Shown here: piece by piece, positions 1 through 64,000 of the stretch
How positions within the stretch are numbered: the first letter of the stretch is position 1
Layout: the number at the start of each line of letters is the position of its first letter
Origin: Bacteriovoracaceae bacterium UBA4573
GTDB lineage: Bacteria > Bdellovibrionota > UBA1018 > UBA923
Direction: 5' to 3'
DNA length: 64,000 nucleotides
NCBI GenBank assembly: GCA_002387735.1
Contig: DGKJ01000053.1
Location: 4,129 to 68,128, forward strand
Notes under the pieces: model-generated
Told to the model about the DNA's origin: nothing
Database searches by the model: none
Seen by the model: the letters and a program-made list of their open reading frames with translations, nothing else
Program-made: the position numbers and the translations under genes

Positions 1-972
1 AACTGGTGGATCAGTCGTAATAGATTTTAATCGGTAATTAAATTTTAAAGCTAACTTAGGTACATTGATGAATTGAGACGGTGCAAAGATGTGGGAAAAG
101 TTTGTGCGATGCACTGCCGAAAATAGTAAAATCCCAATTAGCCAACTCACTAAAACGATTAGCAGACCATAGGCGGAAAACTTCGCGCTTCCTAAGTACC
201 AAAAAAGAAAAACAGTGGAAGTCAGCAAAAAAAATAAGGTCATACGGTGAGTGTTGCCAATAAAAATTAGGTGCATACCAGCAAACAACAAAATTGGTAC
301 TGTTCGCCTATTTTCGGGAAGCCTCGAAGCTAAAAGTACTAAGAAAAAATAAGGCCAAACTAATACTCGAATCAAGTCGAGCGGGTGATAGTAGAAGCCC
401 GTCAAACGCCACACTTTTTTTAATGGCTCTTCAGCGAAAGCATGACCGAAATAAGAGGGTGGTATTAAATCATACGATCGCCAAGGAACCAGTCCCGCCG
501 CTTGTAACAGTACGCCGAGAATGACAGCAGTGATTGAAAGAAGTGTAAGCCACTTAAATAATTCAAAGTTACTACGCTCTGGGCGACTGACTTTTGTTAA
601 CTGCTCAAACGCCCAGGGAATAAAAATTAAACCTGAGAAGCTTGATAGGTACTTAAACGCAAACTCAAGAGAAGTAGTGCTACGGTAACAAGCCATCCCA
701 ACCAAAAACAAAATCAAAAGAAACAAAAAGTGAGCCACTGGCAAATGGCTAGTTTTTTTTTGGTATTTTAAAGTTTCCCTGACTTGCGAGAGCGAAACAC
801 AAGTCGCCACTATGATGGCGAGAATTGCAATTAACCCCTGGGCACTTAAATTCACGACAGGAATTTTAAAAGACCAAAAAAAATCAATAACTGGCTTAAG
901 GCAAACAAGAATGATTATCGCGGTAGCAATTTTTCGCTGCCACAGTTTTGGCAAAATTAAACTCCAAAACAT
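1..972 (-). CDS. Partial CDS (3' end beyond window start): polytopic membrane protein, possibly O-antigen ligase/polymerase-like. My own translation runs without a stop from ATG at 970-972 down to nt 1: MFWSLILPKLWQRKIATAIIILVCLKPV...GHAFAEEPLKKVWRLTGFYYHPLDL.... It is not in the supplied ORF track because it has no in-window stop.
   Basis: Open minus-strand frame of 324 codons with multiple predicted TM helices and a His-containing loop. Its ATG overlaps the end of the upstream GT-C gene by ~16 nt, suggesting operon coupling. Region is low-GC (~35-40%). Confidence 0.4.
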   Translation of the reverse strand, partial: MFWSLILPKLWQRKIATAIIILVCLKPVIDFFWSFKIPVVNLSAQGLIAILAIIVATCVSLSQVRETLKYQKKTSHLPVAHFLFLLILFLVGMACYRSTTSLEFAFKYLSSFSGLIFIPWAFEQLTKVSRPERSNFELFKWLTLLSITAVILGVLLQAAGLVPWRSYDLIPPSYFGHAFAEEPLKKVWRLTGFYYHPLDLIRVLVWPYFFLVLLASRLPENRRTVPILLFAGMHLIFIGNTHRMTLFFLLTSTVFLFWYLGSAKFSAYGLLIVLVSWLIGILLFSAVHRTNFSHIFAPSQFINVPKLALKFNYRLKSITTDPPV

Positions 973-2567
973 ATCCAAAAGTTCTCAATGGTTTCGGACG
1001 AGATTCTGCATGTAGGGAATTTTTGGGAAACGTTCAAAATGCACTGTTGTTGGTCGGCAAGATCACTGAGCTTTGGAGGACCGCAAAGCGCTAACCAAGC
1101 CGGCGGCTGATTTTCATCAGTAACGGAGTGGAGGCTCAGTGGTTTTAGAAACCGGCCAAGTTCGTAACTCAATGTAGGGTTGGCAGCTTCAATGTTTGTA
1201 AATAACAAGAGCTCCGGCCTGTCGTATCCCGCAGGAATTCTGATTTTTAATTCCTTTATCACGGCCGGCCAAGACCTAACCTGTTTCGCTAACTGTGTTT
1301 GTGCGACAATTACGTTCAACCCAATTCCCAGTACCAATAATGGTTTAATAGGTGCTTTAATTTTGCGACCCGCAAGCGGAGCGAAAATCAAGATTAGCGT
1401 CAGGGGAATAATTGCGCTTTGATAGTAGTTGTGCGCGGAGCTTACAGAAACAAAAAAAAGAAAAAATGAACCAATTCCAATAATGGCCGAAACGACTAGG
1501 TAATAGTTGGTCCTCGTTTTGGGTGGTGTCTCCGAAAACAAGAGACAAATTCCCAGAACCGCTAGAGTTCCTGGTCCGACCGTGTAGAGAAACAGTCGTC
1601 CGGTAATTTTAAGAGTGTTTTCAATCGAGGTGTATTCAAGTAGCGAACGGTACCAAGTAAAATGAGCCGTGTAGGAGACACTATTACCCCAAGAATGGTT
1701 CACTTGATTGCTATGTCGAATCCAAAGGAGAGCAATAGTCGTCGCAAAAATTGCCCCCATGATAACGAGTATTTTTTTATTTAGTCGAACTTTATTGGAA
1801 AAAAAGAAAAAATATACAAAGAGACTGGCCAACGCAAACATCGTGGTTGGTTTAATAAGTAGCGAGAAAGTAGCTGCGACAACATAGGCGATAATCCAAG
1901 AAATCTGTTCCCTCTTGGTCTCAGTCCGAAAAAATTGAATCATAGAAAATAGGGAAAAAGTTCCACTCGCCAGATGTAGGTTTTCGATCGTGACCCACTG
2001 GCCCATTCCAAATAGAAGTGGTGTTGAAAGAATTAACGGAAAAACTTTTTCGAACGATAAAATGGTGTTGTTCGTGGTGGCGGCGTTCTTTTTTCCTAAA
2101 ACAGAGATTAAAAAACTAGTAGCGATCAAAGCAAAAGCGATTGCGAACAATCCGCTAATAAAGCGTCCGATGGATTCTGGCGATAACCCGGTTGCGCCTT
2201 TTAAAAAGTGAATTGCAGCTTGGTAAAAAGGGGCCTCCAGTGCCAGAATTCCGGGTTTTCCGCGATACCCCACTCGTGGGTTAAAAAAGTCGAAGCCCAA
2301 TTGTGAAAAAAATGAGGCAGTTTCAAGTGTTTGGGCTTGGCGAAAGTAATGGGCACTAAAGTAAGGCTCACCTATCGAGAATAGCAGTATGGCGCCAGCG
2401 ACCGCGATTGCTAGACCCCATTTTCTTAGAGAAAGACCGACGGTTGTCATTTTTTTATCGTTAGAATCACTTTCCTGGGATGGCAAGCGAGCAGTTGAAA
2501 TACCGTACTCGCACTTGAATTGCCAACCTGAGTTCGTTAGAAGGTTTTTATGCAAAAAAGCCTGCAA
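957..2567 (-). CDS. GT-C-type (ArnT/PMT-like) polytopic membrane glycosyltransferase, putative
   Basis: 536 aa with more than 10 hydrophobic segments along the protein, F/L/I-rich. The architecture resembles polyprenyl-phosphate-sugar-dependent GT-C enzymes. It is coupled to the downstream ligase-like ORF. Confidence 0.4.
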   Translation of the reverse strand: MQAFLHKNLLTNSGWQFKCEYGISTARLPSQESDSNDKKMTTVGLSLRKWGLAIAVAGAILLFSIGEPYFSAHYFRQAQTLETASFFSQLGFDFFNPRVGYRGKPGILALEAPFYQAAIHFLKGATGLSPESIGRFISGLFAIAFALIATSFLISVLGKKNAATTNNTILSFEKVFPLILSTPLLFGMGQWVTIENLHLASGTFSLFSMIQFFRTETKREQISWIIAYVVAATFSLLIKPTTMFALASLFVYFFFFSNKVRLNKKILVIMGAIFATTIALLWIRHSNQVNHSWGNSVSYTAHFTWYRSLLEYTSIENTLKITGRLFLYTVGPGTLAVLGICLLFSETPPKTRTNYYLVVSAIIGIGSFFLFFVSVSSAHNYYQSAIIPLTLILIFAPLAGRKIKAPIKPLLVLGIGLNVIVAQTQLAKQVRSWPAVIKELKIRIPAGYDRPELLLFTNIEAANPTLSYELGRFLKPLSLHSVTDENQPPAWLALCGPPKLSDLADQQQCILNVSQKFPTCRISSETIENFWICFGV

Positions 2568-3041
2568 GAGTCCTTTGCACCAACGAGCATTTGCTTTGGA
2601 TGCGGCCCCGCGAACCAGAAGGGGCTGCGCATCCGAACCTTGCCGGTTTCTGGGGTTGCGGATTCAACCAATGGGAAGAGTTACCTTACGGAAGCCGAGT
2701 GGGTACCCGAGAAACACCATGAAGCGTTTCCAGGCATGCTCAATGGTGGAATTATTGGCTCGTTGCTCGATTGCCACTCTAATTGGACTGCTGCTTGGGC
2801 GTTAATGCAAAAGCAAAGCTTAACTCAGCCGCCCTGCACCGTTACAGCAGATTACGCCATTGTGTTGAAGAGACCTACTCCGACCAGTGGTCCGGTACGG
2901 CTACGAGCTTGGGTCAAAACGCTCGGAGAAGACCGCGCTACGATCGAAGCTGAACTTGAGGCAGGTGGAAAAATTTGTGCGACGTGCACTGGCACGTTCG
3001 TGGCAGTGAAGCCGGGGCATCCGGCTTATCATCGGTGGTAA
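2550..3041 (+). CDS. PaaI/hotdog-fold acyl-CoA thioesterase
   Basis: 163 aa. The motif FGCGPANQKGLRI and the GGIIGSLLD segment are typical of PaaI-family thioesterases. Confidence 0.65.
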   Translation: MQKSLQESFAPTSICFGCGPANQKGLRIRTLPVSGVADSTNGKSYLTEAEWVPEKHHEAFPGMLNGGIIGSLLDCHSNWTAAWALMQKQSLTQPPCTVTADYAIVLKRPTPTSGPVRLRAWVKTLGEDRATIEAELEAGGKICATCTGTFVAVKPGHPAYHRW

Positions 3042-3077
3042 CAGGTTAAAGAAGAAAGAGTAGCGAAGAGAGGACTC

Positions 3078-3815
3078 ATGGGAGCACAGTGGAAACAGGC
3101 CGGCCGTGAACAGAACGCCAATAAAAAGGGCATTATCATTGGCAAGCTTGCTAAGGAAATTTCAGTAGCCGCCAAATTGGGTGATCCGAACCCGGAAAAC
3201 AACCCCAGGCTTCGAATGGCAGTCGAAGCGGCGCGCAAACATTCGGTTACGCGCGACACAATCGAACGGGCAATCAAAAAAGGGGCAGGGCTCTTAGACG
3301 AGCAAGTCAACTATGAGCTTGTGACCTACGAGGGGTTTTGTCCTCATCAAGTTCCAGTGATCGTCGAATGTTTAACCGAAAATCGAAACCGTACCGCCGC
3401 CGAAATTCGGGTATTATTTCGCAAAGGGCAACTGGGTAGTTCCGGTAGTGTGGCGTGGATGTTCGATCGCCTCGGTGTAATTGAAGCATCCACCGCGGAA
3501 GGTGGACTTGATATTGAGGGAGTAGCCATTGAAGCGGGGGCGCAGAATGTTGAGCCGATCGCTGGCGACGAGCTTAAACAAATGAATCCGGACCACAAAA
3601 CCGGTGCCCGGTTTATTTGTGAACCCCAAGATTTAGATTCTGTATCGAAAGCGGTAACAGCATTGGGCTGGAAAGTGGTTTCTGCGGAACTTAGTTATTT
3701 GGCAAAAAATAACGTTGAAATATCCGATGAGCAGAAAAAAGAAGTCACCGCATTTTTGAACGATATAGACGATTTCGATGACGTTCATCGTGTTTACGTT
3801 GGCCTAAAGTCTTAA
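3078..3815 (+). CDS. yebC: YebC/PmpR family DNA-binding transcriptional regulator
   Basis: 245 aa. The N-terminus MGAQWKQAGREQNANKKGIIIGKLAKEI..RLRMAVEAARKHSVTRDTIERAIKKG is the hallmark of YebC/PmpR. An RBS (AGAGG) precedes the ATG. Confidence 0.9.
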   Translation: MGAQWKQAGREQNANKKGIIIGKLAKEISVAAKLGDPNPENNPRLRMAVEAARKHSVTRDTIERAIKKGAGLLDEQVNYELVTYEGFCPHQVPVIVECLTENRNRTAAEIRVLFRKGQLGSSGSVAWMFDRLGVIEASTAEGGLDIEGVAIEAGAQNVEPIAGDELKQMNPDHKTGARFICEPQDLDSVSKAVTALGWKVVSAELSYLAKNNVEISDEQKKEVTAFLNDIDDFDDVHRVYVGLKS

Positions 3816-3827
3816 ATTCAGAGGTTT

Positions 3828-5504
3828 ATGGCGGAATCAAACGACTCCTCGAGTACTGCTGAAACACAAAAATCGTTCGGTGAACCCGGGCTTTCAACGG
3901 TGCTAGCGCGTGAAGTTGCGCGTCGACGTACTTTTGCGATCATTTCTCACCCCGATGCAGGTAAAACCACACTCACCGAAAAACTTTTGCTTTACGGCGG
4001 AGCCATTCACTTAGCAGGCGCTGTAAAATCGAAAACGAAAACAAAAGCCACGACTTCAGACTGGATGGAAATCGAAAAGCAGCGCGGTATATCGGTAACT
4101 TCAAGCGTGCTGCAATTTGAATACAAGGGCTACTGTATCAATTTGCTCGACACTCCGGGGCATAAAGACTTCTCCGAAGATACCTACCGTACCCTCACTG
4201 CTGCCGATGCCGCAGTGATGTTGATCGATGCTGCAAAAGGCGTTGAGGCTCAAACGCGAAAACTCTTCGAAGTATGCCGCATGCGTGGCATTCCTATTTT
4301 TACGTTCGTCAACAAGCTTGATCGTCCGGGACGAGACCCTATCGAACTGCTCGACGAGATCGAAAAAGTTTTAGGAATTCGTTCCTGTCCCATGACCTGG
4401 CCGATTGGAACCGGAGATCGATTTAAAGGCGTGTACGATCGCGAGAAAAAAGAGATCCTGTTTTTTCAAACCGAGGGGCAAGCGAACGTTAGCGGTCGCT
4501 TGAAGCCAAAGAAAGTGGGCCAACTTCAAGAGCTGGGGAGCGAGTTTGACGAAGAAACTCTTCAGAGCGTTGAATTAGTCGAATTGGCTGGGGATCCGTT
4601 CGATCATGAACGGGTATTGCGCGGCGAGTTAACTCCGGTGTTTTTTGGTAGTGCCATGAACAATTTTGGCGTGGAACATTTTCTAGAGCGTTTCATCGAG
4701 CTAGCGCCCCCTCCCGTCGGTCGAAAGACTTCTGATTCTCATTTGGCTGAGAAAAAACTCATAGAACCAACCTCGACCAAATTTTCGGCCTTCTTTTTTA
4801 AAATTCAGGCGAATATGGACCCTTCGCACCGCGATCGTGTCGCCTTTATGCGGGTTTGTTCCGGTAAGTTCACCCGAGGCATGACGGTAAAACACGTGCG
4901 GTTAGGCAAAGACGTCAAACTTGCGATGCCGGTGAATTTTTTTGGTCAGGAACGCACGGTAATTGAGGAAGCGTGGCCAGGCGATATCGTGGGTGTGTTG
5001 GACACCTCGGGCGATCTGCGTATTGGAGATACCCTAGCGCAGGGAGGGGGCTTTGAGTTCGAAGGTGTGCCGCAGTTTTCGCCAGAACATTTTGCATCCG
5101 TTACGATTCTTGATCCAATGAAACGCAAGCAACTTCAAAAGGGATTAGATCAGCTTTCAGAAGAAGGCGTGATCCAAGTTTACCGGCAGCGCGATCTTAG
5201 TGATAAAGACCCCGTCTTGGGCGCAGTGGGTGCGCTGCAGTTCGAAGTTCTCAAACATAGGTTACTGTCAGAATATTCGGTCAACGTGAATATTGAAAAA
5301 TTGTCCTACACCTGTGCGCGCTGGGTCGAGGGCGAAAACTTCGACGTCGACGGCTGCGAACGGCGAGAAGGTAACCGTTGTTTAGTGGACCGCGACGCTA
5401 ATCTAGTGGTTCTTTTTAAAAGCGATTGGGCGCTGCGTTGGGCGGAAGATAATCACAAAGGATTTCGCTTTCTAAAGACACCGCTTGCGAGACGGCGAAA
5501 CTGA
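3828..5504 (+). CDS. prfC: Peptide chain release factor 3 (GTPase)
   Basis: 558 aa. G1 motif AIISHPDAGKTTLTEKLL and DTPGHKDF are present, with RF3 length and C-terminal domains. Confidence 0.9.
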   Translation: MAESNDSSSTAETQKSFGEPGLSTVLAREVARRRTFAIISHPDAGKTTLTEKLLLYGGAIHLAGAVKSKTKTKATTSDWMEIEKQRGISVTSSVLQFEYKGYCINLLDTPGHKDFSEDTYRTLTAADAAVMLIDAAKGVEAQTRKLFEVCRMRGIPIFTFVNKLDRPGRDPIELLDEIEKVLGIRSCPMTWPIGTGDRFKGVYDREKKEILFFQTEGQANVSGRLKPKKVGQLQELGSEFDEETLQSVELVELAGDPFDHERVLRGELTPVFFGSAMNNFGVEHFLERFIELAPPPVGRKTSDSHLAEKKLIEPTSTKFSAFFFKIQANMDPSHRDRVAFMRVCSGKFTRGMTVKHVRLGKDVKLAMPVNFFGQERTVIEEAWPGDIVGVLDTSGDLRIGDTLAQGGGFEFEGVPQFSPEHFASVTILDPMKRKQLQKGLDQLSEEGVIQVYRQRDLSDKDPVLGAVGALQFEVLKHRLLSEYSVNVNIEKLSYTCARWVEGENFDVDGCERREGNRCLVDRDANLVVLFKSDWALRWAEDNHKGFRFLKTPLARRRN

Positions 5505-5554
5505 ATTTATCCTTATAGCTTCACTTTTATTCTTCGTACTGAAAGGAACATCCT

Positions 5555-6172
5555 ATGAAATTGGCTTCAGTTTTTTTAGCATTTCTGGCGCTCACCTCAC
5601 TTTCGGCCTCGGCCGCCGGTGAGCCGGTTAAAATGGAAATCAACACTTCGGAAAGTAAGGTTGAATGGTTTGCTAGCAAAGTTAAGGGTAAACACAACGG
5701 AACGATCGAAGTAGAGTCGGGTGAATTCGAACTTGATGGCAAGGGAATGATCAAGTCTGGAAAAATCGAAATCGATATGGATTCGATCAAAGTCTCCGAC
5801 ATCGAAGACGCGGAGGACAACGCGAAACTGGCAGGGCACTTAAAGTCCGACGATTTCTTTAACGCGGAAAAATGGCCAACGGCTACGTTCGTGATTAAAA
5901 CGGCGCTCCCACTGGGCAAGCGCAATAGCGATGGGTGGCAAAAATACACTCTCAAAGGTGACCTAACCATTCGCGACGTAACCAAACCGTTCACCGCCCA
6001 CGCCAACGTCAAAATCGCCGGTGAAGCGGCCGAAGCCACTGCGGAGTTAAACATCGACCGCACTCAGTGGAATGTAAAATATGGATCTGGTAAATTTTTT
6101 AAAGGTCTCGCCGATAGAATGATTCACGATGTGTTTAAACTAAAAATTGCATTGAAGGCTGAAAAAGACTAA
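5555..6172 (+). CDS. YceI-family periplasmic polyisoprenoid-binding protein
   Basis: 205 aa with a signal peptide. The SKVEWFASKVKGKHNGTIEVESGEFELDG pattern matches the YceI-like domain. The RBS is AAAGGAA. Confidence 0.8.
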   Translation: MKLASVFLAFLALTSLSASAAGEPVKMEINTSESKVEWFASKVKGKHNGTIEVESGEFELDGKGMIKSGKIEIDMDSIKVSDIEDAEDNAKLAGHLKSDDFFNAEKWPTATFVIKTALPLGKRNSDGWQKYTLKGDLTIRDVTKPFTAHANVKIAGEAAEATAELNIDRTQWNVKYGSGKFFKGLADRMIHDVFKLKIALKAEKD

Positions 6173-6200
6173 ATCGCGAATTTTAAAAACTAATGTAAGG

Positions 6201-6237
6201 AAGGGGTTCCTAATAATACTAAGGAGCCCCTTTTTTT
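6201..6237 (+). terminator. Rho-independent terminator after the yceI-like gene
   Basis: Hairpin AAGGGGTTCCT-(9 nt loop)-AAGGAGCCCCT followed by TTTTTTT immediately before the photolyase ATG. Confidence 0.5.
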
Positions 6238-7620
6238 ATGAAATCTATAGGTCTTCACTGGTTTCGTCGTGATCTTCGTTTTGATGGCAACCCCGCCTTG
6301 CTTCGTAATATCGAAGAAATGAGGGGCCGGGTATTGTGTGTTTTCTTTTTCGACGCCACATTTTTAAGCCGCCCAGATTTTTCGGTCGGGCGCTTTGCGT
6401 TTTTTATTAAATCTCTTCAATCGCTCAAGGACCAATTAAGAGAACGGGGGGGCGACCTTTTAGTTCTAGACGATGGACCCGATGCGGGGTTCGAGCGCAT
6501 TTTAAATTTGCTCGATAAACACCAATTAAAGCCCGCATTAGTGACTTGGAATCGCGATTACGAACCTTTTGCACGCCTTCGAGATGAGCGTATTGAGCGG
6601 TGGCTTCAAAAACGAGACATCAAAGTACTTACCGAGCGCGATCATTTAATTTGCGAACCACACGAAGTACTTAAAGACGACGGAACACCTTATCGCGTTT
6701 TTACTCCGTACTACCGCAAATGGAAGCAATTTCTCGCGACTTCTGGCGGGCGTGTTAGGTTGGCGGCTCCCACGGCCAAAGACAAAATTAATTTCGAACT
6801 TAGTTGGAAAAGAGTGGATGCGAAAATTCCGGCCCTGGATCGCTGCGATACCTTCGAAAAACAAAATCGCAGGCGATTAAAAATTAACGTTCCTGAAGCG
6901 GGTACGAGCGAGGCTTTTAGGGTTTGGAAAAATTTTGGGCATCGCCTCGATGCCTACAAAGATCTGCGCGATTTTCCGGCGCACGATGCTACTTCCGGTC
7001 TCTCAATTTTCTTCAAAAATGGTTCAATTACCACTGCCCAGGTTCTTTCCAGAACGAATAGACACAGTGCGAGTGCTGAAAAATTTATTTCCGAGGTCGC
7101 ATGGCGAGAATTCTATTACTCTATTCTGTTTAATTTTCCCTATGTTGAAACTGAGAGTTTCAACCCCAAGTATCGGAATATTAAATGGGAAAACGACGAA
7201 AAACTTTTTAAAAAGTGGAAAAGCGGCGAAACAGGGTTTCCGCTGGTGGATGCCGGCATGCGAGAACTCGTGCAAACAGGGCGAATGCACAATCGCGTGC
7301 GCATGGTGGTTGCGAGTTTTTTAGTCAAAGATCTTCATATTGACTGGCGGTGGGGCGAACGCTTTTTTATGGAGCATTTATTAGACGGTGACCTTGCCGC
7401 CAACAACGGAGGCTGGCAGTGGGCGGCGTCGACAGGATGTGATCCTCAGCCCTATTTTCGGATATTTAATCCCCAATCCCAGGCCAAAAAATTTGATCCT
7501 GAAAATTCGTATATCCAAAAGTGGGTGCCGGAGTTCGGCACCAAAAATGAGTTGCGGCCAATTGTGAATCACGCTGAACGGGCGCGGCGTGCGGTTACCT
7601 TGTATCGCAAACTCGGCTAA
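6238..7620 (+). CDS. phr: Deoxyribodipyrimidine photolyase / cryptochrome family
   Basis: 460 aa. The C-terminal FAD-binding signature FFMEHLLDGDLAANNGGWQWAASTGCDPQPYFRIFNPQSQAKKFDP is diagnostic. Confidence 0.85.
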   Translation: MKSIGLHWFRRDLRFDGNPALLRNIEEMRGRVLCVFFFDATFLSRPDFSVGRFAFFIKSLQSLKDQLRERGGDLLVLDDGPDAGFERILNLLDKHQLKPALVTWNRDYEPFARLRDERIERWLQKRDIKVLTERDHLICEPHEVLKDDGTPYRVFTPYYRKWKQFLATSGGRVRLAAPTAKDKINFELSWKRVDAKIPALDRCDTFEKQNRRRLKINVPEAGTSEAFRVWKNFGHRLDAYKDLRDFPAHDATSGLSIFFKNGSITTAQVLSRTNRHSASAEKFISEVAWREFYYSILFNFPYVETESFNPKYRNIKWENDEKLFKKWKSGETGFPLVDAGMRELVQTGRMHNRVRMVVASFLVKDLHIDWRWGERFFMEHLLDGDLAANNGGWQWAASTGCDPQPYFRIFNPQSQAKKFDPENSYIQKWVPEFGTKNELRPIVNHAERARRAVTLYRKLG

Positions 7621-7664
7621 AAATGCCGATTTTGAAATCGTGAGTTGTTTCGTGCGAAAATAAC

Positions 7665-8756
7665 GTGATGGGTCTGCGATCAAAAATTTGTATCCTTGGC
7701 TTGCTCGTAGTTTTCTCGAGTGCTGCGGCGTATGCCGACGAAAAGAGATCGAATTTTTCGAAAATCGATAAAAATTCTACGTTGGGGTGGCTGAAGTACC
7801 CGACCGAACCCTCGCCCGAACGCCGAGGGGAAAAAAAGAATGAAGTGATTCGAAAATACCAACTGCCGCCCAAAACGAAAAACAATGTCTACAAGGCAAT
7901 GCTACCAGCCTTCTATCAAGACCTTGATTTTGACGCTTACTACCGATTTACTTTTGAGGACCTTGTTTGGGCGACTTTGGCGATTGAAGGTGAGACCGAT
8001 TGCGATGGGCGAGAACATTCAGCCGCGGTGTTGTGGACCATCGCGCAGCGAGGCGGAATTAATCCAAAACGCCGATTGAGTAACGATAAAAGTTACGCGG
8101 ACGCCTTGATAGAGTACTGTCAGCCAATTAAGCCGAAATGGGCCAATCCCAAAAAAGTCTGTGCCGGTAAAAATAAGGATGAAGTCGTGTGTGATCCAAA
8201 AGTTATTGCACGGCGAAAAAAGGGAATAAAGTTGGGCAAGGCTATTTTAAAGGCAGGCTCCTTTGACCTCGAAGCTAAAGAGCTGCAAACACAACTGCGC
8301 CGCCACGGATTGACGAAAGCGGATTTTAAATCGTTTATAAGACCGCAATGTCTTCAGATCGCTTACGATTTCGTAACCGGAAATCTTCCGAATCCGGTTC
8401 CGGGCGCTACCGAATTCGCGCAGCACTGCAAGCAGGGTAAACAACACGATTTTTTAGTTAAATTTCAACGTAAAGACAAAGTGATTCATTCAAAAAGTAG
8501 GCGCAGGTGTCCGTCGAAGAAGTCGAAGAAAAAAGGGGGAAATCTCTTTTTTACCGACGAAGTATTGTTGGGGAAAACTCGCTATTCGACAAAAAACTGG
8601 GACGGTTCTGAAATAAAAATTATTAGCCCGTCGGGGAGTGAATCGCGGGTCGCCTCGAGAATTCAAGAGACCGACGAACCCAAACGAGTCGCCGAAGTCA
8701 TACCAGTCTCAAACGAAAATAGAAAAGACCGGGACGCCAGCATGGGAGTGAATTGA
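7665..8756 (+). CDS. Hypothetical exported protein with a basic C-terminal tail
   Basis: 363 aa with an N-terminal signal peptide (LGLLVVFSSAAAYA). The C-terminus is Lys/Arg-rich. No confident family assignment. GTG at 7665 or ATG at 7668 could be the start. Confidence 0.4.
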   Translation: MMGLRSKICILGLLVVFSSAAAYADEKRSNFSKIDKNSTLGWLKYPTEPSPERRGEKKNEVIRKYQLPPKTKNNVYKAMLPAFYQDLDFDAYYRFTFEDLVWATLAIEGETDCDGREHSAAVLWTIAQRGGINPKRRLSNDKSYADALIEYCQPIKPKWANPKKVCAGKNKDEVVCDPKVIARRKKGIKLGKAILKAGSFDLEAKELQTQLRRHGLTKADFKSFIRPQCLQIAYDFVTGNLPNPVPGATEFAQHCKQGKQHDFLVKFQRKDKVIHSKSRRRCPSKKSKKKGGNLFFTDEVLLGKTRYSTKNWDGSEIKIISPSGSESRVASRIQETDEPKRVAEVIPVSNENRKDRDASMGVN

Positions 8757-8759
8757 TCC

Positions 8760-8918
8760 ATGGGCGAGCGCAATTTACGACACGACCTGGGCAGCGTGAT
8801 TTCTACTTTAAAAGTAGCTGAGGCGGCCATTCGCGAAAAAGATGAAGAGATTGCTGAGTTAGTAGCCGCTGCTCTTGAACGATTGCTCGAGATTTCGGAT
8901 TCACTCGATAAAAAATGA
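8760..8918 (+). CDS. Small ORF (52 aa), helical acidic peptide MGERNLRHDLGSVISTLKVAEAAIREKDEEIAELVAAALERLLEISDSLDKK
   Basis: Below the track's 60-aa cutoff. The ATG lies 4 nt after the stop of the upstream gene. It could be a genuine small protein or chance. Confidence 0.2.
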   Translation: MGERNLRHDLGSVISTLKVAEAAIREKDEEIAELVAAALERLLEISDSLDKK

Positions 8919-8939
8919 AATCAGACATAGAATGAAGTC

Positions 8940-9479
8940 ATGGTCAGGTGCGTTTGTCGATTCACTTTAATCGGTGTTTTATTGCTCGCAAGCGCCTGCC
9001 GCGTCTATGACACGCCAAAAGCGACCGATGGCGCTAGCTCCAATATCGACGCGGTGATTTCGTGTACGCGGGACGCCGAAGTACGCCAAACTAATCCGAG
9101 ATTTCACAATGTAGATCGCTGCGAAGGGTCGTACACCATTCAGGGAATTAGTTATCGTTGTGGGCGAGTAGGAGACGTTGCTACTAAAACCTATGAATTT
9201 CTAAATACCTTGAACCAGCGAGCCAGGACTCGTTGTGAACAACTGTGCCGCGAACGAGGAAGAGGTTGTGAGGGGTCCTATCGCGATGCCAGCAAATGCG
9301 GATTTTCGGTTCCCACAAGTCGCGCCACGATGGTGGGTACCAAAATAGTTGGATGTCATCCAAACTGCGAGGGCACAGCGTTCATTTACTGTTCCCTTTA
9401 CCACGGCAGTTATTTTCGCATTGAAGACCACCTGTTCGAAGACATGGAACCGAATTGTTACTGCAGAAGAGCTCGTTGA
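8940..9479 (+). CDS. Cysteine-rich exported protein / putative lipoprotein
   Basis: 179 aa with a signal peptide and lipobox-like LLASAC. It contains ~16 Cys, including CEQLCRERGRGCEGSYRDASKCGF. No family recognised. Confidence 0.4.
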   Translation: MVRCVCRFTLIGVLLLASACRVYDTPKATDGASSNIDAVISCTRDAEVRQTNPRFHNVDRCEGSYTIQGISYRCGRVGDVATKTYEFLNTLNQRARTRCEQLCRERGRGCEGSYRDASKCGFSVPTSRATMVGTKIVGCHPNCEGTAFIYCSLYHGSYFRIEDHLFEDMEPNCYCRRAR

Positions 9480-9542
9480 TTCCTACAAACAGTAGTAATA
9501 TCAGTTATTTAAATACTTTATTAAAATAATCAGATATTTAAT

Positions 9543-9571
9543 TTGCCGCATCGCATCTACTGAGTTAGAAT
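9543..9571 (+). promoter_or_regulatory. Sigma70-like promoter candidate for the 9610 lipoprotein gene
   Basis: TTGCCG (9543-9548), 17-nt spacer, TAGAAT (9566-9571), in a 120-nt AT-rich intergenic region. Confidence 0.3.
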
Positions 9572-9609
9572 GCGCCACCAATATTAGTTTTACTTGAAAG
9601 GTGTGCGGC

Positions 9610-11022
9610 ATGAAGTTTTCCCAATTTTCTTTGGCTATTTTCGCGGTACTAGCGATCGGTGTAAGTGGGTGTTCAAAATCTAAAGACCAAACCATAACCG
9701 AAGTGGTCTACAGCGAGCAAAAGGCCCAAAAGTTGATCGATGAGGGAAAACCGCTTGAGGCCGCAACCGAATACACCAACATTGCTGAACTTTTATTCAC
9801 CCCCGAGGGCATACAACACGCAGACTCGCTGCTCGACCGCGCGTTGATGCTCGACGCATCCAATCCGAAAGCCAATTTTTTGAGTGCTTTCGTAAAAATC
9901 GTGTTGGTGACTAAACATTTGGAGCACCGAATGGCGCCCCTGCGGGAAATTGGTGGCACGCTCAACGACATTCCAGCACAAATTTATTACGAACATTCTA
10001 AACTCCGAAAAGCTGTGCGAGGCTTTCAATCGCAGTCTGCTTATTCTCAATTCGTGAAGCAAAGCAGCGATTCTGTTTCGCAGTTTAAAAATTATTTGGA
10101 TTTGCAAGAGCACTTGAAAACGGTTGTATTGCCGGTGCTTGAGCAAGGTACCGCCAAATTAGAAAAAGTTTTGGCTAGTGGTGCGAAGTTCGACGTGCGT
10201 GTTGATAATGGTGCCTGGGGTGCGAATGAGTATAGTAACCATGACTATTCACACAGTACCTATTGTTACCAGAACGGAGGCCACTGGCGCTGCAACTACT
10301 ATGTCTACAGCTATTATTTAGAAAAACCTGTTGCAGCTCAGCGGCTCACAGCGGACTCAAATGACCTTCGAGTGATACTAGGCGGGCTGCGCGCCATGAC
10401 CGACAGTGTGCGTCTGTCGCTTGCCTATAGTTTTGAAGGCCTCGATCGCGTGATCAAAGAAGTGGTGCGGGTGCAAAAGAACCGGGAACGATTTGCGAAA
10501 AAGTTTTCTCATCTGCGCGCCATCGATCGCAATATTTCGACTCGTCAGTTAGTTGAGATTTTAAGAAGTGAGCCGAAATTTTTAAGTTTGACCGACGAAA
10601 CGCAGCTCTCGAAAATTCCGTATAATTCCGAACGAATTATGCGAGAAATTCTAGATCTCGGTGCGATGGAACTAGAGTTATGCGGTAGCGAGACTCGTCG
10701 AATGACCCATCTCGTTGCTTCGGTCTGTTTCACAGGTAACGCCGTGGCATTGGCTACCCGTAACTTAGAAATGTTGGCTGGCCCCTCTCGCGTGCGGATC
10801 GGGTACGACGAAATTGGGGAGCCAGTTGAAATTCTCATGGACGTGACCGCGTTGTTTCGCGATCCTTCGAGAGATCTCAAGAGTCTTTTGCCGAACAAAT
10901 TCAATCGCAAAGGGCATGCGATTTCTTACCCCGATCCTACAATGGGCGGGTTGTTCCCCGATGGCGATTTGATCGAACGACTTAAAGTTATCGATGCTCC
11001 AGGCGTCAGCCATATCGACTAA
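9610..11022 (+). CDS. Lipoprotein of unknown function
   Basis: MKFSQFSLAIFAVLAIGVSGCSKSK is a signal peptide with lipobox VSGC. An RBS (AAAGGTG) lies upstream. The track starts at GTG 9601; ATG 9610 is preferred. Confidence 0.5.
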   Translation: MKFSQFSLAIFAVLAIGVSGCSKSKDQTITEVVYSEQKAQKLIDEGKPLEAATEYTNIAELLFTPEGIQHADSLLDRALMLDASNPKANFLSAFVKIVLVTKHLEHRMAPLREIGGTLNDIPAQIYYEHSKLRKAVRGFQSQSAYSQFVKQSSDSVSQFKNYLDLQEHLKTVVLPVLEQGTAKLEKVLASGAKFDVRVDNGAWGANEYSNHDYSHSTYCYQNGGHWRCNYYVYSYYLEKPVAAQRLTADSNDLRVILGGLRAMTDSVRLSLAYSFEGLDRVIKEVVRVQKNRERFAKKFSHLRAIDRNISTRQLVEILRSEPKFLSLTDETQLSKIPYNSERIMREILDLGAMELELCGSETRRMTHLVASVCFTGNAVALATRNLEMLAGPSRVRIGYDEIGEPVEILMDVTALFRDPSRDLKSLLPNKFNRKGHAISYPDPTMGGLFPDGDLIERLKVIDAPGVSHID

Positions 11023-11512
11023 GCGAAGTAAAATGCGGAGTGAACTACTCATGGGTCAGCGTAACGTTCGACTACTGCGTTGTTTCACGATAGCGCTGAT
11101 GTTCGGACTGACTTGTCCGTCGGCATTCGCGACTAAAGAGCGTTTCGAAACACTCACGTTTGATACCGCGAGTTCCGAATGTAGGGTTCAAATCGCTCCC
11201 TACGCCCAGACCATAAGTTGGAGCGATGGGACTGCGCTCGAGGTGGTAGCTGCGAGTGGTTGCGCATCACGCTTGGGGCGCCATTATGAGCTTCAAGGGG
11301 ACGTGCGCCTTACGCTGCTCGATGCGAAACGGTTACCGTTGCTACAAGTGACGGCGAACAACGCCGATCTCGACCTTGCCAACAAACGGGTGGTGTTCCC
11401 CGCCGAAGCCAAAGTGAATTACCGCTTAAAGCAAATGACGCTTCCGGGGTTGTTACTGAACTGGAACTCGCGTGAAACAAAGTCGTTTAGTGGTTTCTAC
11501 GCTCGCTTTTAG
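10994..11512 (+). CDS. Hypothetical exported protein
   Basis: 172 aa. The N-terminal hydrophobic segment LLRCFTIALMFGLTCPSAFA looks like a signal peptide. The start is uncertain. Confidence 0.35.
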   Translation: MLQASAISTKRSKMRSELLMGQRNVRLLRCFTIALMFGLTCPSAFATKERFETLTFDTASSECRVQIAPYAQTISWSDGTALEVVAASGCASRLGRHYELQGDVRLTLLDAKRLPLLQVTANNADLDLANKRVVFPAEAKVNYRLKQMTLPGLLLNWNSRETKSFSGFYARF

Positions 11513-11515
11513 AAC

Positions 11516-13024
11516 CTAATCATAGGCCCGCACGACGCCGCCTTGTTTGCTTAGCTGAATTTCCATTGCTGCCCATATTGGTACCTTGGAAGACTGTACT
11601 GGTTGTAAAAGTCGAGAGTTGTACCAATCACCGGCGATGACTCGGCCTATTCCTTCGGGCACCGCTACTTTGTAGGTTTTGTACCAAGCAACCTCCGAAT
11701 TACCGACCCTAAAGTTCGAAATGCTTTCTTTACCTTTTGCGCCCGAAACGTCGAACGTCACGTTGGTGGTCGTCACTCGAAAACCTTGGCGTATAACATT
11801 TTCGAGAAAGGGTTTTAGAATCCACCCCTCGACTTCGAGCGTCCATACATTCCAACCCGTCGTATGATTATAGAACTCAAACACTCTAGGGTAATACTGA
11901 ATTAGTTTTTCGCGAGTAACGATTCCTGCGGGAACTGAAGTACCGTATAGATCGCTCGCATTGAACGCGAGATCGGCTTTTGTTACCCGCATCATTCCCC
12001 GTCCAAGAATTTCACTCCATGCGGTGCGTTGTCCCCGCCCCGGGACTTCGAGAGGAACTTCGCTGAAGCCGATGGGTTGGGACAACCAGTTGGGTGGATA
12101 CATCGCCTTAAGTTTTTCACGGGCGTCGGCTAAGAATCGTTCAAGTCCCGAGTCCCGAGGGCCATGTAAGCTCACCGGGTGTAGTTCGTAACGAACAATT
12201 CGCAGTGGTTTGCCAGGGACTAAGTCTACCAGTAAGTCTCCGACATACTTACCGTGGTCGCCCGCCTGAACGATCGGAACCAATTTGTGATCGAGATCCG
12301 TTTGGTGATAGGGCCGTGAAAGTTTAGTGTGAGAGTGGCCACCGATAACCAGATCGATTCCTCGAGTGTTTCGAACTAGTTTGAGGTCTTCTTCGATTCC
12401 TAAGTGCGAAAGAGCAATAACGAATTGGCTGTCTCTGCGGTATTTCGGCACCAACACCTGAGCGGCTTGGATTGGAGAAGAAATTACTTTTTTTCCAGCG
12501 CGCCAAGTGTACATGAACTCATCGGTGGTTAGCCCAATGACAGATATGTGTTTGCCCCCACGCTCGAAACGAGCGCGGCTGGTTAGTGCTTTTTTTAAGT
12601 CGGGATAACTCTTACCCACGCGGAAATTGGCACCCAATAGATAGTGGCTGGGTTTTACATTCTTAATGACCCGGTTCAAGTCTTTCAGCCCTAGTAGATA
12701 GTCATGGTTGCCAATCGTGACGGCATCGTAACCAAGCTCACTCATGGCTCTCCAAGACTGTTCGCCTCGGTCCGCTAGATAGAATTGAGTCCCTTCGCTA
12801 AAGTCCCCAGCGTCGAGCACTAAGGTTTCAATGCCCTGGGAACCAGCGTCGTTTTTTATTCGATCGATGGTTGCTTTCAGGGCCGGGTAACTTTCAAAAT
12901 GCGAATGAAGATCGTTGGTGTGAATTATTTGCAAGAGCTCAGCGCTTGAAGGCTTAGCCGTGAAAAGTATAAAAAATGTAAAGATAGACCGCGCAATACC
13001 GGAACGTGAGAATTCGTTTCTCAT
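11516..13024 (-). CDS. Bifunctional metallophosphatase / 5'-nucleotidase (UshA family), exported
   Basis: 502 aa with signal peptide. Calcineurin-like motifs LLQIIHTNDLHSHFE and GNHDY are present, followed by a 5'-nucleotidase C-terminal domain. Confidence 0.8.
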   Translation of the reverse strand: MRNEFSRSGIARSIFTFFILFTAKPSSAELLQIIHTNDLHSHFESYPALKATIDRIKNDAGSQGIETLVLDAGDFSEGTQFYLADRGEQSWRAMSELGYDAVTIGNHDYLLGLKDLNRVIKNVKPSHYLLGANFRVGKSYPDLKKALTSRARFERGGKHISVIGLTTDEFMYTWRAGKKVISSPIQAAQVLVPKYRRDSQFVIALSHLGIEEDLKLVRNTRGIDLVIGGHSHTKLSRPYHQTDLDHKLVPIVQAGDHGKYVGDLLVDLVPGKPLRIVRYELHPVSLHGPRDSGLERFLADAREKLKAMYPPNWLSQPIGFSEVPLEVPGRGQRTAWSEILGRGMMRVTKADLAFNASDLYGTSVPAGIVTREKLIQYYPRVFEFYNHTTGWNVWTLEVEGWILKPFLENVIRQGFRVTTTNVTFDVSGAKGKESISNFRVGNSEVAWYKTYKVAVPEGIGRVIAGDWYNSRLLQPVQSSKVPIWAAMEIQLSKQGGVVRAYD

Positions 13025-13278
13025 TTTTCGTGCACTCCATGCATGAAATTTCGTTTGTCACGATGCGCTCGCTACGATGTGTTGGTTTGATTTTAGAAAT
13101 TGAAATTACACTTCGGCCCACCCCCTCCAACCCATAGTTTAGCAGACGCCGTGCCAAGTGCACAAAGTTGTTAAGTGTTTGTTCTTATTGTCGACGCAAT
13201 GCGCATTTTGATTGCGACCTGGTGCATTTCGACTTTGTGCGGTGACGAATTGGGACCGGCATGGGATAAACAAAATCG

Positions 13279-13653
13279 ATGACATTGAACCAAATACTTT
13301 TAGTGGGGATTGGTGGTTTTTTAGGATCAGTCACTCGCTTTGCAGTGTATTTTTTTTTAAATCCCTCACAACTCTTGAAATATCCGTTGGCGACCGTAGT
13401 GGTGAATGCTCTAGGCTGCTTCGCTGCCGGTAGCCTGTGGGCGCGAGTGAATGCACAGTTCACTAGCGATCAACCGTTGGTCCTTTTTTTAAGCGTGGGT
13501 TTTTTCGGGGCATTCACTACATTTTCTGCCCTTGGAATTGATACACTCGTGTTCGTCAAACAAGACGAAGTGGCTCGCGCTTTAATACACGTAGCCATGA
13601 ATTTGGTGTTAGGAATTGGCGCTGCGTTTTTCGGACGATGGCTGTTTCAGTGA
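13279..13653 (+). CDS. crcB: Fluoride-specific ion channel FluC/CrcB
   Basis: 124 aa. MTLNQILLVGIGGFLGSVTRFAV.. shows typical CrcB TM helices and a Gly-rich start. Confidence 0.85.
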   Translation: MTLNQILLVGIGGFLGSVTRFAVYFFLNPSQLLKYPLATVVVNALGCFAAGSLWARVNAQFTSDQPLVLFLSVGFFGAFTTFSALGIDTLVFVKQDEVARALIHVAMNLVLGIGAAFFGRWLFQ

Positions 13654-14396
13654 GCGATTACGTATTTGGCTTTTCTGCCGTGCCAGGCGGCATAGGCCGC
13701 AATGAGTCCTGAAAATACAAAGCCGCGATAACCGACTTTAAGAAAAATCCAAGCGCCCACCGCGGAACCAAAAATGAATGCCAATATCGAACCAATTCGC
13801 AGATAGTTGGCTCGCACTTCTTTAGCGAATCCACTCTTGTGAGTGTCGAGAGTGAGCACTCGAGCAAGACCTAAACCAAGGTCAGTGGTTAAGCCGGTGA
13901 GGTGGGTGGTTCTAACGGAACGTCCCGAGGACGATGTAATGGCGCCGTTCTGAAGCCCACATGCAAGGCAAAGCAAAACTAAAAGTAGATAACTTTGTTT
14001 CAGACGCGATTCTCCGAAAATTCCGAAATGTAGCAACTCTCCGCCGCTTGCTGCTAAAAACAAACAAAGCGCGCTGAGACCCATAACCCAGTCAAAGTGA
14101 GGCTTATTGCCATGGTAGATCGGTCGATCAATCATAAGGCCCGCTATAAAGGCCCCAAGCAGAAAGAAAAGTGGAACTGAAAGAATGCCCAGTGCGGCTT
14201 CAATTTGATGAGTCATAATGTCGACTCCAAACAAGGTGGCGAAACCTGTAACGTGACTAACGAATCGCCCCGTGGCCAAAAAACCCCCGGAATTGATACA
14301 GCCGCCGCTAAAACTTAGCAAAAACCAATGGAATACTACGCGATTGTTTGGGGTTTCGTCGAAACGATGGTTAAACATTAATAGCCTTTGTACCAC
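13647..14396 (-). CDS. YoaK/DUF1275 family membrane protein
   Basis: 249 aa and polytopic. The N-terminal LLSFSGGCINSGGFLATGRFVSHVTG matches DUF1275. Confidence 0.65.
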   Translation of the reverse strand: MVQRLLMFNHRFDETPNNRVVFHWFLLSFSGGCINSGGFLATGRFVSHVTGFATLFGVDIMTHQIEAALGILSVPLFFLLGAFIAGLMIDRPIYHGNKPHFDWVMGLSALCLFLAASGGELLHFGIFGESRLKQSYLLLVLLCLACGLQNGAITSSSGRSVRTTHLTGLTTDLGLGLARVLTLDTHKSGFAKEVRANYLRIGSILAFIFGSAVGAWIFLKVGYRGFVFSGLIAAYAAWHGRKAKYVIAH

Positions 14397-14524
14397 TAAT
14401 CTTTAAGTTTTATAAGACCGACAGTCGATTGAAATGATAGCGTTCAAAGTTCTAAGTGCACCGGCGATGGAGGATTGCGAAATGCGCGTCGCTGTAGTAA
14501 CCCCCCGGTAGGGGTACATACCGA

Positions 14525-16117
14525 ATGAGTAAAAAGAAAACTTCAACCGGCTTATCGAACGGAATCAAGGTCTTTCTCGAATGGGTTGAGCGCACTGGAA
14601 ACAAGCTCCCGGATCCGGTGTTCTTATTCATCTACTTAACGGTGGCGTTGGTATTGGTTTCAGTAGTTTGTGCGCTTTTAGGACTTTCCGCTATTCACCC
14701 TACCCAAAAAAGTCCAGACGGCGGGGCCTTCGTCATTCGGGCGGCGAGTTTGTTGTCGCCTGCTAATATTCAAAAATTTTGGGTTGATATGCCGGCCACT
14801 TTTACGCACTTTCACCCGCTCGGCTACGTATTAGTCGTCATGCTAGGTGCGGGTGTGGCGGAACGTTCAGGACTCTTCGCGACGGCAATGCGGTTTGCGG
14901 TCAGTAAGGCGCCCGTGGCGCTTTTGACGCCACTGGTGGCCCTGATCGCTATGATTTCCAGCCACGCCGCTGATGCAGGTTACGTGGTGTTGATTCCCTT
15001 GGCTGGAATTTTATTCGCGGCCGCGGGGCGGCACCCTCTTGCGGGAATAGGTGCCGCATTCGCGGGCGTATCGGGCGGGTTTTCGGCCAACATTACGCCC
15101 GGACAGCTTGACGCACTTTTGCTCGGAATCACGGAAACAGCGGTGGTGGCAAGTAAACTTGACCCTAAGTGGACCGTGAATCTTGCAGGGAATTGGTGGT
15201 TTATCATCGGAATGACGCTCGTCTTTTTGCCGACGATTTGGTTTGTCACCGATCGAATTATTGAACCGCGGCTTGGGAAATGGACGCCGAGCGATTCAAG
15301 CCCAGTCGCAAATTCCGAAAAAAAGAATATCTCCACTGCCGAACGCAGAGGTCTGGGGCGAGCTGGTTGGGCTCTGCTCGGTGTTATAGGTTTGTGGGTC
15401 TTCATGGTGGTAGGACCTGGAGCACCCTTGCTTGGAAAAGGGGCGCCTGATGCTGCGTGGTACGTAAAAGCCGCACCCTTATTTAAGTCGCTCGTTTCGG
15501 CGTTCTTTTTATTGTTTCTCGCCTCTGGTTGGGCTTACGGTGCAGCTGCAGGCACGATAAAAAATCATCGCGACCTAGTTAAGATGATGGCCGATTCAAT
15601 GAAAGACATGGGCTATTATTTGGTACTCGCGTTTGTGGCGGCACATTTCGTTGCCATGTTTGGCTGGTCGAATCTTGGTTTGATTTTCGCAATTCATGGG
15701 GCCAACGGAATAGAAAGCACCGGGCTTCCAATGCCAGCCTTGCTCGTGCTCATTCTTTTGTTCAGTTCTGCACTCAATATTTTAATTGGTTCCGCGAGCG
15801 CAAAGTGGGCGCTGATGGCGCCAGTATTAGTGCCTATGCTCATGCTTCTTGGTGTGAGTCCCGAGGCTACGACGGCCGTGTATCGGGTAGGCGATGGCGC
15901 TACGAATATCATTACTCCGCTCATGGTGTATTTCCCATTGGTATTGGTGTTTGCCCAAAAATGGCGACCGGATTTTGGGCTCGGAAGCCTAACCGCGCTC
16001 ATGTTGCCGTATTCGGTAGCCATCCTGTTAGTTGGGACCTTGCTGGTACTGCTGTGGGTACTCGTTGGTGCGGAACTGGGACCTAACGCGCCATTGCACT
16101 ACATTTTGCCGAGGTAG
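14525..16117 (+). CDS. abgT: AbgT-family transporter (p-aminobenzoyl-glutamate / antimetabolite efflux family)
   Basis: 530 aa. The N-terminus LSNGIKVFLEWVERTGNKLPDPVFLFIYL and overall TM topology match AbgT/MtrF. Confidence 0.8.
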   Translation: MSKKKTSTGLSNGIKVFLEWVERTGNKLPDPVFLFIYLTVALVLVSVVCALLGLSAIHPTQKSPDGGAFVIRAASLLSPANIQKFWVDMPATFTHFHPLGYVLVVMLGAGVAERSGLFATAMRFAVSKAPVALLTPLVALIAMISSHAADAGYVVLIPLAGILFAAAGRHPLAGIGAAFAGVSGGFSANITPGQLDALLLGITETAVVASKLDPKWTVNLAGNWWFIIGMTLVFLPTIWFVTDRIIEPRLGKWTPSDSSPVANSEKKNISTAERRGLGRAGWALLGVIGLWVFMVVGPGAPLLGKGAPDAAWYVKAAPLFKSLVSAFFLLFLASGWAYGAAAGTIKNHRDLVKMMADSMKDMGYYLVLAFVAAHFVAMFGWSNLGLIFAIHGANGIESTGLPMPALLVLILLFSSALNILIGSASAKWALMAPVLVPMLMLLGVSPEATTAVYRVGDGATNIITPLMVYFPLVLVFAQKWRPDFGLGSLTALMLPYSVAILLVGTLLVLLWVLVGAELGPNAPLHYILPR

Positions 16118-16149
16118 TGCGTAGCGAAATTGCTACCGTACTCCATCGG

Positions 16150-17130
16150 CTACTTGTGCTGCATTAAAACGGCATCCGACACAAAAAACCGGGGGACGGT
16201 CTGTCTTGCGAGCTTAATTTTGTGGCGCATGAGTAGGACGTTGAGCGTGAACCGAAGAGCGCCCAAAAAAAACCGAACTTCTTTTCCGATCGGATACACC
16301 GCGAACTCTGGTTTGTAGGCGGTCACGCGCAGCCCGACACTTGAGAGATAGTTTCGAAATTCTTCAATACCCGGCTGCAGCAGTGACATGCTGTGGGTGC
16401 AGGCGATGAATTTGGTAGTTCTAAGTGCTGAGCAGAAAGTCAGCGCAGATCCCACAAACAATTTTAATCCTGCTACAGTGCACGGCGGGTCCATGAAAAT
16501 GAGACCATAGTTCTGAATTAGATCTGCGCTGGGAGGCATTTGAAGATCGTGGACTTTCGCTCGAATAGGAAAGTCGTGTTGAGCAGCGATATGCTGAATG
16601 CGTTGTATGATTGTGGGATCGATGTCGACTACGGTTACATTTTTAAATCCTCGTTTTGCGAGTTCCAGACTTAATAGGTCGTCGTCGCCTAAAAGCAAAA
16701 CTGGTGCGTCGCAGCCAATGTATTCCGCAATCAGATCGGCGCGTTCGAGTAAGTTTTTTTGACTGCAGGGGAGTTGGTTGAATTTGTGGTTCAGAATGGA
16801 ACTCGAATTCATACCCGTGGTCAAAGAGTTGCTGTTTGCATGGTGAATGTTTCGCACCACCTGTTCCGAAGCCAGATCCACGAGTTCGTTCCAGTGAGTG
16901 TTCACCAAATCTGGCAGATTGGGGCGGCGAATGGCCCCGCTAAAAAGAGTAAACAAGCCCGTCATGAGGGGGCGAAGTTGTTTTACGATCTTCGGTGATT
17001 TGAGTCGCTGAAGAGCTTCAATATGGGCGCGAGCTTCTGAGACGAGCAGGTAGTTGTTTACGAGCGACTCCCAGGTGGGAAGCCCCGCTTCAAGTGAGTT
17101 TTGGACTTCAGCTTGATTTGAAGATTCCAT
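16150..17130 (-). CDS. BpsA-like (DUF43) aminopropyltransferase, putative long/branched-chain polyamine synthase
   Basis: 326 aa. A Gly-Asp-Asp-Asp motif (LLLGDDDLLSLELAKRG) and a downstream IFMDPP motif are present, as recalled for N4-bis(aminopropyl)spermidine synthase family proteins. It sits in an operon with speD. Confidence 0.5.
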   Translation of the reverse strand: MESSNQAEVQNSLEAGLPTWESLVNNYLLVSEARAHIEALQRLKSPKIVKQLRPLMTGLFTLFSGAIRRPNLPDLVNTHWNELVDLASEQVVRNIHHANSNSLTTGMNSSSILNHKFNQLPCSQKNLLERADLIAEYIGCDAPVLLLGDDDLLSLELAKRGFKNVTVVDIDPTIIQRIQHIAAQHDFPIRAKVHDLQMPPSADLIQNYGLIFMDPPCTVAGLKLFVGSALTFCSALRTTKFIACTHSMSLLQPGIEEFRNYLSSVGLRVTAYKPEFAVYPIGKEVRFFLGALRFTLNVLLMRHKIKLARQTVPRFFVSDAVLMQHK

Positions 17131-17746
17131 AAAACCCTTTCGCCAGCAGAAAACCGCCGAATAAGATAGTTAGGCCCGCTGTAAATCTTTGTATCAATGC
17201 GAGCGTACGGCTTGATTTAGTAACTCTGGCAAACCGCCCGAGAAATGAAAACCATAGGAAGTCTCCCATAAATATTCCGCTAAGAAAAACTACCGGAGTA
17301 AGTGCCGTGGCAGAAGGGGAAAAAACAGGCAAAGTGGAGGTCGTCCACAAGACCCAGAATGCCAAGAATGTCGGATTCGATAGGCAAATGCTGGCACCAA
17401 ACCAGAAGTCGAAGTGGCGGAATCGCGCTTCTCTCATGCGGACATCGGTTCGGGGAGGTTGTTTTCTTTGAAGGTGTTCCTTTAAGCCAAGGCAAATGAG
17501 CAAAAAACCAGCAATCAAAAATAGATATTCGGTTTGCTGCTTAGAAATGAACTTAGCGTAACCGAAATAAGCGAGACCGGCGAGTGCGACGTCGGCAAGT
17601 ACCACGCCCAAAACGAACGCAAAGGTACTGCGGCCGGAACGGTGCATTTGCAGAACTTGTAAATTTATTGGGCCGATTGGTGCGGAGGAAACAATACCGC
17701 CTGTGAAACCACATAAAGCGAATGCGAGTACGTCTATTACTTCCAC
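17108..17746 (-). CDS. LysE/RhtB-family translocator (small-molecule exporter)
   Basis: 212 aa with 6 predicted TM. The N-terminal FTGGIVSSAPIGPINLQVLQ resembles the LysE family. It overlaps the speD stop. Confidence 0.55.
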   Translation of the reverse strand: MEVIDVLAFALCGFTGGIVSSAPIGPINLQVLQMHRSGRSTFAFVLGVVLADVALAGLAYFGYAKFISKQQTEYLFLIAGFLLICLGLKEHLQRKQPPRTDVRMREARFRHFDFWFGASICLSNPTFLAFWVLWTTSTLPVFSPSATALTPVVFLSGIFMGDFLWFSFLGRFARVTKSSRTLALIQRFTAGLTILFGGFLLAKGFYGIFKSS

Positions 17747-18120
17747 TCTTCGACTCGCTGTTCGGAAAAATCTGGCAGACGTTGCGCAGCACCGCGACCT
17801 CTTAGAATTGTTTCGCTGCGATATCGATTGATTTTGAACAATGCCAAAATAGTTTTTTCAAACACCCCAAGATCAAAACCATCGTTGCAGATATAGAGGT
17901 CCATGCTTAAGTATTGGTGCTCGGGGTAAGTATGAATTGTGAAATGAGACTCCGCCAGTATGCAAACGTGAGTGAGCCCCTGGGGCTCGAAAGGGTGGTT
18001 AGTTTCCGCCACCACAGTAAACTGCGAACGAACCAAATCTAGTATGGAATCAACGGTAAAGGCAGTTATTTTGTCCTGGAGCCAAATGTCGAGTATGAGG
18101 TGTTTGCCGAAGGTATTCAT
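17737..18120 (-). CDS. speD: S-adenosylmethionine decarboxylase proenzyme (class 1, pyruvoyl-dependent)
   Basis: 127 aa. The self-cleavage site LAESHFTIHTYPE and the HLILDIW start are canonical for small bacterial/archaeal AdoMetDC. Confidence 0.85.
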   Translation of the reverse strand: MNTFGKHLILDIWLQDKITAFTVDSILDLVRSQFTVVAETNHPFEPQGLTHVCILAESHFTIHTYPEHQYLSMDLYICNDGFDLGVFEKTILALFKINRYRSETILRGRGAAQRLPDFSEQRVEEWK

Positions 18121-18177
18121 GTTGTATTCCGCCCTTTTTGCCTGCGCTTTATTCAGTAGAGAAATATAGAAGATGTT

Positions 18178-18513
18178 TTAACTGCGGAGCGGTGGACGGT
18201 GGATTGACTGGTAAAATTCCTGCGGCGGTGCAAGATTGGCGGGTAATCGGTGACGCTTTGTAAGAAGTGTTTTGTTGGACGTTTCAGAATCGGTGGCTAA
18301 TTCTTCGGCGCTCAGATAGTCGACCTCTTCGGGAGTGCTACTTTGGTCGAGGGTGTGGGGGGCGTCGGTGTTGTCCTGAAAATAGAACTGGGGAGTGTTT
18401 TGAGAGTGAGTCGTGGCTACAGAGGATTTACGCACAAACACTGTTGTCGAGTTTAAGACCTCGACGACAAAAACCAACAACACCATCCATTGCGCTGCAC
18501 GGTAAAAGCCCAT
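18178..18513 (-). CDS. Hypothetical small membrane-anchored protein
   Basis: 111 aa with one N-terminal TM (WMVLLVFVVEVL). Low-complexity otherwise. Confidence 0.3.
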   Translation of the reverse strand: MGFYRAAQWMVLLVFVVEVLNSTTVFVRKSSVATTHSQNTPQFYFQDNTDAPHTLDQSSTPEEVDYLSAEELATDSETSNKTLLTKRHRLPANLAPPQEFYQSIHRPPLRS

Positions 18514-18619
18514 CTTCCTATAAGCTTAAGTTCATTTTTAAAAACTGACAAGGTTATCGCCGCATGGCGGGATGTTGTTTGCCTTTCTTATCCTTTTTTC
18601 GGCAATAACCTTCAAGAAT

Positions 18620-20188
18620 TCATTGTGAAAGGCCTTGCAAGCCTTTCGGTGTGAAAGTTCGGTCTAATATTTCAAAAAAAATGTGAACGCCCAATGCCAT
18701 AAGGGCGGCGGGAATAGCACCACGTAAGATGAGTGTGACGTCATTGAGAGCGAGCCCCGTTACGATGGGAGCACCATAACCGCCTGCACCGATAAAGGCG
18801 GCCAAAGTGGCCGTTCCAACATTGATAACCGCAGCCGTTTTAATGCCGGCCAAAATAGTTCTGAAAGCGAGCGGAATCTTGATGGTTCGAAGAAGTCGAA
18901 AACCTACTAGCCCCAACGTTTGGGCTGACTCAATGAGGCGTTTATCGATGTTCTGAATGCCCACACAAGTGTTTCGAACAATAGGAAGTAGCGCGTAAAG
19001 AAAAAGGGCGATGAATGCTGGGGGCTTTCCGATTCCCAGAACCGGTATTAAAAAACATAACAATGCTAAAGAAGGTACTGTTTGAATAAGACCCGTCACC
19101 AAAAGGACGAGTTGTGTGAGCCAAGCCGACCGTGAAGCAAAAAGACCAAGTGGAATTCCTAGTGTTACGGCTGCAAAAAGCGAAAGGCTTACTAAAAAAG
19201 CATGTTCCTTGGTACGAAACCAAATTCTGCTCGTGTCAGGGGCGGCAGTTCGATTGTATTGCGCAGAGTCGAGCGGAGGGGTTTCCGGCGCGCCATGATT
19301 GCCATCTAAAGATATTAAAAAGGACCTAGCAATTTCGGCAAAAGATTTTCGAGCAATTTCTTTTTCAGCATTCAATTCGATCATTTTATTTTCTGAAATA
19401 CTACCTTCAAGGCTTCGCAGTCTGTGCCAAATGTCTGGGTTTTTTTCTGCAAAATCAGATCGGGCTAGAAGAACAGCGAAGTAATCCGGAAAAAATTTTT
19501 GATCGTCTTCAAGTACGACGAGATCAAGTTTTTTTACTTTGGCATCTGTGGAGTAAATTTCCATCAGATCAATTTTATTAGCAGCAAGCGCTTCATAAGC
19601 GAGAGAATGTTCCATTCTTCTGACAAAAAAATCTTTCATTTTGTAATGTGAAAGCATTGCGTAATAGCCATCTTTGCGTTGTGCAAATTCATAGCTAATT
19701 CCGAACCGGGCCCGAGGTACCTTTTTTAAATCGGAGATATTTTTTAAATCGTGTTCTTCGGCAAATCTGCGAGAGGTTGCGATCGCGTAAGTATTATTGA
19801 ATCCAAGAGGCAGTGAAATTGTTAAACCCTTGGTTTCGAGTGCGGTCTTGAGATCATTTATGTTTTTTAATTGAGGCTGCTTTAAAATTTCTTCACTAAT
19901 TGTACCGGTGTATTCGGGGTAAACGTCAATCTCGCGGGCGAGTAAAGCCTGGTACACGATTCCCGTGCCGCCGAGTCCGATTTTTCTGTCGACCGATTCA
20001 CTGCGTTGCCTGTTCTTGATCTCGGACTCCATCGTTTGAGCAATGATTTCAGCTAAAATATAGTTTTCCGTAAAAACTTTCGAACCTACAGTGAATGAGT
20101 TCGCGTAAAGGGGCGTGAAGCCAAAAAAAAATGTTAACCCAAAAAGCAAAGCAGCGTAAAGAGTCGAGCCTTTAAAATTTAATTCCAT
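18620..20188 (-). CDS. Osmoprotectant (glycine betaine/choline-type) ABC transporter, fused substrate-binding + permease protein
   Basis: 522 aa. The N-terminal periplasmic binding domain resembles OpuAC/OpuCC. The C-terminal 6-TM permease carries the EAA-like loop (ESAQTLGLVGFRLL). Confidence 0.8.
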   Translation of the reverse strand: MELNFKGSTLYAALLFGLTFFFGFTPLYANSFTVGSKVFTENYILAEIIAQTMESEIKNRQRSESVDRKIGLGGTGIVYQALLAREIDVYPEYTGTISEEILKQPQLKNINDLKTALETKGLTISLPLGFNNTYAIATSRRFAEEHDLKNISDLKKVPRARFGISYEFAQRKDGYYAMLSHYKMKDFFVRRMEHSLAYEALAANKIDLMEIYSTDAKVKKLDLVVLEDDQKFFPDYFAVLLARSDFAEKNPDIWHRLRSLEGSISENKMIELNAEKEIARKSFAEIARSFLISLDGNHGAPETPPLDSAQYNRTAAPDTSRIWFRTKEHAFLVSLSLFAAVTLGIPLGLFASRSAWLTQLVLLVTGLIQTVPSLALLCFLIPVLGIGKPPAFIALFLYALLPIVRNTCVGIQNIDKRLIESAQTLGLVGFRLLRTIKIPLAFRTILAGIKTAAVINVGTATLAAFIGAGGYGAPIVTGLALNDVTLILRGAIPAALMALGVHIFFEILDRTFTPKGLQGLSQ

Positions 20189-20982
20189 AGGTCGAGAAAC
20201 TCCTGCGACGGTTTCTGGGCAGTGATAAACGTTCGCACGAAATCATCGTGCGGGTTTAAATGGATATCTTTAAATGTTCCCGACTGTACGACCGAACCCT
20301 TGTTCATCAAATAGAGAGTATTTCCAAGAGTTGCGGCTTCCATGAGGTCGTGAGTTACGAGTACGACTGTTTTTTTTAGCGACTGAAAAATTTCCTTCAA
20401 ACTCTGCTGCAAGTCTGATCTCACGACCGGGTCTAAAGCACCAAGAGGTTCATCTAATAGTAAATAACCGGGGTCGTGCATGAGTGCGCGAGCTAGCGCG
20501 ACGCGCTGTCTTTGGCCGCCGCTCAATTGGTGCGGGAACCTCTTTAGAAAAAGTTTTTCGAGATGCACGAGCTGAAGCAGTTCTTCGATGCGTGCGTTAA
20601 TGCGTTCGGATTGCTCGGTACGTGTTAATTGGGTTCCGAAAGGCCCGATCGAGAGATTCTCGTAAACACTGAGGTGCGGAAATAGCCCGCCCTCTTGTAT
20701 GACGTAGCCAATGTTTCGGGCATAAACTTTTGGCGGGATGTGGGTAGGAATTTGGCCTTTTACTTTTACGGTGCCCGATGTTGGCGCCTCGAGTCCGGCG
20801 ATGAGTCTCAATAAAGTCGACTTGCCACAGCCACTAGGCCCAATAAATACATGGGTTTTCCCTGGTTCGAGCTTTAGTGAAAGATTGTTTACAGCTGCGC
20901 TGTGGTGAGACGAATCTTGAGAATCAGGGTTAGAATCTTTCGCTGAACGATATAATTTCGATACGTTTTCAAAAAAAATCAT
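20179..20982 (-). CDS. ABC transporter ATP-binding protein (osmoprotectant uptake ATPase)
   Basis: 267 aa. Walker A GPSGCGKST, signature LSGGQRQRVALARAL and Walker B LLLDEP are present. It overlaps the downstream permease gene. Confidence 0.85.
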   Translation of the reverse strand: MIFFENVSKLYRSAKDSNPDSQDSSHHSAAVNNLSLKLEPGKTHVFIGPSGCGKSTLLRLIAGLEAPTSGTVKVKGQIPTHIPPKVYARNIGYVIQEGGLFPHLSVYENLSIGPFGTQLTRTEQSERINARIEELLQLVHLEKLFLKRFPHQLSGGQRQRVALARALMHDPGYLLLDEPLGALDPVVRSDLQQSLKEIFQSLKKTVVLVTHDLMEAATLGNTLYLMNKGSVVQSGTFKDIHLNPHDDFVRTFITAQKPSQEFLDLWN

Positions 20983-21105
20983 AGGTTTCTGGCGAAAAAT
21001 TTAGGTTTTTAAATCGTTTCGCGGCTTTCGTCGCAGGCCGCACTTGTTGATATGTAAGAGAAAAAAGACCCGTCGTTTTCGCTTAGGGCCTTTTTATTTT
21101 TGAAA

Positions 21106-21183
21106 TGGGGTGATCGAGGGGTCTCGAACCCCCGACCTTCGGGACCACAACCCGACGCTCTAACCAACTGAGCTACGACCACC
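21106..21183 (-). tRNA. tRNA-His (anticodon GTG) with genomically encoded G-1 and 3' CCA
   Basis: Folded manually from the reverse complement GGTGGTCGTAGCTCAGTTGGTTAGAGCGTCGGGTTGTGGTCCCGAAGGTCGGGGGTTCGAGACCCCTCGATCACCCCA. The 7-bp acceptor stem is preceded by the extra G-1:C73 pair typical of tRNA-His. D-stem GCTC/GAGC, anticodon stem TCGGG/CCCGA with loop TTGTGGT, and T-loop TTCGAGA are all present. Confidence 0.9.
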
Positions 21184-21202
21184 GTCCAAAGTTCGAAAAA
21201 TT

Positions 21203-21231
21203 CTTATAGTGGGTTCGGGGCGAGGAATCAA
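21203..21231 (-). promoter_or_regulatory. Sigma70-like promoter candidate for tRNA-His
   Basis: On the minus strand: TTGATT, 17 nt, TATAAG, ending ~20 nt upstream of the tRNA 5' end. Confidence 0.3.
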
Positions 21232-21254
21232 CCCTCAAATGAGCCAAAAAAGGA

Positions 21255-22016
21255 GTGTATTTTGGGCTCCGGTCGACATATAAAGAACACAGAAATCAAT
21301 TAGTTAAGGACATTTATTGCATGAGCTGTTTAGCTATGGACCCGCGCATTATTGCGCTTGAAAAGTCTCGCTATCGCCCGCCGCGGCCTCCTAAAAAGAA
21401 GCCGCCAAATGGATTTATACCATTCTTATTGATTTTGCTGCTCTTGGCGGCGGCGGCCCTTCATGCCCGCCAGTCCCACGCAGGCGTGTTTGACCTTCCT
21501 AGTTTCCTAGAAGCGGGGCAGTGGTCCTTCGGTGTGGAACCAGAAGTTATCATTAGCAATGGCACCGGTGCCGGGATCAACTTCAAACCGCGCTTTGGCG
21601 TGAACAATAACCTCAATTGGCAAGCCATCATTGGCACGGGCACCGGGTCCCGCAAATTTCGTATTGGAGCTATCGCTGACTTCGAATGGTTTCCGGATCA
21701 CGAAAAACAACCCGGCATCGCCACTCCTTTTATGGTGAAGTACAGTCGTGTCGACGACGACGGCGTGCTTGCCATTGGCGTCATGCCGCTCCTTTATAAG
21801 TCGTTTGACGGCGAAGGTGGTCGGTATACGCCGTTTATTTCGTTTCCTATCGGGTGGGACATGCGTAGCGCCAAGGTTACGGGTTTTACCCAGGTGGCAC
21901 TTGGAAGTTTGTTCAAACTACCTACGATGGAGAAATTTAAATACGTGCTCGAAGCCGGATTCAACATTCACCAATCACATAGCTACATTTCGGGCGGCTT
22001 TACTTACTACCCCTGA
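21255..22016 (+). CDS. Hypothetical exported protein, possibly an outer-membrane beta-barrel
   Basis: 253 aa. A basic n-region is followed by the hydrophobic FIPFLLILLLLAAAALHA. Alternating amphipathic segments and a C-terminal aromatic (..GGFTYYP) are present. The start codon is uncertain. Confidence 0.35.
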   Translation: MYFGLRSTYKEHRNQLVKDIYCMSCLAMDPRIIALEKSRYRPPRPPKKKPPNGFIPFLLILLLLAAAALHARQSHAGVFDLPSFLEAGQWSFGVEPEVIISNGTGAGINFKPRFGVNNNLNWQAIIGTGTGSRKFRIGAIADFEWFPDHEKQPGIATPFMVKYSRVDDDGVLAIGVMPLLYKSFDGEGGRYTPFISFPIGWDMRSAKVTGFTQVALGSLFKLPTMEKFKYVLEAGFNIHQSHSYISGGFTYYP

Positions 22017-22026
22017 ATAGAAAAAT

Positions 22027-23013
22027 ATGCACCAGCACTCCACTCATGCGCCGGTTACAGGTTCTTTAGAAGAATCAATTCTAAAGCGTAAAAACGCGTC
22101 GACATTAGCTCTAGCTGCTACCTTTTTACTAACTAACGTCAAAATGGTCGTGGCTGTTTTTACCGGCAGCGTGGGTGTACTCTCAGAAGCAATTCATTCT
22201 GGCTTAGACCTACTCTCTTCGCTTGTGACGTTTTTTGTCGTGCGAGCCTCAGGCAAACCCGCTGATCTTAATCACCCGTTTGGTCACGGAAAAATTGAAA
22301 GCATTTCAGCCCTTTTCGAAGCGTTCCTCCTATTTGTTGCCGGTGGGTACATTGTTTTCGAAGGTGTTCGTGCGTGGGCCAATAGCGATTCCCACCATAT
22401 TCACAACACTGGCTGGGGAATCGCCGCCCTCGGTGGCTCGATCGTGGTTAACCTGTTCGTTTATTTGCAAAACCGCAAAGTCGCCCGCGAACACGAAAGC
22501 ATCGCAATTGAAACGAATGCGTTTCATTTCTTAACCGACATGTTTTCCAGTTTGGCAGTATTTGTAAGTTTGATCATCGTGCAATACACCGGTTGGGTGT
22601 GGGTGGACGCGCTTGTTGCAGTGGTTATTGCAGCCTACATTACCGTCGTTGGTATACAACAAATGCGTAAGTGTATTGCCGAACTATCAGATACCGCGCT
22701 GCCCGACGACGAAGTAGGGGCTATCGCCAAAGCGATCGAAAAACATAAATCCAAATTCGTAAACTACCACGACCTGCGCACGCGAAAATCAGGCGCCAAA
22801 CGCCACGTCGATTTTCACCTCGAAATATGTTCCGAAGATCGGGTGGCACGAGCGCACGCAGTTTGTGACGAGATCGAAGACGATCTGATGAAACAATTTA
22901 AAGAAACCGATGTAAACATTCATGTTGAACCTTGTGGGCACCACGAAGCGGCCTGTGAAAAGGTTTGCTTGTTCTACCGCAAAGACCGTTCTGAGGTTGC
23001 ACGGAGTGTCTAA
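22027..23013 (+). CDS. Cation diffusion facilitator (CDF) family metal efflux transporter
   Basis: 328 aa with 6 TM. Motifs SEAIHSGLDLLSS and HFLTDMFSSLAV are present, plus a C-terminal cytoplasmic domain with CDF signature residues. Confidence 0.85.
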   Translation: MHQHSTHAPVTGSLEESILKRKNASTLALAATFLLTNVKMVVAVFTGSVGVLSEAIHSGLDLLSSLVTFFVVRASGKPADLNHPFGHGKIESISALFEAFLLFVAGGYIVFEGVRAWANSDSHHIHNTGWGIAALGGSIVVNLFVYLQNRKVAREHESIAIETNAFHFLTDMFSSLAVFVSLIIVQYTGWVWVDALVAVVIAAYITVVGIQQMRKCIAELSDTALPDDEVGAIAKAIEKHKSKFVNYHDLRTRKSGAKRHVDFHLEICSEDRVARAHAVCDEIEDDLMKQFKETDVNIHVEPCGHHEAACEKVCLFYRKDRSEVARSV

Positions 23014-23842
23014 AATCAAGTTGCCTGCACCTCTGAGGCATGCGCCCCGCCAAACGCTCGAACGAGTGAGTGCTGTTTTCTTCGATATTGACGATACCTT
23101 TTCGTTACACGGAAAAATTTTGAGCGAATCCTACGATGCGCTCTGGCGGTTGCGTAAAGCCGGCTTTCGTTTGGTGCCCGTGACCGGACGCCCCGCCGGC
23201 TGGTGCGACATGATCGCGCGCATGTGGCCAATTGACGGCGTAGTGGGCGAGAACGGTGCGTTCTATTGCTCGCTCGATGAAAAAAAGAAAAAACTTGAGA
23301 AAATATATCTCGAAACTCCGAAAGTACGAGCCGCAAATCAGAAAAAGTTAATTGCACTTAAAAAGAAATTGATAAAAAAATTTCCCGGTCTTCGAACGCC
23401 GAGTGATCAACCGTATCGCGAATTCGACTTGGCCATCGACTACTGCGAGGACGTTAAACCGTGGCCCGAGAAAAGAGTGCAACAGTGCCTCGAATTTTGT
23501 CGAAGTCATGGGGCGATCGCCAAACTCTCGAGCATTCACGTCAACACTTGGTTCGGTCGCTATGACAAACTAACTTGTGTACGGCGGGTGTTGAAATCTT
23601 TTTACGGGGCCGTTGATGCAAAAACTCTCGCACAAATTGCCTATATCGGCGACAGTCCCAACGATGAGCCGTTTTTCGAAGCGCTCCCATTTACCGTAGG
23701 GGTAGCGAATGTCGCGCCGTTTCTTAAAAAAATGGACTACGCACCAACCTACATCACGGAACGTGAAGGTAGTTTCGGTTTCGCGGAATTAGCCGATCGT
23801 CTTATTGCGGCGCGTTCTAAGATTTTGCTTCCAAAAAACTAA
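22922..23842 (+). CDS. HAD-IIB (Cof-type) sugar-phosphate phosphatase family hydrolase
   Basis: Motif I VFFDIDDTF is present, with a C-terminal IGDSPNDEPFF (motif IV). The track start overlaps the CDF gene by 92 nt. The true start is probably an internal alternative (e.g. GTG ~23006). Confidence 0.65.
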   Translation: MLNLVGTTKRPVKRFACSTAKTVLRLHGVSKIKLPAPLRHAPRQTLERVSAVFFDIDDTFSLHGKILSESYDALWRLRKAGFRLVPVTGRPAGWCDMIARMWPIDGVVGENGAFYCSLDEKKKKLEKIYLETPKVRAANQKKLIALKKKLIKKFPGLRTPSDQPYREFDLAIDYCEDVKPWPEKRVQQCLEFCRSHGAIAKLSSIHVNTWFGRYDKLTCVRRVLKSFYGAVDAKTLAQIAYIGDSPNDEPFFEALPFTVGVANVAPFLKKMDYAPTYITEREGSFGFAELADRLIAARSKILLPKN

Positions 23843-23873
23843 AACACGCTAACATTAGAGCTGTCGCCCGCAT

Positions 23874-24404
23874 TTGCTTGGGCGCTCCATGGAAGGAGAA
23901 CGAATGGCAGATGGAACCTTATTAAACCTCTCGCATCGACAGGGAGCAAAACTACTCGAGGAAGCCGTCAGCTTGTTGCATCAGGGGCTTCTAAAACCCG
24001 CAAAAAACAAACTTGAACTAGCGCTCCGGTGGCAGCCGTCGGCGGAGGCATACACCCATTTGGCTTGGGTTTTGAGTTTCGAACATAAATATCAGGACGC
24101 CATCGCGTTGTGTGAAAAAGCAGTTGAACTCGATTGCGAGTTTGGCAACGCCTACAACGATATTGGCATGTACTACATGAAACTAGGCGATCTAGACGCC
24201 GCTGAACCTTGGCTCGAAAAAGCCAAAAAAGCAGCTCGCTATGACAAACGCCAAACACCGTACCTGAATATGGGCCGCATATTTCTTTCGCGGTGTCAGT
24301 TCTCGGAAGCTCTCGCGGAGTTCGAAGAAGCCCTAAAGTACGAACCGGAAAATATTGAACTGCGCACAGTTGTCGAGCGCATTCGACTTAAACACCCACG
24401 GTGA
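23874..24404 (+). CDS. Tetratricopeptide-repeat protein
   Basis: 176 aa. Repeated AxxYxxLGxxxxxxxxxAxxxxxKA helices match TPR/Sel1-like repeats. Confidence 0.6.
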   Translation: MLGRSMEGERMADGTLLNLSHRQGAKLLEEAVSLLHQGLLKPAKNKLELALRWQPSAEAYTHLAWVLSFEHKYQDAIALCEKAVELDCEFGNAYNDIGMYYMKLGDLDAAEPWLEKAKKAARYDKRQTPYLNMGRIFLSRCQFSEALAEFEEALKYEPENIELRTVVERIRLKHPR

Positions 24405-24411
24405 AAAGTTA

Positions 24412-25152
24412 TTAGCTTTGACTAGTGCAGGAGATTACGAAAACTTCCTTGGTACGGCGATCACCGGCTCGGTCGTTGTGTCCATCGAGGACGTTTCGAA
24501 TCAATATATCGTAGCGAAACCCGAAACCTTGAAGCTCATCTAAAAATGCCTGCAAGTAACTGCGGCCGGGGTCTGCTAAAATAATGTGTCCCTTTTTTTC
24601 GCAATAGCTGCTTAACGTTCGCGCCACGTCTTTCGGGTGAGAATTTTCATACAAAACGTCGCTTCCGATTACGAAATCAAATTTGCCAAGATTGTTTTGA
24701 CTAGCGCGCCAGTCTAGGTGCAGGTAGGGGAACGTCAGCTCGTTGTGCCGCTGATTACGCGCAAGAAAGACTGGAACTTCTGGGTGAAAGTCGCTGGCGG
24801 TGACCCGGGCCCCCAATTTGGCTGCCACTAGTGAAGGAATCGCTAGCCCGCAGCCGACTTCTAGAATCCGCTGATCTTTTAACCAACTTCCCATTCTCGC
24901 AACATGTTCGCCTAGTGCTCGCGCAGCTGGCCACACCACACCGAAATAGGGACACAGCTCTTCTACGAAGATTCGTTCCGCCGACTTTTCGTCCACCCCT
25001 TCGCAAAGAGAATCAATGGCACGATCAAGATCGGCAATTGTTTCGAGAGTGAGTTCTACAGGACCTAATTTTTCGCGCAGGGTCTTGAGCTCGTACCGCA
25101 TTCTAAAAGCCTCTTCATATCGGCGGGTAAGGCACTTTCTATTTCTAGCCAT
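24412..25152 (-). CDS. Class I SAM-dependent methyltransferase, eukaryote-type protein-lysine MTase-like (Methyltransf_16-like)
   Basis: The GVVWPAARALGEHVARMGSWLKDQRILEVGCGLAIPSLVAAKLGARVTASDFHPE pattern resembles the W..a..L..y......l.gk.vLELGsGtG...TD layout of FAM86/METTL21-type lysine MTases. The start is likely internal because the track ORF overlaps rluA by 88 nt. Confidence 0.55.
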   Translation of the reverse strand: MARNRKCLTRRYEEAFRMRYELKTLREKLGPVELTLETIADLDRAIDSLCEGVDEKSAERIFVEELCPYFGVVWPAARALGEHVARMGSWLKDQRILEVGCGLAIPSLVAAKLGARVTASDFHPEVPVFLARNQRHNELTFPYLHLDWRASQNNLGKFDFVIGSDVLYENSHPKDVARTLSSYCEKKGHIILADPGRSYLQAFLDELQGFGFRYDILIRNVLDGHNDRAGDRRTKEVFVISCTSQS

Positions 25153-26120
25153 TCTCCGCGGGTTTCATGAAAAAAACGTAAGTAACGACTATGGAGCGCA
25201 TGGCGTTCGAATCCGAGCGCATGCTTCATTTCGTCTGTTAAAACGCCGTGGTCTAAATAATGTAAAAAAATCGACTCGTCGCCGCTGTAGAGTTTATCGC
25301 CAACTACCGGGTACCCTGCCGCCGCCAGGTGGGCTCTAATTTGGTGCTGACGACCGGTTTCGATCTTGCAGTCGAGCAAACTCACATTCGGTCCGTGTTG
25401 CAATAGCGTAAAATGAGTGCACGCATTCTGGGCTCCGCTCTCAGGTCTCAATAGCTCCGTGCCCTTGGGGTACACGCCAACGCGCAATCGAATGTTTGAA
25501 CCTTGTGCGGGGCCAATATCGAGATCAACCGTAAAAAGTTTTTCGCTAACATGACCGTAACATATGGCGAAGTACCGTTTTTCGGTTTCCCGTTCTCGAA
25601 ATTGGCGCACCATCCACGCGGCAGATTCGGGGTTTTTGGCCAGGGCGATTACGCCGCTTGTTTCACGATCTAAGCGATGGGTAATATAAAAGTCGCGTTT
25701 TCCGGCGAGAACCCAGTCGCTGCGTTCCTTGCGTAGGTTCGTGAGCAAAGTGTTAAATAAAAACCGTCCGGCGGGATGAACCGGTAAATTAGCCGGTTTA
25801 TCGAGTACCAATAAGTCGTCGTCTTCGAAGAGTACTTTGTACCCAAAATTTACATTTGGTTCGTCGAACCGCTCGGTCACAACTTGGACCTCGTCGCCCG
25901 CAATTAAGCGCGTCGAGGGCCGCAGTAGCTGGCCATCTTCTCGCAAACGCATTCGTATCTCTCCGCCGGCGATTGCCTTTTGGATTTGGTTGCGAGACTT
26001 GGTTCGGTAATGTTTTTTCACGAACTGGTCAATCCGTAAGCCGTCGTTACTGTCGTCGACCAGGTGAGTGACGATGTACTGATTTCCTACGATCTCTCGC
26101 TTTCGAAATTCACCCGGCAT
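25065..26120 (-). CDS. RluA-family 23S rRNA/tRNA pseudouridine synthase
   Basis: 351 aa. The catalytic motif HRLDRETSGVIALAKN is present, with an N-terminal S4-like domain. Confidence 0.85.
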   Translation of the reverse strand: MPGEFRKREIVGNQYIVTHLVDDSNDGLRIDQFVKKHYRTKSRNQIQKAIAGGEIRMRLREDGQLLRPSTRLIAGDEVQVVTERFDEPNVNFGYKVLFEDDDLLVLDKPANLPVHPAGRFLFNTLLTNLRKERSDWVLAGKRDFYITHRLDRETSGVIALAKNPESAAWMVRQFRERETEKRYFAICYGHVSEKLFTVDLDIGPAQGSNIRLRVGVYPKGTELLRPESGAQNACTHFTLLQHGPNVSLLDCKIETGRQHQIRAHLAAAGYPVVGDKLYSGDESIFLHYLDHGVLTDEMKHALGFERHALHSRYLRFFHETRGEWLEIESALPADMKRLLECGTSSRPCAKN

Positions 26121-26128
26121 AGGGAAAA

Positions 26129-27439
26129 TTAGATCCTTTGTTTCGCTTTTAGTTCCGAAAAACTCCGTTCGGTGGCTTGTCTTAAAAGCTCAGCGACTGC
26201 AGATATTTCGTTCTGAGTGGGAACTTCGTTCATAGCACTTGGATAAGCTTTTACCGTAAATTCAACCTTGGGCAAGATGTCTGAATGATAGACTTTGTGG
26301 TTGTAGTAAACCTCTTGCGTTTGGATTTCCGTGCTTTTCGGGTCAATTAATCCCCACAGTTGCAGTTTCATGGTCACTGCAATTCGGCCTCCGCTGGGCA
26401 TGATCAAATCGATGCGGGCATGGGCTGGGTAAAGGTTTGGTCGGGCAAGTTCCGGATCATAGCGAAATAAATCCGCCGAACTCGCCACGCTCTCTAAAAA
26501 TTCACGGGCAGCAACTGAATGAGTCTGAGTGTACTTCAAAATTATTCTAGATAAATGTGCGAGTGACTTCACATTTTCGTTGCGGGCCTCGTTCGCGATG
26601 AGCGTCAAAAATAGTTCTAGTTGCCCAGGCGAGAGAACCGGTTGAGTCATTCGCGATAATCCGGTTCGAAGTGCTCGAGCATGAATATTCAAAAGAATCG
26701 CCGTTCCGTTTTTGTCCAAAAAATCTCGAGCAATTCCCATGAGCGCAACCCGCAGTTTCTGGGATACGTTCGTGAAAAGACCATTAAGAATCCCTTGATA
26801 GTCGAGGTAATCGAGGTGTTCGCCGGGCATCGCGGGGTTCGGCGCGTAAACCAACGGTACCGACGCCTCTACTCGCGACGGAGCCGGCATTTCCATAAAC
26901 GGTTGCGAAATATGTTGTACATCTTCGAAGTTAACCCCCGACAAACCATTTGGAATGGTGATTGCCACTCCGTAATCGCGCAAATGCTCTACCACTAAAG
27001 CGTCAGTGGTTTCTAAGTGCGGTACTGCATGGAGCCGCTTAACAATGAAAGGTACTTCTTGGGCGCGCTGTGGTGGCACTAAAAATTCATAATCGGTAGC
27101 TAAAAGTACCGGTGGATGAAACGGATGTTCATTTTTGACTATTTCGTCGACGTACTTCGTACCGAGCTGGGGCACGAATTCGAGCGGTGAAGGTAAACGA
27201 TAGGCGATTGGTGCGACGATAGCCTGACTCAATGGTTCCGGCCGAATTAGATCGACACATTTCTTAAAGAAGCCACCAAGGCGAGATGGCGGCGTCTGCT
27301 CTTTGGTTGCCCACGAATTGTTCGGCACCAACGAAAGCAAAAGCAATGTCCAAATAGCGATAAATCTAATGCAATGCACGGGCGCGTTATAACATGCTTG
27401 ACTAATGAGGTCAAAATTTGAAAATATCAGTATTTTCAA
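26129..27439 (-). CDS. Hypothetical exported protein downstream of prkA
   Basis: 436 aa. A hydrophobic signal-like segment IAIWTLLLLSLVPNNSWA is present. No recognisable family. The start is uncertain. Confidence 0.35.
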   Translation of the reverse strand: MKILIFSNFDLISQACYNAPVHCIRFIAIWTLLLLSLVPNNSWATKEQTPPSRLGGFFKKCVDLIRPEPLSQAIVAPIAYRLPSPLEFVPQLGTKYVDEIVKNEHPFHPPVLLATDYEFLVPPQRAQEVPFIVKRLHAVPHLETTDALVVEHLRDYGVAITIPNGLSGVNFEDVQHISQPFMEMPAPSRVEASVPLVYAPNPAMPGEHLDYLDYQGILNGLFTNVSQKLRVALMGIARDFLDKNGTAILLNIHARALRTGLSRMTQPVLSPGQLELFLTLIANEARNENVKSLAHLSRIILKYTQTHSVAAREFLESVASSADLFRYDPELARPNLYPAHARIDLIMPSGGRIAVTMKLQLWGLIDPKSTEIQTQEVYYNHKVYHSDILPKVEFTVKAYPSAMNEVPTQNEISAVAELLRQATERSFSELKAKQRI

Positions 27440-27455
27440 TTATTTACATGAGTGC

Positions 27456-29648
27456 CTAGTATTTCGACTTTAATAAGAAGCTAATAACCCCGGGCGCGCA
27501 CTGGTCACAATAACCGAATTTCGAACACATGTTCGATACCGTGATTCGGGCGAGTTTATGGTGGTCAGCCGTTGTGTCTTCTTTTTCAGTTCCAAAGAGC
27601 GCGATAGCGTCACTGAGTTTGGTCATTTGGGATTTTTGCTGATTAAAGTAGTGGTCTTCGAGTTTTTGCATAAAATCTGGAAAAACAAGCTTGTACTCAA
27701 CCGGCTGATTTGGATGATCGAGCGCGTAGGCGCCGATGGCCGAAATAACGTTGTTACGAAAGGTGTCCCGCTCAGCTGCGGTGCTTGGGGCACCGATAAT
27801 GGTTTCAAATTGCTCGATCAAAGTAAGGTCCGGTGATTCCATTTTCCCAGTAATCGAATTCTTTATCTTTTCGTGTTTCAGCAAATGCGACAAATGAATA
27901 ACGTACTTCTTTAAAAAGTCTCCGTATTGCCGACTCTCGAACACGCCCATGGACTCGCGCACCTCTTGATCGAGAATCTGAATGTATTCGTTTTTAGCGG
28001 TTGTGATGAATTCGTGGCAGTCGTGGTATCCGTCTTTAATATCTTGTTTGAGGAATTCGTATTCGCTCACGCGTTTAACAAAATCCTCCAACTCGCGCAG
28101 TGCCGAAAGCGGACTGAGACAGCTAAACTCTGAATTTTGAGCAGCGTCAAACAGTATGCCCTTAATCTCGCGAGCCGAGGCGCCCATGCGCCCTTCGTAA
28201 TAGGGGACTGCATTGTATTCTTCGTGCAAACGTTTTAGCGAAGATCGCAATAATTTCTTTTCTTCTGGCGACAAATTATGGGGAACTCCGCCGTGGTCGT
28301 ACAGACGGGCTTTTTCAATCGGACTGAGGCTTCCAATTAAATTCGTCACGTTTGGTGGGTAATGAATCGAGTTTGGTTTTTTCAATCGTGAAAGCACGGC
28401 CCAAAGCCCTGCGACTAATGTGGTGTGTGGCGCTACGTGTTTCGAGCCGGCAATTTTCTGTAGGCTGACCTCGTAGATTTTGCGTTCACGTGAATAGGAC
28501 ATTAAATAGGGCACTCGAATTAATTCAATGCGCGCTTTGAACGAAGTAAAATCCGGAAATTCCTTGAAAGCGTCGAGTTGTAGTTCATTAGTTGAACCAA
28601 TCAACACAGTGTCGAGATAGGCGATGCTCGACTGTACATTTACGCTGCCCATTTCACAGGCAATTAAAAGATATTTAAAGGTATCGACTGGGCGTTTGAG
28701 TAGGTCGGAATACTCAACTACGCCGCGGTTGCCGTCTATTAGATCACCCGAAAGTTCGTGCAGAGAAAGGCTTTGGAGCGAGGCAGGCAGAAAACTTAGA
28801 CTGCGATCCATGGTGATCTGGCGTGATTGAGCATCAATGTGTAGTTGCGGTTCAATCGTGACAGCGGCAGTGCGATAGCGCTTGGAAATGTAAAAGCGTT
28901 CTATTTGAACGTGGGCAAGAACCTTTTTGAGGTCCCCTTTGTGGGCAGTGAGCAGGGCCTCGAAAATTTGTTTACATTTTTGGCACAGAGAACCCTTTGC
29001 GAGGTAGTCCGGCAGATTGCCTTTGAAGCCATATTCGCGAATCAATCGTTCGCGCGCTGTGGCGGGCAACAGCAAGAGCGGGTGATCCTTCAACTCGCAA
29101 CAAATTCGGGCAGAAACGTCTTCCTCTGGCAATTTCGCGTAAGACTCTAGAGCTCCTTTGGCTGGCGAATAGGTTCCTAGGCCCAGACCGCCTTTTACCG
29201 CGCGGTCGACTGGGAAAATCCAGTTAAAACGGTACATCGCACCATCGGGCGTTTCACTGTAATGTTCGAGTCCCTTCATGATGCATTGAACAATGCTCGA
29301 CTTGGCCGAACCATTTGGTCCGTGAAGTAGAATCAACTTGTTGTTAATGCCTTCCTTAACGAAGTTCTGAAGCGAACGGTAGATTTCTTGTTGCACTTCG
29401 TCCTGTGCGATTACCCGAAATTTAGGGTCATCAAACTCCATATCGAAGAGCCGAAAATGACGTTCTTCCCCGCTGGTGGTGGTTCCAAAGTGATCCAGCA
29501 TATCGATCATGTATTGGGCCGACCCGCGTGTGTGTTTTCGAGCGTCTTTGGCTACCAAAGAAATGTATTCGTCGAACGTAAGGATGCGGTTGTTTTTTTC
29601 AAACTCGGTCTTAACGTCTTGTTCAATGCGCGAAAGAATTGGATCCAT
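27456..29648 (-). CDS. prkA: PrkA/YeaG-family AAA-type serine protein kinase
   Basis: 730 aa. The P-loop LLHGPNGSAKSSIVQCIMKGLEHYS and the extended C-terminal PrkA domain are present. Confidence 0.85.
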   Translation of the reverse strand: MDPILSRIEQDVKTEFEKNNRILTFDEYISLVAKDARKHTRGSAQYMIDMLDHFGTTTSGEERHFRLFDMEFDDPKFRVIAQDEVQQEIYRSLQNFVKEGINNKLILLHGPNGSAKSSIVQCIMKGLEHYSETPDGAMYRFNWIFPVDRAVKGGLGLGTYSPAKGALESYAKLPEEDVSARICCELKDHPLLLLPATARERLIREYGFKGNLPDYLAKGSLCQKCKQIFEALLTAHKGDLKKVLAHVQIERFYISKRYRTAAVTIEPQLHIDAQSRQITMDRSLSFLPASLQSLSLHELSGDLIDGNRGVVEYSDLLKRPVDTFKYLLIACEMGSVNVQSSIAYLDTVLIGSTNELQLDAFKEFPDFTSFKARIELIRVPYLMSYSRERKIYEVSLQKIAGSKHVAPHTTLVAGLWAVLSRLKKPNSIHYPPNVTNLIGSLSPIEKARLYDHGGVPHNLSPEEKKLLRSSLKRLHEEYNAVPYYEGRMGASAREIKGILFDAAQNSEFSCLSPLSALRELEDFVKRVSEYEFLKQDIKDGYHDCHEFITTAKNEYIQILDQEVRESMGVFESRQYGDFLKKYVIHLSHLLKHEKIKNSITGKMESPDLTLIEQFETIIGAPSTAAERDTFRNNVISAIGAYALDHPNQPVEYKLVFPDFMQKLEDHYFNQQKSQMTKLSDAIALFGTEKEDTTADHHKLARITVSNMCSKFGYCDQCAPGVISFLLKSKY

Positions 29649-29690
29649 TCGTCTAAGACCCCCCTTGGACTAGTGTGCAGGTGATCAGGC

Positions 29691-31412
29691 CTACTCGTCA
29701 ATTGAAACAGGGCGCTCTTTAATGCGCTTCGGAGTTAGAAAGTTTTTCTTTCGAATTGGTGAATACTTTTTAAGGTATTCGATGACGATATCTCGTAAAA
29801 AAACTCCCTCAAAGGTTTTTACTCGATGTTTTTTTACTCGATCAAAAATAGTGTGAAGATGGTCGCCCCCTTGGGTCAGGAAATTAATGGTGGCAATTTT
29901 ATAACGTTTCCGAGGGTCAATCATTCGCCCCTCGGGTGTTAGCGTTGCGTCAAGCAAGAGATCCCGCTCCCAGTCTTCGGACACTCCGTTCGAATCCAGA
30001 TCGCGATCCCAGCGACCTCGCATACCGGGTGGTGCCGCAGTTCGTGTCAGTGAGAGTCCAGCTACCGGAAAAATCCCGTGTCCACCGCTAGTACCTATTC
30101 TTAATAGTTCGAAAAGCTCTTCTCCAGTGAGGGAGGCAATAGCCAAACTGTTGTCGAACGGCAGAACTCGAAACACGTCGCCGTAGTTTAACTTGCCTTC
30201 CGGAAGATCTGCTCGGAGTCCCCCTTGGTTAACAAATGCACAGCAGACATCGCCATCAATCGTGCGGGCGTATTCGAGCAAAGCGTCGGCAACTAGATTG
30301 CCGAGAGCAAGTTCCGTTGTGTGCACTTTTTCGAAGCGATCTTCTGATTCACCAACCGGGAGCCGCTTAAGATCCTCGGCGTTGTCTCGATACCGAGCCA
30401 TGGCATTGGTAATGTCCAAAACGGCTGCTGGCTCGTTGGCTTTCGTCGGTACCTCGGACCAAGATGCGAATTCGTGGCGGCGGTTTTTCTTCCAAAGCTT
30501 TAGAACTCCAACGGTGCGGGCGTAAGAACCTGCTTCTATGACCGGGGTTCCATGGATCACTTCTTGAGCTTTCAAATGGGTATGGCCAGCAACTACTGCA
30601 TCAAGAGTGCCTTGAGGAAGTTTTTCTAGCAGATCGAGGATCTCGGCACGATCACCGCGTTCCCGACAACGGCCCTCCTTATTGCAAAGCAGACCCGCGT
30701 GGGCCACCAGCACTACAAAATCACAACGTTGACTGGTTCGCAGATACTTGGATTCGGCCAAGACAACGCTGTAGAGCGCTTTAAAACGAACATTTTTTAC
30801 GAAGTCGACGACAGTAATGTGTTCGGTGCTTGGTGTAGTGGCACCGATGACACAAGTTTTGGTTTCGTTTTTATGAAAATAAGCACGCGGAGCAAACACC
30901 GTTCTTTGTCCGAGCGCGTTACAGCGTGGACCCGGTTTGCAACTTGGCGCATTTTTTTGAATCAAATTTGCCGAAAGCCAGGCGAACTTGGCTTCTTTGA
31001 CTCGTTTTTTTAAATTTCCAAGACCGTCTTCGCCTTTTTTTACGTCGATACGCCCCTCAACTGCCGGCCCGTAATCGAGCTCGTGATTTCCGATGGCGGC
31101 AGCATCGAATCCAATCAGGTTATATAAATCCACTACCGCGCGACCTTTGCTCAAATTGCCTTCGAGAGACCCTTGGAATAAATCTCCTCCGTCGAAAAGG
31201 AGCGCGCTTTGCGGATAGATTTCTCGAAGATTTCGAATTGTTTCCGCGAAGGGCTCCGCCCTTTCAATATTTGCATGAAAGTCCGAGGTGGCCAAAATAA
31301 CGAGATCAGCGCGCTCGCCTTGCTCGCTTGCACTGGGTGGCCGGCCGGCACAAGCACTAAACGCAACTAAGAGCAAAACCCCTAATAGGGTTTTAACCGA
31401 AGGGTTCATCAC
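29691..31412 (-). CDS. Bifunctional metallophosphatase / 5'-nucleotidase (second UshA-family paralog), lipoprotein-like
   Basis: 573 aa with a signal peptide and Cys (LLVAFSACAG). Motifs LVILATSDFHANIE and GNHELDYG are present, followed by a 5'-nucleotidase C-terminal domain. Confidence 0.8.
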   Translation of the reverse strand: MMNPSVKTLLGVLLLVAFSACAGRPPSASEQGERADLVILATSDFHANIERAEPFAETIRNLREIYPQSALLFDGGDLFQGSLEGNLSKGRAVVDLYNLIGFDAAAIGNHELDYGPAVEGRIDVKKGEDGLGNLKKRVKEAKFAWLSANLIQKNAPSCKPGPRCNALGQRTVFAPRAYFHKNETKTCVIGATTPSTEHITVVDFVKNVRFKALYSVVLAESKYLRTSQRCDFVVLVAHAGLLCNKEGRCRERGDRAEILDLLEKLPQGTLDAVVAGHTHLKAQEVIHGTPVIEAGSYARTVGVLKLWKKNRRHEFASWSEVPTKANEPAAVLDITNAMARYRDNAEDLKRLPVGESEDRFEKVHTTELALGNLVADALLEYARTIDGDVCCAFVNQGGLRADLPEGKLNYGDVFRVLPFDNSLAIASLTGEELFELLRIGTSGGHGIFPVAGLSLTRTAAPPGMRGRWDRDLDSNGVSEDWERDLLLDATLTPEGRMIDPRKRYKIATINFLTQGGDHLHTIFDRVKKHRVKTFEGVFLRDIVIEYLKKYSPIRKKNFLTPKRIKERPVSIDE

Positions 31413-32035
31413 TAAGGCCGTACGAGCTTTAGGTTTTTTTCTTTGATCTGTTGCATCAGAGCGGCAAGAGCTCTGGCCCGGTGACTAAGTTCGTTTTTTT
31501 GTTCGAGAGCCATTTCGGCCATCGACAAATCGGTGTCCTTTACCAAAAAAATGGGATCATATCCAAAGCCGTTGGGGCCCCGAGGAGTTTCAAGAATAGA
31601 CCCTTCAACTGTTCCGGTAGCGGAAACCACAACGCCTTCCATAAAAAACACCAAGGTACAGACGAATCGCGCGGTGCGTTTGTCTTTCGGTACTCCTCGC
31701 AGTTCTTCAAGAAGTTTACGTACATTCGATTCTGATTTGCTGTAGCCCGGTTCGATTGAAGCATAACGATCTGATAAAACGCCTGGCCGTCCACCGAGTG
31801 CGTCGACTTCCAAGCCGGAGTCGTCACTGATGGTAGGGAGTTTTCCTGCTAGGTGCGCAAGTTGTCCTTTTTCAAACGCATTTTCATAATAGGTTTTACC
31901 GTTTTCGGCCTGGGCCAAGGCCGATGCGTTCGACGTGATTTCGCCGACAGTAACCAATTTGTATTCAGGATATTTATTAAATAGCGATTGGTATTCGCGA
32001 ATTTTTCCGGCGTTTTGCGAGGCCAGCATGATCAT
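31412..32035 (-). CDS. rdgB: Non-canonical purine NTP pyrophosphatase (XTP/dITP diphosphatase, Ham1/RdgB)
   Basis: MIMLASQNAGKIREYQ.., SDDSGLEVDALGGRPGV and GFGYDPIF are present. I moved the start to the internal ATG at 32033-32035; the track ORF begins at 32089. Confidence 0.85.
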   Translation of the reverse strand: MIMLASQNAGKIREYQSLFNKYPEYKLVTVGEITSNASALAQAENGKTYYENAFEKGQLAHLAGKLPTISDDSGLEVDALGGRPGVLSDRYASIEPGYSKSESNVRKLLEELRGVPKDKRTARFVCTLVFFMEGVVVSATGTVEGSILETPRGPNGFGYDPIFLVKDTDLSMAEMALEQKNELSHRARALAALMQQIKEKNLKLVRP

Positions 32036-32110
32036 GTTGGTAGGTCTCATAGAGGCGTTCTCCTGCTTGGTTGTGGTAGCCAGCAACATAACGCCACTGG
32101 AGAGGATTTT

Positions 32111-33085
32111 CTAGCGCGTTTGTCGTTTAGGTTTTGTGGCGGGGGTGTAGGGCTTTTCCCGGGCGCTCCACTCGCGAAGAAAGGCGGGAAATGAGTCGAA
32201 AACATCGCGCGCTGCTTCCGGTGTCATTTTCTTTTCTCGTACTAATCGTTTTTTAAATTGCGTGGCTCGTTGTTCCAGATTTTCCAGGGCCGCAGGTCGC
32301 ACCCACGGGTTTAGGTACTTCGGATTGGGAATTATAAGAGCCAGGAGGATTGCTTCATGGGTACTTATCTCCTTGGCGGTGTGGCCGAAATAGGTGCGAG
32401 CAGCAGCTTCGGCCCCAAAAAGTTCGGGGCCCCATTCGATCGTATTGAGATACAATTCCAAAATCTGTTTTTTTGTGAGTTCTTTTTCAATTCGTAGCGC
32501 TAGAGGAATTTCTGTGGCCTTGCGGACCATCGATTTGTCTTTGGTGAGAAAAAGATTTTTGGCCAACTGTTGAGTAATCGTGCTGGCGCCGCGCGAAAAT
32601 TTACGATCCTGAACGTCTTCTTCAATGGCGTTGCGAATCTCTTCGAGATCTAAACCAGTGTGGTCATAAAATTTCGCATCTTCTAAAAGAATCACAAAAT
32701 CCTGAAGTTCTTGCGATATTTCCGCGAGTGGCTTCCAAAGTCGAAGGCCCCGCACGGTTGTCCCCAACAAAGTACGAGTCAAAGGACAGCGGTATTCGAC
32801 GACGGTTCCATCTTCGTTGAAGATTTCGTCGCAAACCGGTGGTCGCAAGCTTTTGGCGTTGAGCGAACCGGCTTTATACCAATAAACGTAGCTCGCCCAA
32901 ACCAATATTGTAATTCCGATGGCGCCACCAAAAAGCATCCACCAACGCACGAGACCAAGTATCCGCGAAGCAAGTTCTAGAAAAAGTTGCGCAAAGAGAA
33001 AAAGAGCAATAACGCCTAGGCAGATGACAAAAGTTACGAGCGCGACGATGCCAGGGGAAAGCGGAGTTGAGGTGAAATCTTGCAC
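32111..33085 (-). CDS. mtgA: Monofunctional biosynthetic peptidoglycan transglycosylase (GT51)
   Basis: 324 aa with an N-terminal TM. GT51 motifs EDAKFYDHTGLD, GASTITQQLAKNLFL and RKATE are present. Confidence 0.85.
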   Translation of the reverse strand: MQDFTSTPLSPGIVALVTFVICLGVIALFLFAQLFLELASRILGLVRWWMLFGGAIGITILVWASYVYWYKAGSLNAKSLRPPVCDEIFNEDGTVVEYRCPLTRTLLGTTVRGLRLWKPLAEISQELQDFVILLEDAKFYDHTGLDLEEIRNAIEEDVQDRKFSRGASTITQQLAKNLFLTKDKSMVRKATEIPLALRIEKELTKKQILELYLNTIEWGPELFGAEAAARTYFGHTAKEISTHEAILLALIIPNPKYLNPWVRPAALENLEQRATQFKKRLVREKKMTPEAARDVFDSFPAFLREWSAREKPYTPATKPKRQTR

Positions 33086-33094
33086 CTCTCTATA

Positions 33095-34810
33095 TTAATA
33101 GACAACACCCATGCCGTCATAGCGCGGATCTGCGGCGGCTTCCCACTGGGCAGTTTTTTCTCGGCGTATGAGCATCTGCGGATAGGTGTACACGCCACTT
33201 TGTACGTCAACCTCGTAACCAGCTTCGCGAAGGGCCTCAACGGCATCGGGCGCCATGAAAGATTCGACCTCGGCAATAAATTGTTTGCCCTGGACCCAAC
33301 GTGGGTGAATGCGGGCGCTGGCGATTGCCATTTTTGCGTCCAATTTGTGAATGAAATAATTTTCCAGAAATAGCGTAATGCTGGAGTGGGTGCGTAAGCC
33401 GCCTGATGCGCCCAAGACCGCTACGGGCGTTTTTCCGTCGAATAACAAAGTCGGGCTCATAGTAGAGCGAGGTCTTTTTCCAACGGCGGCGGAGTTTGGT
33501 CTTCCGGGTTCGGCGTCGAAGTCCGAGAGTTCGTTGTTTAGTAAGAAACCATGTTGCGGAACGGTAACGCCCGACCCAAAAATTTCTTCTATTGTGTTAG
33601 TGATTGAAACAGCGAGCCCCTGATTATCGATCGTACTAATTTGAGCAGTAGACCCATACTCGGGGAGACGCGGAAGGGGGCGCTGCGATTTTGGGAGCTG
33701 GTCCTTTAAAAGGTGCGTGACTCGCGTGCCAATCTTAGATTTTTTTTCATTTATCGATTTTTCGATTTCGATCCATGCTTGTTTTTCGGCATTAGATTCA
33801 AAATATTTTTGTGGATCGATCGTGGCGAACCCACGATCTGCAATAGTTTCAGTTCGAAGTTTCTGAAAATACGCCAGTGCTTCGACTGAAGTTATGTATC
33901 GCTCGACCGAATCATGACTGGGAACGGTTTTATCTCGATAATAGTGTTCTAAAAATCGAAGAGTCGCCCCTACTGCAATCGAAGAACCACTGGGAGGACC
34001 TTGCATGTAAGCAGTCTTTCCGAAAATTTTAAAAGTGATCGGTTTTTCAAAAGATACTTTGTAATCTTTCAAGTCTTGTTCCGATAGGCGAACACCAAGC
34101 TTTTGGGCTTCCGTTAACCAGGATTTTGCGAGTGGGCCCGTATAGAAACTGCTTCCCCCGTTATTGGCAATTGTACGCAGAGTTTTGGCCATCTGAGGCT
34201 GTCGCAACAAGTCTCCGCGAACTAGCGGGGTTTGCCCATTTTTCGAAAAAGTGCTTTTGGTGGCGGCGAATTGTTCGATTCGTGACCAGTTCTTTTTAAT
34301 ATCAGCTTCGACATTGCTAGATATAGGAAAGCCATTTTGGGCCACTTCAATTGCAGGCTGCATGATGGTTTTCCAAGGCAGTTTACCCCAGCGCTTGTGA
34401 GCGGCCGCAAAACCCGCCACCGTGCCTGGTACCCCCACGGGATTAGGGCCGGTGACGCGTTGGGGATAATAAGGAATAATTTTATCGTCAGCGTCGAAAA
34501 ACATTTTTGGGTGAGCCGACTTCGGTGCGACTTCTCGGTGATTTACACAACTGACCGAGCCGTTTTTCCCAACCAAAATAAAACCGCCGCCACCGATGCC
34601 CATTTTGTGGGGAGTCGTAACGTTCACTACGAACGCTGCCGCGATTGCGGCGTCGACCGCGTTTCCGCCTTTTTTAAACATTTGAATACCAGCCTGGGTC
34701 GCGTAGTCGCTCGAAGTGGCGATCCCCCAACCAAACGCCGCAAGGGGGGCGCAAACGTGAAAAAGCAACAAACTCAAGCAGATGCGCGCGGTCTTCTTTA
34801 TGGTAATCAC
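33095..34810 (-). CDS. ggt: Gamma-glutamyltransferase (Ntn hydrolase), exported
   Basis: 571 aa with a signal peptide. TTHKMGIGGGGF, LGASGG and the autoprocessing Thr context are present. Confidence 0.85.
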   Translation of the reverse strand: MITIKKTARICLSLLLFHVCAPLAAFGWGIATSSDYATQAGIQMFKKGGNAVDAAIAAAFVVNVTTPHKMGIGGGGFILVGKNGSVSCVNHREVAPKSAHPKMFFDADDKIIPYYPQRVTGPNPVGVPGTVAGFAAAHKRWGKLPWKTIMQPAIEVAQNGFPISSNVEADIKKNWSRIEQFAATKSTFSKNGQTPLVRGDLLRQPQMAKTLRTIANNGGSSFYTGPLAKSWLTEAQKLGVRLSEQDLKDYKVSFEKPITFKIFGKTAYMQGPPSGSSIAVGATLRFLEHYYRDKTVPSHDSVERYITSVEALAYFQKLRTETIADRGFATIDPQKYFESNAEKQAWIEIEKSINEKKSKIGTRVTHLLKDQLPKSQRPLPRLPEYGSTAQISTIDNQGLAVSITNTIEEIFGSGVTVPQHGFLLNNELSDFDAEPGRPNSAAVGKRPRSTMSPTLLFDGKTPVAVLGASGGLRTHSSITLFLENYFIHKLDAKMAIASARIHPRWVQGKQFIAEVESFMAPDAVEALREAGYEVDVQSGVYTYPQMLIRREKTAQWEAAADPRYDGMGVVY

Positions 34811-34902
34811 TAATAATCCTTTAATATCATATGGTTATGCATGAATTAATTTTGACTAAAATAGTATGACTTTAGTCGGCCCAGCCATATATAATAGAAG
34901 GG

Positions 34903-36624
34903 ATGGTGGGGGAATTCGTCAATCGGATTCGAACGGGGCCGCGTTTTGCGTTGCTCCTTGTAATGGTCTTCACGCCGGTGCTTTTTTGCGCCAAGGCCGG
35001 TGCAGAAATTCGAGCTTGCGAAAAGGAACCCCGAAAAATTATTCCGGGCTTTGACGAATCAGAAGCTCGAGTGCGTGCCCGTATCGATGCTGGCGAGACG
35101 GTTGACTTGGCTGGACTTGAAGCCTGTTCCGCAAAAATTCAAAACTGTGCAACCGATCTTTCACCGATTTCAATTGAAACAGTCGAATTGTTCAAAAATT
35201 TTTCACTCTCCAAAACATCAAAAAAAATGGTGACCGGCAAATTCAAAAAAGAAACCAGAGAAGCCCTCGATAACGGTGACGATCTAATTAGTTGCGACCG
35301 CGACGGTCTAGCCGCGCGTACCGCGGCAGCAGTTGCTATCGCCAGCGCGGCAGTTCAGGCCGAGGAAGATCTTGAGGCCTTAAAAGCCGACCGCATCGCG
35401 GACGAAAAAGAGCGACTGCGGCTGGCTCTAATCGCGTCACCACTGATGTGCCGAGATCTCGAAGAGTTTAATGAACTAGCGGGGATCTCCGCGCAGGTCG
35501 ATGACTTTCAGGATCGAATAGTAGAAGAAGCCGCGGTGCTTGAAGTGGTTTACGGTATGTGCAAAGGGCTAAAAACCGCATCTTCCAAATGGAAAAGATC
35601 GCGGGGTAAAAAGGGCGGATTAGATCTTGAACGAAAACTTCTCGCTTCTTTGCGAGCGCATTCAGATTTACCTAAGTTCGCCCTTTACGAAAAGTGGCCC
35701 GGTTGTCCGTGTGACAAAGACAAGTCGAGCCGTAAGATCAAAGGGGTTTGTTTCAAGGGGCTGACCCCCTATGATCCGATCGACGAACGAGTACCGCAGT
35801 TGCTCGAGCGATATGCAGAAAAACTTCAGGCCTGGGCAGTGGCCAATGGTATGACGCTCAGTTCGGTTCAGATGGGTGGTTGCTCCTTTGCTCGTCTGGC
35901 GCGTGCCGGCGGTCATGAAGACGGAACATTCGATCATAGTGATATCAGTTCTCACGCCGAGTCGAGTGCGTGCGATCTGTACAGTGCCACTTTCGAAGAG
36001 ACGGTAAAGTCGGGTAAAGATCGAGTTAAAACTAAAACCAAAACGGTTAAATTTTTTGACCTACGAAGTAGGAAAAGAAAAAAAATTCAGTCACACCCTT
36101 TTGCAGACGCGTTTCAAAAATATTTAAATTGGATGGATAAAGAAAAACCATTAATCGAGCGAATGGCATTTAAGCGTCATGATGTGGAATTAAAACGCGA
36201 AATAGTGAAACGGGTAAATAGTTCGAAAGATCGCACTAAAGGCAAACACCACGATATTGAAGAAAAAAAATCGAAGAGCCGAATTCCCGAGGCGATTTAT
36301 GACTACCGAAAATTGGCCGATGAGCTGGAAAAAAATGGTTGTCCGCTAAAAGATGAAAATTCCTGCGATCAACTGCGCTTGGGATTTCTTTTAATAAATG
36401 CAGGACGCGATGTAGGGTTTCTCACGATTGCCCCCGGTGTCGGCAGTCACGATGGCCACGTTCACTTAGGTGCTTCGCCCGACGAACAAGACTCTCTTCG
36501 TTTGACCAGCGGGTTGATGCCCACCGAGTGTCACGATAAACTTATCGACTACTACGTGATTCGAGCCGCCGGCCTTGAACTGCCGTACCCGCAGTGCGCC
36601 GAGCGCTTTAAAATGTCTCGTTGA
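34903..36624 (+). CDS. Exported protein with C-terminal LAS-superfamily (M15/M23-like) zinc-hydrolase motifs; putative cell-wall peptidase
   Basis: 573 aa with signal peptide. A charged/coiled N-terminal half is followed by H338-x5-D344 and SSHAESSACD (nt 35914-35976), resembling SxHxxGxAxD. A downstream HVH (SHDGHVH, nt 36445-36465) resembles HxH. Confidence 0.4.
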   Translation: MVGEFVNRIRTGPRFALLLVMVFTPVLFCAKAGAEIRACEKEPRKIIPGFDESEARVRARIDAGETVDLAGLEACSAKIQNCATDLSPISIETVELFKNFSLSKTSKKMVTGKFKKETREALDNGDDLISCDRDGLAARTAAAVAIASAAVQAEEDLEALKADRIADEKERLRLALIASPLMCRDLEEFNELAGISAQVDDFQDRIVEEAAVLEVVYGMCKGLKTASSKWKRSRGKKGGLDLERKLLASLRAHSDLPKFALYEKWPGCPCDKDKSSRKIKGVCFKGLTPYDPIDERVPQLLERYAEKLQAWAVANGMTLSSVQMGGCSFARLARAGGHEDGTFDHSDISSHAESSACDLYSATFEETVKSGKDRVKTKTKTVKFFDLRSRKRKKIQSHPFADAFQKYLNWMDKEKPLIERMAFKRHDVELKREIVKRVNSSKDRTKGKHHDIEEKKSKSRIPEAIYDYRKLADELEKNGCPLKDENSCDQLRLGFLLINAGRDVGFLTIAPGVGSHDGHVHLGASPDEQDSLRLTSGLMPTECHDKLIDYYVIRAAGLELPYPQCAERFKMSR

Positions 36625-37366
36625 ACAACTCTTTGCAGAAACCAGATTTTCGATGGGCGTCGATCGCCAGGCGAACGCTTCGCGCGAATGATTTTGCTAA
36701 TTCAGGGTGGTCCATAAAAATTTTTCTCAGACTTCTGGATAATTCGATCTGAACGCCCTGTTGCGCGGTTCGATTGACAATATTTCGCGGGTGCATTCCC
36801 GCAAATTTTCTAGCTTCTTCCCACGGTAAAATGTGAAGGCTTGGCATGGTTCGTTCTGCGAAGTCCTCTAGACGAGCCGCGATTTTATCTCGCAATAAAC
36901 TGTTTTGACCGCCCAAGATCACAGTGGCCCGTTCATTTTCTATTGGGTTTCCGAACCAGTAAAACCCGTGCACGCTCACGCTAGTGGAGGCTCGTTCGAG
37001 CATTTCAAGGGCTCGGGGTTCGTCGAACAAAGTGCTGGGAACATGGTGATCCCAGGCCGGTTCTTCGGGAAGAAGGGATTCAAACTTATACAGCGAGTGT
37101 TCGCCGCCGGCTATCAAGTCGGCGAGTTCCGACGTGCCTGGTTCGATATTACCGCCGTGAATTGCGAGCACTAAAATTGGCGACCGTCGCAAAATAGCCG
37201 CAACTCGAAAGTCGCGGTCTTCGGTGAATTCTTTTCGTAGTTCAAAAAAACTATCGAATCGATCGATGTGGTTTCCGTGAGTATTGTTCGCATAGGCGGC
37301 TCCGCCGGCCACCAAAAAGGTAGCAGCAAATGTGTAAATTTTTCGAAGAGTAATATTTACCGACAT
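36608..37366 (-). CDS. Poly-gamma-glutamate hydrolase family (PF05908-like) protein, exported
   Basis: 252 aa with signal peptide. LAIHGGNIEPGTSELADLIAG matches the HGGxIExGT signature I recall for PghP/YjqB-type gamma-PGA hydrolases. Confidence 0.5.
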   Translation of the reverse strand: MSVNITLRKIYTFAATFLVAGGAAYANNTHGNHIDRFDSFFELRKEFTEDRDFRVAAILRRSPILVLAIHGGNIEPGTSELADLIAGGEHSLYKFESLLPEEPAWDHHVPSTLFDEPRALEMLERASTSVSVHGFYWFGNPIENERATVILGGQNSLLRDKIAARLEDFAERTMPSLHILPWEEARKFAGMHPRNIVNRTAQQGVQIELSRSLRKIFMDHPELAKSFARSVRLAIDAHRKSGFCKELFNETF

Positions 37367-38118
37367 TAAGACCGATCTAATAGAGGTCGCAGAATTGGGA
37401 AATATAAATCTTCTTCGAGCGGCATTCCGAGATTTGCGCGCCGATCCTCTTCTACGAAAGTGAGGGCAGTGCCATGAACCACCGCGAGTGGGCGCGGAAC
37501 GGTACCCTCGCCCATGGCGTAGACCGCAAGTCCCGCTAGCGCATCGACATGATTAATCTGCGTCATTTTAAACGGTCTTCCGTAAAGGTCGGGGGCGCCC
37601 ACCAGATTTTCGGTGGGTTCAAAGCCCCAGAACGACAAGCCGATTCCCGTAACTCCGCGGCGTAGCGGAGTGGTGTGAGAGTCAGTTAATATCACCCCTA
37701 GGTTTTTTAGACCCCAACGCTCGCGTAACTCTTGCCATAGTTTTTGGGCCGAGGCGTAGGGGTCGATCGGATAGAGAATATAAAAGTCGCCAGCAGCATT
37801 GCTCTCATCGATCCCTGCCGCCGGAATTAAAAGGCCATGCGCTACGGTGAGCGTGGTGTTGTAGCCGATGGTGCCAAGAAAGTGTTCACATTCTCGACGC
37901 ACCAAATCCTCTTTAGATGGTGCTTCGTCCTTCAGAAGAATTCTATTCTCGGCCAGAGAAACGATTTTCGAGGTGACGGCCAACACCATGTTTTCCCGCA
38001 CCAGGGAGCGTGGCACTTGGGTCGCAATGAAATCCGCCAAGTGACCACCAACAGCAAACAGAGGCGTTTCAACGGCTTGGACAGAAATGGCTGTAGAATT
38101 CGGTTTAGTAAGAGGCAT
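37366..38118 (-). CDS. CofE-like gamma-glutamyl ligase family protein (F420-0:gamma-glutamyl ligase fold, PF01996-like)
   Basis: 250 aa. VTSKIVSLAENR, GIDESNAAG and LTDSHTTPLRRGVTGIGL resemble CofE motifs. Its stop overlaps the downstream hydrolase start, and its start overlaps the upstream transporter stop. Confidence 0.55.
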   Translation of the reverse strand: MPLTKPNSTAISVQAVETPLFAVGGHLADFIATQVPRSLVRENMVLAVTSKIVSLAENRILLKDEAPSKEDLVRRECEHFLGTIGYNTTLTVAHGLLIPAAGIDESNAAGDFYILYPIDPYASAQKLWQELRERWGLKNLGVILTDSHTTPLRRGVTGIGLSFWGFEPTENLVGAPDLYGRPFKMTQINHVDALAGLAVYAMGEGTVPRPLAVVHGTALTFVEEDRRANLGMPLEEDLYFPILRPLLDRS

Positions 38119-38848
38119 TTTTCGATTTACCGACCCACTTCATCGCAGCGTACATCAGCGGCGTATCTAGGGTAGCAAGCAAGGTTTTTAATAAAAACGG
38201 CGGGACCATGGCTTTCATTAATTCGGGCGCTGGGAGTACTCCCGCCAGAAAAATTGTCATGAAAACGACTGTGTCGATAGCCTGGCCGACTAATGTAGAA
38301 ACATTTTTTCGAAGCCAGAAGTGGCGCCCCTCGGTACGTCTGCGAATGGCATGAAAAAGCCGTACGTCGATAAGCTGGGAAATTGTATAGGCCGTAATCG
38401 AAGCAAGCACCATACGGGGAGTTAGTGAATACATTGCCGCATAGGCTTCGGACAGGTCCCGGCGCGGTGAGGGTGGTAGCAAACCCCCAATTTCTACGAT
38501 CACAAGTGCGATGACTTGAACAAAAAGTCCGGTCCAAACCATGTTGGTGGCCGTTTTTGGTCCAAAGAGTTCTGACACAATATCGCAGACTAAAAAAGTA
38601 AGAGGAAACACCAGAATTCCGGCCGAAACCGTGAATCCGCCTACCATTACCAGCTTCGAACCGATCAGATTAGCGGTCACCAGTGATCCCGAAAAAACAC
38701 CGGCCAGGAGTGTGAGGGCAAAAGCTCTTTGGTCTGTCATGTGTGGGCCATCCATTAACTTAGAGGGTCGAGCGAGTTCAACTTTATCTTTTAAAGGGGA
38801 ATTGCTTGGGGTCCCTTGCGGTGTCCACCGGTATTTGATATAACGCAT
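38105..38848 (-). CDS. VUT/YhhQ-family (DUF165) queuosine-precursor-type transporter
   Basis: 247 aa and polytopic. ITAYTISQLIDVRLFHAIRRRTEGRHFWLRKNVSTLVGQAIDTVVF matches the YhhQ family. Confidence 0.65.
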   Translation of the reverse strand: MRYIKYRWTPQGTPSNSPLKDKVELARPSKLMDGPHMTDQRAFALTLLAGVFSGSLVTANLIGSKLVMVGGFTVSAGILVFPLTFLVCDIVSELFGPKTATNMVWTGLFVQVIALVIVEIGGLLPPSPRRDLSEAYAAMYSLTPRMVLASITAYTISQLIDVRLFHAIRRRTEGRHFWLRKNVSTLVGQAIDTVVFMTIFLAGVLPAPELMKAMVPPFLLKTLLATLDTPLMYAAMKWVGKSKNASY

Positions 38849-39253
38849 GGCGGTATTAGAAAGGGGTTCAGGGGTATGTCACTTTCTCAATCTGAAAAAA
38901 GATTCACTATTTACCATAATCCACGGTGCACCAAGAGCCGGGAGACGCTCGATCGTCTAAAAAAGGCAGGAATCGAGCCGCGAGTGGTGGAGTATTTAAA
39001 AAATCCCATTTCGGCAGACGACCTTGATCGCCTCTTAAAACAATTGAAATTACAGCCTCATGACTTAGCTCGAAAATCCGAGGATCGCTACGTGGACCTC
39101 GAGTTGGCGACTAGTCCGCCGCGAACTCGCAAAGAATGGGTTCATTTGTTGGCAGCCAACCCAGTACTGATTGAGCGCCCAATTGTGACCGACGGGGAAC
39201 GGGCAGTGTTGGGACGTCCCCCTGAAAACGTCGATCGTTTGCTCACTTCCTGA
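38816..39253 (+). CDS. ArsC/Spx/YffB-family thioredoxin-fold protein
   Basis: FTIYHNPRCTKSRETLDRLKKAGIEPRVVEYLKNP carries the conserved CxxS/T motif of ArsC-family proteins. Confidence 0.7.
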   Translation: MRCPPVFDITHGGIRKGFRGMSLSQSEKRFTIYHNPRCTKSRETLDRLKKAGIEPRVVEYLKNPISADDLDRLLKQLKLQPHDLARKSEDRYVDLELATSPPRTRKEWVHLLAANPVLIERPIVTDGERAVLGRPPENVDRLLTS

Positions 39254-39393
39254 ATACATTCAAAGTGAATTAGGTACGAACTTCAAAAATAGCTTAAATT
39301 CTGACTAATTTAGTTCAATATAGAAAGTGAGCATTGTCGATCTCGTGCGCTCGTGGCACATCCTTCAAGCAACAGCCAAAAAAGGGGGTGCTC

Positions 39394-41496
39394 ATGGTTC
39401 CTGTTCTTTCCATCGTGTCGGTCGGCCTCGGAATCTTCGTCGCAGGTTTTCTAGGAATTGGCTCGGTGGCTCGCGCCGCTTTGCCAAAGCCATTGCCGGT
39501 ACCGAGCGAGATTCGAATCGTCCCATCGAGTTCGCGAACAGAAATCGCCGGAGTATTGAGTTCCAATCAAAAGCACCTGGCTTATCACTTATTGCGAGCT
39601 GGCGATGCCGGCCGAACTATTCTGTTTCATCAGAACCATCGCCACGCACTTCGACTAAAAGAAGTTCTAGAAAACGCCTTTGAAAAGGAAGCCGTGGCGC
39701 GAACGCGAGAGATCGTTGGCACGGCTGAAGCGTTTAACGAACTGTTGCACTATGGTGCAAAATTTTTTGAAAACAACGGACCCTATGAGCCCGCCAACCG
39801 TAAATTTGTGCTCACCAAGGTTACTCCGCAAGCTGCCCAGCAGTTGGTCGAAGAATTTAGCGAGCCCGACGCTAACCGATGCCGAGGTTCACAAGCGGAG
39901 GTAACGAGTACCTGCACTGATTCCGCACTCAACGAAATCGTTCGTCTGATGACCGACGAGTCTTTTGAAGTGCAGCGCTTGCCCGAAACCCCAGACGGCG
40001 ATGAACTTGCGTCTACCGGTGGTAATTTGTACGAAAAACAAATCACTGGAGCTGAGGTAAAGGAATGGCTGGAAAACGGTGGAACGATTGACTTGAACTG
40101 CCGAGTGGTTCGAGCAACTGATGCGGAACTAGCTTGTCAAAAACAAACCACCCGCACTCCGGGCCCCGTTGGAGATGCGCTGCGCCGCGTGGTGCGCCAT
40201 TTGGCGCTGGCCCTGGGATACAGCGAAACGGAACATCAAAAAAACCAGATCATATATCTAATTCGTTACCTAGAGGAAGGGAATGAAGAGGATTTTCGAC
40301 TCTCGAGTATTGAATGGGTGAAAGATCGCGGGAACTCGGTCGTTGATTTTATGATGGGTTTCGTTGAAGTCTACGAAGATTACAATGCCCGCATGGGTTC
40401 CTGGGAATCTTATGTGCAGATTCTTGATCCTAAAACTACAGAGATTTCGCTAAAACTAGCGAAAAACGCCCAGTACTTCGAAGAAAAAATGCCGTATGGG
40501 GAATTTCGAAAAAAATTTCCTCCGGAGTATTCGCCGCCGGCTCTGGTCGCGTATTACCTACAAGAAATTTCTTCGATGCGAACGGCAGGATACAATTTGC
40601 CGAATTACGATGATATTCGCCGCGACGTAGGTTTTAAGAATATCATTCGACAAGACCCACTGAGTTTAGAGCAAGATCCAATTGTTCGTGACGAGCGCCG
40701 ACAAATGTATCAGGAGTTCCTTGTTGCTTCTAAAGTCGACGAGGTTCTGGAACTCGGTCCACGCGCGAAGAAACTGAAAACTCTGTTGCATGAAGTGATC
40801 GGTCATGGCTCTGGCACATACGATGTTACGAAGTACGGAGATAAAGAAGACCCGGTTTCGGCCATGGGTTCTCCCGCAAGTTCGTTGGAAGAACAACGGG
40901 CCGATCTTACGGCGTTGGTATTCGGAGCAGATGCGAAGTTAGTTGAAGTCGGAATTTTTAAAGACCAAGCCGAAGCCGACCAAATTTTGCGAGTGTTGTA
41001 CGATGACTACATGGCCGACTTCTTGCGAAACCTGGCTAAAAATCGTTCGTTTGCGCAGTCGCATCACCGTGGCCGATGGCTTTTCATAAATAAACTGCTG
41101 GAGGCAGGAGCCATTGAATGGGCTGCAAAGGATGGAGAGCAAATCTCCGATCGGAATCGCGTTTTGAATGTTAAAGACTATGCTTTATTCCACGCGACTG
41201 CTCTAAAAACTTTGGAAGACCTTCAGCGGATTAAAGCAAGTCGTGGTGAAACTGAAATGCGGGAACTTTTTGCGAAATACGCTCCGCTCGATGCGATTAA
41301 TGAACCCTGGGCTCAAGCGATTATTGAGCGAGGGGCAAAACTACGAATGAGTAATGGCACTGTCGAGCAACCATGGAAAATGAATCGAAAGGGCGTTGTA
41401 AAGGTTTTCGGAGATTCCAGTTCAATGGAATCAATCGCTACTTTTTGGAACGCCTGTTTGTATAAACCACATTTATGTCGGGAGGCATCGGAGTAA
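39394..41496 (+). CDS. Peptidase family M49 (dipeptidyl-peptidase III-like) zinc metallopeptidase, exported
   Basis: The HEVIGH motif (HExxGH) is followed ~30 aa later by EEQRAD (the EExRAE second zinc-ligand motif of DPP III). The signal/TM segment VPVLSIVSVGLGIFVAGFLG is present. ATG at 39394 with GGGGG RBS is preferred over the track start 39334. Confidence 0.55.
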   Translation: MVPVLSIVSVGLGIFVAGFLGIGSVARAALPKPLPVPSEIRIVPSSSRTEIAGVLSSNQKHLAYHLLRAGDAGRTILFHQNHRHALRLKEVLENAFEKEAVARTREIVGTAEAFNELLHYGAKFFENNGPYEPANRKFVLTKVTPQAAQQLVEEFSEPDANRCRGSQAEVTSTCTDSALNEIVRLMTDESFEVQRLPETPDGDELASTGGNLYEKQITGAEVKEWLENGGTIDLNCRVVRATDAELACQKQTTRTPGPVGDALRRVVRHLALALGYSETEHQKNQIIYLIRYLEEGNEEDFRLSSIEWVKDRGNSVVDFMMGFVEVYEDYNARMGSWESYVQILDPKTTEISLKLAKNAQYFEEKMPYGEFRKKFPPEYSPPALVAYYLQEISSMRTAGYNLPNYDDIRRDVGFKNIIRQDPLSLEQDPIVRDERRQMYQEFLVASKVDEVLELGPRAKKLKTLLHEVIGHGSGTYDVTKYGDKEDPVSAMGSPASSLEEQRADLTALVFGADAKLVEVGIFKDQAEADQILRVLYDDYMADFLRNLAKNRSFAQSHHRGRWLFINKLLEAGAIEWAAKDGEQISDRNRVLNVKDYALFHATALKTLEDLQRIKASRGETEMRELFAKYAPLDAINEPWAQAIIERGAKLRMSNGTVEQPWKMNRKGVVKVFGDSSSMESIATFWNACLYKPHLCREASE

Positions 41497-41499
41497 TCG

Positions 41500-42435
41500 A
41501 TGAGTGCCGCTAAGGTTCAGACGGGTGACGTCGTTCGTTGGTGGGGCCCGCTCAGTGTCGCACTAGGCGCCGGGTTGTGGGGTCTTGAGTCGTTATTTCG
41601 GGTACGACTGGGCGAACATTTTCCGGCCGATCTATTGGTGTTTTACGAACACGTCATGGGCACCGTCGTTTTAGCGCCAGTACTGTGGTTCGCTCGCAAA
41701 CAGGTCGCCCAGCTTACCAAAAAGGCTGTAGGTTGGTTGCTCATTTCGGGAGTTGTCGGCTCTGCTTTTGGAACGGTGTTATTCACTGCTTCGCTTAAAC
41801 ATCTCAATGTTTCCGTCGCCACCGTACTGCTAAACTTACAACCACTCGTTGCGATTTCAATGGCTTCGATTCTTTTAAAGGAAAGAATGGCCAAGGGATT
41901 CGCGTGGTGGGCTGCCTTGGCAGTGGCCGCGGGTGTGGTGATAACGTTTGAACATGTCGAAAATTTTAGAGTCGAAAATCCCGTCGGAATACTTTGTGTG
42001 TTCGGTGCTATTTTGTGTTGGGGTACCGCCACAGTAGCGGGTCGTGGCCTTATGCGCGAAACCTCAATTTGGGTGGCCGCACCGTTGCGGTTTGCCGTTG
42101 GGATGTTGGCTACCCTCGGTGTTGTTGTTTTTGGTGGCCGCTCAGAGTTGATGGTCGAAAAAATACCGATTCTGGGTGAAGGCGACATTATAAAACAATA
42201 CGCGCTTCTTTTGTTTGCCGCGGGCATTACGCCGACCTTTTTTTATTTTGTAGGACTTAAATACACTCGAGCTACGGCTGGCGCCTTCTGTGAAATGATT
42301 CAAGCGATTGTTGCAGTTTTGGTGGCATGGATCGTACTGGGTGACGCGCTAGCTTGGCACCAGATTATCGCAGCAGTGGTGTTGGTGGTGTCGGTAACCA
42401 TGATTAATTTATTGCAGGCACGAGATAAATCATGA
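41500..42435 (+). CDS. EamA/DMT-superfamily transporter (10 TM)
   Basis: 311 aa with two EamA-like 5-TM halves. An RBS (GGAG) is present. Confidence 0.7.
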   Translation: MSAAKVQTGDVVRWWGPLSVALGAGLWGLESLFRVRLGEHFPADLLVFYEHVMGTVVLAPVLWFARKQVAQLTKKAVGWLLISGVVGSAFGTVLFTASLKHLNVSVATVLLNLQPLVAISMASILLKERMAKGFAWWAALAVAAGVVITFEHVENFRVENPVGILCVFGAILCWGTATVAGRGLMRETSIWVAAPLRFAVGMLATLGVVVFGGRSELMVEKIPILGEGDIIKQYALLLFAAGITPTFFYFVGLKYTRATAGAFCEMIQAIVAVLVAWIVLGDALAWHQIIAAVVLVVSVTMINLLQARDKS

Positions 42436-43268
42436 CTGAGAATCGTTCGGAATTTTGGAAATTAACCTTAGTGGTTTTTGGGCTATTGTTCGGTTGGGTC
42501 GCGCTTTGTCGGGCCGACGATAAAACACTCACGCTAAAGGCCGGCTCTTGGGAAAAGAGCTACACATTGAAGCAGCTCCAAGAGTTGCTTCCTATGACGG
42601 AACTAAATGTTTATGACCCGGTTTATAAAAAGGAAATGAACTTTGAGGGGTTCTTGCTGAGCGATGTGTTGGGGCTAATGACTTCGGCCAACCTTACCAA
42701 GAACCTGGGCCAGGAATTAGTGTTTACCGCGGAAGACGGGTTTGCCCCGTCAATGTTTTTGCCCGATCATCGGAACCAACGAGCAATTGTCGCGTTTGGG
42801 GAAAAAGGGAAAAATGGCGGTTGGTCGGAATTCGAAACCGGAAAAACCACGACCACTCCCGCGCCATTTTATGTTGTGTGGCAAAGTTCTAAGTTAAAAG
42901 AAGAGCGTTATCCTCGGCCCTACAAACTAGTTAAGTTGGAAGTGGTAAACTTGCGGGAAAAATTCCCGAAGGTGTTTCCGACGGGTAATACTCATGAAAA
43001 GGTTTTTCGGGGCTTCACCACGTTTAAGCAACATTGCTTAATGTGTCATTCAATGAATCTCGAGGGCGGCGAAGTGGGACCAGAGCTCAATATTCCAAAA
43101 AACATCACGGAATATCGCAGCGAAAAAACATTGCGAAATTTTATTCGCAGCGCGAAATCATTTCGCGCCAAGTCAAAGATGCCAGACTTTCCCCAGTTGA
43201 CTGCTCGAGAGCTTGATGGCTTGATGGCGTATCTCAAATACATGGGTGGTCAGAAAATATTGCAGTAA
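42432..43268 (+). CDS. c-type cytochrome domain protein (single CxxCH) with N-terminal domain of unknown function
   Basis: Heme-binding CLMCH (QHCLMCHSMNLEGGEVGPELN) is present, with Met ligand candidates downstream and a signal peptide. ATGA overlap with the upstream gene. Confidence 0.6.
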   Translation: MTENRSEFWKLTLVVFGLLFGWVALCRADDKTLTLKAGSWEKSYTLKQLQELLPMTELNVYDPVYKKEMNFEGFLLSDVLGLMTSANLTKNLGQELVFTAEDGFAPSMFLPDHRNQRAIVAFGEKGKNGGWSEFETGKTTTTPAPFYVVWQSSKLKEERYPRPYKLVKLEVVNLREKFPKVFPTGNTHEKVFRGFTTFKQHCLMCHSMNLEGGEVGPELNIPKNITEYRSEKTLRNFIRSAKSFRAKSKMPDFPQLTARELDGLMAYLKYMGGQKILQ

Positions 43269-43312
43269 ATAGTTTTTGGGGTTTCTGATCACAATTCTAG
43301 AGGGGGGAATTC

Positions 43313-44350
43313 GTGTTCTTTTTTATTTCAAAAAAAATTAGTTCATCTTCGATCATGGGCTTGGGGCTCATGACGACAGTAGGTTTAACAGGTCTGAGCA
43401 TTGCGTCGAACCTGGCGTGGTCAAACGAGCGGTCGAACCCACCTGGTGCTGAAGGCGGGGCAATGATTCCTGCGCTCGATTCGCGCACCAAGGAGCCGCT
43501 CGACTTAGATAAGCTCGACTACGACAAAGACGTAAAAAATGCCGCTGACCATGTTTCAAAATGGTTTTGGGCAGAATTTGGCCAAACACCACCGCCTGGT
43601 CTTTTAGAAACCATGACGAGTGCGGAATACGAAGATATTTTAAAAACCATTGCTGTTTACGACGAAACTTCTGCGAGACGTCTTGAACTTGAGCGCACCG
43701 CTAATCGCGAAATTCTAATGAAGAAAGCGTTTCTTGAGCCGACTTCAATGGTGTTTCCTTACGAAGAGCGTATGAATGGTTACGCTCGTCGCTTCGAGTA
43801 TTATATGGATGCAGAGTTAATGCTAAAATATGATCCGAACCAAAAAATGCCTTTGGATCCTACGGCTCCGGAGTTGCCACACATGATTTCCACGGCGACC
43901 GAGGCTCGCATCCTGGCCTATCGCGAATTGCAGCAAGCATATGTGGAAATGGTGAAGTACTCCGGCTGGAGTCCTTGGCTAGGTAAAATTGCGGCGTATG
44001 CCCACAAAGTTTCGGGTGGAGTGAAAAAAATTCTACCTAAAGAACTAGGTGCGGCAGCCGGCGCCGGTGGCTTAGGCTATCTAGCAATATCAGGTGAACA
44101 AGCAGAATTTTCTTCGCAGCTCGCGGTGTTTTCGAGTAGCGCCGTTGTAGGCGGCGTTGCTGGCTACACCTGTGCATTGTTGCTCTCGGAAATTCCAAAA
44201 GGTGTTGTGGGCTGGTGGATTATGCCAACCATCAACGGCTGGACCGCTCCTCGATATGCTAGAAATGTATTTCGAAAAGCATTTAGCCAGTCCGCGCGTG
44301 CTAAAGAAGCCCGCATTCGTTTAGAAACTTTTGGTAAACGAAAAAAATAG
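43313..44350 (+). CDS. Hypothetical protein
   Basis: 345 aa. No recognisable family. The start is uncertain (the track M corresponds to GTG). Confidence 0.3.
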   Translation: MFFFISKKISSSSIMGLGLMTTVGLTGLSIASNLAWSNERSNPPGAEGGAMIPALDSRTKEPLDLDKLDYDKDVKNAADHVSKWFWAEFGQTPPPGLLETMTSAEYEDILKTIAVYDETSARRLELERTANREILMKKAFLEPTSMVFPYEERMNGYARRFEYYMDAELMLKYDPNQKMPLDPTAPELPHMISTATEARILAYRELQQAYVEMVKYSGWSPWLGKIAAYAHKVSGGVKKILPKELGAAAGAGGLGYLAISGEQAEFSSQLAVFSSSAVVGGVAGYTCALLLSEIPKGVVGWWIMPTINGWTAPRYARNVFRKAFSQSARAKEARIRLETFGKRKK

Positions 44351-44353
44351 TAA

Positions 44354-45667
44354 TTAGCGTTTCAATAGGTCTTCACGGGGTGGTGTCCAGTTCGGTACGA
44401 ATCTTGGACATTTCCCCGGGGGATCGTTGATGATCATTTCCGGAAAATCTCGGCCTTCACTTCGGTCATATCTCAAATCTCCCACGATCCATTGGCCCGC
44501 ACCTTGCCTCTTGATGAACGGTACCCGATAAAACTTCATTACCGCGGAAAACTCGCAGTTATGGTCGTAGAAACTGCGTAACCGCTCAAGTGGTAGGCGC
44601 GTTTCACCCACCCACTGAAAAAGCCCTGCCTTTTCGAATTCCAACGCCTTAGACTGAGTCACAGGTTTCAGATCGGCAGTGAACTTTGCCGAACTAAAAA
44701 TGCTAGGGCACAAAGACGCGGGCACTAACCAGGATGCGAAGGCGACGGTGAAACGACGTGCTACGTAGTCGGTACGGTCTGTTTCGACGCTCGTGCCAGT
44801 CCAACAAAACGGATTTAACGGGAGCGGTGTTAACGATACGTCGAGAACGGTCGTCCCGAATGCGTGGCGCAGCCAGAGTCGAGTGCGCTGATCCATAGAG
44901 ATTGAAAAGGAACGGAGAAAAAAAACCGGGATGAGTAGCAATACCAATACCCAAGCGGTGCTTTGTTGTCGGTGTCCTTGAAACCAGTTTCGCCAAAGTT
45001 TGAACGAAACAACAACGGATACCAGCCAAAGAGCAACCGACCCCCAGTGGGTGGCGCGATACTGCACCATTAGATACAGCAGTCCCCCGAGCAGCGTAAA
45101 TATCAGCGCCCGCACAAATTTGCTGCTAAAGCGAAAATAAGCAAACGGAAGTCCAATCGCCCATATCAGGGGTTCGACAATGAAAAGCGAATCGCCGTAA
45201 ATCCAAGAGTTCCAAAAGGGCCAAAATGGATGCACGCCGTAGTTGTTCCAAGAGTCGGCGAATACGTGAGTGCTGATCCCCAGTGCCGCCGCAAAGAAGA
45301 GCACCCCAAAAGGTGCGTTTAGTGATTTAAGCGATTTAAAGCCAGAGAGCCAACGAAGCAGGGCTGCTAATATAGCAGCGCCCGGTAAGGCGAACGCAAG
45401 CGTGTGGGTGTGGCCGCGGTGGTGAAGAATTTGACCAATTCGTTCGCCAGAAGCCGAGGTGGTTATTCGAGTGTAGGCAAAATCGAGATCGGGCAAATTA
45501 TTTGCAATTAGAGATGCGAGCAGTATGGGGCGGCTGTATTTTCTTAGTTCCGGTTTAATCGCGGTGATAGCTTCGGCGCAAGCAAGTCCGACGAGGGAGT
45601 GGGTGATGTTGTCCATTCTACTGGTATCCTTTTTGGTTTTCCCCTGGCTCAGGTGATCTCGAATCAA
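44354..45667 (-). CDS. Membrane-bound metal-dependent hydrolase (YdjM/DUF457-like) with extended C-terminal domain
   Basis: The N-terminus MDNITHSLVGLACAE.. is typical of DUF457. Multiple TM segments are followed by a ~180-aa soluble C-terminal region. Confidence 0.45.
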   Translation of the reverse strand: MIRDHLSQGKTKKDTSRMDNITHSLVGLACAEAITAIKPELRKYSRPILLASLIANNLPDLDFAYTRITTSASGERIGQILHHRGHTHTLAFALPGAAILAALLRWLSGFKSLKSLNAPFGVLFFAAALGISTHVFADSWNNYGVHPFWPFWNSWIYGDSLFIVEPLIWAIGLPFAYFRFSSKFVRALIFTLLGGLLYLMVQYRATHWGSVALWLVSVVVSFKLWRNWFQGHRQQSTAWVLVLLLIPVFFLRSFSISMDQRTRLWLRHAFGTTVLDVSLTPLPLNPFCWTGTSVETDRTDYVARRFTVAFASWLVPASLCPSIFSSAKFTADLKPVTQSKALEFEKAGLFQWVGETRLPLERLRSFYDHNCEFSAVMKFYRVPFIKRQGAGQWIVGDLRYDRSEGRDFPEMIINDPPGKCPRFVPNWTPPREDLLKR

Positions 45668-45687
45668 GTATACTCGTAGATCAGAGT

Positions 45688-46893
45688 ATGCCCACCCCGT
45701 TTCGTGCTTTGAAAGACAAAAATTTTCGCGGGTTCTTTTTGGCCCAACTCATTTCGATGAGCGGTACTTGGACACAAGGAATCGCTCAGAGTTGGTTAGT
45801 GTATAAACTCACACACTCCGGTTGGTGGCTGGGTGTAATCATGTTTTGCAATCACTTTCCGGCTTTCGTAGTTAGCCCGATCGCCGGAGTTTTTGCAGAC
45901 CGAGGTGAGCGACGCCACTTATTGATGGTCACTCAGTGTGTTCAAATCACCCAGGCGCTCGTGTTGGCCGGCCTAGTGTTCACACATCTAATTCAGCCTT
46001 GGCATATCGCCGTACTGGCCTTTCTGCTCGGAATTATGGAAGGCATCGACATCACAGTTCGTCACACTATCACTCCTGATCTCGTCCAACGAAAAGATCT
46101 ACCTGGGGCAATCGCGTTACAGGCCGTAAATAATAATTTGTCGCGCATATTGGGACCCACGATCGCTGGAATTGTAATTGGAACGGTGGGCGACGCTTGG
46201 TGTTTCGTCGTGAACGCGGTTAGTTTTTTTCCGATGATATTTTGGCTTATTACCGTTCGATTAAAACGCAATACTGCGGGTTCTCCGGAATCGACACTAA
46301 AGAGTGCCTTAATCACTGGGGTGGCCTACGTTCTTAAAACGCCCTTTGTTTTTAGATTGATCGCCTTGTCGACGTTTGTCTGCATCGTGCTATCTATGTA
46401 CACCGCGCTTCTTCCTATTATTGCGAAATCGGTTTTAAAGGGTGATGCGCAAACTCTTGCCTGGCTCACCGGTATGTTAGGTCTCGGTTCGGTCGGAGGT
46501 GCGTTGTTATTCGGGCGAACGGCCGCGGCCGAGGGGCAGAGATACTACTTAAAACGTTCAGTTTTAACATTCGGAATAGGAATTCTCGGACTCGCGCTTG
46601 CGACTCGAGTGGAATTTGCTTCCGCGGCAATGTTTACGATTGGCTTCAGCCAAATGGGCATATTTCCCAGAATTAATTTGTTGTTAAACCATACTGCAAT
46701 TGAACAAATGCGCGGGCGAGTGATGGCCGTTTACACCATGACTTTTATGGGAACGGTGCCGTTTGGGGCACTGATCAGCGGGTGGTGCGCAGATCGTGTG
46801 GGCGCTCCGATGGTAACTGCCGTAGCGGGCTTGATAGCGATCGCCGGTGGCGGTGCGCTTTATTGGATGGAACGGGGAGAAAAGATAAAGTGA
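45688..46893 (+). CDS. MFS transporter (12 TM; EntS/enterobactin-exporter-like subfamily)
   Basis: 401 aa. MFS motif A-like segments are present, with overall topology similar to the MFS_3/EntS family. Confidence 0.75.
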   Translation: MPTPFRALKDKNFRGFFLAQLISMSGTWTQGIAQSWLVYKLTHSGWWLGVIMFCNHFPAFVVSPIAGVFADRGERRHLLMVTQCVQITQALVLAGLVFTHLIQPWHIAVLAFLLGIMEGIDITVRHTITPDLVQRKDLPGAIALQAVNNNLSRILGPTIAGIVIGTVGDAWCFVVNAVSFFPMIFWLITVRLKRNTAGSPESTLKSALITGVAYVLKTPFVFRLIALSTFVCIVLSMYTALLPIIAKSVLKGDAQTLAWLTGMLGLGSVGGALLFGRTAAAEGQRYYLKRSVLTFGIGILGLALATRVEFASAAMFTIGFSQMGIFPRINLLLNHTAIEQMRGRVMAVYTMTFMGTVPFGALISGWCADRVGAPMVTAVAGLIAIAGGGALYWMERGEKIK

Positions 46894-46933
46894 ATCTCCG
46901 AATAGTTCTGAGTGCAGTTTTCGGCTACTAAAC

Positions 46934-47638
46934 TTACTCAGCAGCTTCGTTTGCTAACAAATCGCCAAGCGTCGCGTAGCGTTCATTCGGATTTTGGGAC
47001 GCAATCCAAAGACTGCGGTCAGGGAGATTGGGCTCGAGGATGCGAAAGGCTTCGTTCAATTTCGCAATGAAACTATCCCCATTTGGAATAAAAACATAGT
47101 TAGGATGGGCGCCCCAACCGCGAGCAATGAGCTGATCAAGCTGCGCAGCTTCCGAGGCTGATTCGGTACGAATTTCGGTACGCGTGTACCCTCTGCCTTC
47201 TTCCGCGGATTGCAAGTGTAGCACCAAACTGTAGCGCGAGTATTCGTGTTCGACGGTGGTTCCCATTTCGGCCACGAACGACTCGGCGGTGCCCGGCCAG
47301 TAGGCTGCCCCGTCCATTGAGCCGCGATCACAAAAGAGCGAAACTTTTGTTTCGCAAACTCCATGGGTGGTCGCGCAATGAGCGATCGCTTTGGCTTCGA
47401 GTTCCCGTTGAAGGCTAAAAATAGCACGCTGGGTGTGGACCCGGTCGGCATCGGTGTCTGGGCGCATAAAACCCCCTCGAAGCAACATGCTGGCTGCTTC
47501 GGGCGCAATGGCCACGCGGTCGCCGTACTGTTTTTGTAAAAGGTCTAAAAGCGTTGTTTTTCCAGCGCTTGGACCACCAGTGATCACAATCCGTTTTAAA
47601 CCGCTCACGAAAAACACCGCCTTATTTAGAAAAGCCAA
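46934..47638 (-). CDS. AAA_28/NadR-like P-loop ATPase (putative small-molecule kinase)
   Basis: Walker A ITGGPSAGKTTLLDLL is present at the N-terminus, with a compact ~230-aa size typical of the AAA_28 family. Confidence 0.5.
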   Translation of the reverse strand: MAFLNKAVFFVSGLKRIVITGGPSAGKTTLLDLLQKQYGDRVAIAPEAASMLLRGGFMRPDTDADRVHTQRAIFSLQRELEAKAIAHCATTHGVCETKVSLFCDRGSMDGAAYWPGTAESFVAEMGTTVEHEYSRYSLVLHLQSAEEGRGYTRTEIRTESASEAAQLDQLIARGWGAHPNYVFIPNGDSFIAKLNEAFRILEPNLPDRSLWIASQNPNERYATLGDLLANEAAE

Positions 47639-47715
47639 ACTAGGGGGAAGATTTTGCCGCTTTGTATCATAAATAGCGCTACGTCTCCATGGAAAAACGT
47701 TCGAAAAGATAACGA

Positions 47716-49914
47716 ATGGGTCTATTGAGGCGCTTTATCTTCATTGCTGGATTCGCAGTTGCGAGTACCCTCGGGCAAGCGAGCGAGGTGGGTTGCGATA
47801 TCTACCTAATCCTTTCAGAACTAACCATAAAAGTGGAAGAAGGGGCGGGGTTCCGAGTAGTTGGGCGGACCGCCGATGGTAAACACGGAACCCTAATTGT
47901 TGAGTTGGGCGCCGATAAAAAACGAAAATTCTTCAAAACCACCAGCTCTGAAAACCAAGAAATCGTAGCGGCACTTTTTGGGGACGGGCACGGGGAAGGG
48001 GCCATGGCGGACCGAGAGTTTGCGAGCAGTCGGCTTTTCGCCCATGTTGGATGGGAGGGCTCAACCCGAGTACGGCGCGCGGAATTAAAAATGCGCGACG
48101 GACGGGTCGAAAAGGGCGTCTTGGTCGACGAAGTACCGGGTGAATCGCTCGCAACCATTCAAAAACGTGATCGTGGTGCCTACAATAAAATTCTACGATC
48201 ACCCGAATACAAACAGGCTGCAGAAGAAGCCACTCTGATTCAGTTTGTAACAGGAAATATAGATTGGATCTCTTATCGGGAAGGACAGGGCATCGATTTG
48301 CTCTCCGAGAACGTAATGGTCTTCGAAGACCCCGTGACCAAACGCTATTCGATACGATTTATCGACAATGGCGCCTCTTTTACAAAAACTCAGGCTGTTG
48401 ATGCAGCGGCTACTCCCCGCGAAGGTCTTTCCCTAGGTGAGCGCTTGAAGCGGCTACAATTGCTCCACGTACAGTTTGAAAAAAAATTGCCTCAAGTGTT
48501 TTATCCACTGCTTGACCTCGAAGACATGAGTAGTACGACTCAGAAATTGCTTATAAAATTAGCGGAGTTTTCAGACGAAGAATTAACCCAGCTCTTGGCT
48601 AAAAGTCCGACCTTAAATGATAACGATATCAACGGCGCGATTGCTCGGATTCGATATCTCGAAGAGCGTTTCATCGAGCGGCGGCCCGAAATTCAGATGG
48701 CTCGCAACGATTATCCGCCGGATATCAACGTTCGCGACAATGACGACATCACCAGCGGGCGGGCGCAGCGAGAAGCGACTGTCGATCTCGAGCTCGAAAC
48801 ACCGATTGTCGGAGAAAGTCCGGCCAAGGGTCGTCTTCCCGTAAAAAGTGATTTTACCGACGATCCATCTGTGCGCATCGTGGGCGAAGTTGCTCGCGTT
48901 CAGAAAAAAAACAAGAACGTGGTCTACAAGGTTGAAATCGATGGTCAGACTCATTACTTCAAACCCAAATCTGGGGAGAATCCACTAATCGGCGAGAGTT
49001 TCTTAGGAAAGTTCGAAAAAGGTATGATGGCCGATCGCGAGGTTTTTGCGTCGTTGGTATACCAAAAGGCCGGTTGGAGCGAGGTCCCCAGAGTAAAGAA
49101 AGTTAAAATCAAAGTAGACGGTGAACTCGAAGAAGGTGCTCTAGTCCAAGGGTTGCCTGGCAAAACCATTCGCGAGTTCGGAACCAAAAGGTTTGATGAA
49201 ATGATCGAAGGTCAGGCGGACTATCGACGTTCGCGCGAGCGGGCGCTGATCCTGTCTGTTGTTACCGGTAATGAAGACTGGTACCGAATTAAATCCAATC
49301 GAAACGCACATGAAAATGCCGGCAATCTCTTGTTGGAGGTCGACCCCGAAGACCCGCTTCTATATAACTATTACTGGATCGACAGTGGGCTTTCGTTTCC
49401 CCGTCGTAGTCGGCGCAGCAATACCCGCTTGCCTGGTGCGCAGTCTTCCCAGTATTTGGCCGAACAGTTCGGACACCTGTGGCCGCTGTTGCTTGATCTC
49501 GATACGCTCGACTCCGGAACAATCGATTTGATCAAAGAACTCTCCAAGGTGAGTTTCGTAGAGTGGCGCGAATTAGCGAAAGAACTGCCGACCATTACCC
49601 AAACCGATATCGAAGGAATGATGATTCGGGTGAACTATTTGAATCGACGATTTGTTCTAAACGACCCCGAATTTCAAGTGACCCAGCCAATGCGCGAGGC
49701 TTGGCATAAGAAACGAGTATCGAAGCGAATACTTCCGGGGCGTACCGTTAAGGCCGATTCCGACGATACGACCTTAACTCCTACCCAACGGCGAACAGAT
49801 ACCCACCAAGTGGACACCTCCGAGTCCACTCAGTCAGCGTTCGATAACGAACCTACTAAGGCGGGGCCACGACCGGGGGATAACGACGGAACGCCGGATC
49901 ATAGGGCCCGATAG
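47716..49914 (+). CDS. Exported protein with two tandem protein-kinase-like (PKL) domains; the second may be a pseudokinase
   Basis: Signal peptide MGLLRRFIFIAGFAVASTLGQA. Internal duplication spans residues ~47-327 and ~387-655 (nt 47854-48696 and 48874-49680). Repeat 1 has Lys (FFK), Glu (MADRE), catalytic-loop-like DLLSEN (nt 48295-48312) and DFG-like IDNG. Repeat 2 has YFK, MADRE, HENAGN (D replaced by H) and IDSG. Confidence 0.5.
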   Translation: MGLLRRFIFIAGFAVASTLGQASEVGCDIYLILSELTIKVEEGAGFRVVGRTADGKHGTLIVELGADKKRKFFKTTSSENQEIVAALFGDGHGEGAMADREFASSRLFAHVGWEGSTRVRRAELKMRDGRVEKGVLVDEVPGESLATIQKRDRGAYNKILRSPEYKQAAEEATLIQFVTGNIDWISYREGQGIDLLSENVMVFEDPVTKRYSIRFIDNGASFTKTQAVDAAATPREGLSLGERLKRLQLLHVQFEKKLPQVFYPLLDLEDMSSTTQKLLIKLAEFSDEELTQLLAKSPTLNDNDINGAIARIRYLEERFIERRPEIQMARNDYPPDINVRDNDDITSGRAQREATVDLELETPIVGESPAKGRLPVKSDFTDDPSVRIVGEVARVQKKNKNVVYKVEIDGQTHYFKPKSGENPLIGESFLGKFEKGMMADREVFASLVYQKAGWSEVPRVKKVKIKVDGELEEGALVQGLPGKTIREFGTKRFDEMIEGQADYRRSRERALILSVVTGNEDWYRIKSNRNAHENAGNLLLEVDPEDPLLYNYYWIDSGLSFPRRSRRSNTRLPGAQSSQYLAEQFGHLWPLLLDLDTLDSGTIDLIKELSKVSFVEWRELAKELPTITQTDIEGMMIRVNYLNRRFVLNDPEFQVTQPMREAWHKKRVSKRILPGRTVKADSDDTTLTPTQRRTDTHQVDTSESTQSAFDNEPTKAGPRPGDNDGTPDHRAR

Positions 49915-50025
49915 TAACCAGGTTGAGTGATTCAAAAACAATTGCGCCGAGTCAAAGTGCCCTTGCGATCGGTTCGCGACCACGATATAGCGGGCCTTTA
50001 CGGCGATGCTATTAGGAGCGAAACG

Positions 50026-50640
50026 ATGAAAACTCTCACTGAGTTCGATGGATTTACTTTAAAACGCGGTCTTCAGAAGTTGGCCGAACTGGAAAAAGAA
50101 GGAAAAACTGCGGAAGAGATTCCAGCGTTGATCACGGAAAGTTTTAAATACGAAGGTGATAAACTTAAGTTTTTTCAAGTAGCTCTTGAAATGGCAAAGG
50201 CTCGCGGTTTTGACGGCGAGAGTTCTCGAGTAAAACGCGTGGTTGTAATGACGCTTCTTGAAACCGAAAAGGCGCCACAGGGTTCTGAAAAACGCGAAGA
50301 GCAGACCTACGTACTGGAACTTTTCCCGGCTCCACCACAAGAACGAAAAAAAGGTCGCGGTCGGTTTGACGGTGATCGCAAAGGTGGTCGTGGCAAAGGA
50401 AAAGGTGGTCGTGGTGGCAAGCGTGGGGAGCGCGGTGGTCGCGGTGGTGACCGTTCAGAGCGCCGAGCCCAAAATAAAGATGGTCGCCCTCCAAGACAAC
50501 CCCGACCTCAGACTCCAAGCAAGCCGCTTGTGATTCCAAAACCTAGAGCACTACCGACGGATGCACCGGCTGCATCGACGAGCGAGTCTGCAGTTTCCAC
50601 TGCAGCCAGTTCCGAGTCTTCTGGCTCAAGCGCCAGCTGA
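50026..50640 (+). CDS. RGG/Gly-Arg-rich low-complexity protein (possible nucleic-acid-binding)
   Basis: A globular N-terminal ~110 aa is followed by KKGRGRFDGDRKGGRGKGKGGRGGKRGERGGRGGDRSERR and a Ser/Ala/Pro-rich tail. ATG 50026 with AGGAG RBS is preferred over track start 49927. Confidence 0.45.
   Translation: MKTLTEFDGFTLKRGLQKLAELEKEGKTAEEIPALITESFKYEGDKLKFFQVALEMAKARGFDGESSRVKRVVVMTLLETEKAPQGSEKREEQTYVLELFPAPPQERKKGRGRFDGDRKGGRGKGKGGRGGKRGERGGRGGDRSERRAQNKDGRPPRQPRPQTPSKPLVIPKPRALPTDAPAASTSESAVSTAASSESSGSSAS
50340..50480 (+). repeat. Degenerate GGT-GGT-CGT-GG(C) short tandem repeats encoding the RGG tract
   Basis: Reiterated ggtggtcgtgg units are visible in the sequence. Confidence 0.5.
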
Positions 50641-50776
50641 GTACCGAGGGTCCATTTAAGGCCCTAGTCTATCGCATTGCGGCATTGAAGGATTGTTTTC
50701 CAGTCACCAACCTGGTTGTGGCGAGTCTTATTTGTGTTACCCTGTAGTTAGTCATTTTCTTACTTGGGGGAACAGC

Positions 50777-52519
50777 ATGTCAGACAATAAACAGATCAGT
50801 TTCATGCGATCGTTGTGTATGGGTGAGATTGAAGAGGAACTCATTATCCCGTTCCCTCAACTCAACGAAAACGAACTCGGAACGGTTAAAGACATTCTTC
50901 CCACAATTGATAACTGGCTTAAAGATCGCGGCCCCGATTTTCGAAAATGGGATCGCCAGGCTGAGCTTCCCCCGGAGTTCATCGAAGAAATGAAACAAAT
51001 GGGTCTCTTCGGCGTGATTATTCCCGAGGAGCATGGTGGACTCGGACTGGGTGCAACCGCCTATTCTCGGGTCTTGCAGCAGGTGGCGCGACACGATGGT
51101 TCGGTCGCAATTACCGCGGGCGCGCATAGTTCGATTGGTATGCGAGGTCTGCTGCTCTTTGGAACTCCCGAGCAAAAGAATAAATACATGCCTAAACTCG
51201 CCAGTGGTGAAATGATCGCGGCCTTTTGTTTGACCGAACCAGGGGCTGGTTCCGACGCTGCGTCGATCAAAACAAAAGCAGTGCGCGAAGGTAAAGAGTG
51301 GGTACTAAACGGCGAAAAACTTTGGATTACCAACGGTGGAATTGCTCAATTTTTTACCGTGTTTGCGCGTACTGAAAAAGAAGAGGGCGGGCAAATGACC
51401 GCGTTTATCGTAACGCGCGATATGCCGGGCGTGAGTGTTGGGCCTCACGAAGATAAAATGGGTCTTCGCGCAAGTTCCACAACTACCGTGTTTTTTGAAA
51501 ACGTGCGGCTTTCGGATGAACATATTTTGGGTGAACCCGGAAAAGGGTTCAAGGTCGCAATGAAAGTGCTCAATAGCGGGAGAACGGGTTTGGGCGGAGG
51601 CTGCGTAGGGGCCATGAAACACGTAATCACCGAGGCAACTAAACAGGCCAAAGAGCGTACTCAATTCGGAAAACCAATTGCTGAGTATGGTTTGGTGAAA
51701 CAAAAAATCGGTCATATGATTGTTGAGTGCTACGCGTCCGAAGCTGCGGTAAACATGGTCGCGGGCCTCGTCGATCAGGGCTACGAAGACTACGCAGTCG
51801 AAGCCGCTATCAGCAAAGTATTCGCGACAGAGTGCTTGTGGCGCACAGCTGACGAAGGTTTGCAAATTGCAGGCGGTAACGGTTACATGTGCGAGTTTCC
51901 CTACGAACGCATCGTGCGCGATTGCCGAGTGAACCGAATCTTCGAAGGTACCAATGACATCTTGAGGCTTTTTATCGCGCTAACGGCGATGAACGACGTT
52001 GGTAAACAGCTTAAAGAAATATCGAAATCTCTCGACGGCATTTTCGATGATCCTATCAAGGGATTCGGCGTTCTCTCCGACTACGCCCGACGTCGCTTAA
52101 GTGCCGCAACCGGTGTGGCCAATGAAAAAGGGACCTTTACCAAGATTCATCCGGCGCTTAAGGACTACAGTACGGTTTTCGAAGAAGGCGTGCGAGATTT
52201 GTCGGCCGCTGCAGATCGAATTTTACGCAAACACGGCAAGAATATTATTGGTAAACAATTTGCTACGAAACGCCTGGCCGACATCATGATAGACCTCTTT
52301 GTATTGGCCTGTACGCTAAGTCGGGTGAACAGTTCGGTGGCCGCAAAAGGAATCGCGAACTGTACCAAGGAAATCGAAATACTTACGGTTTTTTCAGGAC
52401 AAGTTCGGCGTCGCACGAAGGGTAATTTTGGAAAAATCGACAATAATGACGACGAACTTATTAAGTCGCTTGCTGACCATGCCTACGAAATCGAGGGCTA
52501 CGGCTGGGACACGATTTAA
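50777..52519 (+). CDS. Acyl-CoA dehydrogenase (long-chain, with C-terminal extension)
   Basis: FCLTEPGAGSDAASIKTKA, QIAGGNGYMCEFPYERIVRDCRVNRIFEGTNDI and C-terminal ACAD extra domains are present. Start moved to ATG 50777 (MSDNKQ..) with GGGGG RBS. Confidence 0.85.
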   Translation: MSDNKQISFMRSLCMGEIEEELIIPFPQLNENELGTVKDILPTIDNWLKDRGPDFRKWDRQAELPPEFIEEMKQMGLFGVIIPEEHGGLGLGATAYSRVLQQVARHDGSVAITAGAHSSIGMRGLLLFGTPEQKNKYMPKLASGEMIAAFCLTEPGAGSDAASIKTKAVREGKEWVLNGEKLWITNGGIAQFFTVFARTEKEEGGQMTAFIVTRDMPGVSVGPHEDKMGLRASSTTTVFFENVRLSDEHILGEPGKGFKVAMKVLNSGRTGLGGGCVGAMKHVITEATKQAKERTQFGKPIAEYGLVKQKIGHMIVECYASEAAVNMVAGLVDQGYEDYAVEAAISKVFATECLWRTADEGLQIAGGNGYMCEFPYERIVRDCRVNRIFEGTNDILRLFIALTAMNDVGKQLKEISKSLDGIFDDPIKGFGVLSDYARRRLSAATGVANEKGTFTKIHPALKDYSTVFEEGVRDLSAAADRILRKHGKNIIGKQFATKRLADIMIDLFVLACTLSRVNSSVAAKGIANCTKEIEILTVFSGQVRRRTKGNFGKIDNNDDELIKSLADHAYEIEGYGWDTI

Positions 52520-52531
52520 AGGACACTCTCA

Positions 52532-53254
52532 ATGAGGGTCTTACTTTTGGCCGTGAGTTTGGCGGCGCTTGGGTTCTATTTTTTTCTTAGACCCAATCGC
52601 CCATTTGAAGATTCCAAACAGCTTGCGATAAACAAAAGCGTCGAACTGACTCCGGGTGCCCAACCTAATGTGAATCCGGTAACGGAAAGTAAACCATCAG
52701 TCACCACGATATCCCATGAAGAGCCGATGCGCTCTCCCGAAGTCGAGCCGATCTCTAAGACAATAAACGATTCGAATGAAGTAACTGACTTAAATGAGGT
52801 ACCCCAGTTTTTGAATCGGGCTGCTCTAAAGGAATCAAAACCTCAGGTCGACACGTATGACGTCGTACGGGACGATCGATTTTTACGGGACTTTCGGGGA
52901 ATTTTCGAGGGTAAGGCAACTTCGACCTCCGACAATGTTCGATTCGCGCCCATGTATTTAGAAATGAATATCGAAGTAGTGAACGAGCGCCAGCAAGGCA
53001 GAATCTATGTGGAAATGGCGCGACCAGGACAGGGTTTGTTACTCAATCTTCCGATTCGAATTTCGGAGTTACGCAGAAAAGCCGGCGCCTTGTGGATTAC
53101 CGTTGAGTCGGCTGCCGGTTCGCCCCGAAGCGACACCGTTTATTATCAGGTCTACACGCTGCGCGAATTAGATGCCGTTGCCGGCAATGTTTATAGACTC
53201 CGACGCGGAGAGTTGCGAAATACCGAAACCTTCGTATTGCAGCGAAAAAATTAG
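52532..53254 (+). CDS. Hypothetical exported protein
   Basis: 240 aa with N-terminal signal-like LLLAVSLAALGFYFF. No family recognised. Confidence 0.35.
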   Translation: MRVLLLAVSLAALGFYFFLRPNRPFEDSKQLAINKSVELTPGAQPNVNPVTESKPSVTTISHEEPMRSPEVEPISKTINDSNEVTDLNEVPQFLNRAALKESKPQVDTYDVVRDDRFLRDFRGIFEGKATSTSDNVRFAPMYLEMNIEVVNERQQGRIYVEMARPGQGLLLNLPIRISELRRKAGALWITVESAAGSPRSDTVYYQVYTLRELDAVAGNVYRLRRGELRNTETFVLQRKN

Positions 53255-53255
53255 G

Positions 53256-54347
53256 CTACTGACACTGGTATAAGTCTGTCATATTTCGACTGTCGAGTGA
53301 GCCTTGGTACCAAGCAATTGTTTTCGCAGATCTAGGACAGTCCACCAAATACATTTGGGTTACGCGGTTATATAGACCGAAACCGACGACCGCCTGTACA
53401 GTTCGATTCGAATTGCGTTCCCAAATCGGGTGCAATTCCCACTGCCATGGCCAAACGCCACCGCCAACTAAGGTTTGGGTAGAAACGGTAAAATCACCTG
53501 GTGCAGTTTCTGAGGCGAACAAATATTGTTGAGTATCAGCGACACGAATGGCGACTGGTTCCCCGTACACCAAATAAGGATCCGCGGGGTTTGGCGTTAA
53601 TTTTTCAAAAATTAAATTTGGTTGAAAGGTCTCCGAAAAGATCCAGTCGTCGTTTTGAATTTGTAACTGGCGATTCAAGTGAGAACTAAAATAAGTAGCG
53701 ATCTGAGATTTCAATCCACACGCTAGCGAAGAACTTCCAGTGCAAATGAGAAGCGCGGGTCTGGCCTTCCATGCGTTCCGAACGGCGGTGGCGAGACCGC
53801 TCGGGTTGGAGTCTTGAACCATGTTGATCGACCAGTTCAACGACGGGGTGTCGTTGGCACGATTGTACAAGACACCGAAATGAGGGCGCATGGCTTCCGC
53901 TCGCTGAATTGCGAAACTATTTTCCCAAGTGATCCGATAAGTCCAAGGTTCGTACGGCAAGGTCCATCGAATAGGTCGCCGAAAAAAATTTTCGTAGAGT
54001 GGTTCGAGCGCTAAAATGCGAGCTTTGTAGCCGTGTTTTCGTTCAATCGAAAGTGCGTTGTAGTTTCGAACAAGCTCTTCGGATTTTTCCGAAAGCACTT
54101 TTAGATGATCGGACCATTCAACGAAGGCCTCTGCGAGCGGAAGCCACTGTTGGTTGTTCGTCTGGGTTGAAGTTACGCGAACGTTGTCTAGTTCACCGTA
54201 TAAGCGGGATTCTTCTTCGAACAGCGCAGATAGATCATCGATGTTGTTGTAAATGGTCGGATCATGGCAGGCGTCGACTCCTAAGAAAACCGGAAGAACT
54301 GGCAGGAGTAAAAGTAGAAGTTTGGCGATGGGTTGAGAGTGTTTCAT
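53256..54347 (-). CDS. Hypothetical exported protein
   Basis: 363 aa with signal peptide LLLLLLPVLPVFLGVDA. Trp/aromatic-rich, no family recognised. Convergent with the preceding gene. Confidence 0.4.
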   Translation of the reverse strand: MKHSQPIAKLLLLLLPVLPVFLGVDACHDPTIYNNIDDLSALFEEESRLYGELDNVRVTSTQTNNQQWLPLAEAFVEWSDHLKVLSEKSEELVRNYNALSIERKHGYKARILALEPLYENFFRRPIRWTLPYEPWTYRITWENSFAIQRAEAMRPHFGVLYNRANDTPSLNWSINMVQDSNPSGLATAVRNAWKARPALLICTGSSSLACGLKSQIATYFSSHLNRQLQIQNDDWIFSETFQPNLIFEKLTPNPADPYLVYGEPVAIRVADTQQYLFASETAPGDFTVSTQTLVGGGVWPWQWELHPIWERNSNRTVQAVVGFGLYNRVTQMYLVDCPRSAKTIAWYQGSLDSRNMTDLYQCQ

Positions 54348-54418
54348 CAGATGTCCCCCTGGTTTGCGAAACTATTGTGACTTGATTCACTTTTGCAAGC
54401 AGTCGGGGAAATTAACTC

Positions 54419-56125
54419 TCACCAACTTCGGGGGTCCGGATTATCAAGGCATGGATCTTTACCGTTGCTGCTAGCATGGGCGGCCCACTGAGCCATGGTA
54501 CGACCGGCCCAATGATCGTCCACGTCGCTTGACCAATTGTTTTTTCGAGCCAGTTCTAATTCTTGTTCGATTGATCGTACGGTCCACTGGTAGAGTCCGG
54601 GAGTAGCAGGGTCGGGCGAAGGTTCGCCCCAGGCGACCCAACGCACGCCTTGATCTTTCCAATATTTGCGAGGCGCGTGAATCGGGTTGTGAGTGCACCA
54701 GACAAAGCCGCGAGCTTTGGCTTTATATAGGTATAATAGCTCACTGCCACGCGAGCGAACTGTCATGACGACAAACGGGTGGCGTTCTGGAAACACTTGT
54801 TCATTCCAACCATGTAAATAATCAGGGGCCCTGGGGTCATTGATGCGCGCGGCGTAGGCTAGGTAAGGAGGGACTCCTTTGCGATAAGCGGTGCCGCACA
54901 CGGCAGTTACTAATACTGCGAGAGCAAGCGCCAACAGTCGGTGATGCTTATCAATGGTACCTAAAACGACTTCTGCGAGGAGAGCGAGTGCGATACCTGT
55001 CGCCAGTGCACGCCCTACGTCGAAGGGTAGAGCGTAGTATTCGTGTACGATGTAAACGGCCCAGAATAGAAACACGAACACAAAGAGCGCAATGCCATAG
55101 GGCACGGCGACTTGGGCGAATTTAAGAGCCCAAGCTTTTACGGGTCGACGAAAAAAAATCGAAAGTACAGCGAGGGCGGGTAATACGAGAAAAATGCCCG
55201 TTTGCTGGGCCCATTTGAGCAAATTGGAAGTGAAAAACTTTGGCTCAAAACGTTCACTCCAGTTCCCAAAATACCAACGAGTCGCTCTGGGCCCAGTATG
55301 CAATATCCAAGGTAGGTCCGAAGCTTGACCGAGTACGTGGCCCCAGGCAAGCCACCCCACTACGACCAGACTTCCGGTTCCCAGCGCCAATATGCCGCGA
55401 ACACTTGGTGCAATTCCCTGAATTCGCCAGCGAATGGCAAGAAAGACTGTCCAAAAAACAGCGAAAAATGCGAAGCCCTGCGGTTTGTGTACTCCGGTCA
55501 TCGCCCAAGCCGATCCGGCTATCAGAGGCCACACGTAGCGAGCCATTCCAGCTTTAGACCCCGCTTCGGTCCGCACACTCCCATAGAGTGCGACCAGAGC
55601 GAAGAACAACATTCGATTTTCGACCATTGTATACGTTGCATAGCGAAGCCAGAGCTCATCACACGCGAGTAAAAATACCGAAACCGCGCTCCCAATCAAT
55701 GCGAATGGAGTTGCAATCCCTACCAGCTGGGCGAGCGCAAAAGACAATGCGCCCAACACCAGTAGGCTTGCTGCCGAAAACCAAATGCTCACAGATTTTC
55801 CGATTTTTTCAACCGCGCCTTCGCATTCGGTTCCGCCCAGACCACGAGCAAGCACTCCCTGCAGCCATTCAAAACCCGTGTACTCGAGATTGAATGGATT
55901 GTTTCCGAAGTGAATTTGCGGTCCCTTTAAAATCGAATGAGAGGGATTGTGGCAATACATTCGTATGATTCCGGCGGTAAAACCCTGGCGCTCAGCGCTT
56001 CTTCCGCCAGAAGGCCGTTCAAAAGCTAAGGGGAGAGTAAGAAAAAGAAAAACCGCAGCACAACCCCAAGTCCAAAGTTGAGTGGCGAACCAAAGTTTGC
56101 GGTGTTCTTGATTGGAGTCTTCCAA
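54419..56125 (-). CDS. GT-C-fold polytopic membrane glycosyltransferase, paralog A (polyprenyl-P-sugar dependent, ArnT/PMT/ALG-like)
   Basis: 568 aa with ~11 TM and a C-terminal soluble domain. A DELW motif (LLACDELWLRY) in an early loop parallels DEIW in the adjacent paralog. Confidence 0.5.
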   Translation of the reverse strand: MEDSNQEHRKLWFATQLWTWGCAAVFLFLTLPLAFERPSGGRSAERQGFTAGIIRMYCHNPSHSILKGPQIHFGNNPFNLEYTGFEWLQGVLARGLGGTECEGAVEKIGKSVSIWFSAASLLVLGALSFALAQLVGIATPFALIGSAVSVFLLACDELWLRYATYTMVENRMLFFALVALYGSVRTEAGSKAGMARYVWPLIAGSAWAMTGVHKPQGFAFFAVFWTVFLAIRWRIQGIAPSVRGILALGTGSLVVVGWLAWGHVLGQASDLPWILHTGPRATRWYFGNWSERFEPKFFTSNLLKWAQQTGIFLVLPALAVLSIFFRRPVKAWALKFAQVAVPYGIALFVFVFLFWAVYIVHEYYALPFDVGRALATGIALALLAEVVLGTIDKHHRLLALALAVLVTAVCGTAYRKGVPPYLAYAARINDPRAPDYLHGWNEQVFPERHPFVVMTVRSRGSELLYLYKAKARGFVWCTHNPIHAPRKYWKDQGVRWVAWGEPSPDPATPGLYQWTVRSIEQELELARKNNWSSDVDDHWAGRTMAQWAAHASSNGKDPCLDNPDPRSW

Positions 56126-57574
56126 TTAATGTTCCTCGCTCAAAAAGGTGTGAATCTCATCGAGAGTGCAGCGATAAACGGCACCTTCATCTTCGACGGG
56201 CGAAAAAATAGTCCGCATCGGAATGCGGCGTTCTTTACACGGAGGATTTTCAGATCGACTAGTAACAACGTAATTGTAGTCGTGCGGATCAAGTCTTTTT
56301 CGTCGCAGATGATCACGGTCTATGGCGTAGGAATAGGGCAAGGGGCGGTGAAAGGTGTAATGGCCGCCCGAATAAATTCCATTCCATCCGTAAACAAGTA
56401 AACCGCGAACGTCAGTTTGGGCGCCCACCCAGGTTTCGAGTACTGAGGGAGTTTGATAATCATTCCAGCGAGTTTTTTTAGATCCACGCCAGGCGGCGAA
56501 CGATAAAAATAGCGTTAAAATTAAAACAAGAACTTGTCGGCGATACTGCCATTTCGTTGTTTCAAACCAGTATTGTAACACGAGGCCCGCTAGAGCCGCT
56601 CCCAGAACCGCGATGGGGTAGAAATAACGGTATTCTTTGTGGCCGAATAGAGTGTGGAGCAATAAAAGTGAAAGTGTGGCTCCCCAATACGGACGTAATT
56701 TTTTTGGTGAAAATGCGACTGCTAAAAAAAATAAAACGAATAGCGGTTCAGTCATGAATCGCCAGAGAAGTTCGAAGGCAAAGTAAAACGGTGTGACTCC
56801 ATCGCGGGCGGGCTTACCATCTATCAAATCAGCGTAGGCGTAGTGCAAAAACGGGCTGGTCCACTGGCCGTTGACCGCAGAGTTCAATAGCAAATCAAAT
56901 AATACGAAACCTAACCCCGCGACGAAAGCCCACTGAAATTTTCGGTATTGGCGGGTGAATAAAAACATTAGGCCAATCCAACCCAAAATTACGACGAAGG
57001 GGTATCGTAACGCACAGCTTAGTGCGATTAAACACAATCCCGCCATCAATTTACTGGGGCTTCCTTGGTCGAGCCAAACGAGTCCTACGAGCAGTAGCGG
57101 AAGCGCCAGCGCCGCAAGTTCGCCAAATGTTGAGTAACGTAAAAATTCTGGCGTAAGAAAAACGAAAAGGCCCGCCAACCAAGGCAGAGAACGCAAACCC
57201 AGTTTTCGTGCCACGGTCAAGATGAAATAACCCTTAGCCGCAAAGGTCACAGTGGCAAGCAAGATGCGCATAAGTGGCAAAACCACCTGACCGTCTGTGA
57301 GCCCCAGAGCATGGAATACACGCAGGATGGATCCGACCAAAAGTGGGGCTAACCAGCTTCGAACGCCTTGAACCCAGTCGACATCGAGTTCCCCGACGCG
57401 GTAAATCCAAGAGTAGGCTGGATTGAATGTTACCCAAATCTCGTCGACCCAGGCGCGGCTTTGAAAACAAAACGCGATCAAAACTTGCGCTGCGAATCCA
57501 AAAAGGCACACCGCTGCAAAGATGCGACTGCGTGATTGAAGCATATTTCTCAGAAATAATTTAATTGCTGCCAC
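56126..57574 (-). CDS. GT-C-fold polytopic membrane glycosyltransferase, paralog B (PIG-B/ALG9-like mannosyltransferase signature)
   Basis: 482 aa with 10 or more TM. An early-loop WVDEIWVTFNP motif resembles the DE-containing first-loop motif of Dol-P/Und-P-sugar-utilising GT-C enzymes. Its stop abuts the start of paralog A. Confidence 0.5.
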   Translation of the reverse strand: MAAIKLFLRNMLQSRSRIFAAVCLFGFAAQVLIAFCFQSRAWVDEIWVTFNPAYSWIYRVGELDVDWVQGVRSWLAPLLVGSILRVFHALGLTDGQVVLPLMRILLATVTFAAKGYFILTVARKLGLRSLPWLAGLFVFLTPEFLRYSTFGELAALALPLLLVGLVWLDQGSPSKLMAGLCLIALSCALRYPFVVILGWIGLMFLFTRQYRKFQWAFVAGLGFVLFDLLLNSAVNGQWTSPFLHYAYADLIDGKPARDGVTPFYFAFELLWRFMTEPLFVLFFLAVAFSPKKLRPYWGATLSLLLLHTLFGHKEYRYFYPIAVLGAALAGLVLQYWFETTKWQYRRQVLVLILTLFLSFAAWRGSKKTRWNDYQTPSVLETWVGAQTDVRGLLVYGWNGIYSGGHYTFHRPLPYSYAIDRDHLRRKRLDPHDYNYVVTSRSENPPCKERRIPMRTIFSPVEDEGAVYRCTLDEIHTFLSEEH

Positions 57575-57646
57575 AAGTCATTTTCCGCATGTTTAATGAG
57601 AGATGGGCCCATTGCATCATATCGGAGTTGATGAATCAATTGATCG

Positions 57647-58837
57647 ATGCTAACCCCTGTCTTTATGTCATCATCTTCGCCAATCGAACTCTCGATTGTA
57701 ATGCCCTGCCTCAATGAAGCCGAAACGCTCGAGGCGTGCATTAAAAAAGCTAAGAATTTTTTGGAGCGACACCAGATCGCCGGCGAAATTGTTGTTGGCG
57801 ACAATGGATCGACCGATGGGTCGCAACAAATCGCTGAACGATGCGGAGCTCGTGTAGTAAGCGTTCCGGTCAGGGGCTACGGCGCTGCACTTTATCATGC
57901 CACCCAAGCGGCTCGCGGCAGCTACGTCATCATGGGAGACTCCGACGATAGTTACGATTTTTCGGGGCTAATGCCGTTTGTCGAAAAACTGCGCGAAAAT
58001 TACGATCTAGTTATGGGGAATCGATTTTCCGGAGGCATTAAAAAAGGGGCAATGCCTTGGAAAAATCGGTACATCGGAAATCCTGCTTTGAGTGGAATCG
58101 GGCGGTTACTTTATAAGATTCCAGTTCGCGATTTTCACTGTGGACTACGTGGGTATTCAAAAAGCGCCTTTCAAAAAATGGACTTACATACCACTGGAAT
58201 GGAATTCGCCTCTGAAATGGTCATTAAAGCTTCGCTCAAAGGGATGCGCATAGTGGAAGTGCCGACCACCTTGCAGCCAGATGGGCGCTCGCGAGCACCT
58301 CATTTGCGCCCTTGGCGAGACGGCTGGCGCCACCTGCGCTTTATGTTGCTGTTTTCGCCCCGTTGGTTATTTTATTATCCGGGATTGGCGCTCATTTTAT
58401 CGGGCTTGCTGTTGGGAAGTTTGCTTGTCACTGGCCCGCTGGACATTGGTGGGATTCGACTAGATATTCACGCGCTGTTTTATTCCGCGATTGCAGTGAT
58501 AATCGGTTTTCAATCGGTTAGCTTTTATGCGTTAGCCCAAATTTCAGCAGTGCACAAAGGTTTGTTACCGGCCTCGAAGCGAATGCAGAAATTTTTAGAT
58601 CACTTTGTGATCGAAAAAGGTTTGGTCCTAGGCTTGTTGTTGTTCTTGGCTGGAGTCGTAGGGCTCCTGGTCGGTGTTGAGCAGTGGGGCCATTCCGAGT
58701 TTGCTAATATTGAACCGCGCCAAATGATGCGAATAGTGATTCCGTCAGGGTTGGCCGCCACGTTGGGTTTTAATATGATTCTTGCGAGTTTTTTCATGGG
58801 CGTCTTGCAGCTGCCGACGCGAAGGGAGCCAAAATGA
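57647..58837 (+). CDS. GT2-family polyprenyl-phosphate glycosyltransferase (ArnC/DPM1/GtrB-like) with C-terminal TM anchor
   Basis: IVMPCLNEAETL, VVGDNGSTDGS and DxD GDSDDS are present, with 2-4 C-terminal TM helices. Confidence 0.8.
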   Translation: MLTPVFMSSSSPIELSIVMPCLNEAETLEACIKKAKNFLERHQIAGEIVVGDNGSTDGSQQIAERCGARVVSVPVRGYGAALYHATQAARGSYVIMGDSDDSYDFSGLMPFVEKLRENYDLVMGNRFSGGIKKGAMPWKNRYIGNPALSGIGRLLYKIPVRDFHCGLRGYSKSAFQKMDLHTTGMEFASEMVIKASLKGMRIVEVPTTLQPDGRSRAPHLRPWRDGWRHLRFMLLFSPRWLFYYPGLALILSGLLLGSLLVTGPLDIGGIRLDIHALFYSAIAVIIGFQSVSFYALAQISAVHKGLLPASKRMQKFLDHFVIEKGLVLGLLLFLAGVVGLLVGVEQWGHSEFANIEPRQMMRIVIPSGLAATLGFNMILASFFMGVLQLPTRREPK

Positions 58838-60381
58838 AAGTCACCCTTGTTCAACCGCCGGCGTTAGTTGCGGTCGATAATTACTCCACCATTACGTTGC
58901 CCCCGCTAGGGATTGCCTACATTGCGGGCTATCTGCGAAGTCACCACCACGAGGTTACCGTGGTCGATGCGGTCGGTGCGGCCGTCCGAAAACTGGAACC
59001 ATGGCCCAAACGTAAGAAACGCCTTATTCAAGGTTTGAGTTTTGAAGAAATTTTGGAACGCATTCCCAGTGACACTCAGGTGATTGGTGTGACCTGTATG
59101 TTCACGCATGCCTGGCCAATGGTCCGTGATTTGTTGGCTGCGCTCAAAGAACGCTTTCCTAAGGCTTGGCTTGTTTGCGGAGGCGAACACATCACGTCGA
59201 TGCATCCAACCGTGCTCGAGCAGACGCCTGTTGATTTCTGTGTTCTGGGTGAGGGTGAGTATACCTTTCGAGAATTAATCGATTTGCTGGGCGCCGGCAA
59301 TCTTGAGCAGGCGCGCACAATTCAAGGCGTGGCTTACAAGAGTCAAGCGGGGCAAGTTGTTAAGAATGAACGCCGTCCACGCATTAAAGAAGTAGATAAC
59401 ATTCCTTGGCCAGCTTGGGATTTGATGGACCCCATGGCCTACAACGAAGCTGAGATTTATCAGGGGCCCCAAAGCAACGGAAAAACTATTCCGATGTTGG
59501 CCACTCGCGGATGCCCGTACCGCTGTACCTTTTGTTCCTCGCCCAACATGTGGACCCAACTGTGGAAGCCACGTGATCCGATCGACGTAGTTAACGAGAT
59601 CGAGTCGTACATGAAAAAGTACGGTGCTGCCGACTTTCAGTTTCAGGATCTTACTGCAATCGTAAAACGCGATTGGATACTAACTTTTTGCAAAGAAATA
59701 TTACGACGCGAATTAAAGATCACTTGGACTTTGCCTGCCGGTACGCGGTCTGAAGTTGTCGACGACGAATGCGCGAGTTACCTCATGCGTTCCGGATGCC
59801 AACATATTACTTTCGCTCCGGAGTCGGGTAGCCCAAGAATACTCGATCGCATTCAGAAACGAGTCGATTTAAACAGTCTCGAAGATTCTGCCAAGGCTTG
59901 TTTACGCAACGGCATGAAAGTCTGCCTATTTATTATCGTCGGATTTCCCTTCGAGGAAAAATCGGACATTCGTGCCACTTTCAAGTGGTTGCGCCACATG
60001 GCGCGTATTGGAGTTCATGAAGTGGCGACTGCTACTTTTGTGCCACTCCCTGGAACGCAGCTTTTTGGTGAGACTAGCGCGATTTCAAAAATCGAAGTCG
60101 ATGACGAGTACTGCCACTGGATGACTGCGGCTACCAGCATGTTGACGGTACGTTCGTGGAATCCTCGTTTTAGCGATCGCCAGATACTTTTTTATAAGCT
60201 CTACGCCATGGCTCAGTTTTACGCTGTATCGTATTTCTTTTATCCGAGCCGGGCATTTCGATTGATTCGCAATTTTATTTTGCACAAACAGGAAACCAAA
60301 GTAGACCGCGTTTTGCGCGAAATGGTGAACAAAACAGCAATTGTCTTAAAAACAAAGTTACTGTCAAAAAAAGCGTCATAG
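58834..60381 (+). CDS. B12-binding-domain radical SAM enzyme (class B; candidate methyltransferase)
   Basis: An N-terminal Rossmann-like B12-binding region is followed by the radical SAM cluster motif CPYRCTFC (CxxxCxxC). ATGA start/stop overlap with the GT2 gene. Confidence 0.8.
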   Translation: MKVTLVQPPALVAVDNYSTITLPPLGIAYIAGYLRSHHHEVTVVDAVGAAVRKLEPWPKRKKRLIQGLSFEEILERIPSDTQVIGVTCMFTHAWPMVRDLLAALKERFPKAWLVCGGEHITSMHPTVLEQTPVDFCVLGEGEYTFRELIDLLGAGNLEQARTIQGVAYKSQAGQVVKNERRPRIKEVDNIPWPAWDLMDPMAYNEAEIYQGPQSNGKTIPMLATRGCPYRCTFCSSPNMWTQLWKPRDPIDVVNEIESYMKKYGAADFQFQDLTAIVKRDWILTFCKEILRRELKITWTLPAGTRSEVVDDECASYLMRSGCQHITFAPESGSPRILDRIQKRVDLNSLEDSAKACLRNGMKVCLFIIVGFPFEEKSDIRATFKWLRHMARIGVHEVATATFVPLPGTQLFGETSAISKIEVDDEYCHWMTAATSMLTVRSWNPRFSDRQILFYKLYAMAQFYAVSYFFYPSRAFRLIRNFILHKQETKVDRVLREMVNKTAIVLKTKLLSKKAS

Positions 60382-60407
60382 TAAAAACAACGTTGGGGGG
60401 ATTTCGA

Positions 60408-61703
60408 ATGAAAAAGTTAGGACTACTTGGAGTCGTAGCGTTGATGAGCGCCTCTGGGGCGGCTCACGCAGTTGATACTTCGATGATCAAGTTTGAAGGG
60501 AATGCCCGGCTGAAGTATCAGTCCGACAATCGAGTCGATTACCAGAACAACCGTCGTTATACTCTATTGCGCGTTCGTCCTGGCATGACTGTCACGCCTA
60601 ATTCAAAAACTTCGCTTGTGATTGTTCCGCAGTTTGCAAAGGCCTTAGGGGAACCTACTCATATTAGTTCTTCAACAACTGCCAACACAGAAGTGTCAAC
60701 AAGCGGCAGTAGTTCGCTTGGTGCCCACGGTGAATTCGGTGTTTACGAGGCCTATGTCGGTTGGCAACCCTTGGGTTGGAGTGAGTTTTATTTTGGTCGC
60801 CAATCACTCAAATACGGTGACGGGCTGGTGATCGGCCAAGGGAACTGGGGCAATCATGGTCGTAGTTTCGATGCATTGAGAGCGCGGGCAAAGTATGGTT
60901 TGGGTTGGAGTGACTTATTGTTTTCGAAAATCAAAGAATACAACACGTCTGATTCTTCGACCATCGAGCGTGGCGACAAAGATCTCTGGGCTTTGTACAG
61001 TTCTTGGGATTTAGGACAGTATTTCAAAAATGTTGATCCCTATGTGTTTTACCAACGCGATCGATCGTCTTTTAATAGCGCGGTCAAAAGTGACCGCTAT
61101 ATTGCGGATCATCTGTGGACGGTCGGAGCCCGTCTCAGGTCGGACGTGGAGAAATTCGACTATCGTTTAGAGGTAAACAAACAATACACCTATTACACCG
61201 GAAAAGACGGTGTGCAGCTCAACGGAGATCAACAAAACGTAGAATTAGGTTACAACTTCGATTGCGAATGCAAACCGAGAGTGGCGGTAGAGTGGTTTAG
61301 GGCTTCCCGAAATTATCGGGAACTTTATCCGACAACTAACGAATTTCTTGGACGCGCCGACTTGTTTGGCCGAAGAAATATTATGGGATTCGGAATCAAG
61401 ACGTCGGGCTCGGCGGGGGATGATTGGAGCTGGGGCTTTGATTACTATAATTTTTCTCGCGAACGGAGCAGTCACACCGCTTATCGCACCAACGGAACCA
61501 CCTCGCTTGGTGGCGCGCAGTTGGGGGTTTCTAGGTTTTTGGGCCATGAGTTTGATCTAGGTTTGAAATACCAGGCTAACAAAAACCTGGATTTTAAGGC
61601 CGGTTATAACCACTTTGTGTCGAGCAAAAACTCCACGCTTCGCAAGTTGAATGGGTACACCCACGCCGGAATGGCGTTTTTGGCAATGGAGATGAAGTAC
61701 TAA
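60408..61703 (+). CDS. Outer-membrane beta-barrel protein (porin/alginate-export-like), putative
   Basis: Signal peptide MKKLGLLGVVALMSASGAAHA. Alternating beta-strand pattern, many Y/W/G, ends ..MEMKY. ATG 60408 with GGGGGG RBS is preferred. Confidence 0.45.
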   Translation: MKKLGLLGVVALMSASGAAHAVDTSMIKFEGNARLKYQSDNRVDYQNNRRYTLLRVRPGMTVTPNSKTSLVIVPQFAKALGEPTHISSSTTANTEVSTSGSSSLGAHGEFGVYEAYVGWQPLGWSEFYFGRQSLKYGDGLVIGQGNWGNHGRSFDALRARAKYGLGWSDLLFSKIKEYNTSDSSTIERGDKDLWALYSSWDLGQYFKNVDPYVFYQRDRSSFNSAVKSDRYIADHLWTVGARLRSDVEKFDYRLEVNKQYTYYTGKDGVQLNGDQQNVELGYNFDCECKPRVAVEWFRASRNYRELYPTTNEFLGRADLFGRRNIMGFGIKTSGSAGDDWSWGFDYYNFSRERSSHTAYRTNGTTSLGGAQLGVSRFLGHEFDLGLKYQANKNLDFKAGYNHFVSSKNSTLRKLNGYTHAGMAFLAMEMKY

Positions 61704-61871
61704 GCACCTGCCTTAACTTCAGGGTGCGTGGTGCGGGAGAGGTGGGCCCTTCTTCGAGGGCCTGCCAATTTGTCTTTAAACCGTCTAAAACTTAGACACT
61801 TTTCGTTTAGGCTAGCCTGGTTTGCTGCAGGGCTCCGACTGTGGTACCTCGTTTGCAACTTAGGAGGGTCT

Positions 61872-63101
61872 ATGAAGCACGCTTATCGTGGTTTTCGCGG
61901 TTCCTTAACGCTTTGTGCGGTTCTCGGTTTGATGGGGCCGTCGCTGGTTGTTCGCGCCCAGGAAGCTGATCCGGTCGTAACCCCGATTCTCGAAGCAGAC
62001 CCCGCGCCCGTCGCAGAGGCAGTGGCAAAGAGCCCCAAAAAGAAAAAGAAGGCGAAAAAACCGAAAAAATCGAAACGTAACACTGGCGTAGCCAGCGTGG
62101 AAATTCCACCCTCTGAACCTGCTGCGCCGGATGAGCCCGCGCTCAAAGACGCGACACCTCAAGAAATTCAGAAAATTTGTGCTGTGATGGAGCGAAAGAA
62201 ACGAGCCTCCTACGCGAAGTTCGAATCCGGTAAGGAACGGTTTGAGACTGAACGCAAATTGTACATGAAGAAGTTGGAGAAAGACTTAAACGCTGCATTG
62301 GCCCGCCCACAGCGGCTATTTACTAAGGCGATTGCGACTCTGTCTGAGGGCACAGATACTTCGAAAAATCAGGTTTCAGAGTTGGTAGAAATAATTCGAG
62401 CTTACGCTCACCCGGAATGGTTTGAAGGTGAAAATTCGTCATCTTATCGTGAGTTCGGTGAATTCATCGTCGAAGAAATTGCGATCATTGAAAAACAAGT
62501 TAGAAAAAATATTGATTCGAAATACTTTATCGATAGCGATGCACGATTAAAAGAGCAGGGCGTGCCATATCTTCGTGGCGAAACGGTCGATGTTCGTTTT
62601 TATCCGGCTGCCAAGTCTATCGGGGTGTCCGCGTGCGCTATGGATATCAATGATTTGTTGAAAGCCTATTTGAAAGGTGACACCAAGCCCCTCGAAACTT
62701 CGTTCTGGTGGAAAGGCTTCTCACAGCATCAAGAATTCAGGCCGTTGTGTATCAGAGTTGACCTCCCCGTATTAGACTTCGATCCGACTAAGGTTGATTT
62801 AAAGAGCGAGTTTAAAAAACGCTTGGAAAGCGCAATCAGCGAGGTTTCCGCCTGGACGCCGCCACCAGCTTATTACGACTCACTCGAAAAATATTTGGAT
62901 CATGTTTTGCCGAAGGTCTGTAGACCAAAGTCTGTCGAAAGTACGGAAGTATCCATTACGCCCGAGCCTGTGGAAACTCAGGCCGCCGGGGAAACACCAG
63001 TCGATGAGGCTACTCCGAACCAAGGCGAACAGCCGACGCAGGACAGTAGTGAAACCGGTGAAACTTCTGACAATAGTTCCGGTGATGACGTCGACCTATA
63101 A
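61872..63101 (+). CDS. Exported protein with Lys-rich (KKKKKAKKPKKSKR) segment and acidic Ser-rich C-terminus
   Basis: ATG 61872 with AGGAGGG RBS gives MKHAYRGFRGSLTLCAVLGLMGPSLVVRAQEA as signal peptide. No family recognised. Confidence 0.4.
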   Translation: MKHAYRGFRGSLTLCAVLGLMGPSLVVRAQEADPVVTPILEADPAPVAEAVAKSPKKKKKAKKPKKSKRNTGVASVEIPPSEPAAPDEPALKDATPQEIQKICAVMERKKRASYAKFESGKERFETERKLYMKKLEKDLNAALARPQRLFTKAIATLSEGTDTSKNQVSELVEIIRAYAHPEWFEGENSSSYREFGEFIVEEIAIIEKQVRKNIDSKYFIDSDARLKEQGVPYLRGETVDVRFYPAAKSIGVSACAMDINDLLKAYLKGDTKPLETSFWWKGFSQHQEFRPLCIRVDLPVLDFDPTKVDLKSEFKKRLESAISEVSAWTPPPAYYDSLEKYLDHVLPKVCRPKSVESTEVSITPEPVETQAAGETPVDEATPNQGEQPTQDSSETGETSDNSSGDDVDL

Positions 63102-63104
63102 TTG

Positions 63105-63893
63105 CTAGCGGCTATTACACGGTGGCAAATCGCCATCTTCACATATTTCAGTGATCGAATCGTCAAGGACACTGAGTCGCGGGTAGTACTTGCCCCTGCG
63201 GTAGTCTGTTTGACATTGACTCGTCAGCCACGTGTTGGAGTCGACGAAGTTGGAACTCACAGGGTACCCTTCGTGATTTATTTCTAAGAACGGCTCTAAA
63301 CCTGCTTGTTTGGGCCAGATAAACCGCAAGGTGTTTTTATCGATCGCTTTAAGTTCAATGGGCGCCGCTTCGGTATAACGCGTGAAATGCACCCAGCGCG
63401 CTCGCATCGCAGTGGCGGACTTCTTTGACGGACTTACAGTGTCGTCCTGCACGAAAACTCCGCGTGAATAAAAATAGAGTCGCCGTTTGGAACCCTCACG
63501 GGAAACCTTTTTTGATTCACCGCTCGTCAGGTGGCATTTCCAGTTCCCACTTGGCGAATAGGAAAGACGGCCCCTGATTGGGTTCACAGATGCGGCGGAC
63601 CGAGTATCTTCGGACCCATATCCTGATACGACTTTGTGGTGCTTCTTTTTTAGATCTGGAAGATTGATGGTGCATTGAGAAGTTACCTCCGCTGAGGTCT
63701 GGAGCGCCCATCCGTAGTCGAGCGTCTTAGCGATCGTAAATCCCATTTCAGAGCAAGGTCTGCATTGAGAAAGGCATGATAGTACAGATTCCGCACTTCG
63801 GAGAGTTTCTTTATCGACCTCGCCGTGCTGAGAGTAAGAATCAATAATTGGTTGAACGGCCATTTGGTATTGCTGCGTCAATTCGGCCGTCAT
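63105..63893 (-). CDS. Hypothetical protein
   Basis: 262 aa. No family recognised. Its ATG overlaps the stop of an upstream partial ORF. Confidence 0.35.
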   Translation of the reverse strand: MTAELTQQYQMAVQPIIDSYSQHGEVDKETLRSAESVLSCLSQCRPCSEMGFTIAKTLDYGWALQTSAEVTSQCTINLPDLKKKHHKVVSGYGSEDTRSAASVNPIRGRLSYSPSGNWKCHLTSGESKKVSREGSKRRLYFYSRGVFVQDDTVSPSKKSATAMRARWVHFTRYTEAAPIELKAIDKNTLRFIWPKQAGLEPFLEINHEGYPVSSNFVDSNTWLTSQCQTDYRRGKYYPRLSVLDDSITEICEDGDLPPCNSR

Positions 63894-64000
63894 GCTGCAG
63901 TCGAGAGCTCGTGGCGGGGCATCGGAAGAATCGGCTGATTGCAGAAAACACTCATTGGAGCTTGCGAGTTTTCGCAGCTGTGGGGGGCGCTTGGAGGCAG
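63890..64000 (-). CDS. Partial CDS (5' part beyond window end), C-terminal 36 codons ..LPPSAPHSCENSQAPMSVFCNQPILPMPRHELSTAA*
   Basis: Open minus-strand frame entering from the window edge. Its TGA overlaps the next gene's ATG (ATGA), an operon-coupling pattern. Confidence 0.25.
   Translation of the reverse strand: MPPSAPHSCENSQAPMSVFCNQPILPMPRHELSTAA

Follow-up and report, generated by a model that had tools for sequence, protein, structure and literature searches.

Three overlapping genes on the minus strand of the window, i.e. the whole 64-kb stretch of DNA analyzed here, encode a pyruvoyl S-adenosylmethionine decarboxylase (SpeD), a LysE-superfamily membrane carrier and a 326-aa protein of the BpsA family (Pfam PF01861). 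The 326-aa protein belongs to a distinct clade, in which the catalytic lid of BpsA has been lost and which is tied to the gene of a cation exporter. We lean towards reading the three genes as a translationally coupled operon for the synthesis and export of an aminopropylated amine. The product is probably not a classical branched polyamine, because key features of the branched-polyamine synthase of thermophiles are missing from the sequence of the enzyme.

Three overlapping genes and a possible fourth

The genes of the locus are:

16150..17130, minus strand: divergent PF01861 (BpsA-family) putative dcSAM-dependent aminopropyltransferase, 326 aa (Pfam, PDB, Foldseek, hhalign)
17108..17746, minus strand: LysE-superfamily membrane carrier, 212 aa, GTG start, proposed product exporter (Pfam PF01810)
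17737..18120, minus strand: speD, class 1b pyruvoyl S-adenosylmethionine decarboxylase proenzyme, 127 aa (Pfam PF02675)
18178..18513, minus strand: possible fourth gene, encoding a 111-aa protein, 57 nt upstream of speD

The three ORFs were found on the minus strand where the earlier note had placed them, and the overlapping arrangement that it described could be measured: speD and the LysE gene share 10 nt, and the LysE gene and the BpsA-like gene share 23 nt. Independent gene callers arrived at the same calls on metagenomic contigs, at least 20 in number, in which the identical protein occurs, and the Pfam E-values of all three proteins are far outside chance. The host, an Oligoflexia bacterium, is a non-thermophile by its amino-acid composition, as the description of the genome as mesophile-like had anticipated.

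The 111-aa protein has a hydrophobic segment at its N-terminus and an acidic middle, and profile scans yielded no Pfam or NCBIfam match for it. On independent contigs, too, its ORF has been annotated as a gene. Similar small ORFs are located directly upstream of speD in two related loci (L112 and L004), and those of the window, L112 and L004 have EV..[ST]..FVR and a C-terminal [RH]PP in common. This small acidic, signal-anchored protein may be a carrier in trans, an acceptor or an extracellular counter-ion.

No speE, speA, speB, CASDH/CASDC or HSS gene was identified by Pfam among the ∼50 ORFs of the 64-kb window. Rfam detected no riboswitch or leader RNA in positions 15500-21500 or in ten related loci, and its sole match was a tRNA at 21109-21182. 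A promoter and terminator scan was uninformative, because the sites found were fewer than, or about equal to, those in shuffled sequence. An OpuAC-permease/ABC pair upstream was considered as a part of the system and rejected for lack of conservation across related loci.

SpeD resembles a genuine S-adenosylmethionine decarboxylase

The product of speD matched Pfam AdoMet_dc (PF02675) with an E-value of 1.7e-19 and, in the PDB, the AdoMetDC of T. maritima (1tlu) with 1.2e-12. The motif LAESHFTIHTYPE spans residues 55-67, with the predicted self-cleavage between Glu57 and Ser58 (ESH, 17944-17952); His63-Pro66 are located in HTYPE (17920-17934) and Cys78 in YICN (17884-17895). Ser58, His63 and Cys78 align with Ser63, His68 and Cys83 of T. 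maritima, which are the processing Ser and the catalytic His and Cys. Against TIGR03330 the protein scored 72.9 bits and just missed the equivalog cut-off of 75.65; the NCBI name of the protein (HRK02538.1) is S-adenosylmethionine decarboxylase.

The central motif follows the pattern of the validated AdoMetDC (SpeD1) domain, FEPQG...AESHF.IH.WPE, and not the SpeDC pattern QLIETSL.SGHFA. Moreover, the Pro of HT[WY]PE, which bona fide AdoMetDC proteins have without exception and SpeDA proteins have lost, is retained. A neofunctionalised ODC or ADC was rejected from these sequence marks, and by the same sequence criterion SpeD looks like a genuine AdoMetDC rather than a SpeDA (ADC) or SpeDC (ODC), in agreement with the small pyruvoyl AdoMetDC recognized in the earlier note.

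The 326-aa protein has a BpsA-type core

The 326-aa protein matched Pfam BpsA_C (PF01861) with an E-value of 1.7e-21 and 77 bits (cut-off 27). Its best PDB matches by sequence (phmmer) were the BpsA proteins of T. thermophilus (Tt-BpsA, 6j27, 1.5e-13) and T. kodakarensis (Tk-BpsA, 5xnc, 7.5e-7). When the AF2 model (pLDDT 87.8) was searched with Foldseek, the BpsA structures were again on top (6j27 4.4e-12, 5xnc 1.4e-11), with generic class I methyltransferases behind at ∼1e-9. The structures 5xnc/5xnf/5xnh of Thermococcus kodakarensis and 6j27/6j28 of Thermus thermophilus are those of the N4-bis(aminopropyl)spermidine synthase BpsA (EC 2.5.1.128), with which the window protein shares PF01861, a Rossmann core and, as partner, an AdoMetDC-derived supply of dcSAM. 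Family, sequence and fold matches thus support the proposed assignment to DUF43/BpsA over ordinary SAM methyltransferases.

In the model, a helical N-domain (4-98) and a linker (106-115) are followed by the Rossmann core (124-280), a basic amphipathic helix (283-303) and a C-terminal strand (315-325). Homology to BpsA is confined to ∼170 core residues: alignment of the clade profile to canonical BpsA-type proteins by hhalign gave a probability of 99.85% for the core only (118-289), and no homology of the all-helical N-domain to that of BpsA could be detected by sequence with the same method.

The motifs referred to below are listed here; their conservation was read from an alignment of 248 PF01861 cores.

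16678..16689, minus strand: GDDD, residues 148-151, invariant in 248 of 248 aligned PF01861 cores
16762..16776, minus strand: Q-L-P-C-S, residues 119-123, corresponding to the clade signature Q-x-P-C-[ST] (alignment of 248 cores)
16201..16281, minus strand: basic amphipathic helix, residues 284-310, before the last strand (AF2 secondary structure)
16171..16188, minus strand: F-F-V-S-D-A, residues 315-320, aligned to N-W-Y-K-S-Y of Tk-BpsA (alignment)

Both motifs named in the earlier note, GDDD and IFMDPP, are present, at residues 148-151 and 211-216. GDDD corresponds to Gly157-Asp160 of Tk-BpsA, which in BpsA positions the aminopropyl group of dcSAM (PMC12979288). Two of the acceptor-activating residues of BpsA have equivalents as well, Tk Asp225 in Asp214 of MDPP and Tk Tyr290 in Tyr279, both invariant or nearly so. 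The core residues invariant with BpsA comprise a Gln, an Arg, GDDD, DxD, the Asp of DPP, Tyr290 and a C-terminal Ser. In the clade signature, Gln119 is family-wide while Pro121 and Cys122 are clade-specific, with Tyr and Val at these two positions in Tk- and Tt-BpsA. As the clade set was defined by Q-x-P-C-[ST], the presence of the signature in it is by construction.

The acidic lid and the acceptor-side residues of BpsA are missing

Outside these residues the window protein departs from BpsA. The equivalent of Glu259, a further acceptor-activating residue, is Met248 or Ser249, and the clade column contains S/M/L/I and is never predominantly acidic. Tyr316, likewise acceptor-activating and the Tyr of Tk N-W-Y-K-S, is replaced by Phe316 (clade column F 73, L 13, Y 8). 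Ser318 is found family-wide and Asp319 is nearly invariant within the clade. The protein terminates 8 residues past Ser318 with DAVLMQHK, and the flexible acidic lid (...ELYDDEE in Tk, DEE in Tt) is absent. The median C-terminal tail has a length of 12 aa in the clade vs 37 aa in other PF01861 proteins, and none of the 114 Q-x-P-C proteins has the acidic-tail motif. In BpsA, this C-terminal acidic cluster is described as the true aminopropyl carrier and as what determines the specificity for branched products; Tk-BpsA works by a ping-pong relay via the lid carboxylates, in which its own lid becomes aminopropylated (PMC12979288).

The suggested likeness to the Thermococcus and Thermus enzymes therefore holds for the core and fails for the lid, Glu259, Tyr316 and the N-domain. 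The clade also differs from BpsA in Pro121, Cys122, Asp319, the basic amphipathic helix and its separate position in a neighbor-joining (NJ) tree. In that tree, which was built from the 248 cores without bootstrap, the 326-aa protein falls in a clade of ∼129 proteins that excludes both Tk- and Tt-BpsA; the distances to these are 1.7-2.2, compared with 0.67 between Tk and Tt.

These data bear on the reading that the protein is an orthodox BpsA, which in a mesophile would aminopropylate N4 of spermidine to N4-aminopropylspermidine or N4-bis(aminopropyl)spermidine for export by LysE. The PF01861 core with GDDD, the DPP Asp and Tyr290, the best matches to Tt- and Tk-BpsA in sequence and fold, and the adjoining speD are consistent with it. 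In addition, one relative carries an SMR exporter gene (L004, see below), for which the closest NCBIfam models bear the name of quaternary-ammonium efflux transporters, and the branched penta-amine has a quaternary N. [quoted passage not shown] For the same reasons a branched product, as anticipated in the earlier note, does not follow from the family membership.

The carrier gene is a conserved neighbor of the clade enzyme

The clade signature was found in ∼110 clusters at 50% identity. Twelve independent clade loci were available, and all that could be attributed belong to Oligoflexales/Bdellovibrionota MAGs. In 10 of the 12 the enzyme gene is immediately preceded by a LysE gene, which extends the exporter-enzyme linkage noted for the window to related genomes; speD adjoins in 4. 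The complete speD-LysE-enzyme cassette is also present in L001 (35% identity) and L112. The LysE and enzyme genes overlap in several loci and are separated by a few bases to ∼200 nt in others. The non-thermophilic host and the fixed pairing with LysE or SMR further distinguish the clade from BpsA.

In L004, an SMR exporter gene (PF00893, 1.4e-28) takes the place of LysE and overlaps the stop codon of the enzyme gene. This SMR protein matched the SugE model with 1.4e-23 and MdtI ("multidrug/spermidine efflux") with 1.3e-11, both far under the equivalog cut-offs.

The enzyme gene stands alone in L003, and characterized LysE/RhtB members are, by their family names, amino-acid exporters. Both observations would fit an operon of separate functions, in which LysE is an ordinary amino-acid exporter (Lys, Arg, Thr or homoserine type), with the product of the enzyme staying in the cell. 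We regard this as quite improbable: the LysE-enzyme pairing is kept at only 29-36% protein identity across the 10 loci, L004 replaces LysE by a different cation exporter, and among 160 lower-scoring PF01861 ORFs a LysE or SMR gene adjoins just one, plus two truncated clade members.

Seven loci (L005, L006, L083, L085, L086, L089 and L114) have the LysE-enzyme pair without an adjoining speD within the locus sequence examined, so that in these loci dependence on dcSAM is not proven by context. In the first five of them a pyruvate kinase gene follows the pair. Such loci, together with weak secondary matches of the 326-aa protein to generic methyltransferase families and its class I methyltransferase-like fold, would agree with an enzyme that is not an aminopropyltransferase, i.e. 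one that transfers the methyl or 3-amino-3-carboxypropyl group of SAM, or with a SpeD that supplies a different amine. This is judged very improbable, since the protein has retained GDDD, the invariant acidic motif with which the amine of dcSAM pairs, SpeD has residues of the AdoMetDC and not the SpeDC type along with the Pro that SpeDA has lost, and both adjacency to speD and fusion with it occur family-wide.

One 613-aa protein (P0128) was examined as a possible LysE fusion and rejected; its start is probably mis-called, because its N-terminal 297 aa are of low complexity and match none of the HMMs used.

The carrier belongs to the LysE family

The carrier matched Pfam LysE (PF01810) with an E-value of 1.3e-16 and 61.1 bits (gathering score 25.6), which confirms the LysE-type membrane protein proposed before. 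A simple hydropathy scan gave four clearly hydrophobic regions over the threshold. The carrier is not an equivalog of LysE, ArgO or RhtB/C, as its NCBIfam scores are far under every cut-off; the best were 27 bits for the RhtB subfamily (cut-off 184) and 16 bits for LysE (cut-off 214). MdtJI, the SMR-type spermidine exporter of E. coli, and the LysE/ArgO exporters are, like the window carrier, small secondary carriers expelling organic cations, but neither this PF01810 carrier nor the L004 SMR comes near their equivalog cut-offs. We know of no LysE-family protein with demonstrated polyamine export. A literature search on LysE-family polyamine exporters returned none and was uninformative, the term also matching the verb "lyse".

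A role at the envelope was also considered, in which the enzyme docks on the membrane by its basic helix and aminopropylates a lipid head-group, an envelope precursor or the small acidic protein, with LysE or SMR as flippase or scaffold. The helix is a feature of the whole clade, with a hydrophobic moment of 0.43-0.83 and net basic charge in 16 of 18 members, and it occurs where canonical BpsA has its acidic lid. It is, however, modelled at high confidence within the globular domain, and amphipathic helices are common among soluble proteins. LysE proteins of these loci weakly matched the sulfolipid-addressing Sap family PF11139 (2.8e-4 and 7.3e-7), but under the gathering threshold. The nearest other LysE homolog (P0265), drawn from a search that its word prefilter limited to 3 proteins, is flanked by genes for a phosphatidylserine-decarboxylase-like protein and a class I methyltransferase; such a trio fits an amino-acid decarboxylase, an N-methylase and an amine exporter equally well. 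Of the 4 cassettes with speD, 3 have the small acidic signal-anchored ORF in front of it; this ORF is missing in 8 of the 12 clade loci. That Tk-BpsA aminopropylates protein carboxylates, namely those of its own lid (PMC12979288), fits the envelope reading. Altogether, the envelope reading appears rather doubtful.

Proposed function of the cassette

For the preferred reading, an operon for amine synthesis and export, we infer the following sequence of events. SpeD would self-cleave to the pyruvoyl enzyme and decarboxylate S-adenosylmethionine to dcSAM. The 326-aa enzyme would bind dcSAM via Gln119, GDDD, Asp169/Asp171, Asp195 and Asp214-Pro215 and move the aminopropyl group onto an amine acceptor. 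Since the acidic lid is absent, this transfer is probably direct (SpeE-type SN2) or proceeds through the clade-specific Asp319, and a ping-pong relay as in Tk-BpsA is unlikely. The acceptor pocket appears to be altered by the exchange of Glu259 for Met/Ser and of Tyr316 for Phe, by Cys122 and by the added basic helix, which makes spermidine and N4-bis(aminopropyl)spermidine an unlikely pair of acceptor and product. The loss of the lid, Glu259 and Tyr316 could even point to a quite different acceptor or chemistry. The LysE carrier, or SMR in one relative, would then export the cationic product from the cytoplasm.

Tentatively, the Q-x-P-C clade might represent lidless PF01861 aminopropyltransferases that hand an undescribed aminopropylated product, with for instance an amine of the guanidino or amino-acid type or an envelope component as acceptor, to a dedicated LysE/SMR carrier. 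This carrier might be the first polyamine exporter of the LysE family, and speD-linked PF01861 proteins might form an unexplored polyamine-diversifying system of mesophiles. If the product is indeed a new polyamine, bacterial polyamine chemistry would be extended and a new class of polyamine exporters added. The lidless clade also offers a test of whether PF01861 catalysis needs the ping-pong lid mechanism.

A dedicated extra pair of AdoMetDC and aminopropyltransferase is also known from Pseudomonas aeruginosa, where the speD/speE operon PA14_63110/63120 (homologs of PA4773/PA4774) is located upstream of pmrAB. Its polyamine product, spermidine, acts at the cell surface and outer membrane and not in the bulk metabolism of the cytoplasm (PMC4358008, citing Johnson et al., 2012). 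Unlike the window cassette, this operon encodes a spermidine synthase of the SpeE family and has no LysE or SMR gene within the pair.

Other PF01861 proteins

Among the more distant PF01861 ORFs of the fetched loci, 86 of 160 lie no more than 1.5 kb from a speD gene, and in 6 the two are fused; fusion proteins of AdoMet_dc and BpsA_C are many. These associations tie the family as a whole to dcSAM and polyamines. To our knowledge only two PF01861 enzymes have been characterized, both from (hyper)thermophiles, and a literature search on mesophile BpsA homologs and on Bdellovibrio polyamines found nothing relevant. The view that the family is known mainly from hyperthermophiles did not hold: genes of this family linked to speD abound in Bradyrhizobium, Rhodopseudomonas, Gaiellaceae and other Actinomycetota, Myxococcota and others. 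PF01861 proteins paired with or fused to SpeD are thus common in many apparently non-thermophilic lineages, contrary to a 2026 review in which bpsA orthologs are described as "strikingly restricted" to thermophiles.

AdoMet_dc-BpsA_C fusions (such as P0006, P0007, P0052 and P0077, and P0081, P0109 and P0120 from Asgard) achieve by fusion the coupling that is brought about here by overlapping operon genes, and, unlike the window cassette, they have no carrier gene between the two parts. The bacterial fusions P0006, P0007, P0052, P0072, P0077 and P0098 keep the acidic tail D/E-L-Y-x-D-x-E-S and cluster with Tk- and Tt-BpsA in the NJ tree, whereas the window protein is without this tail and is placed elsewhere. 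The Asgard fusions did not score for the acidic-tail motif (tail of P0109). Cores of the Q-x-P-C type were also found fused to Spermine_synth domains, in P0223, P0235 and P0253.

Three overlapping genes for SpeD, a LysE-family carrier and a BpsA-like protein

The earlier note had described an operon of speD, a LysE-type exporter gene and a BpsA-like gene. This arrangement was confirmed as three minus-strand open reading frames with matching Pfam domains and the quoted motifs in place:

17737-18120, minus strand, speD, 127 aa, Pfam AdoMet_dc (1.7e-19), motif LAESHFTIHTYPE
17108-17746, minus strand, LysE-family protein gene, 212 aa, GTG start, PF01810 (1.3e-16)
16150-17130, minus strand, gene for the 326-aa protein, PF01861/BpsA_C (1.7e-21; 77 bits versus a gathering score of 27), GDDD at residues 148-151 and IFMDPP at residues 211-216

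The overlaps of 10 nt (speD/LysE) and 23 nt (LysE/326-aa gene) indicate that the three genes are translationally coupled. Independent gene calls gave the same genes on at least 20 metagenomic contigs carrying the identical protein. Family-level names are already present in annotation: two of the products are named 'S-adenosylmethionine decarboxylase' and 'bis-aminopropyl spermidine synthase family protein' by NCBI in an Oligoflexia MAG.

Since small SpeD homologs repeatedly became pyruvoyl arginine decarboxylases (SpeDA) or ornithine decarboxylases (SpeDC) (PMC10407285), the type of the window SpeD was checked. It retains the processing Ser, the catalytic His and Cys, and the Pro of HT[WY]PE, a residue that all bona fide AdoMetDC proteins keep and SpeDA proteins have lost (PMC10407285). 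Its central region FEPQGLTHVCILAESHFTIHTYPEHQYLSMDLYICN agrees with validated AdoMetDC domains (Fig. S5, PMC10407285). By these sequence marks, the retained Pro speaks against SpeDA, and a central region unlike the SpeDC pattern QLIETSL.SGHFA...FSC against SpeDC. The top PDB match was T. maritima AdoMetDC (1.2e-12), with the reservation that the score against TIGR03330 was 72.9 bits, slightly below the cut-off of 75.65.

The 326-aa protein shares the BpsA core and lacks other BpsA features

The solved relatives closest in sequence were Tt-BpsA (6j27, 1.5e-13), Tk-BpsA (5xnc, 7.5e-7) and a P. furiosus homolog (2qm3). An AF2 model, built from an 18-sequence clade alignment (pLDDT 87.8, pTM 0.86), was used for Foldseek, and the same BpsA-type structures came out on top (4e-12 to 1e-11), with generic class I methyltransferases at ~1e-9. 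The protein thus belongs to the DUF43/BpsA family, as the earlier note had proposed, and does not group with ordinary methyltransferases. Since hhalign against a canonical-type profile (99.85% probability, E 8.7e-31) covered residues 118-289 only, the homology is confined to the core. In the model, the first 100 residues fold into an all-helical domain, for which hhalign detected no relation to the BpsA N-domain.

BpsA-defining features were taken from a 2026 review (PMC12979288), and the Tk-BpsA sequence was recovered from PDB alignments.

Features of Tk-BpsA and their state in the 326-aa protein
GDDD: conserved
Asp225: Asp214, conserved
Tyr290: Tyr279, conserved
Glu259: Met248/Ser249
Tyr316: Phe316
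C-terminal acidic lid: absent

In the previously suggested alignment to Thermococcus BpsA, GDDD, Asp225 and Tyr290 were kept, and Glu259, Tyr316 and the acidic lid were not. The window protein ends with ...FFVSDAVLMQHK, whereas Tk-BpsA runs on with ...EGSKGFEDEITVGQELYDDEESS. The acidic cluster is described as 'the true aminopropyl carrier region' and as determinant of product specificity (PMC12979288). It is numbered Glu339 and Asp342-Glu345 in that review and Glu341 and Asp344-Glu347 in chain 5xnc, two off; the latter uses a 20-residue tag offset, which fits Gly157, Asp225, Tyr290 and Tyr316, and the motif E-x-x-D-D-E-E is unambiguous despite this mismatch. The nearest characterised enzymes, Tk- and Tt-BpsA, thus have the core in common with the window protein, but differ in lid, Glu259, Tyr316 and N-domain. 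Judged from its sequence, the 326-aa protein is a family member and not an orthodox BpsA.

Among 248 aligned PF01861 cores, the window protein falls within a set of 110 defined by the motif Q-x-P-C-[ST], ~28 residues before GDDD. The tail past the conserved Ser has a median of 12 residues in this set versus 37 in the remaining cores, a near-invariant Asp immediately follows this Ser, and the acidic-tail motif was found in 0 of 114 Q-x-P-C proteins. An amphipathic, net-basic helix lies ahead of the last strand in the clade. A rough NJ tree, computed without bootstrap, placed the window protein in a clade of ~129 sequences that lacks Tk- and Tt-BpsA; these two grouped with AdoMetDC-fused forms. 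An exhaustive profile search (50%-identity representatives) yielded 1741 relatives at E ≤ 1e-3 and 130 at E ≤ 1e-30. As far as these comparisons indicate, the clade is real and moderately diverse, and an exporter-coupled PF01861 clade without lid is newly defined here.

Classical N4-branched products appear unlikely because the acceptor pocket is altered and the basic helix is present, which speaks against the branched type among the long or branched polyamines suggested earlier. It is unlikely that the enzyme acts as an orthodox BpsA. The product of the cassette could be ordinary.

A carrier gene is conserved next to the enzyme gene

HMM-based annotation of all fetched loci gave 12 independent clade loci, a count that includes MAG and metagenome fragments truncated at contig ends. 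In 10 of them (window, L001, L005, L006, L083, L085, L086, L089, L112 and L114), the gene immediately upstream of the enzyme gene encodes a LysE protein. L003 contains the enzyme gene alone. L004 has, in place of LysE, an SMR gene (PF00893, 1.4e-28; nearest NCBIfam models SugE, then Smr, Qac and MdtI) that overlaps the stop codon of the enzyme gene. Only 2 of 160 lower-scoring PF01861 ORFs are adjoined by LysE, both truncated clade members. speD is a direct neighbour in four loci, namely the window, L001, L004 and L112. In the group of L005, L006 and L083-L086, pyruvate kinase comes after the LysE-enzyme pair, with no speD found within 6 kb.

The swap of one cation-carrier family (LysE) for another (SMR) at the same position in L004 argues most strongly for a carrier that acts on the enzyme's product. 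MdtJI is a known SMR spermidine exporter, and to our knowledge no LysE-family polyamine exporter has been described. The conserved pairing makes it improbable that the neighbours are functionally separate.

In the general model, SpeD would supply dcSAM, the enzyme would bind it via the conserved Gln, GDDD, DxD and Asp residues and move its aminopropyl group onto an amine, and the LysE carrier (SMR in L004) would expel the cationic product. Because the lid is absent, transfer would likely be direct or via Asp319. Gene identities, motifs, fold and synteny were observed directly, whereas donor, chemistry, export and product are inferred from them. We give this model a little better than an even chance. 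GDDD and the speD linkage across the family make chemistry other than aminopropyl transfer very unlikely. At the system level, the closest analogue is a second speD/speE operon in P. aeruginosa, which has SpeE and no carrier in the operon; its product is linked to outer-membrane protection (PMC4358008).

A small ORF of 106-126 aa was observed directly upstream of speD in three of the four speD-containing cassettes:

window 18178-18513, minus strand
L112 1756-2136
L004 5095-5415

It has an N-terminal hydrophobic segment and a middle that is acidic and of low complexity; the three copies share an EV..[ST]..FVR motif and have [RH]PP at the C-terminus. There was no Pfam or NCBIfam match, and in all fetched loci the ORF occurs solely upstream of speD. 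Possibly it adds a fourth component to the system, e.g., an acidic protein that pairs with a polycationic product.

P0265, the single further LysE homolog that was retrieved (33% identity; L173 3261-5367, L174 1917-4023), is flanked by a divergent phosphatidylserine-decarboxylase-like (Psd-like, pyruvoyl) gene and a 196-aa class I methyltransferase, one on each side. This arrangement resembles that of the window cassette, in which a pyruvoyl decarboxylase gene, LysE and the gene of a methyltransferase-fold enzyme follow one another. Together with the basic amphipathic helix, weak Sap/PF11139 matches and the small acidic ORF, it could point to aminopropylation directed at the envelope or at protein, with the carrier as flippase or scaffold. 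None of these four hints is strong and the trio equally fits a 'decarboxylate, alkylate, export' logic; this reading has a small chance.

Among full cassettes from other organisms, the closest is that of L001; there a BrnT/BrnA-like toxin-antitoxin pair (3175-3753) directly follows the enzyme gene, and a phosphatidylserine decarboxylase gene (4559-5587) lies 1.5 kb downstream on the opposite strand.

speD-linked PF01861 genes in apparently non-thermophilic lineages

speD was found within 1.5 kb of 86 of the 160 lower-scoring PF01861 ORFs and fused in 6 (duplicates counted). In three proteins of 667-924 aa (P0223, P0235 and P0253), a BpsA_C core of the Q-x-P-C type is joined to a Spermine/spermidine synthase domain (PF01564, Spermine_synth), giving two aminopropyltransferase-type domains per chain. 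The widespread speD adjacency, the many AdoMet_dc+BpsA_C fusions and these Spermine_synth fusions link the whole PF01861 family to dcSAM and polyamines.

Linkage of PF01861 genes to a speD homolog within ~1 kb is widespread in lineages not known as thermophiles (L007-L082, L090-L166), e.g., Rhodopseudomonas pseudopalustris DSM 123 (L026), Bradyrhizobium (L021), Gaiellaceae (L032) and Actinomycetota (L010). Most of these proteins have an IYTG motif and a Cys-rich C-terminal extension in place of the Tk/Tt acidic tail. That speD-linked PF01861 genes are common in apparently non-thermophilic lineages is new here; it speaks against the earlier view of a family known mainly from hyperthermophiles and contradicts the statement that bpsA orthologs are restricted to thermophiles (PMC12979288), strict orthology itself being the point in question. 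In L002 (5711-7575), an AdoMetDC-fused BpsA-type gene (P0006, 506 aa) overlaps by 4 nt with a second BpsA-like gene downstream, which is cut by the contig end and whose N-domain also has a Cys-x2-Cys motif; the two look like tandem paralogs.

Host and surroundings of the cassette

The nearest labelled records are Oligoflexia, Oligoflexales and Bdellovibrionota-type MAGs. Over 44 window proteins the IVYWREL fraction is 0.40, equivalent to a growth optimum of roughly 40 °C, in line with the mesophile-like genome noted before; by this composition the host is not a thermophile. No further polyamine genes were found within the 64-kb window.

Upstream on the same strand (18620-20982, minus) lies an ABC transporter of the glycine-betaine/choline type, with an ATPase and a fused OpuAC substrate-binding/permease protein, preceded by a tRNA gene (21109-21182, minus). 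This transporter is not kept beside the cassette in other loci. Several genes related to gamma-glutamyl compounds lie close together at 33095-38848 (minus):

33095-34810, minus strand, gamma-glutamyltranspeptidase
36608-37366, minus strand, poly-gamma-glutamate hydrolase
37366-38118, minus strand, CofE-like F420-0:gamma-glutamyl ligase
38105-38848, minus strand, Vut_1/YhhQ-type transporter

At 56126-61703, genes for an Alg9-like GT22 mannosyltransferase, a GT2, a B12-binding radical SAM enzyme and an alginate-export-type outer-membrane protein are clustered, possibly as a locus for surface glycan or lipid modification.

Follow-up and report, generated by a model that had tools for sequence, protein, structure and literature searches.

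The question raised by this locus is whether three tightly packed genes of the minus strand, encoding a permease, a ligase and a hydrolase, serve a single gamma-glutamylated substrate, and what that substrate could be. In the window, which designates here the whole 64-kb stretch of DNA that was analysed, the operon starts with a permease of the VUT/QPTR (YhhQ, COG1738) family (38105-38848, minus strand, 247 aa), continues with a CofE-fold gamma-glutamate ligase of candidate FolC2 type (37366-38118, minus strand, 250 aa; predicted dihydrofolate synthase/folylpolyglutamate synthase), and ends with a third gene, a zinc gamma-glutamyl hydrolase of the PghP/PghL family (MEROPS M86; 36608-37366, minus strand, 252 aa) predicted to be secreted. 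Profile searches agree with the family assignments of the earlier note, VUT matching PF02592 (E=4.7e-49, 167 bits), the ligase PF01996 (COG1478; E=1.3e-32, profile positions 2-218 of 218 covered) and the hydrolase PF05908 (E=3.5e-42).

The open reading frames and both overlaps described earlier are present in the sequence. The VUT/ligase junction reads ATGcctcttacTAA: the ligase begins with an ATG at 38118 and the VUT stop codon ends further downstream, at 38105, so that the two genes overlap over 14 nt (38105-38118, minus strand). The ligase stop and hydrolase start have base 37366 in common within a TAATG (37364-37368, minus strand). These overlapping stop/start junctions bear out the translational coupling proposed for the trio. 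Six independent contigs from metagenomes, all of this organism, repeat the layout, and overlapping VUT-stop/ligase-start junctions also occur in other lineages (L026, L049, L059, L072, L074 and L178). The VUT start is ambiguous, the gene callers having chosen M1, M32 (38755) or M37 (38740); homology begins at residue ~36-46, and M32 or M37 is likely to be the true start.

The association of the permease with the ligase recurs in related loci, where VUT lies directly upstream of the ligase in 9 cases out of 80 (~11%), and in four of these nine VUT-linked loci (L015, L022, L028 and L048) the junction consists of an in-frame fusion. Using the L022 fusion as a query, 18 protein clusters were found to be single-chain VUT-ligase fusions, with identities down to 50%, and in three unrelated genomic settings the fusion is a solitary gene. 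In the AF2 model of the fusion, the last membrane helix (175-210) leads straight into a ligase strand (216-221) with almost no linker. The co-conservation expected for the whole trio thus holds for the VUT-ligase pair, even in fused form, and fails for the hydrolase, which adjoins the ligase in none of the 80 related loci, is linked to it only in this species, and has relatives in unrelated gene contexts. We consider it probable that VUT and the ligase act in one pathway. No publication connecting the VUT and FolC2-type ligase families was found in the literature searched.

The permease belongs to a family whose characterised members all carry preQ0, preQ1 or queuine. It scores 171.9 bits with TIGR00697 ("queuosine precursor transporter"), above the cutoff of 50.95, but only 60.3 bits with the E. 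coli YhhQ equivalog NF008406 (cutoff 252), and is therefore not of the E. coli type. In a tree of 157 family sequences, the window VUT falls inside one clade of 27, which comprises all 23 ligase-linked VUTs, and 95 of 100 bootstrap replicates hold these 23 within at most 31 terminals. P0310, picked by VUT similarity alone, has an overlapping ligase gene downstream, and P0311, another VUT inside the clade, has no ligase within ~4-5 kb, so that the clade could partly mirror taxonomy instead of function. Unlike QPTR/YhhQ, members of this clade have FolC2, and no queuosine gene, as their neighbour or fusion partner. No queuosine or deazapurine gene occurs in the 64-kb window or beside the VUT-ligase fusions, and no preQ1 riboswitch was matched with Rfam upstream of VUT, even at E<=10, or in the nine linked loci. 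Fusion to an enzyme consuming the transported substrate has a precedent in the known QPTR-TGT fusions, and a VUT domain is also found fused to a methyltransferase. The gene context leans towards folate or pteroate as the VUT substrate, a predicted pterin/folate instead of the 7-deazaguanine carried by QPTR/YhhQ. Both types of compounds possess a 2-amino-4-oxopyrimidine ring, a resemblance from which we infer, and only infer, a connection to the VUT substrate.

The hydrolase retrieves, among protein structures, 21dc (2e-20), PghL 5onj (7.5e-18) and PghP 3a9l (2e-15), and residues H70, E75, H133, E208, H108 and R214 align with H41, E46, H102, E165, H77 and R171 of PghL. The zinc ligands His/Glu/His and the catalytic Glu (H70, E75, H133 and E208) are thus kept, and R214 stands in the register of R171 (QIELSRSLRK vs QIEMSTGFRK), the type of Arg which anchors gamma-L-Glu specificity; the equivalent of PghL T79 is Pro110. 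Direct reading and a hydropathy scan revealed a basic n-region, a hydrophobic core and an A-x-A site at the N-terminus, consistent with a Sec signal peptide covering residues 1-26 (37289-37366, minus strand), MSVNITLRKIYTFAATFLVAGGAAYA, with NN following the predicted cleavage point. The closest homologues (P0122, P0126, P0127, P0128 and P0152) have similar N-termini, which the phage-type homologues do not, and identity to other family members does not exceed 46%. Owing to this predicted signal peptide, the enzyme would not reverse the work of the ligase in the cytoplasm. Compared with PghP/PghL (YndL), whose family, zinc site, catalytic Glu and specificity Arg it shares, the window hydrolase differs by its predicted export, by its chromosomal location in a likely Gram-negative predator lineage and by its translational coupling to a putative folate ligase. 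The proposed substrate also differs, consisting of short folyl-gamma-Glu(n) tails instead of a long capsule polymer. The characterised enzymes of the PghP family cleave long gamma-PGA, and hexaglutamate is a poor substrate of PghL. A role as folate deconjugase is a speculative proposal, which we regard as doubtful though possible.

For two neighbours previously brought into the module, the proposed link finds no support. The gamma-glutamyltransferase gene ggt (PF01019 match at 33095-34810) is kept apart from the trio by one convergent gene, and its nearness is peculiar to this organism, no GGT match occurring in the 80 related loci. The neighbour described as a LAS-type hydrolase has no sequence match in Pfam, NCBIfam or the PDB, and its structure model (pLDDT 37) is unusable.

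Among the alternatives, the one that survives best assumes co-transcription without a common substrate: the ligase would fulfil the housekeeping role of FolC2 in an organism making its own folate, VUT would be an ordinary queuosine-precursor importer, and the hydrolase, perhaps with the nearby periplasmic GGT, a scavenger of gamma-glutamyl polymers or peptides for glutamate. Breakdown of gamma-PGA by a PghP-type endo-hydrolase and GGT is a known route in Bacillus, and offers by analogy a precedent for the last of these roles. The VUT score above the TIGR00697 equivalog cutoff, the 7-deazaguanines carried by all characterised family members, the confinement of the hydrolase link to this species and the in-clade VUT of P0311 without an adjacent ligase all speak for such an arrangement. 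Loose co-regulation of folate and queuosine would also be conceivable, since GTP cyclohydrolase I is common to both syntheses (PMC5372724). However, 18 diverged clusters holding transporter and ligase in one polypeptide, almost without linker, are hard to account for without a shared VUT-ligase pathway, and neither the lack of queuosine genes near the fusion genes, nor that of preQ1 riboswitches in the window and the nine linked loci, nor the lack of conservation of ggt near the ligase fits this arrangement, which we consider unlikely while still deserving attention.

The Chlamydia protein CT611 (FolC2) is a replacement of FolC from the CofE family, which complemented E. coli folC, and is encoded in the cluster folB-folKP-folA-folC2-ct610. 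Among NCBIfam models, TIGR04132 ("putative folate metabolism gamma-glutamate ligase") fits the window ligase best, with 209 bits where the CofE model TIGR01916 reaches 116. The TIGR04132 score stays below the curated trusted cutoff of 350 bits, which makes the protein a relative of the curated clade outside the strict equivalog. Alignment revealed the motifs GIDESN (102-107), DSHTTPLRRG (146-155) and EDLY, common to the Chlamydiales and TIGR04132 members and unlike those of the actinobacterial F420 ligases; with FolC2, whose PF01996/COG1478 fold family it shares, the window ligase has GIDESN, DSHTTPLR, GVTGI and EDLY in common. Identity amounts to 37-41% with Chlamydiales and TIGR04132-named members and to 49% with P0250 from a soil metagenome. 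All columns invariant over F420-type and folate-type ligases are kept (TSK, GxDxSN, D146, R153, G155, D177 and others), so that the loss of conserved CofE nucleotide/Mn-binding residues, named in the earlier note as a refutation, is not observed. From this homologous catalytic core, which is also that of CofE and of the FbiB N-domain, the chemistry is presumably a nucleotide-dependent gamma-glutamyl ligation as in CofE.

The gene context of the orthologues points in the same direction. Of 74 related loci, 35 have folK-folP as a neighbour of the ligase orthologue, and 33 of these have it at position -1. It is usually accompanied by folB and a PqqC/CT610-like (PABA-synthase) gene, an arrangement of folKP fusion, folB and CT610-like gene which matches the layout of the Chlamydia folate operon. 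Three other loci (L060, L062 and L079) display the order folD-gcvT-gcvH-ligase, and P0254 is a single-chain HPPK+DHPS+ligase fusion. The window gene departs from this operon type, being located between the VUT permease and the predicted secreted hydrolase; no fol genes, including canonical FolC, occur in the 64-kb window, folKP, folB and a CADD-like gene are missing from the window as well as from ~200 kb of the VUT-linked loci, and an Rfam search of the window and the nine linked loci for a THF riboswitch found none. In the tree, VUT-linked and folKP-linked ligases are intermixed, and the nearest neighbour of the window ligase, L012, has folKP and a CADD-like gene alongside. Taking into account the orthologues in folate operons, the presence of the Chlamydiales/TIGR04132 motifs and the absence of the CofE deazaflavin-pocket residues, the window ligase is most likely a FolC2, so that folate becomes the most likely acceptor; that the enzyme acts on folate is, on these grounds, very probable.

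The earlier note had left the acceptor as an unspecified gamma-glutamylated molecule. Grouping of the ligase with FolC2, and orthologues located in folate operons or fused to HPPK-DHPS, weaken this view. As an explicit example of this view, VUT would import a non-folate compound such as a carboxylated 7-deazaguanine (CDG, for instance), and a neofunctionalised enzyme of the CofE type would glutamylate it. The 7-deazaguanine precedent of the transporter family, the use of a carboxylate acceptor by CofE-fold ligases and the TIGR04132 score under its cutoff are all compatible with this, as are the fusions of VUT to TGT and to a methyltransferase, which suggest a family prone to substrate-specific enzyme pairings. 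However, the VUT-linked ligases form no separate paralogue clade, being 44-57% identical to the folKP-linked orthologues among which they are dispersed and having all signature motifs in common with them, and queuosine or deazapurine genes are lacking both in the window and next to the fusions, all of which renders a non-folate acceptor improbable. As for a true CofE building the F420 tail, suggested by the PF01996 match, by a 3.5e-19 similarity to the Af-CofE structures and by the many orthologues named "coenzyme F420-0:L-glutamate ligase" in public sources, it is hardly credible, as the earlier note had anticipated, because TIGR01916 is matched well below its cutoff of 180.65, the orthologues are surrounded by folate genes, the 64-kb window contains no cof genes, and, of the Af-CofE deazaflavin residues compared (F92, G153-C155 and R234, the last outside the aligned region), F92 lies in a segment missing from the ligase and G153-R154-C155 aligns with T149-T150-P151.

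Returning to folate, the sequences establish the anatomy of the genes, their families, the folate-operon surroundings of the orthologues, the VUT-ligase fusions and the catalytic residues. On this basis an import-and-trap operon can be proposed, in which we infer the substrates of both the permease and the hydrolase as well as the choice between salvage and synthesis of folate in this organism. The FolC2-type ligase, standing in for FolC, would attach L-glutamate through a gamma linkage to dihydropteroate, to folates or to both, at the expense of a nucleotide triphosphate. The VUT permease would be its dedicated partner, most likely importing either a folate monoglutamate or a pterin of the pteroate type. 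Once glutamylated by the ligase on the cytoplasmic side, this compound would be retained and become a good cofactor. Transporters generally favour folate monoglutamates, and polyglutamylation keeps folate in cells. The zinc hydrolase, predicted to be secreted and gamma-L-glutamyl-specific, may in turn trim the polyglutamate tails of external folates to make them transportable. Deconjugation, import and reconjugation would thus follow each other as in the handling of folate by animals, where the GCPII/GGH conjugase, the RFC/PCFT carrier and FPGS obey the same proposed logic of a tail removed outside, a monoglutamate taken in and a tail rebuilt. The parallel, a proposed one, concerns function alone, the animal proteins as well as the bacterial ECF-FolT and FBT folate carriers being unrelated to the three proteins of the window. 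Taken whole, with FolC2, VUT and the lineage-specific secreted hydrolase, the scheme has in our judgement an even chance of being correct.

The VUT-FolC2 pairing represents the new element of this locus and suggests a possible new route of folate uptake in bacteria. A broader generalisation can be offered tentatively: a COG1738/VUT subfamily might consist of folate/pteroate importers in physical association with FolC2, often in one polypeptide, for import and trapping, and the secreted PghP-like enzyme encountered here might be a bacterial folate conjugase. If this is true, a probable predatory bacterium could harvest the polyglutamylated folates freed from other cells.

Three overlapping open reading frames are present on the minus strand of the window exactly as the earlier note had described them, and Pfam searches confirmed the families to which they belong: a VUT/YhhQ-family permease (Vut_1, 38848..38105, 247 aa, E=4.7e-49), a CofE-like ligase (F420_ligase, 38118..37366, 250 aa, E=1.3e-32) and a hydrolase (Gamma_PGA_hydro, 37366..36608, 252 aa, E=3.5e-42). 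As read from the sequence, the VUT and ligase genes overlap by 14 nt (...aaaaATGcctcttacTAA...), and at the junction between the ligase and hydrolase genes (...tctTAATGtcg...) a single base is common to the stop and start codons. This layout was found again in six metagenome contigs, evidently of the same organism, and is therefore no assembly artefact. The window is also covered by the 615-kb contig ERZ761592 NODE_6. The start codon of the VUT gene is uncertain, M1, M32 or M37 being picked by gene callers, and homology begins near residue 40. A plus-strand gene of the ArsC family (38816-39253, 38876 start) is divergent from the VUT gene, and the intergenic region shared by both genes measures only ~120-135 bp if the VUT start corresponds to M32 or M37. 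The scan of 36300-39300 for promoters and terminators yielded counts equal to the shuffle background, and no sigma-70-like promoter was seen on the VUT strand. Taking the earlier note as a whole, its observation is confirmed and its interpretation is partly supported.

Among NCBIfam models, the ligase scores best against TIGR04132 (209 bits; 'putative folate metabolism gamma-glutamate ligase') and reaches 116 bits against the CofE model TIGR01916, both scores lying under the curated cutoffs. For the COG1478 gene of the chlamydial folate cluster (CT611, 'FolC2'), De Crecy-Lagard et al. predicted a role in place of the missing FolC, and reported that CT611 complements an E. coli folC mutant; the cluster is organized as folB-folKP-folA-folC2-ct610, where folKP is a fusion of folK and folP, and CT610 serves as PABA synthase. 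Relatives of the window ligase (42-57% identity over the main match), nearly all of them from Bdellovibrionota or Oligoflexia MAGs, supplied 80 loci, whose neighbour genes were clustered. A fusion of HPPK and DHPS (folKP) neighbours the ligase in 35 of the 74 analysable loci, occupying position -1 in 33, and in most cases FolB and a CT610-type protein (PqqC/TENA/haem-oxygenase-like) are encoded before it. Moreover, the database protein P0254 (672 aa) consists of HPPK (PF01288), DHPS (PF00809) and a CofE-like ligase (PF01996) in a triple fusion, which would put three consecutive steps of the folate pathway in a single chain. A different order, folD-gcvT-gcvH-ligase, occurs in the loci L060, L062 and L079 (about 7300-10700) and ties FolC2 to folate-using enzymes, not to folate synthesis.

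At the residue level, alignment revealed the motifs GIDESN, DSHTTPLR, GVTGI and EDLY common to the window ligase, the Chlamydiales protein, the proteins named after TIGR04132 and the triple fusion, whereas the actinobacterial F420 ligases exhibit G(I/V)D(T/A)SN, DTxGRPWR and GxTD instead. The catalytic-core columns that are invariant in both the folate-type and F420-type groups are kept in the window ligase. In contrast, the residues holding the deazaflavin in the F420 ligase structure Af-CofE (F92, G153-C155 and R234) are not conserved: the F92 segment is missing, and G153-R154-C155 aligns with T149-T150-P151, of which T149 and P151 are invariant among close relatives. The ligase is very probably a FolC2-type folate glutamate ligase and would thus belong to a kind that is known but under-annotated. 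The acceptor, which the earlier note had left as an unknown gamma-glutamylated small molecule, no longer deserves the qualifier, since the TIGR04132 match, the folate-operon context and the motifs make folate the most likely candidate.

The VUT gene is located immediately upstream of the ligase gene in 9 of the 80 loci. Stop and start codons overlap in the five loci with unfused genes, and in L015, L022, L028 and L048 both parts are joined in frame into a single ORF of 450-462 aa. With one of the fusions as query, a database search retrieved 18 clusters with the PF02592+PF01996 architecture, at identities to the query down to 50%, to which the sources give no other name than 'queuosine precursor transporter' or TIGR00697. 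Long contigs place the fusion gene in three unrelated neighbourhoods, as expected for a self-contained unit. In the AlphaFold model of a fusion (mean pLDDT 82, pTM 0.56), hardly any linker separates the last membrane helix (175-210) from the first ligase strand (216-221). The permease would thus have the ligase tethered to one of its faces, presumably the cytoplasmic one in view of the ligase's need for nucleotide and glutamate. CofE itself is a dimer whose active site lies at the interface. By eye, five loci of one clade (L022, L027, L031, L037 and L050) also encode a sigma-54-activator-like (AAA+) protein of ~540-555 aa shortly before the ligase or fusion; its gene is directly upstream in four of them and one gene further in L050, and is present with or without the VUT part.

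The VUT-linked ligases could have represented a neofunctionalised paralogue. In a rough NJ tree, they are distributed in at least four places among the folKP-linked ones, and the nearest neighbour of the window ligase, from locus L012, has folKP and a CT610-like gene alongside; this scattering argues for orthologues of one FolC2 family. Neither the window nor ~200 kb of VUT-linked loci contain a folKP, folB or CT610-like gene, and the rest of the window is equally devoid of folate-synthesis, cof and queuosine genes; the earlier statement that the 64-kb window holds no other cof genes is borne out. Among the matches listed in a metagenome scan with a folKP alignment, no contig came from the samples that contain this organism, and a scan of genome contigs gave no entry for the window's own species; these scans are uninformative as to whether it makes or salvages folate. 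In the searched literature, which included papers on queuosine-precursor transporters (QPTR) and covered part of the journals, no prior report of a link between VUT and a FolC2 ligase was found, and the recurrent VUT-FolC2 adjacency and fusion appears to be an undescribed variant.

With respect to the permease, a fusion representative ranked 5th among the 4,649 matches that the window VUT gave in an exhaustive search. A tree of 157 VUTs groups all 23 ligase-linked proteins inside one clade of 27, and they were kept within 31 terminals or fewer in 95 of 100 bootstrap replicates. In a blind look-up of unlabelled representatives, a PF01996 gene overlaps the VUT stop codon of the in-clade P0310, and no ligase gene is adjacent to P0311, also in the clade, or to P0320, outside it; ligase linkage is therefore strongly enriched in the clade but does not define it, and the clade is possibly in part of taxonomic origin. 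Characterised VUTs all carry queuosine precursors. The window VUT passes TIGR00697 but is far off the equivalog of E. coli YhhQ (60 bits versus a cutoff of 252). Rfam searches at gathering score detected one tRNA only in the window; there was no match at E<=10 over 38000-39400 and none in nine VUT-ligase loci, hence neither a preQ1 nor a THF riboswitch, a result uninformative on the VUT ligand. Other architectures comprise a VUT domain fused to an O-methyltransferase-like domain (P0437) and tandem VUT-VUT proteins (P0306, P0307 and P0316); fusions to enzymes seem to arise readily among VUT proteins and might reveal other substrates.

The hydrolase matches the solved gamma-PGA hydrolases 21dc (2e-20), PghL (7.5e-18) and PghP (2e-15). 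PghL coordinates zinc via H41, E46 and H102 and uses E165 in catalysis; R171, together with H77, T79 and S80, is proposed to set its strict gamma-L-glutamyl specificity, and all activity is lost in R171S. H41, E46, H102, E165, H77 and R171 correspond to H70, E75, H133, E208, H108 and R214 of the window hydrolase. Folate tails being gamma-L-Glu, the predicted chemistry would fit them. Residues 1-26 resemble a Sec signal peptide, and a similar N-terminal signal occurs in several of the nearest homologues, one of them encoded in a Bdellovibrionales genome, but is absent from phage-type homologues; the hydrolase is thus predicted to act outside the cytoplasm and would not oppose the ligase. The obvious alternative to a role on folates is the scavenging of gamma-glutamyl polymers or peptides. 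Hexaglutamate is a poor substrate of PghL, and the characterised PghP-family members are known solely as gamma-PGA depolymerases. A folate conjugase is a rather doubtful assignment, which, if true, would give the PghP family a role beyond capsule degradation.

As for the module proposed in the earlier note, the VUT-ligase pair is conserved, as adjacent genes and as fusions, but the trio including the hydrolase is not: the hydrolase adjoins the ligase in none of the 80 loci, and the contexts of the relatives inspected are unrelated. Only 70 homologues were found, the closest at 46% identity; P0124 belongs to a restriction-modification/recombinase island, P0127 lies among hypothetical genes and P0152 in a ppk/sodC context. 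The hydrolase-ligase link was found only in this species, and the complete trio is a single-lineage arrangement. A recent horizontal transfer of the hydrolase gene is unsupported, its GC, GC3 and codon usage being ordinary.

The proposed connection with ggt (33095-34810, Pfam) is likewise unsupported, this gene not being conserved near the ligase in the other loci. It is split from the trio by a plus-strand gene of 573 aa (34903-36624), convergent with the hydrolase gene, the 3' ends of both overlapping by 17 nt. This ORF is kept in all contigs of the organism; its product gave no Pfam match even at E<=10, no NCBIfam match, PDB matches at chance level only and an unusable single-sequence AF2 model (pLDDT 37), and its earlier labelling as an LAS-type hydrolase is unsupported. 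Elsewhere in the window, a plus-strand gene for an AbgT-family protein (PF03806 ABG_transport, 530 aa, 14525-16117), of the p-aminobenzoyl-glutamate transporter/antimetabolite efflux family, represents a second folate-related transporter ~20 kb from the trio. A DNA photolyase (PF00875+PF03441) is encoded at 6238-7620 on the plus strand; in this class of enzymes the antenna cofactor is either folate or deazaflavin. No Pfam match is on record in the contig annotation for the plus-strand ORFs of 732 aa (47716-49914) and 345 aa (43313-44350) and the minus-strand ORF of 568 aa (54419-56125).

Folate transporters generally favour monoglutamates, and polyglutamylation keeps folates inside cells. A permease tethered to the enzyme that adds the tail would have the expected look of an import-and-trap device, and the QPTR-TGT fusions offer a precedent within the VUT family for a transporter paired with an enzyme consuming its substrate. 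A shift from a 7-deazaguanine to a pterin substrate, both with a 2-amino-4-oxopyrimidine ring, may be inferred. Deconjugation, import and reconjugation would unite the hydrolase, the VUT and the ligase, in a reading that is attractive but unproven.

In public sources, the Bdellovibrionota FolC2 orthologues are labelled 'coenzyme F420-0:L-glutamate ligase', some JGI entries 'dihydrofolate synthase / folylpolyglutamate synthase', and the VUT-ligase fusions 'queuosine precursor transporter', a systematic inconsistency seen in the entries P0021, P0082, P0088, P0096, P0196 and P0206. The F420-0 ligase and queuosine transporter labels probably mislead metabolic reconstructions, which may, e.g., credit predatory bacteria with F420 or queuosine salvage. 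Many bacteria that depend on folate still lack an identified carrier for it; in this respect, the VUT subfamily fused to a folate-tail ligase represents a concrete and directly clonable candidate for a bacterial folate/pteroate importer, with a mechanism in which the transporter would be tethered to its trapping enzyme.

Follow-up and report, generated by a model that had tools for sequence, protein, structure and literature searches.

The window, that is, the whole 64,000-nucleotide stretch of DNA that was analysed, contains an open reading frame for 732 aa on the forward strand, at the position reported by an earlier sequence-only reading, and its product is identical to P0001, deposited as 'hypothetical protein [Oligoflexia bacterium]'. 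The protein is predicted to be exported and is built from two copies of an atypical kinase domain, and the gene is followed by a small syntenic partner, as follows.

47716..49914, + strand: whole gene, encoding a 732-aa, predicted exported, tandem atypical-kinase protein (open reading frame; equals P0001; syntenic orthologue P0002)
47716..47781, + strand: predicted Sec-type signal peptide, aa 1-22, MGLLRRFIFIAGFAVASTLGQA (heuristic reading by eye)
47794..47796, + strand: Cys27, the sole cysteine of the protein, just past the signal peptide
47788..48711, + strand: repeat 1, aa 25-332, PI4KII-like atypical kinase domain, the copy that has diverged further
48706..48831, + strand: inter-repeat linker, approximately aa 331-372, with a strongly conserved acidic motif, NDYPPDINVRDNDDITSGRAQREA, and predicted to be disordered (from pLDDT and orthologue identity)
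48832..49692, + strand: repeat 2, aa 373-659, PI4KII-like atypical kinase domain, nearest to the family consensus (block pLDDT mostly 83-95)
49693..49911, + strand: C-terminal tail, aa 660-732, polar and charged in character and for the most part predicted to be disordered (pLDDT below 50 for aa 676-732)
50026..50640, + strand: downstream small gene, 204 aa from MKTLTEFDGF, with an N-terminal domain and an Arg/Gly-rich tail (syntenic partner)

The exact sequence of the 732-aa protein is present in 19 contigs, and its syntenic orthologue, P0002, is 50-51% identical; tests of conservation of the tandem form are comparisons of just two orthologues (n=2). Only 10 related clusters came out of an HMMER search run exhaustively over 1.84 billion proteins, and no relatives were found in one genome contig scan and two metagenome contig scans. 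A word-index homologue search, which is ineffective for this kinase-like family, returned just P0001 and P0002 with the 732-aa query, and only P0007 when the family alignment was used as the query.

The kinase-like gene is neighboured by genes for an AAA_28 protein, the small RG-rich protein, and an acyl-CoA dehydrogenase; no genes for a secretion system or for host interaction were found flanking it, and no HipB/HipS antitoxin gene lies beside it, and there is no toxin-antitoxin context. PADLOC gave no defence-system match, and a scan for promoters and terminators gave nothing above shuffle expectation. The 204-aa gene lies directly 3' of the kinase-like gene in the window and at three other loci (L001, L002, L003), with 65-80% identity, and we considered whether the two form a functional module. 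We rejected this because more distant homologues of the 204-aa gene lack a kinase neighbour and instead adjoin unrelated genes; shared synteny is the simpler reading, and the 204-aa protein is probably not a functional part of the kinase system.

The N-terminus begins with a basic n-region (MGLLRR), followed by a 13-residue hydrophobic core (Kyte-Doolittle maximum 2.18) and then G-Q-A|S, with small residues at -3 and -1. This n/h/c pattern, read heuristically, together with the recurrence of a hydrophobic N-terminal start in relatives (P0002, P0003, P0004, P0005, P0007, and P0008), agrees with the signal peptide proposed earlier, which would be of Sec type, and export of the tandem kinase is plausible. 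A Tat signal is unlikely, because the twin arginine is not conserved in P0002 (KR-L-H). Cys27 has a lone counterpart at the equivalent place in P0002, P0005, P0006, and P0007, and a cysteine is also found there in P0003 and P0004. A lipoprotein reading was rejected because the residues preceding Cys27 (E-V-G-C), and their equivalents in the relatives, do not match a lipobox.

Comparison of the protein with itself bears out the proposal of two homologous repeats, as aa 47-330 align with aa 387-657 at 29% identity over 293 columns (E=3e-27), and the modelled secondary structures agree at 82.6% of aligned positions. The motifs on which the proposal was built (FFK/YFK, MADRE, VTGN(I/E)DW, IDNG/IDSG, and the C-terminal helical module) are all present and aligned between the repeats, as is the pairing of D194 in DLLSEN of repeat 1 with H532 in HENAGN of repeat 2. 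Predicted disorder extends across the linker (pLDDT <50, aa 322-377), which is nevertheless 75% identical to that of P0002 over 28 aa, as compared with 50-59% for the domains; the C-terminal tail is only patchily conserved with P0002. The disordered but conserved acidic linker would join two kinase copies that are predicted to have no fixed packing against each other.

Each repeat is predicted to adopt the bilobal kinase-like fold that had been suggested. Repeat 1 is confidently modelled as a complete kinase domain (pLDDT 85.4, pTM 0.86), both repeats are well folded in a joint model, and the best structural matches of the domains are kinases without exception. Placement within the superfamily depended on depth of alignment: a search of the PDB with the 732-aa protein alone gave no kinase match, and profiles of the two sequences of each repeat type gave only noise, whereas a profile of 13 family sequences has PI4K2A/2B as its best PDB matches (E=0.0024), collinear over FKPKxEE, NTDR..GNDNWLI, and IDNGLAFP. 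PF00454 was not matched by the whole protein or either half at E<=10, and a Pfam search of the 732-aa protein matched no kinase family, HipA included. Some of the related clusters have a canonical PI3/PI4-kinase loop (GNHDRHSNN...IDHG). One such distant relative, P0006, is recovered by the family profile (E=2.9e-12) and itself scores 31.4 bits against PF00454, for which the gathering threshold is 27.1. The hallmarks of eukaryotic-type protein kinases (a PF00069 or PF07714 match; the motifs GxGxxG, VAIK, HRDLKxxN, DFG, and APE) were not found. These profile alignments and models support assignment of the domains to the PI3/PI4-kinase-like branch of the protein-kinase-like superfamily, with type II PI 4-kinase as the nearest solved relative. 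Of the earlier reading, the fold of a kinase, the two-repeat layout, and a probable signal peptide are supported.

Identity to human PI4KIIalpha and PI4KIIbeta (PDB 4PLA, 4HND, 4WTV) is only 14-21%, and the bacterial protein differs in having a signal peptide, a tandem duplication, another C-terminal helical module, and DW plus an insertion of about 11 residues in place of DRGNDN. PI4KIIalpha attaches to membranes through a CCPCC palmitoylation insertion and an RK-rich insertion (PMC3974213); the tandem protein has no equivalent insertion in the alignment and only a single cysteine, C27. The Ser/Thr/Tyr protein kinase CtkA of Helicobacter pylori (JHP0940; PDB 3AKJ/3AKK) has a single domain and is associated with a type IV secretion system; it shares only 8-10% identity with the tandem protein, and no CtkA chain was listed when the family profile was searched against PDB chain sequences (E up to 10). 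The secretory-pathway kinases Fam20C (Golgi casein kinase) and Fam20B (xylosylkinase), as well as actin-fragmin kinase, are eukaryotic and disulfide-rich with other catalytic-loop motifs; Fam20 proteins pair as separate polypeptides, and Fam20A has truly lost catalytic features, unlike repeat 2. Legionella MavQ (PDB 7M7A) and other phosphoinositide-kinase effectors belong to a type IV/VI secretion context, whereas the tandem protein has a Sec signal, and no eukaryotic host is evidenced for the bacterium that carries it. HipA toxin kinases are cytoplasmic, whereas the tandem protein is predicted to be exported and has no HipB/HipS partner, and its structural similarity to HipA is lower than to PI4KII. 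The only match in curated libraries is to NCBIfam TIGR03843 (the uncharacterised actinobacterial SCO1664 family; E=5e-6), which covers only 60 residues of the repeat 2 N-lobe (aa 397-460) and, at 26 bits, is far below the 172.4-bit family cut-off.

Three elements of the domains hold predicted catalytic residues.

48256..48312, + strand: repeat 1 catalytic loop, N181-I-D183-W...D194-LLSE-N199, with an insertion of about 11 residues modelled as a beta-hairpin
49270..49326, + strand: repeat 2 catalytic loop, N519-E-D521-W...H532-ENAG-N537, retaining the NxGN signature
49378..49440, + strand: repeat 2 DFG-like motif and activation-loop start, IDSGLSFPRRSRRSNTRLPGA, strongly basic, with D556 on the PI4KIIalpha IDNG

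The 13 domain copies, the two repeats among them, have ten invariant residues in common. The beta3 lysine (K74/K416) is invariant in 13/13 copies and lies opposite FKPK of PI4K2A, and the DFG-equivalent aspartate (D217/D556) is invariant across the family and lies opposite IDNG. The earlier assignments of these two positions agree with K152 and the activation-loop IDNG of PI4KIIalpha, in which K152A kills the enzyme (PMC3974213). D183/D521 and N199/N537 are likewise invariant and fall on the Asp and Asn of canonical relatives, but they are 16 positions apart rather than 5. An hhalign comparison of the insertion clade with the canonical clade (99.7%, E=7.5e-26, 237 columns) places D521 on the DRH aspartate, pairing TGNEDW with IGNHDR and AGNLLL with (S)NNYLI, and TGNxDW is also opposite NTDR of PI4KIIalpha and GNHDR of P0006. 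Asp-to-Asn spacings in the family are graded, from 5 (P0006) through 7 and 15-16 to 19. Where canonical relatives have the Arg (and His) of DR(H), both repeats have Trp. Confidence in each domain model is lowest at the inserted hairpin (block pLDDT 60-77), which in repeat 1 has strands at aa 185-188 and 192-195 (161-164 and 168-171 in the numbering of the modelled fragment), and our literature searches did not find a description of an insertion-bearing PI4KII-like clade.

The sequence-only reading had taken DLLSEN as the catalytic loop and concluded that repeat 2, with His in place of Asp, lacks the catalytic aspartate. Neither claim is confirmed: at the level of sequence and profile, the family, PI4KIIalpha, and hhalign alignments all put the catalytic aspartate in TGNxDW (D183/D521), and D521 is present in repeat 2. 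Nothing indicative of a pseudokinase was found in repeat 2, which has K416, D521, N537, and D556, residues that its orthologue and the family also conserve; the site occupied by H532 is not among the conserved catalytic positions. Matching to the D-x4-N pattern of eukaryotic protein kinases had probably chosen the wrong aspartate and inverted which of the repeats seems 'degenerate'.

The duplication history also argues against a degenerate repeat 2. All of the single-domain relatives align to repeat 2; P0003 and P0004 are 37-39% identical to repeat 2 and 25-28% to repeat 1, and 25-30% identity is all that repeat 1 shares with any other member of the family. Between the tandem orthologues, repeat 2 is 59% and repeat 1 50% identical to P0002. 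Repeat 2 is the ancestral copy, since single-domain relatives encoded at the same place in the genome are its orthologues; repeat 1 is a lineage-specific duplicate that is evolving faster. We regard the modelled fold, the homology of the repeats, the conservation of their residues, and this history of duplication as shown by the analysis.

How activity is divided between the copies can be read in several ways. That repeat 1 is the only active kinase, acting through D194, with repeat 2 as a regulating or scaffolding pseudokinase, is improbable in our view. D194 is at the x4 spacing from N199 that is seen in HRDxxxxN and DRHxxN kinases and is kept in the orthologue (IDIAAEN), so it may be a relocated catalytic aspartate of repeat 1, and repeat 2 has H or R at the equivalent position in both orthologues. 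However, D194 is specific to repeat 1 and sits within an insertion that canonical relatives lack, and elsewhere in the family the N-5 position is K, Q, L, T, G, or V and never acidic, while the alignment of TGNxDW to NTDR and GNHDR points to D183 instead. A combination of an active repeat 1 and a pseudokinase repeat 2 is not supported, because none of the ten invariant residues has been lost from repeat 2, which is nearer to the single-domain relatives and is the better conserved copy between orthologues. The converse division, in which repeat 2 is the working ancestral kinase and repeat 1 a regulatory, substrate-binding, or differently specific module, is somewhat less improbable but still unlikely. 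Repeat 1 does lack the family NxGN signature in its catalytic loop (LLSEN/IAAEN), it is the more divergent copy both within the family and between orthologues, and its activation-loop start is acidic (pI 4.6) where that of repeat 2 is strongly basic (pI 12), which suggests different ligands. Against this, repeat 1 retains K74, D183, N199, D217, and the full set of invariant positions, is confidently modelled as a complete domain, and has a domain-wide identity to its orthologue that is indicative of purifying selection.

Kinase folds can also serve other chemistries, as documented for SidJ (PMC6858067), and both repeats could conceivably catalyse AMPylation or glutamylation, as in SelO and SidJ, or only bind a ligand or nucleotide. 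The change of DR(H) to DW with an 11-residue insertion, and an extracytoplasmic location where ATP is limiting, would fit such a role. We nonetheless consider it a poor candidate, as the Lys/Asp/Asn/Asp phosphotransfer set is invariant throughout the family, including those members with a canonical DRHxxN loop, and every one of the closest structural neighbours is a genuine kinase.

The interpretation we favour, and judge to be rather probable, is of a Sec-exported protein with two tandem PI3/PI4-kinase-like domains, both predicted to be competent and to act outside of the cell's own cytoplasm; its catalysis, export, substrate, and target are what we infer. In each copy, K74/K416 would hold the ATP phosphates, N199/N537 and the IDxG aspartate (D217/D556) would bind Mg2+, and D183/D521 in TGNxDW would be the counterpart of the DRHxxN catalytic-loop aspartate. 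Since Lys, Asp, Asn, and the IDxG Asp are retained in each, both copies are predicted to be catalytically competent phosphotransferases, and the hairpin of about 11 residues between the catalytic Asp and Asn probably reshapes the substrate pocket. The predicted signal peptide leads us to expect that the enzyme works outside of its own cytoplasm. The likeliest substrate would be a hydroxyl group, on a membrane lipid headgroup or on a protein, of a different cell (host or prey) that contains ATP. The scarcity of ATP outside the cytoplasm and the lack of flanking genes for secretion or host interaction count against this reading.

Few bacterial kinases are exported, and those that are mostly serve as effectors that rewire the membranes or signalling of another cell; here a bacterium of the phylum Bdellovibrionota has a fold like that of type II PI4-kinases, which is elsewhere a hallmark of eukaryotes. 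No curated family covers a tandem PI4KII-like kinase with a predicted signal peptide, an altered catalytic loop, and a lineage-specific duplication. A more speculative proposal, which we put forward tentatively and hold to be doubtful, is that this is the founding tandem member of a very rare, undescribed family of Sec-exported PI4KII-like bacterial proteins, typified by the catalytic-loop hairpin insertion and the lone N-terminal cysteine, and that uncultured Oligoflexia use it as a two-headed effector whose differently tuned sites (the activation loop being acidic in one and basic in the other) would phosphorylate lipids or proteins belonging to another cell, either a eukaryotic host or a bacterium taken as prey. 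If active, the protein would represent a new branch on the atypical-kinase tree, and would offer a way to study the interactions of uncultured Oligoflexia with hosts or prey.

A database search showed that the product of the kinase-like gene is a 100% match to a deposited protein (P0001) named 'hypothetical protein [Oligoflexia bacterium]', NCBI class Oligoflexia comprising Oligoflexales and Silvanigrellales. The exact sequence occurs in 19 contigs across several ENA, JGI and NCBI assemblies.

47716-49914, forward strand, kinase-like open reading frame, 732 aa

The two repeats are homologous (aa 47-330 and aa 387-657; 29% identity over 293 columns, E=3e-27), and the motifs quoted in the sequence-only reading are all present and aligned between them, with D194 of DLLSEN in repeat 1 opposite H532 of HENAGN in repeat 2. 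The proposed signal peptide also holds as a prediction, in that MGLLRRFIFIAGFAVASTLGQA followed by SEVGC is judged heuristically to have the basic, hydrophobic, small-residue pattern of a Sec signal. A Tat signal is disfavoured, as the twin Arg is absent from P0002, the syntenic tandem orthologue. Just C-terminal to the predicted signal peptide is Cys27 (window 47794-47796), which is conserved across the family (C28 in P0002, C35 in P0003, C31 in P0004, C38 in P0005, C15 in P0006 and C26 in P0007) and has no second Cys beside it in the mature forms of P0001, P0002, P0005, P0006 and P0007. It begins the N-terminal helix and is without lipobox context; roles in disulfide dimerisation or acylation are possible.

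The suggestion of a kinase fold is borne out by structure prediction. An AlphaFold2 model of repeat 1 (13-row alignment; pLDDT 85.4, pTM 0.86) matches 4hne_B in Foldseek with E=1.2e-6 and TM 0.55, and its structural neighbours coincide with those published for PI4KIIalpha, the human type II PI 4-kinase (PMC3974213). Both repeats are also confidently folded when the full-length protein is modelled (pLDDT 72.8, pTM 0.48), with secondary-structure elements in a common order, 82.6% of aligned positions agreeing compared with 35% in a circular-shift control. Disorder is predicted for the linker (aa 322-377) and tail (aa 676-732), and from the low pTM no inter-domain packing is predicted. Structural comparison places the protein among lipid kinases (PI4KII, MavQ), protein kinases (CtkA, Fam20C, actin-fragmin kinase, HipA, CotH) and a glycan kinase (Fam20B), and because the neighbours span all three they do not point to one substrate class. 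Among kinases it falls in the PI4KII-like atypical branch rather than the eukaryotic protein kinase branch.

Pfam gave no kinase match up to E=10, whether queried with the full sequence or with each half, a PDB sequence search with the 732-aa protein and a PADLOC search gave no matches to it, and NCBIfam returned only a sub-threshold match of the repeat 2 N-lobe to TIGR03843, 'SCO1664 family' (26 bits, cut-off 172.4). We built a family profile from all four repeats of P0001 and P0002, and when 1.84 billion representative proteins were searched with it exhaustively by HMMER, only 10 clusters had E<=1e-3: P0002, the single-domain P0003-P0008, P0010 and P0011, and the giant protein P0009 (4086 aa). 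Almost all of them are singletons without a name, assembled from raw reads, and with so few clusters the family is evidently very sparsely sampled. In the more distant members the catalytic loop takes the canonical PI3/PI4-kinase form; P0006 (GNHDRHSNNYLI...IDHG) reaches 31.4 bits with Pfam PF00454, above the gathering threshold of 27.1, and P0009 and P0010 match PF00454 slightly under threshold.

In P0008 (858 aa, 8001-10577 of its locus; NCBI contig JADMIO010826333 of GCA_016307145.1, an assembly with very many contigs) the kinase-like domain lies within a larger protein that has an extended N-terminal region and, at the C-terminus, a weak HigB/RelE-like match (E=1.5e-3), and in the Ala/Pro/Gly-rich P0009 the same domain is embedded in 4086 aa. 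These suggest reuse of the domain in multidomain, toxin-like or effector-like proteins.

Ten residues are invariant across all 13 domain copies (repeat 1/repeat 2: K74/K416, E79/E421, G95/G436, R100/R441, G129/G469, N181/N519, D183/D521, N199/N537, D217/D556 and R311/R638), and the spacing from the catalytic-loop Asp to the Asn forms a graded series: 5 in P0006 (DRHSNN), 7 in P0008-P0011, 15-16 in P0003, P0004 and both repeats of the 732-aa protein, and 19 in P0005 and P0007. In a profile-profile comparison of the insertion-bearing and canonical clades (99.7% probability, E=7.5e-26, 237 columns), TGNEDW falls on IGNHDR; after a gap of 9 residues AGNLLL pairs with (S)NNYLI, and WIDSGLSF with AIDHGMSF. 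The top PDB sequence matches of the family profile, PI4K2A and PI4K2B (E=0.0024-0.0033), are collinear with it over FKPKxEE, NTDR--GNDNWLI and IDNGLAFP. Residues 308-315 of PI4KIIalpha form the catalytic loop and residues 344-364 the activation loop, and its activity is abolished by K152A (PMC3974213). Together the family, profile-profile and PI4K2A/PI4K2B alignments therefore point to D183 (repeat 1) and D521 (repeat 2) as the predicted counterparts of the catalytic-loop Asp. The assignment of this role to the Asp of DLLSEN is not sustained: D194 lies within the ~11-residue catalytic-loop insertion, at a position where other family members have no acidic residue and K, Q, L, T, G or V instead. 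In each head the Lys, Asp, Asn and Asp would serve as in PI3/PI4-kinases, and the hairpin inserted in the catalytic loop would reshape the loop on its substrate side.

The proposed division into an active repeat 1 and a pseudokinase repeat 2 is likewise unsupported, as repeat 2 keeps both the invariant residues and the NxGN signature of the family before the metal-binding Asn, where repeat 1 has LLSEN/IAAEN. Every single-domain relative aligns with repeat 2, whose identity is 37-39% to P0003/P0004 and only 25-28% to repeat 1, and it is the better conserved between P0001 and P0002 (59%, and 50% for repeat 1). If either copy is degenerate, it is repeat 1 rather than repeat 2. Repeat 1 nonetheless has 10/10 of the family-invariant residues, and both repeats are therefore predicted to be catalytically competent. 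The start of the activation loop has a pI of 4.6 in repeat 1 and 12 in repeat 2, a charge contrast that hints at different ligands.

Part of the inter-repeat linker (window 48706-48777, aa 331-354, NDYPPDINVRDNDDITSGRAQREA) is predicted to be disordered, and the linker is the best-conserved stretch between the tandem orthologues (75% over 28 aa, compared with 50-59% in the two domains). A role as a short linear motif is possible, for example for processing or docking, or as a pseudosubstrate.

The gene is set in ordinary chromosomal DNA, in the order M49 peptidase, EamA, cytochrome c, YdjM, MFS, divergent AAA_28, kinase-like gene, small Arg/Gly-rich protein and acyl-CoA dehydrogenase, and no secretion-system or mobile-element signatures were found in its neighbourhood. 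Other features of the window are:

21109-21182, reverse strand, tRNA gene (63.8 bits), the sole Rfam match in the 64 kb
27456-29648, reverse strand, PrkA-type serine protein kinase gene (PF08298 and PF06798), ~18 kb upstream of the kinase-like gene and of a fold family unrelated to its product
46934-47638, reverse strand, AAA_28 (PF13521) P-loop gene, divergent from the kinase-like gene across a 77-nt intergenic region; its counterpart at the orthologous locus is in the same place (78% identity); weak PADLOC VakA match (E=5e-4)
50026-50640, forward strand, small Arg/Gly-rich gene, a ~115-aa domain plus Arg/Gly-rich tail, beginning MKT(L/I)TEFDGFTLKRGLQK...

Gene order at the P0002 locus is identical, with neighbours 52-87% identical and the kinase-like gene 50%, which makes it one of the faster-evolving genes of this region. 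The small protein has no Pfam match; its start is most likely 50026, the mechanical start at 49927 (GTG) probably being too far upstream. Its gene follows the kinase-like gene in 4/4 of the closest loci (homologues at L001 8188-8760, L002 ~1227-1862, with a 17-nt overlap, and L003 ~1384-1725), and is directly downstream of the single-domain P0003 and P0004 genes (~70% identity). P0003 and P0004 are therefore positional orthologues of the window's gene, and the duplication either arose in the lineage to which the window and P0002 belong or is older, with the extra copy lost. A functional module of the two genes was considered and rejected, since distant homologues in this rare small-protein family (8 matches) have unrelated neighbours and no kinase gene; we read the pairing as shared synteny. 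The other kinase family members have no genomic context in common among the loci compared. At the P0005 locus (P0005 at 8001-8966) the adjoining divergent gene (6247-7812, reverse strand) encodes SelO (PF02696), another atypical kinase-fold enzyme, an AMPylase, and this may be coincidence.

Overall, the original observation was largely right and its kinase fold is borne out; the kinase/pseudokinase split is not supported, and the best-supported reading is of a putative Sec-exported, two-headed atypical kinase. ATP is scarce outside the cytoplasm, and for this reason the most economical idea is that the protein would act inside another cell. It represents an uncurated, very rare clade in which a catalytic-loop insertion is combined with a lineage-specific tandem duplication.
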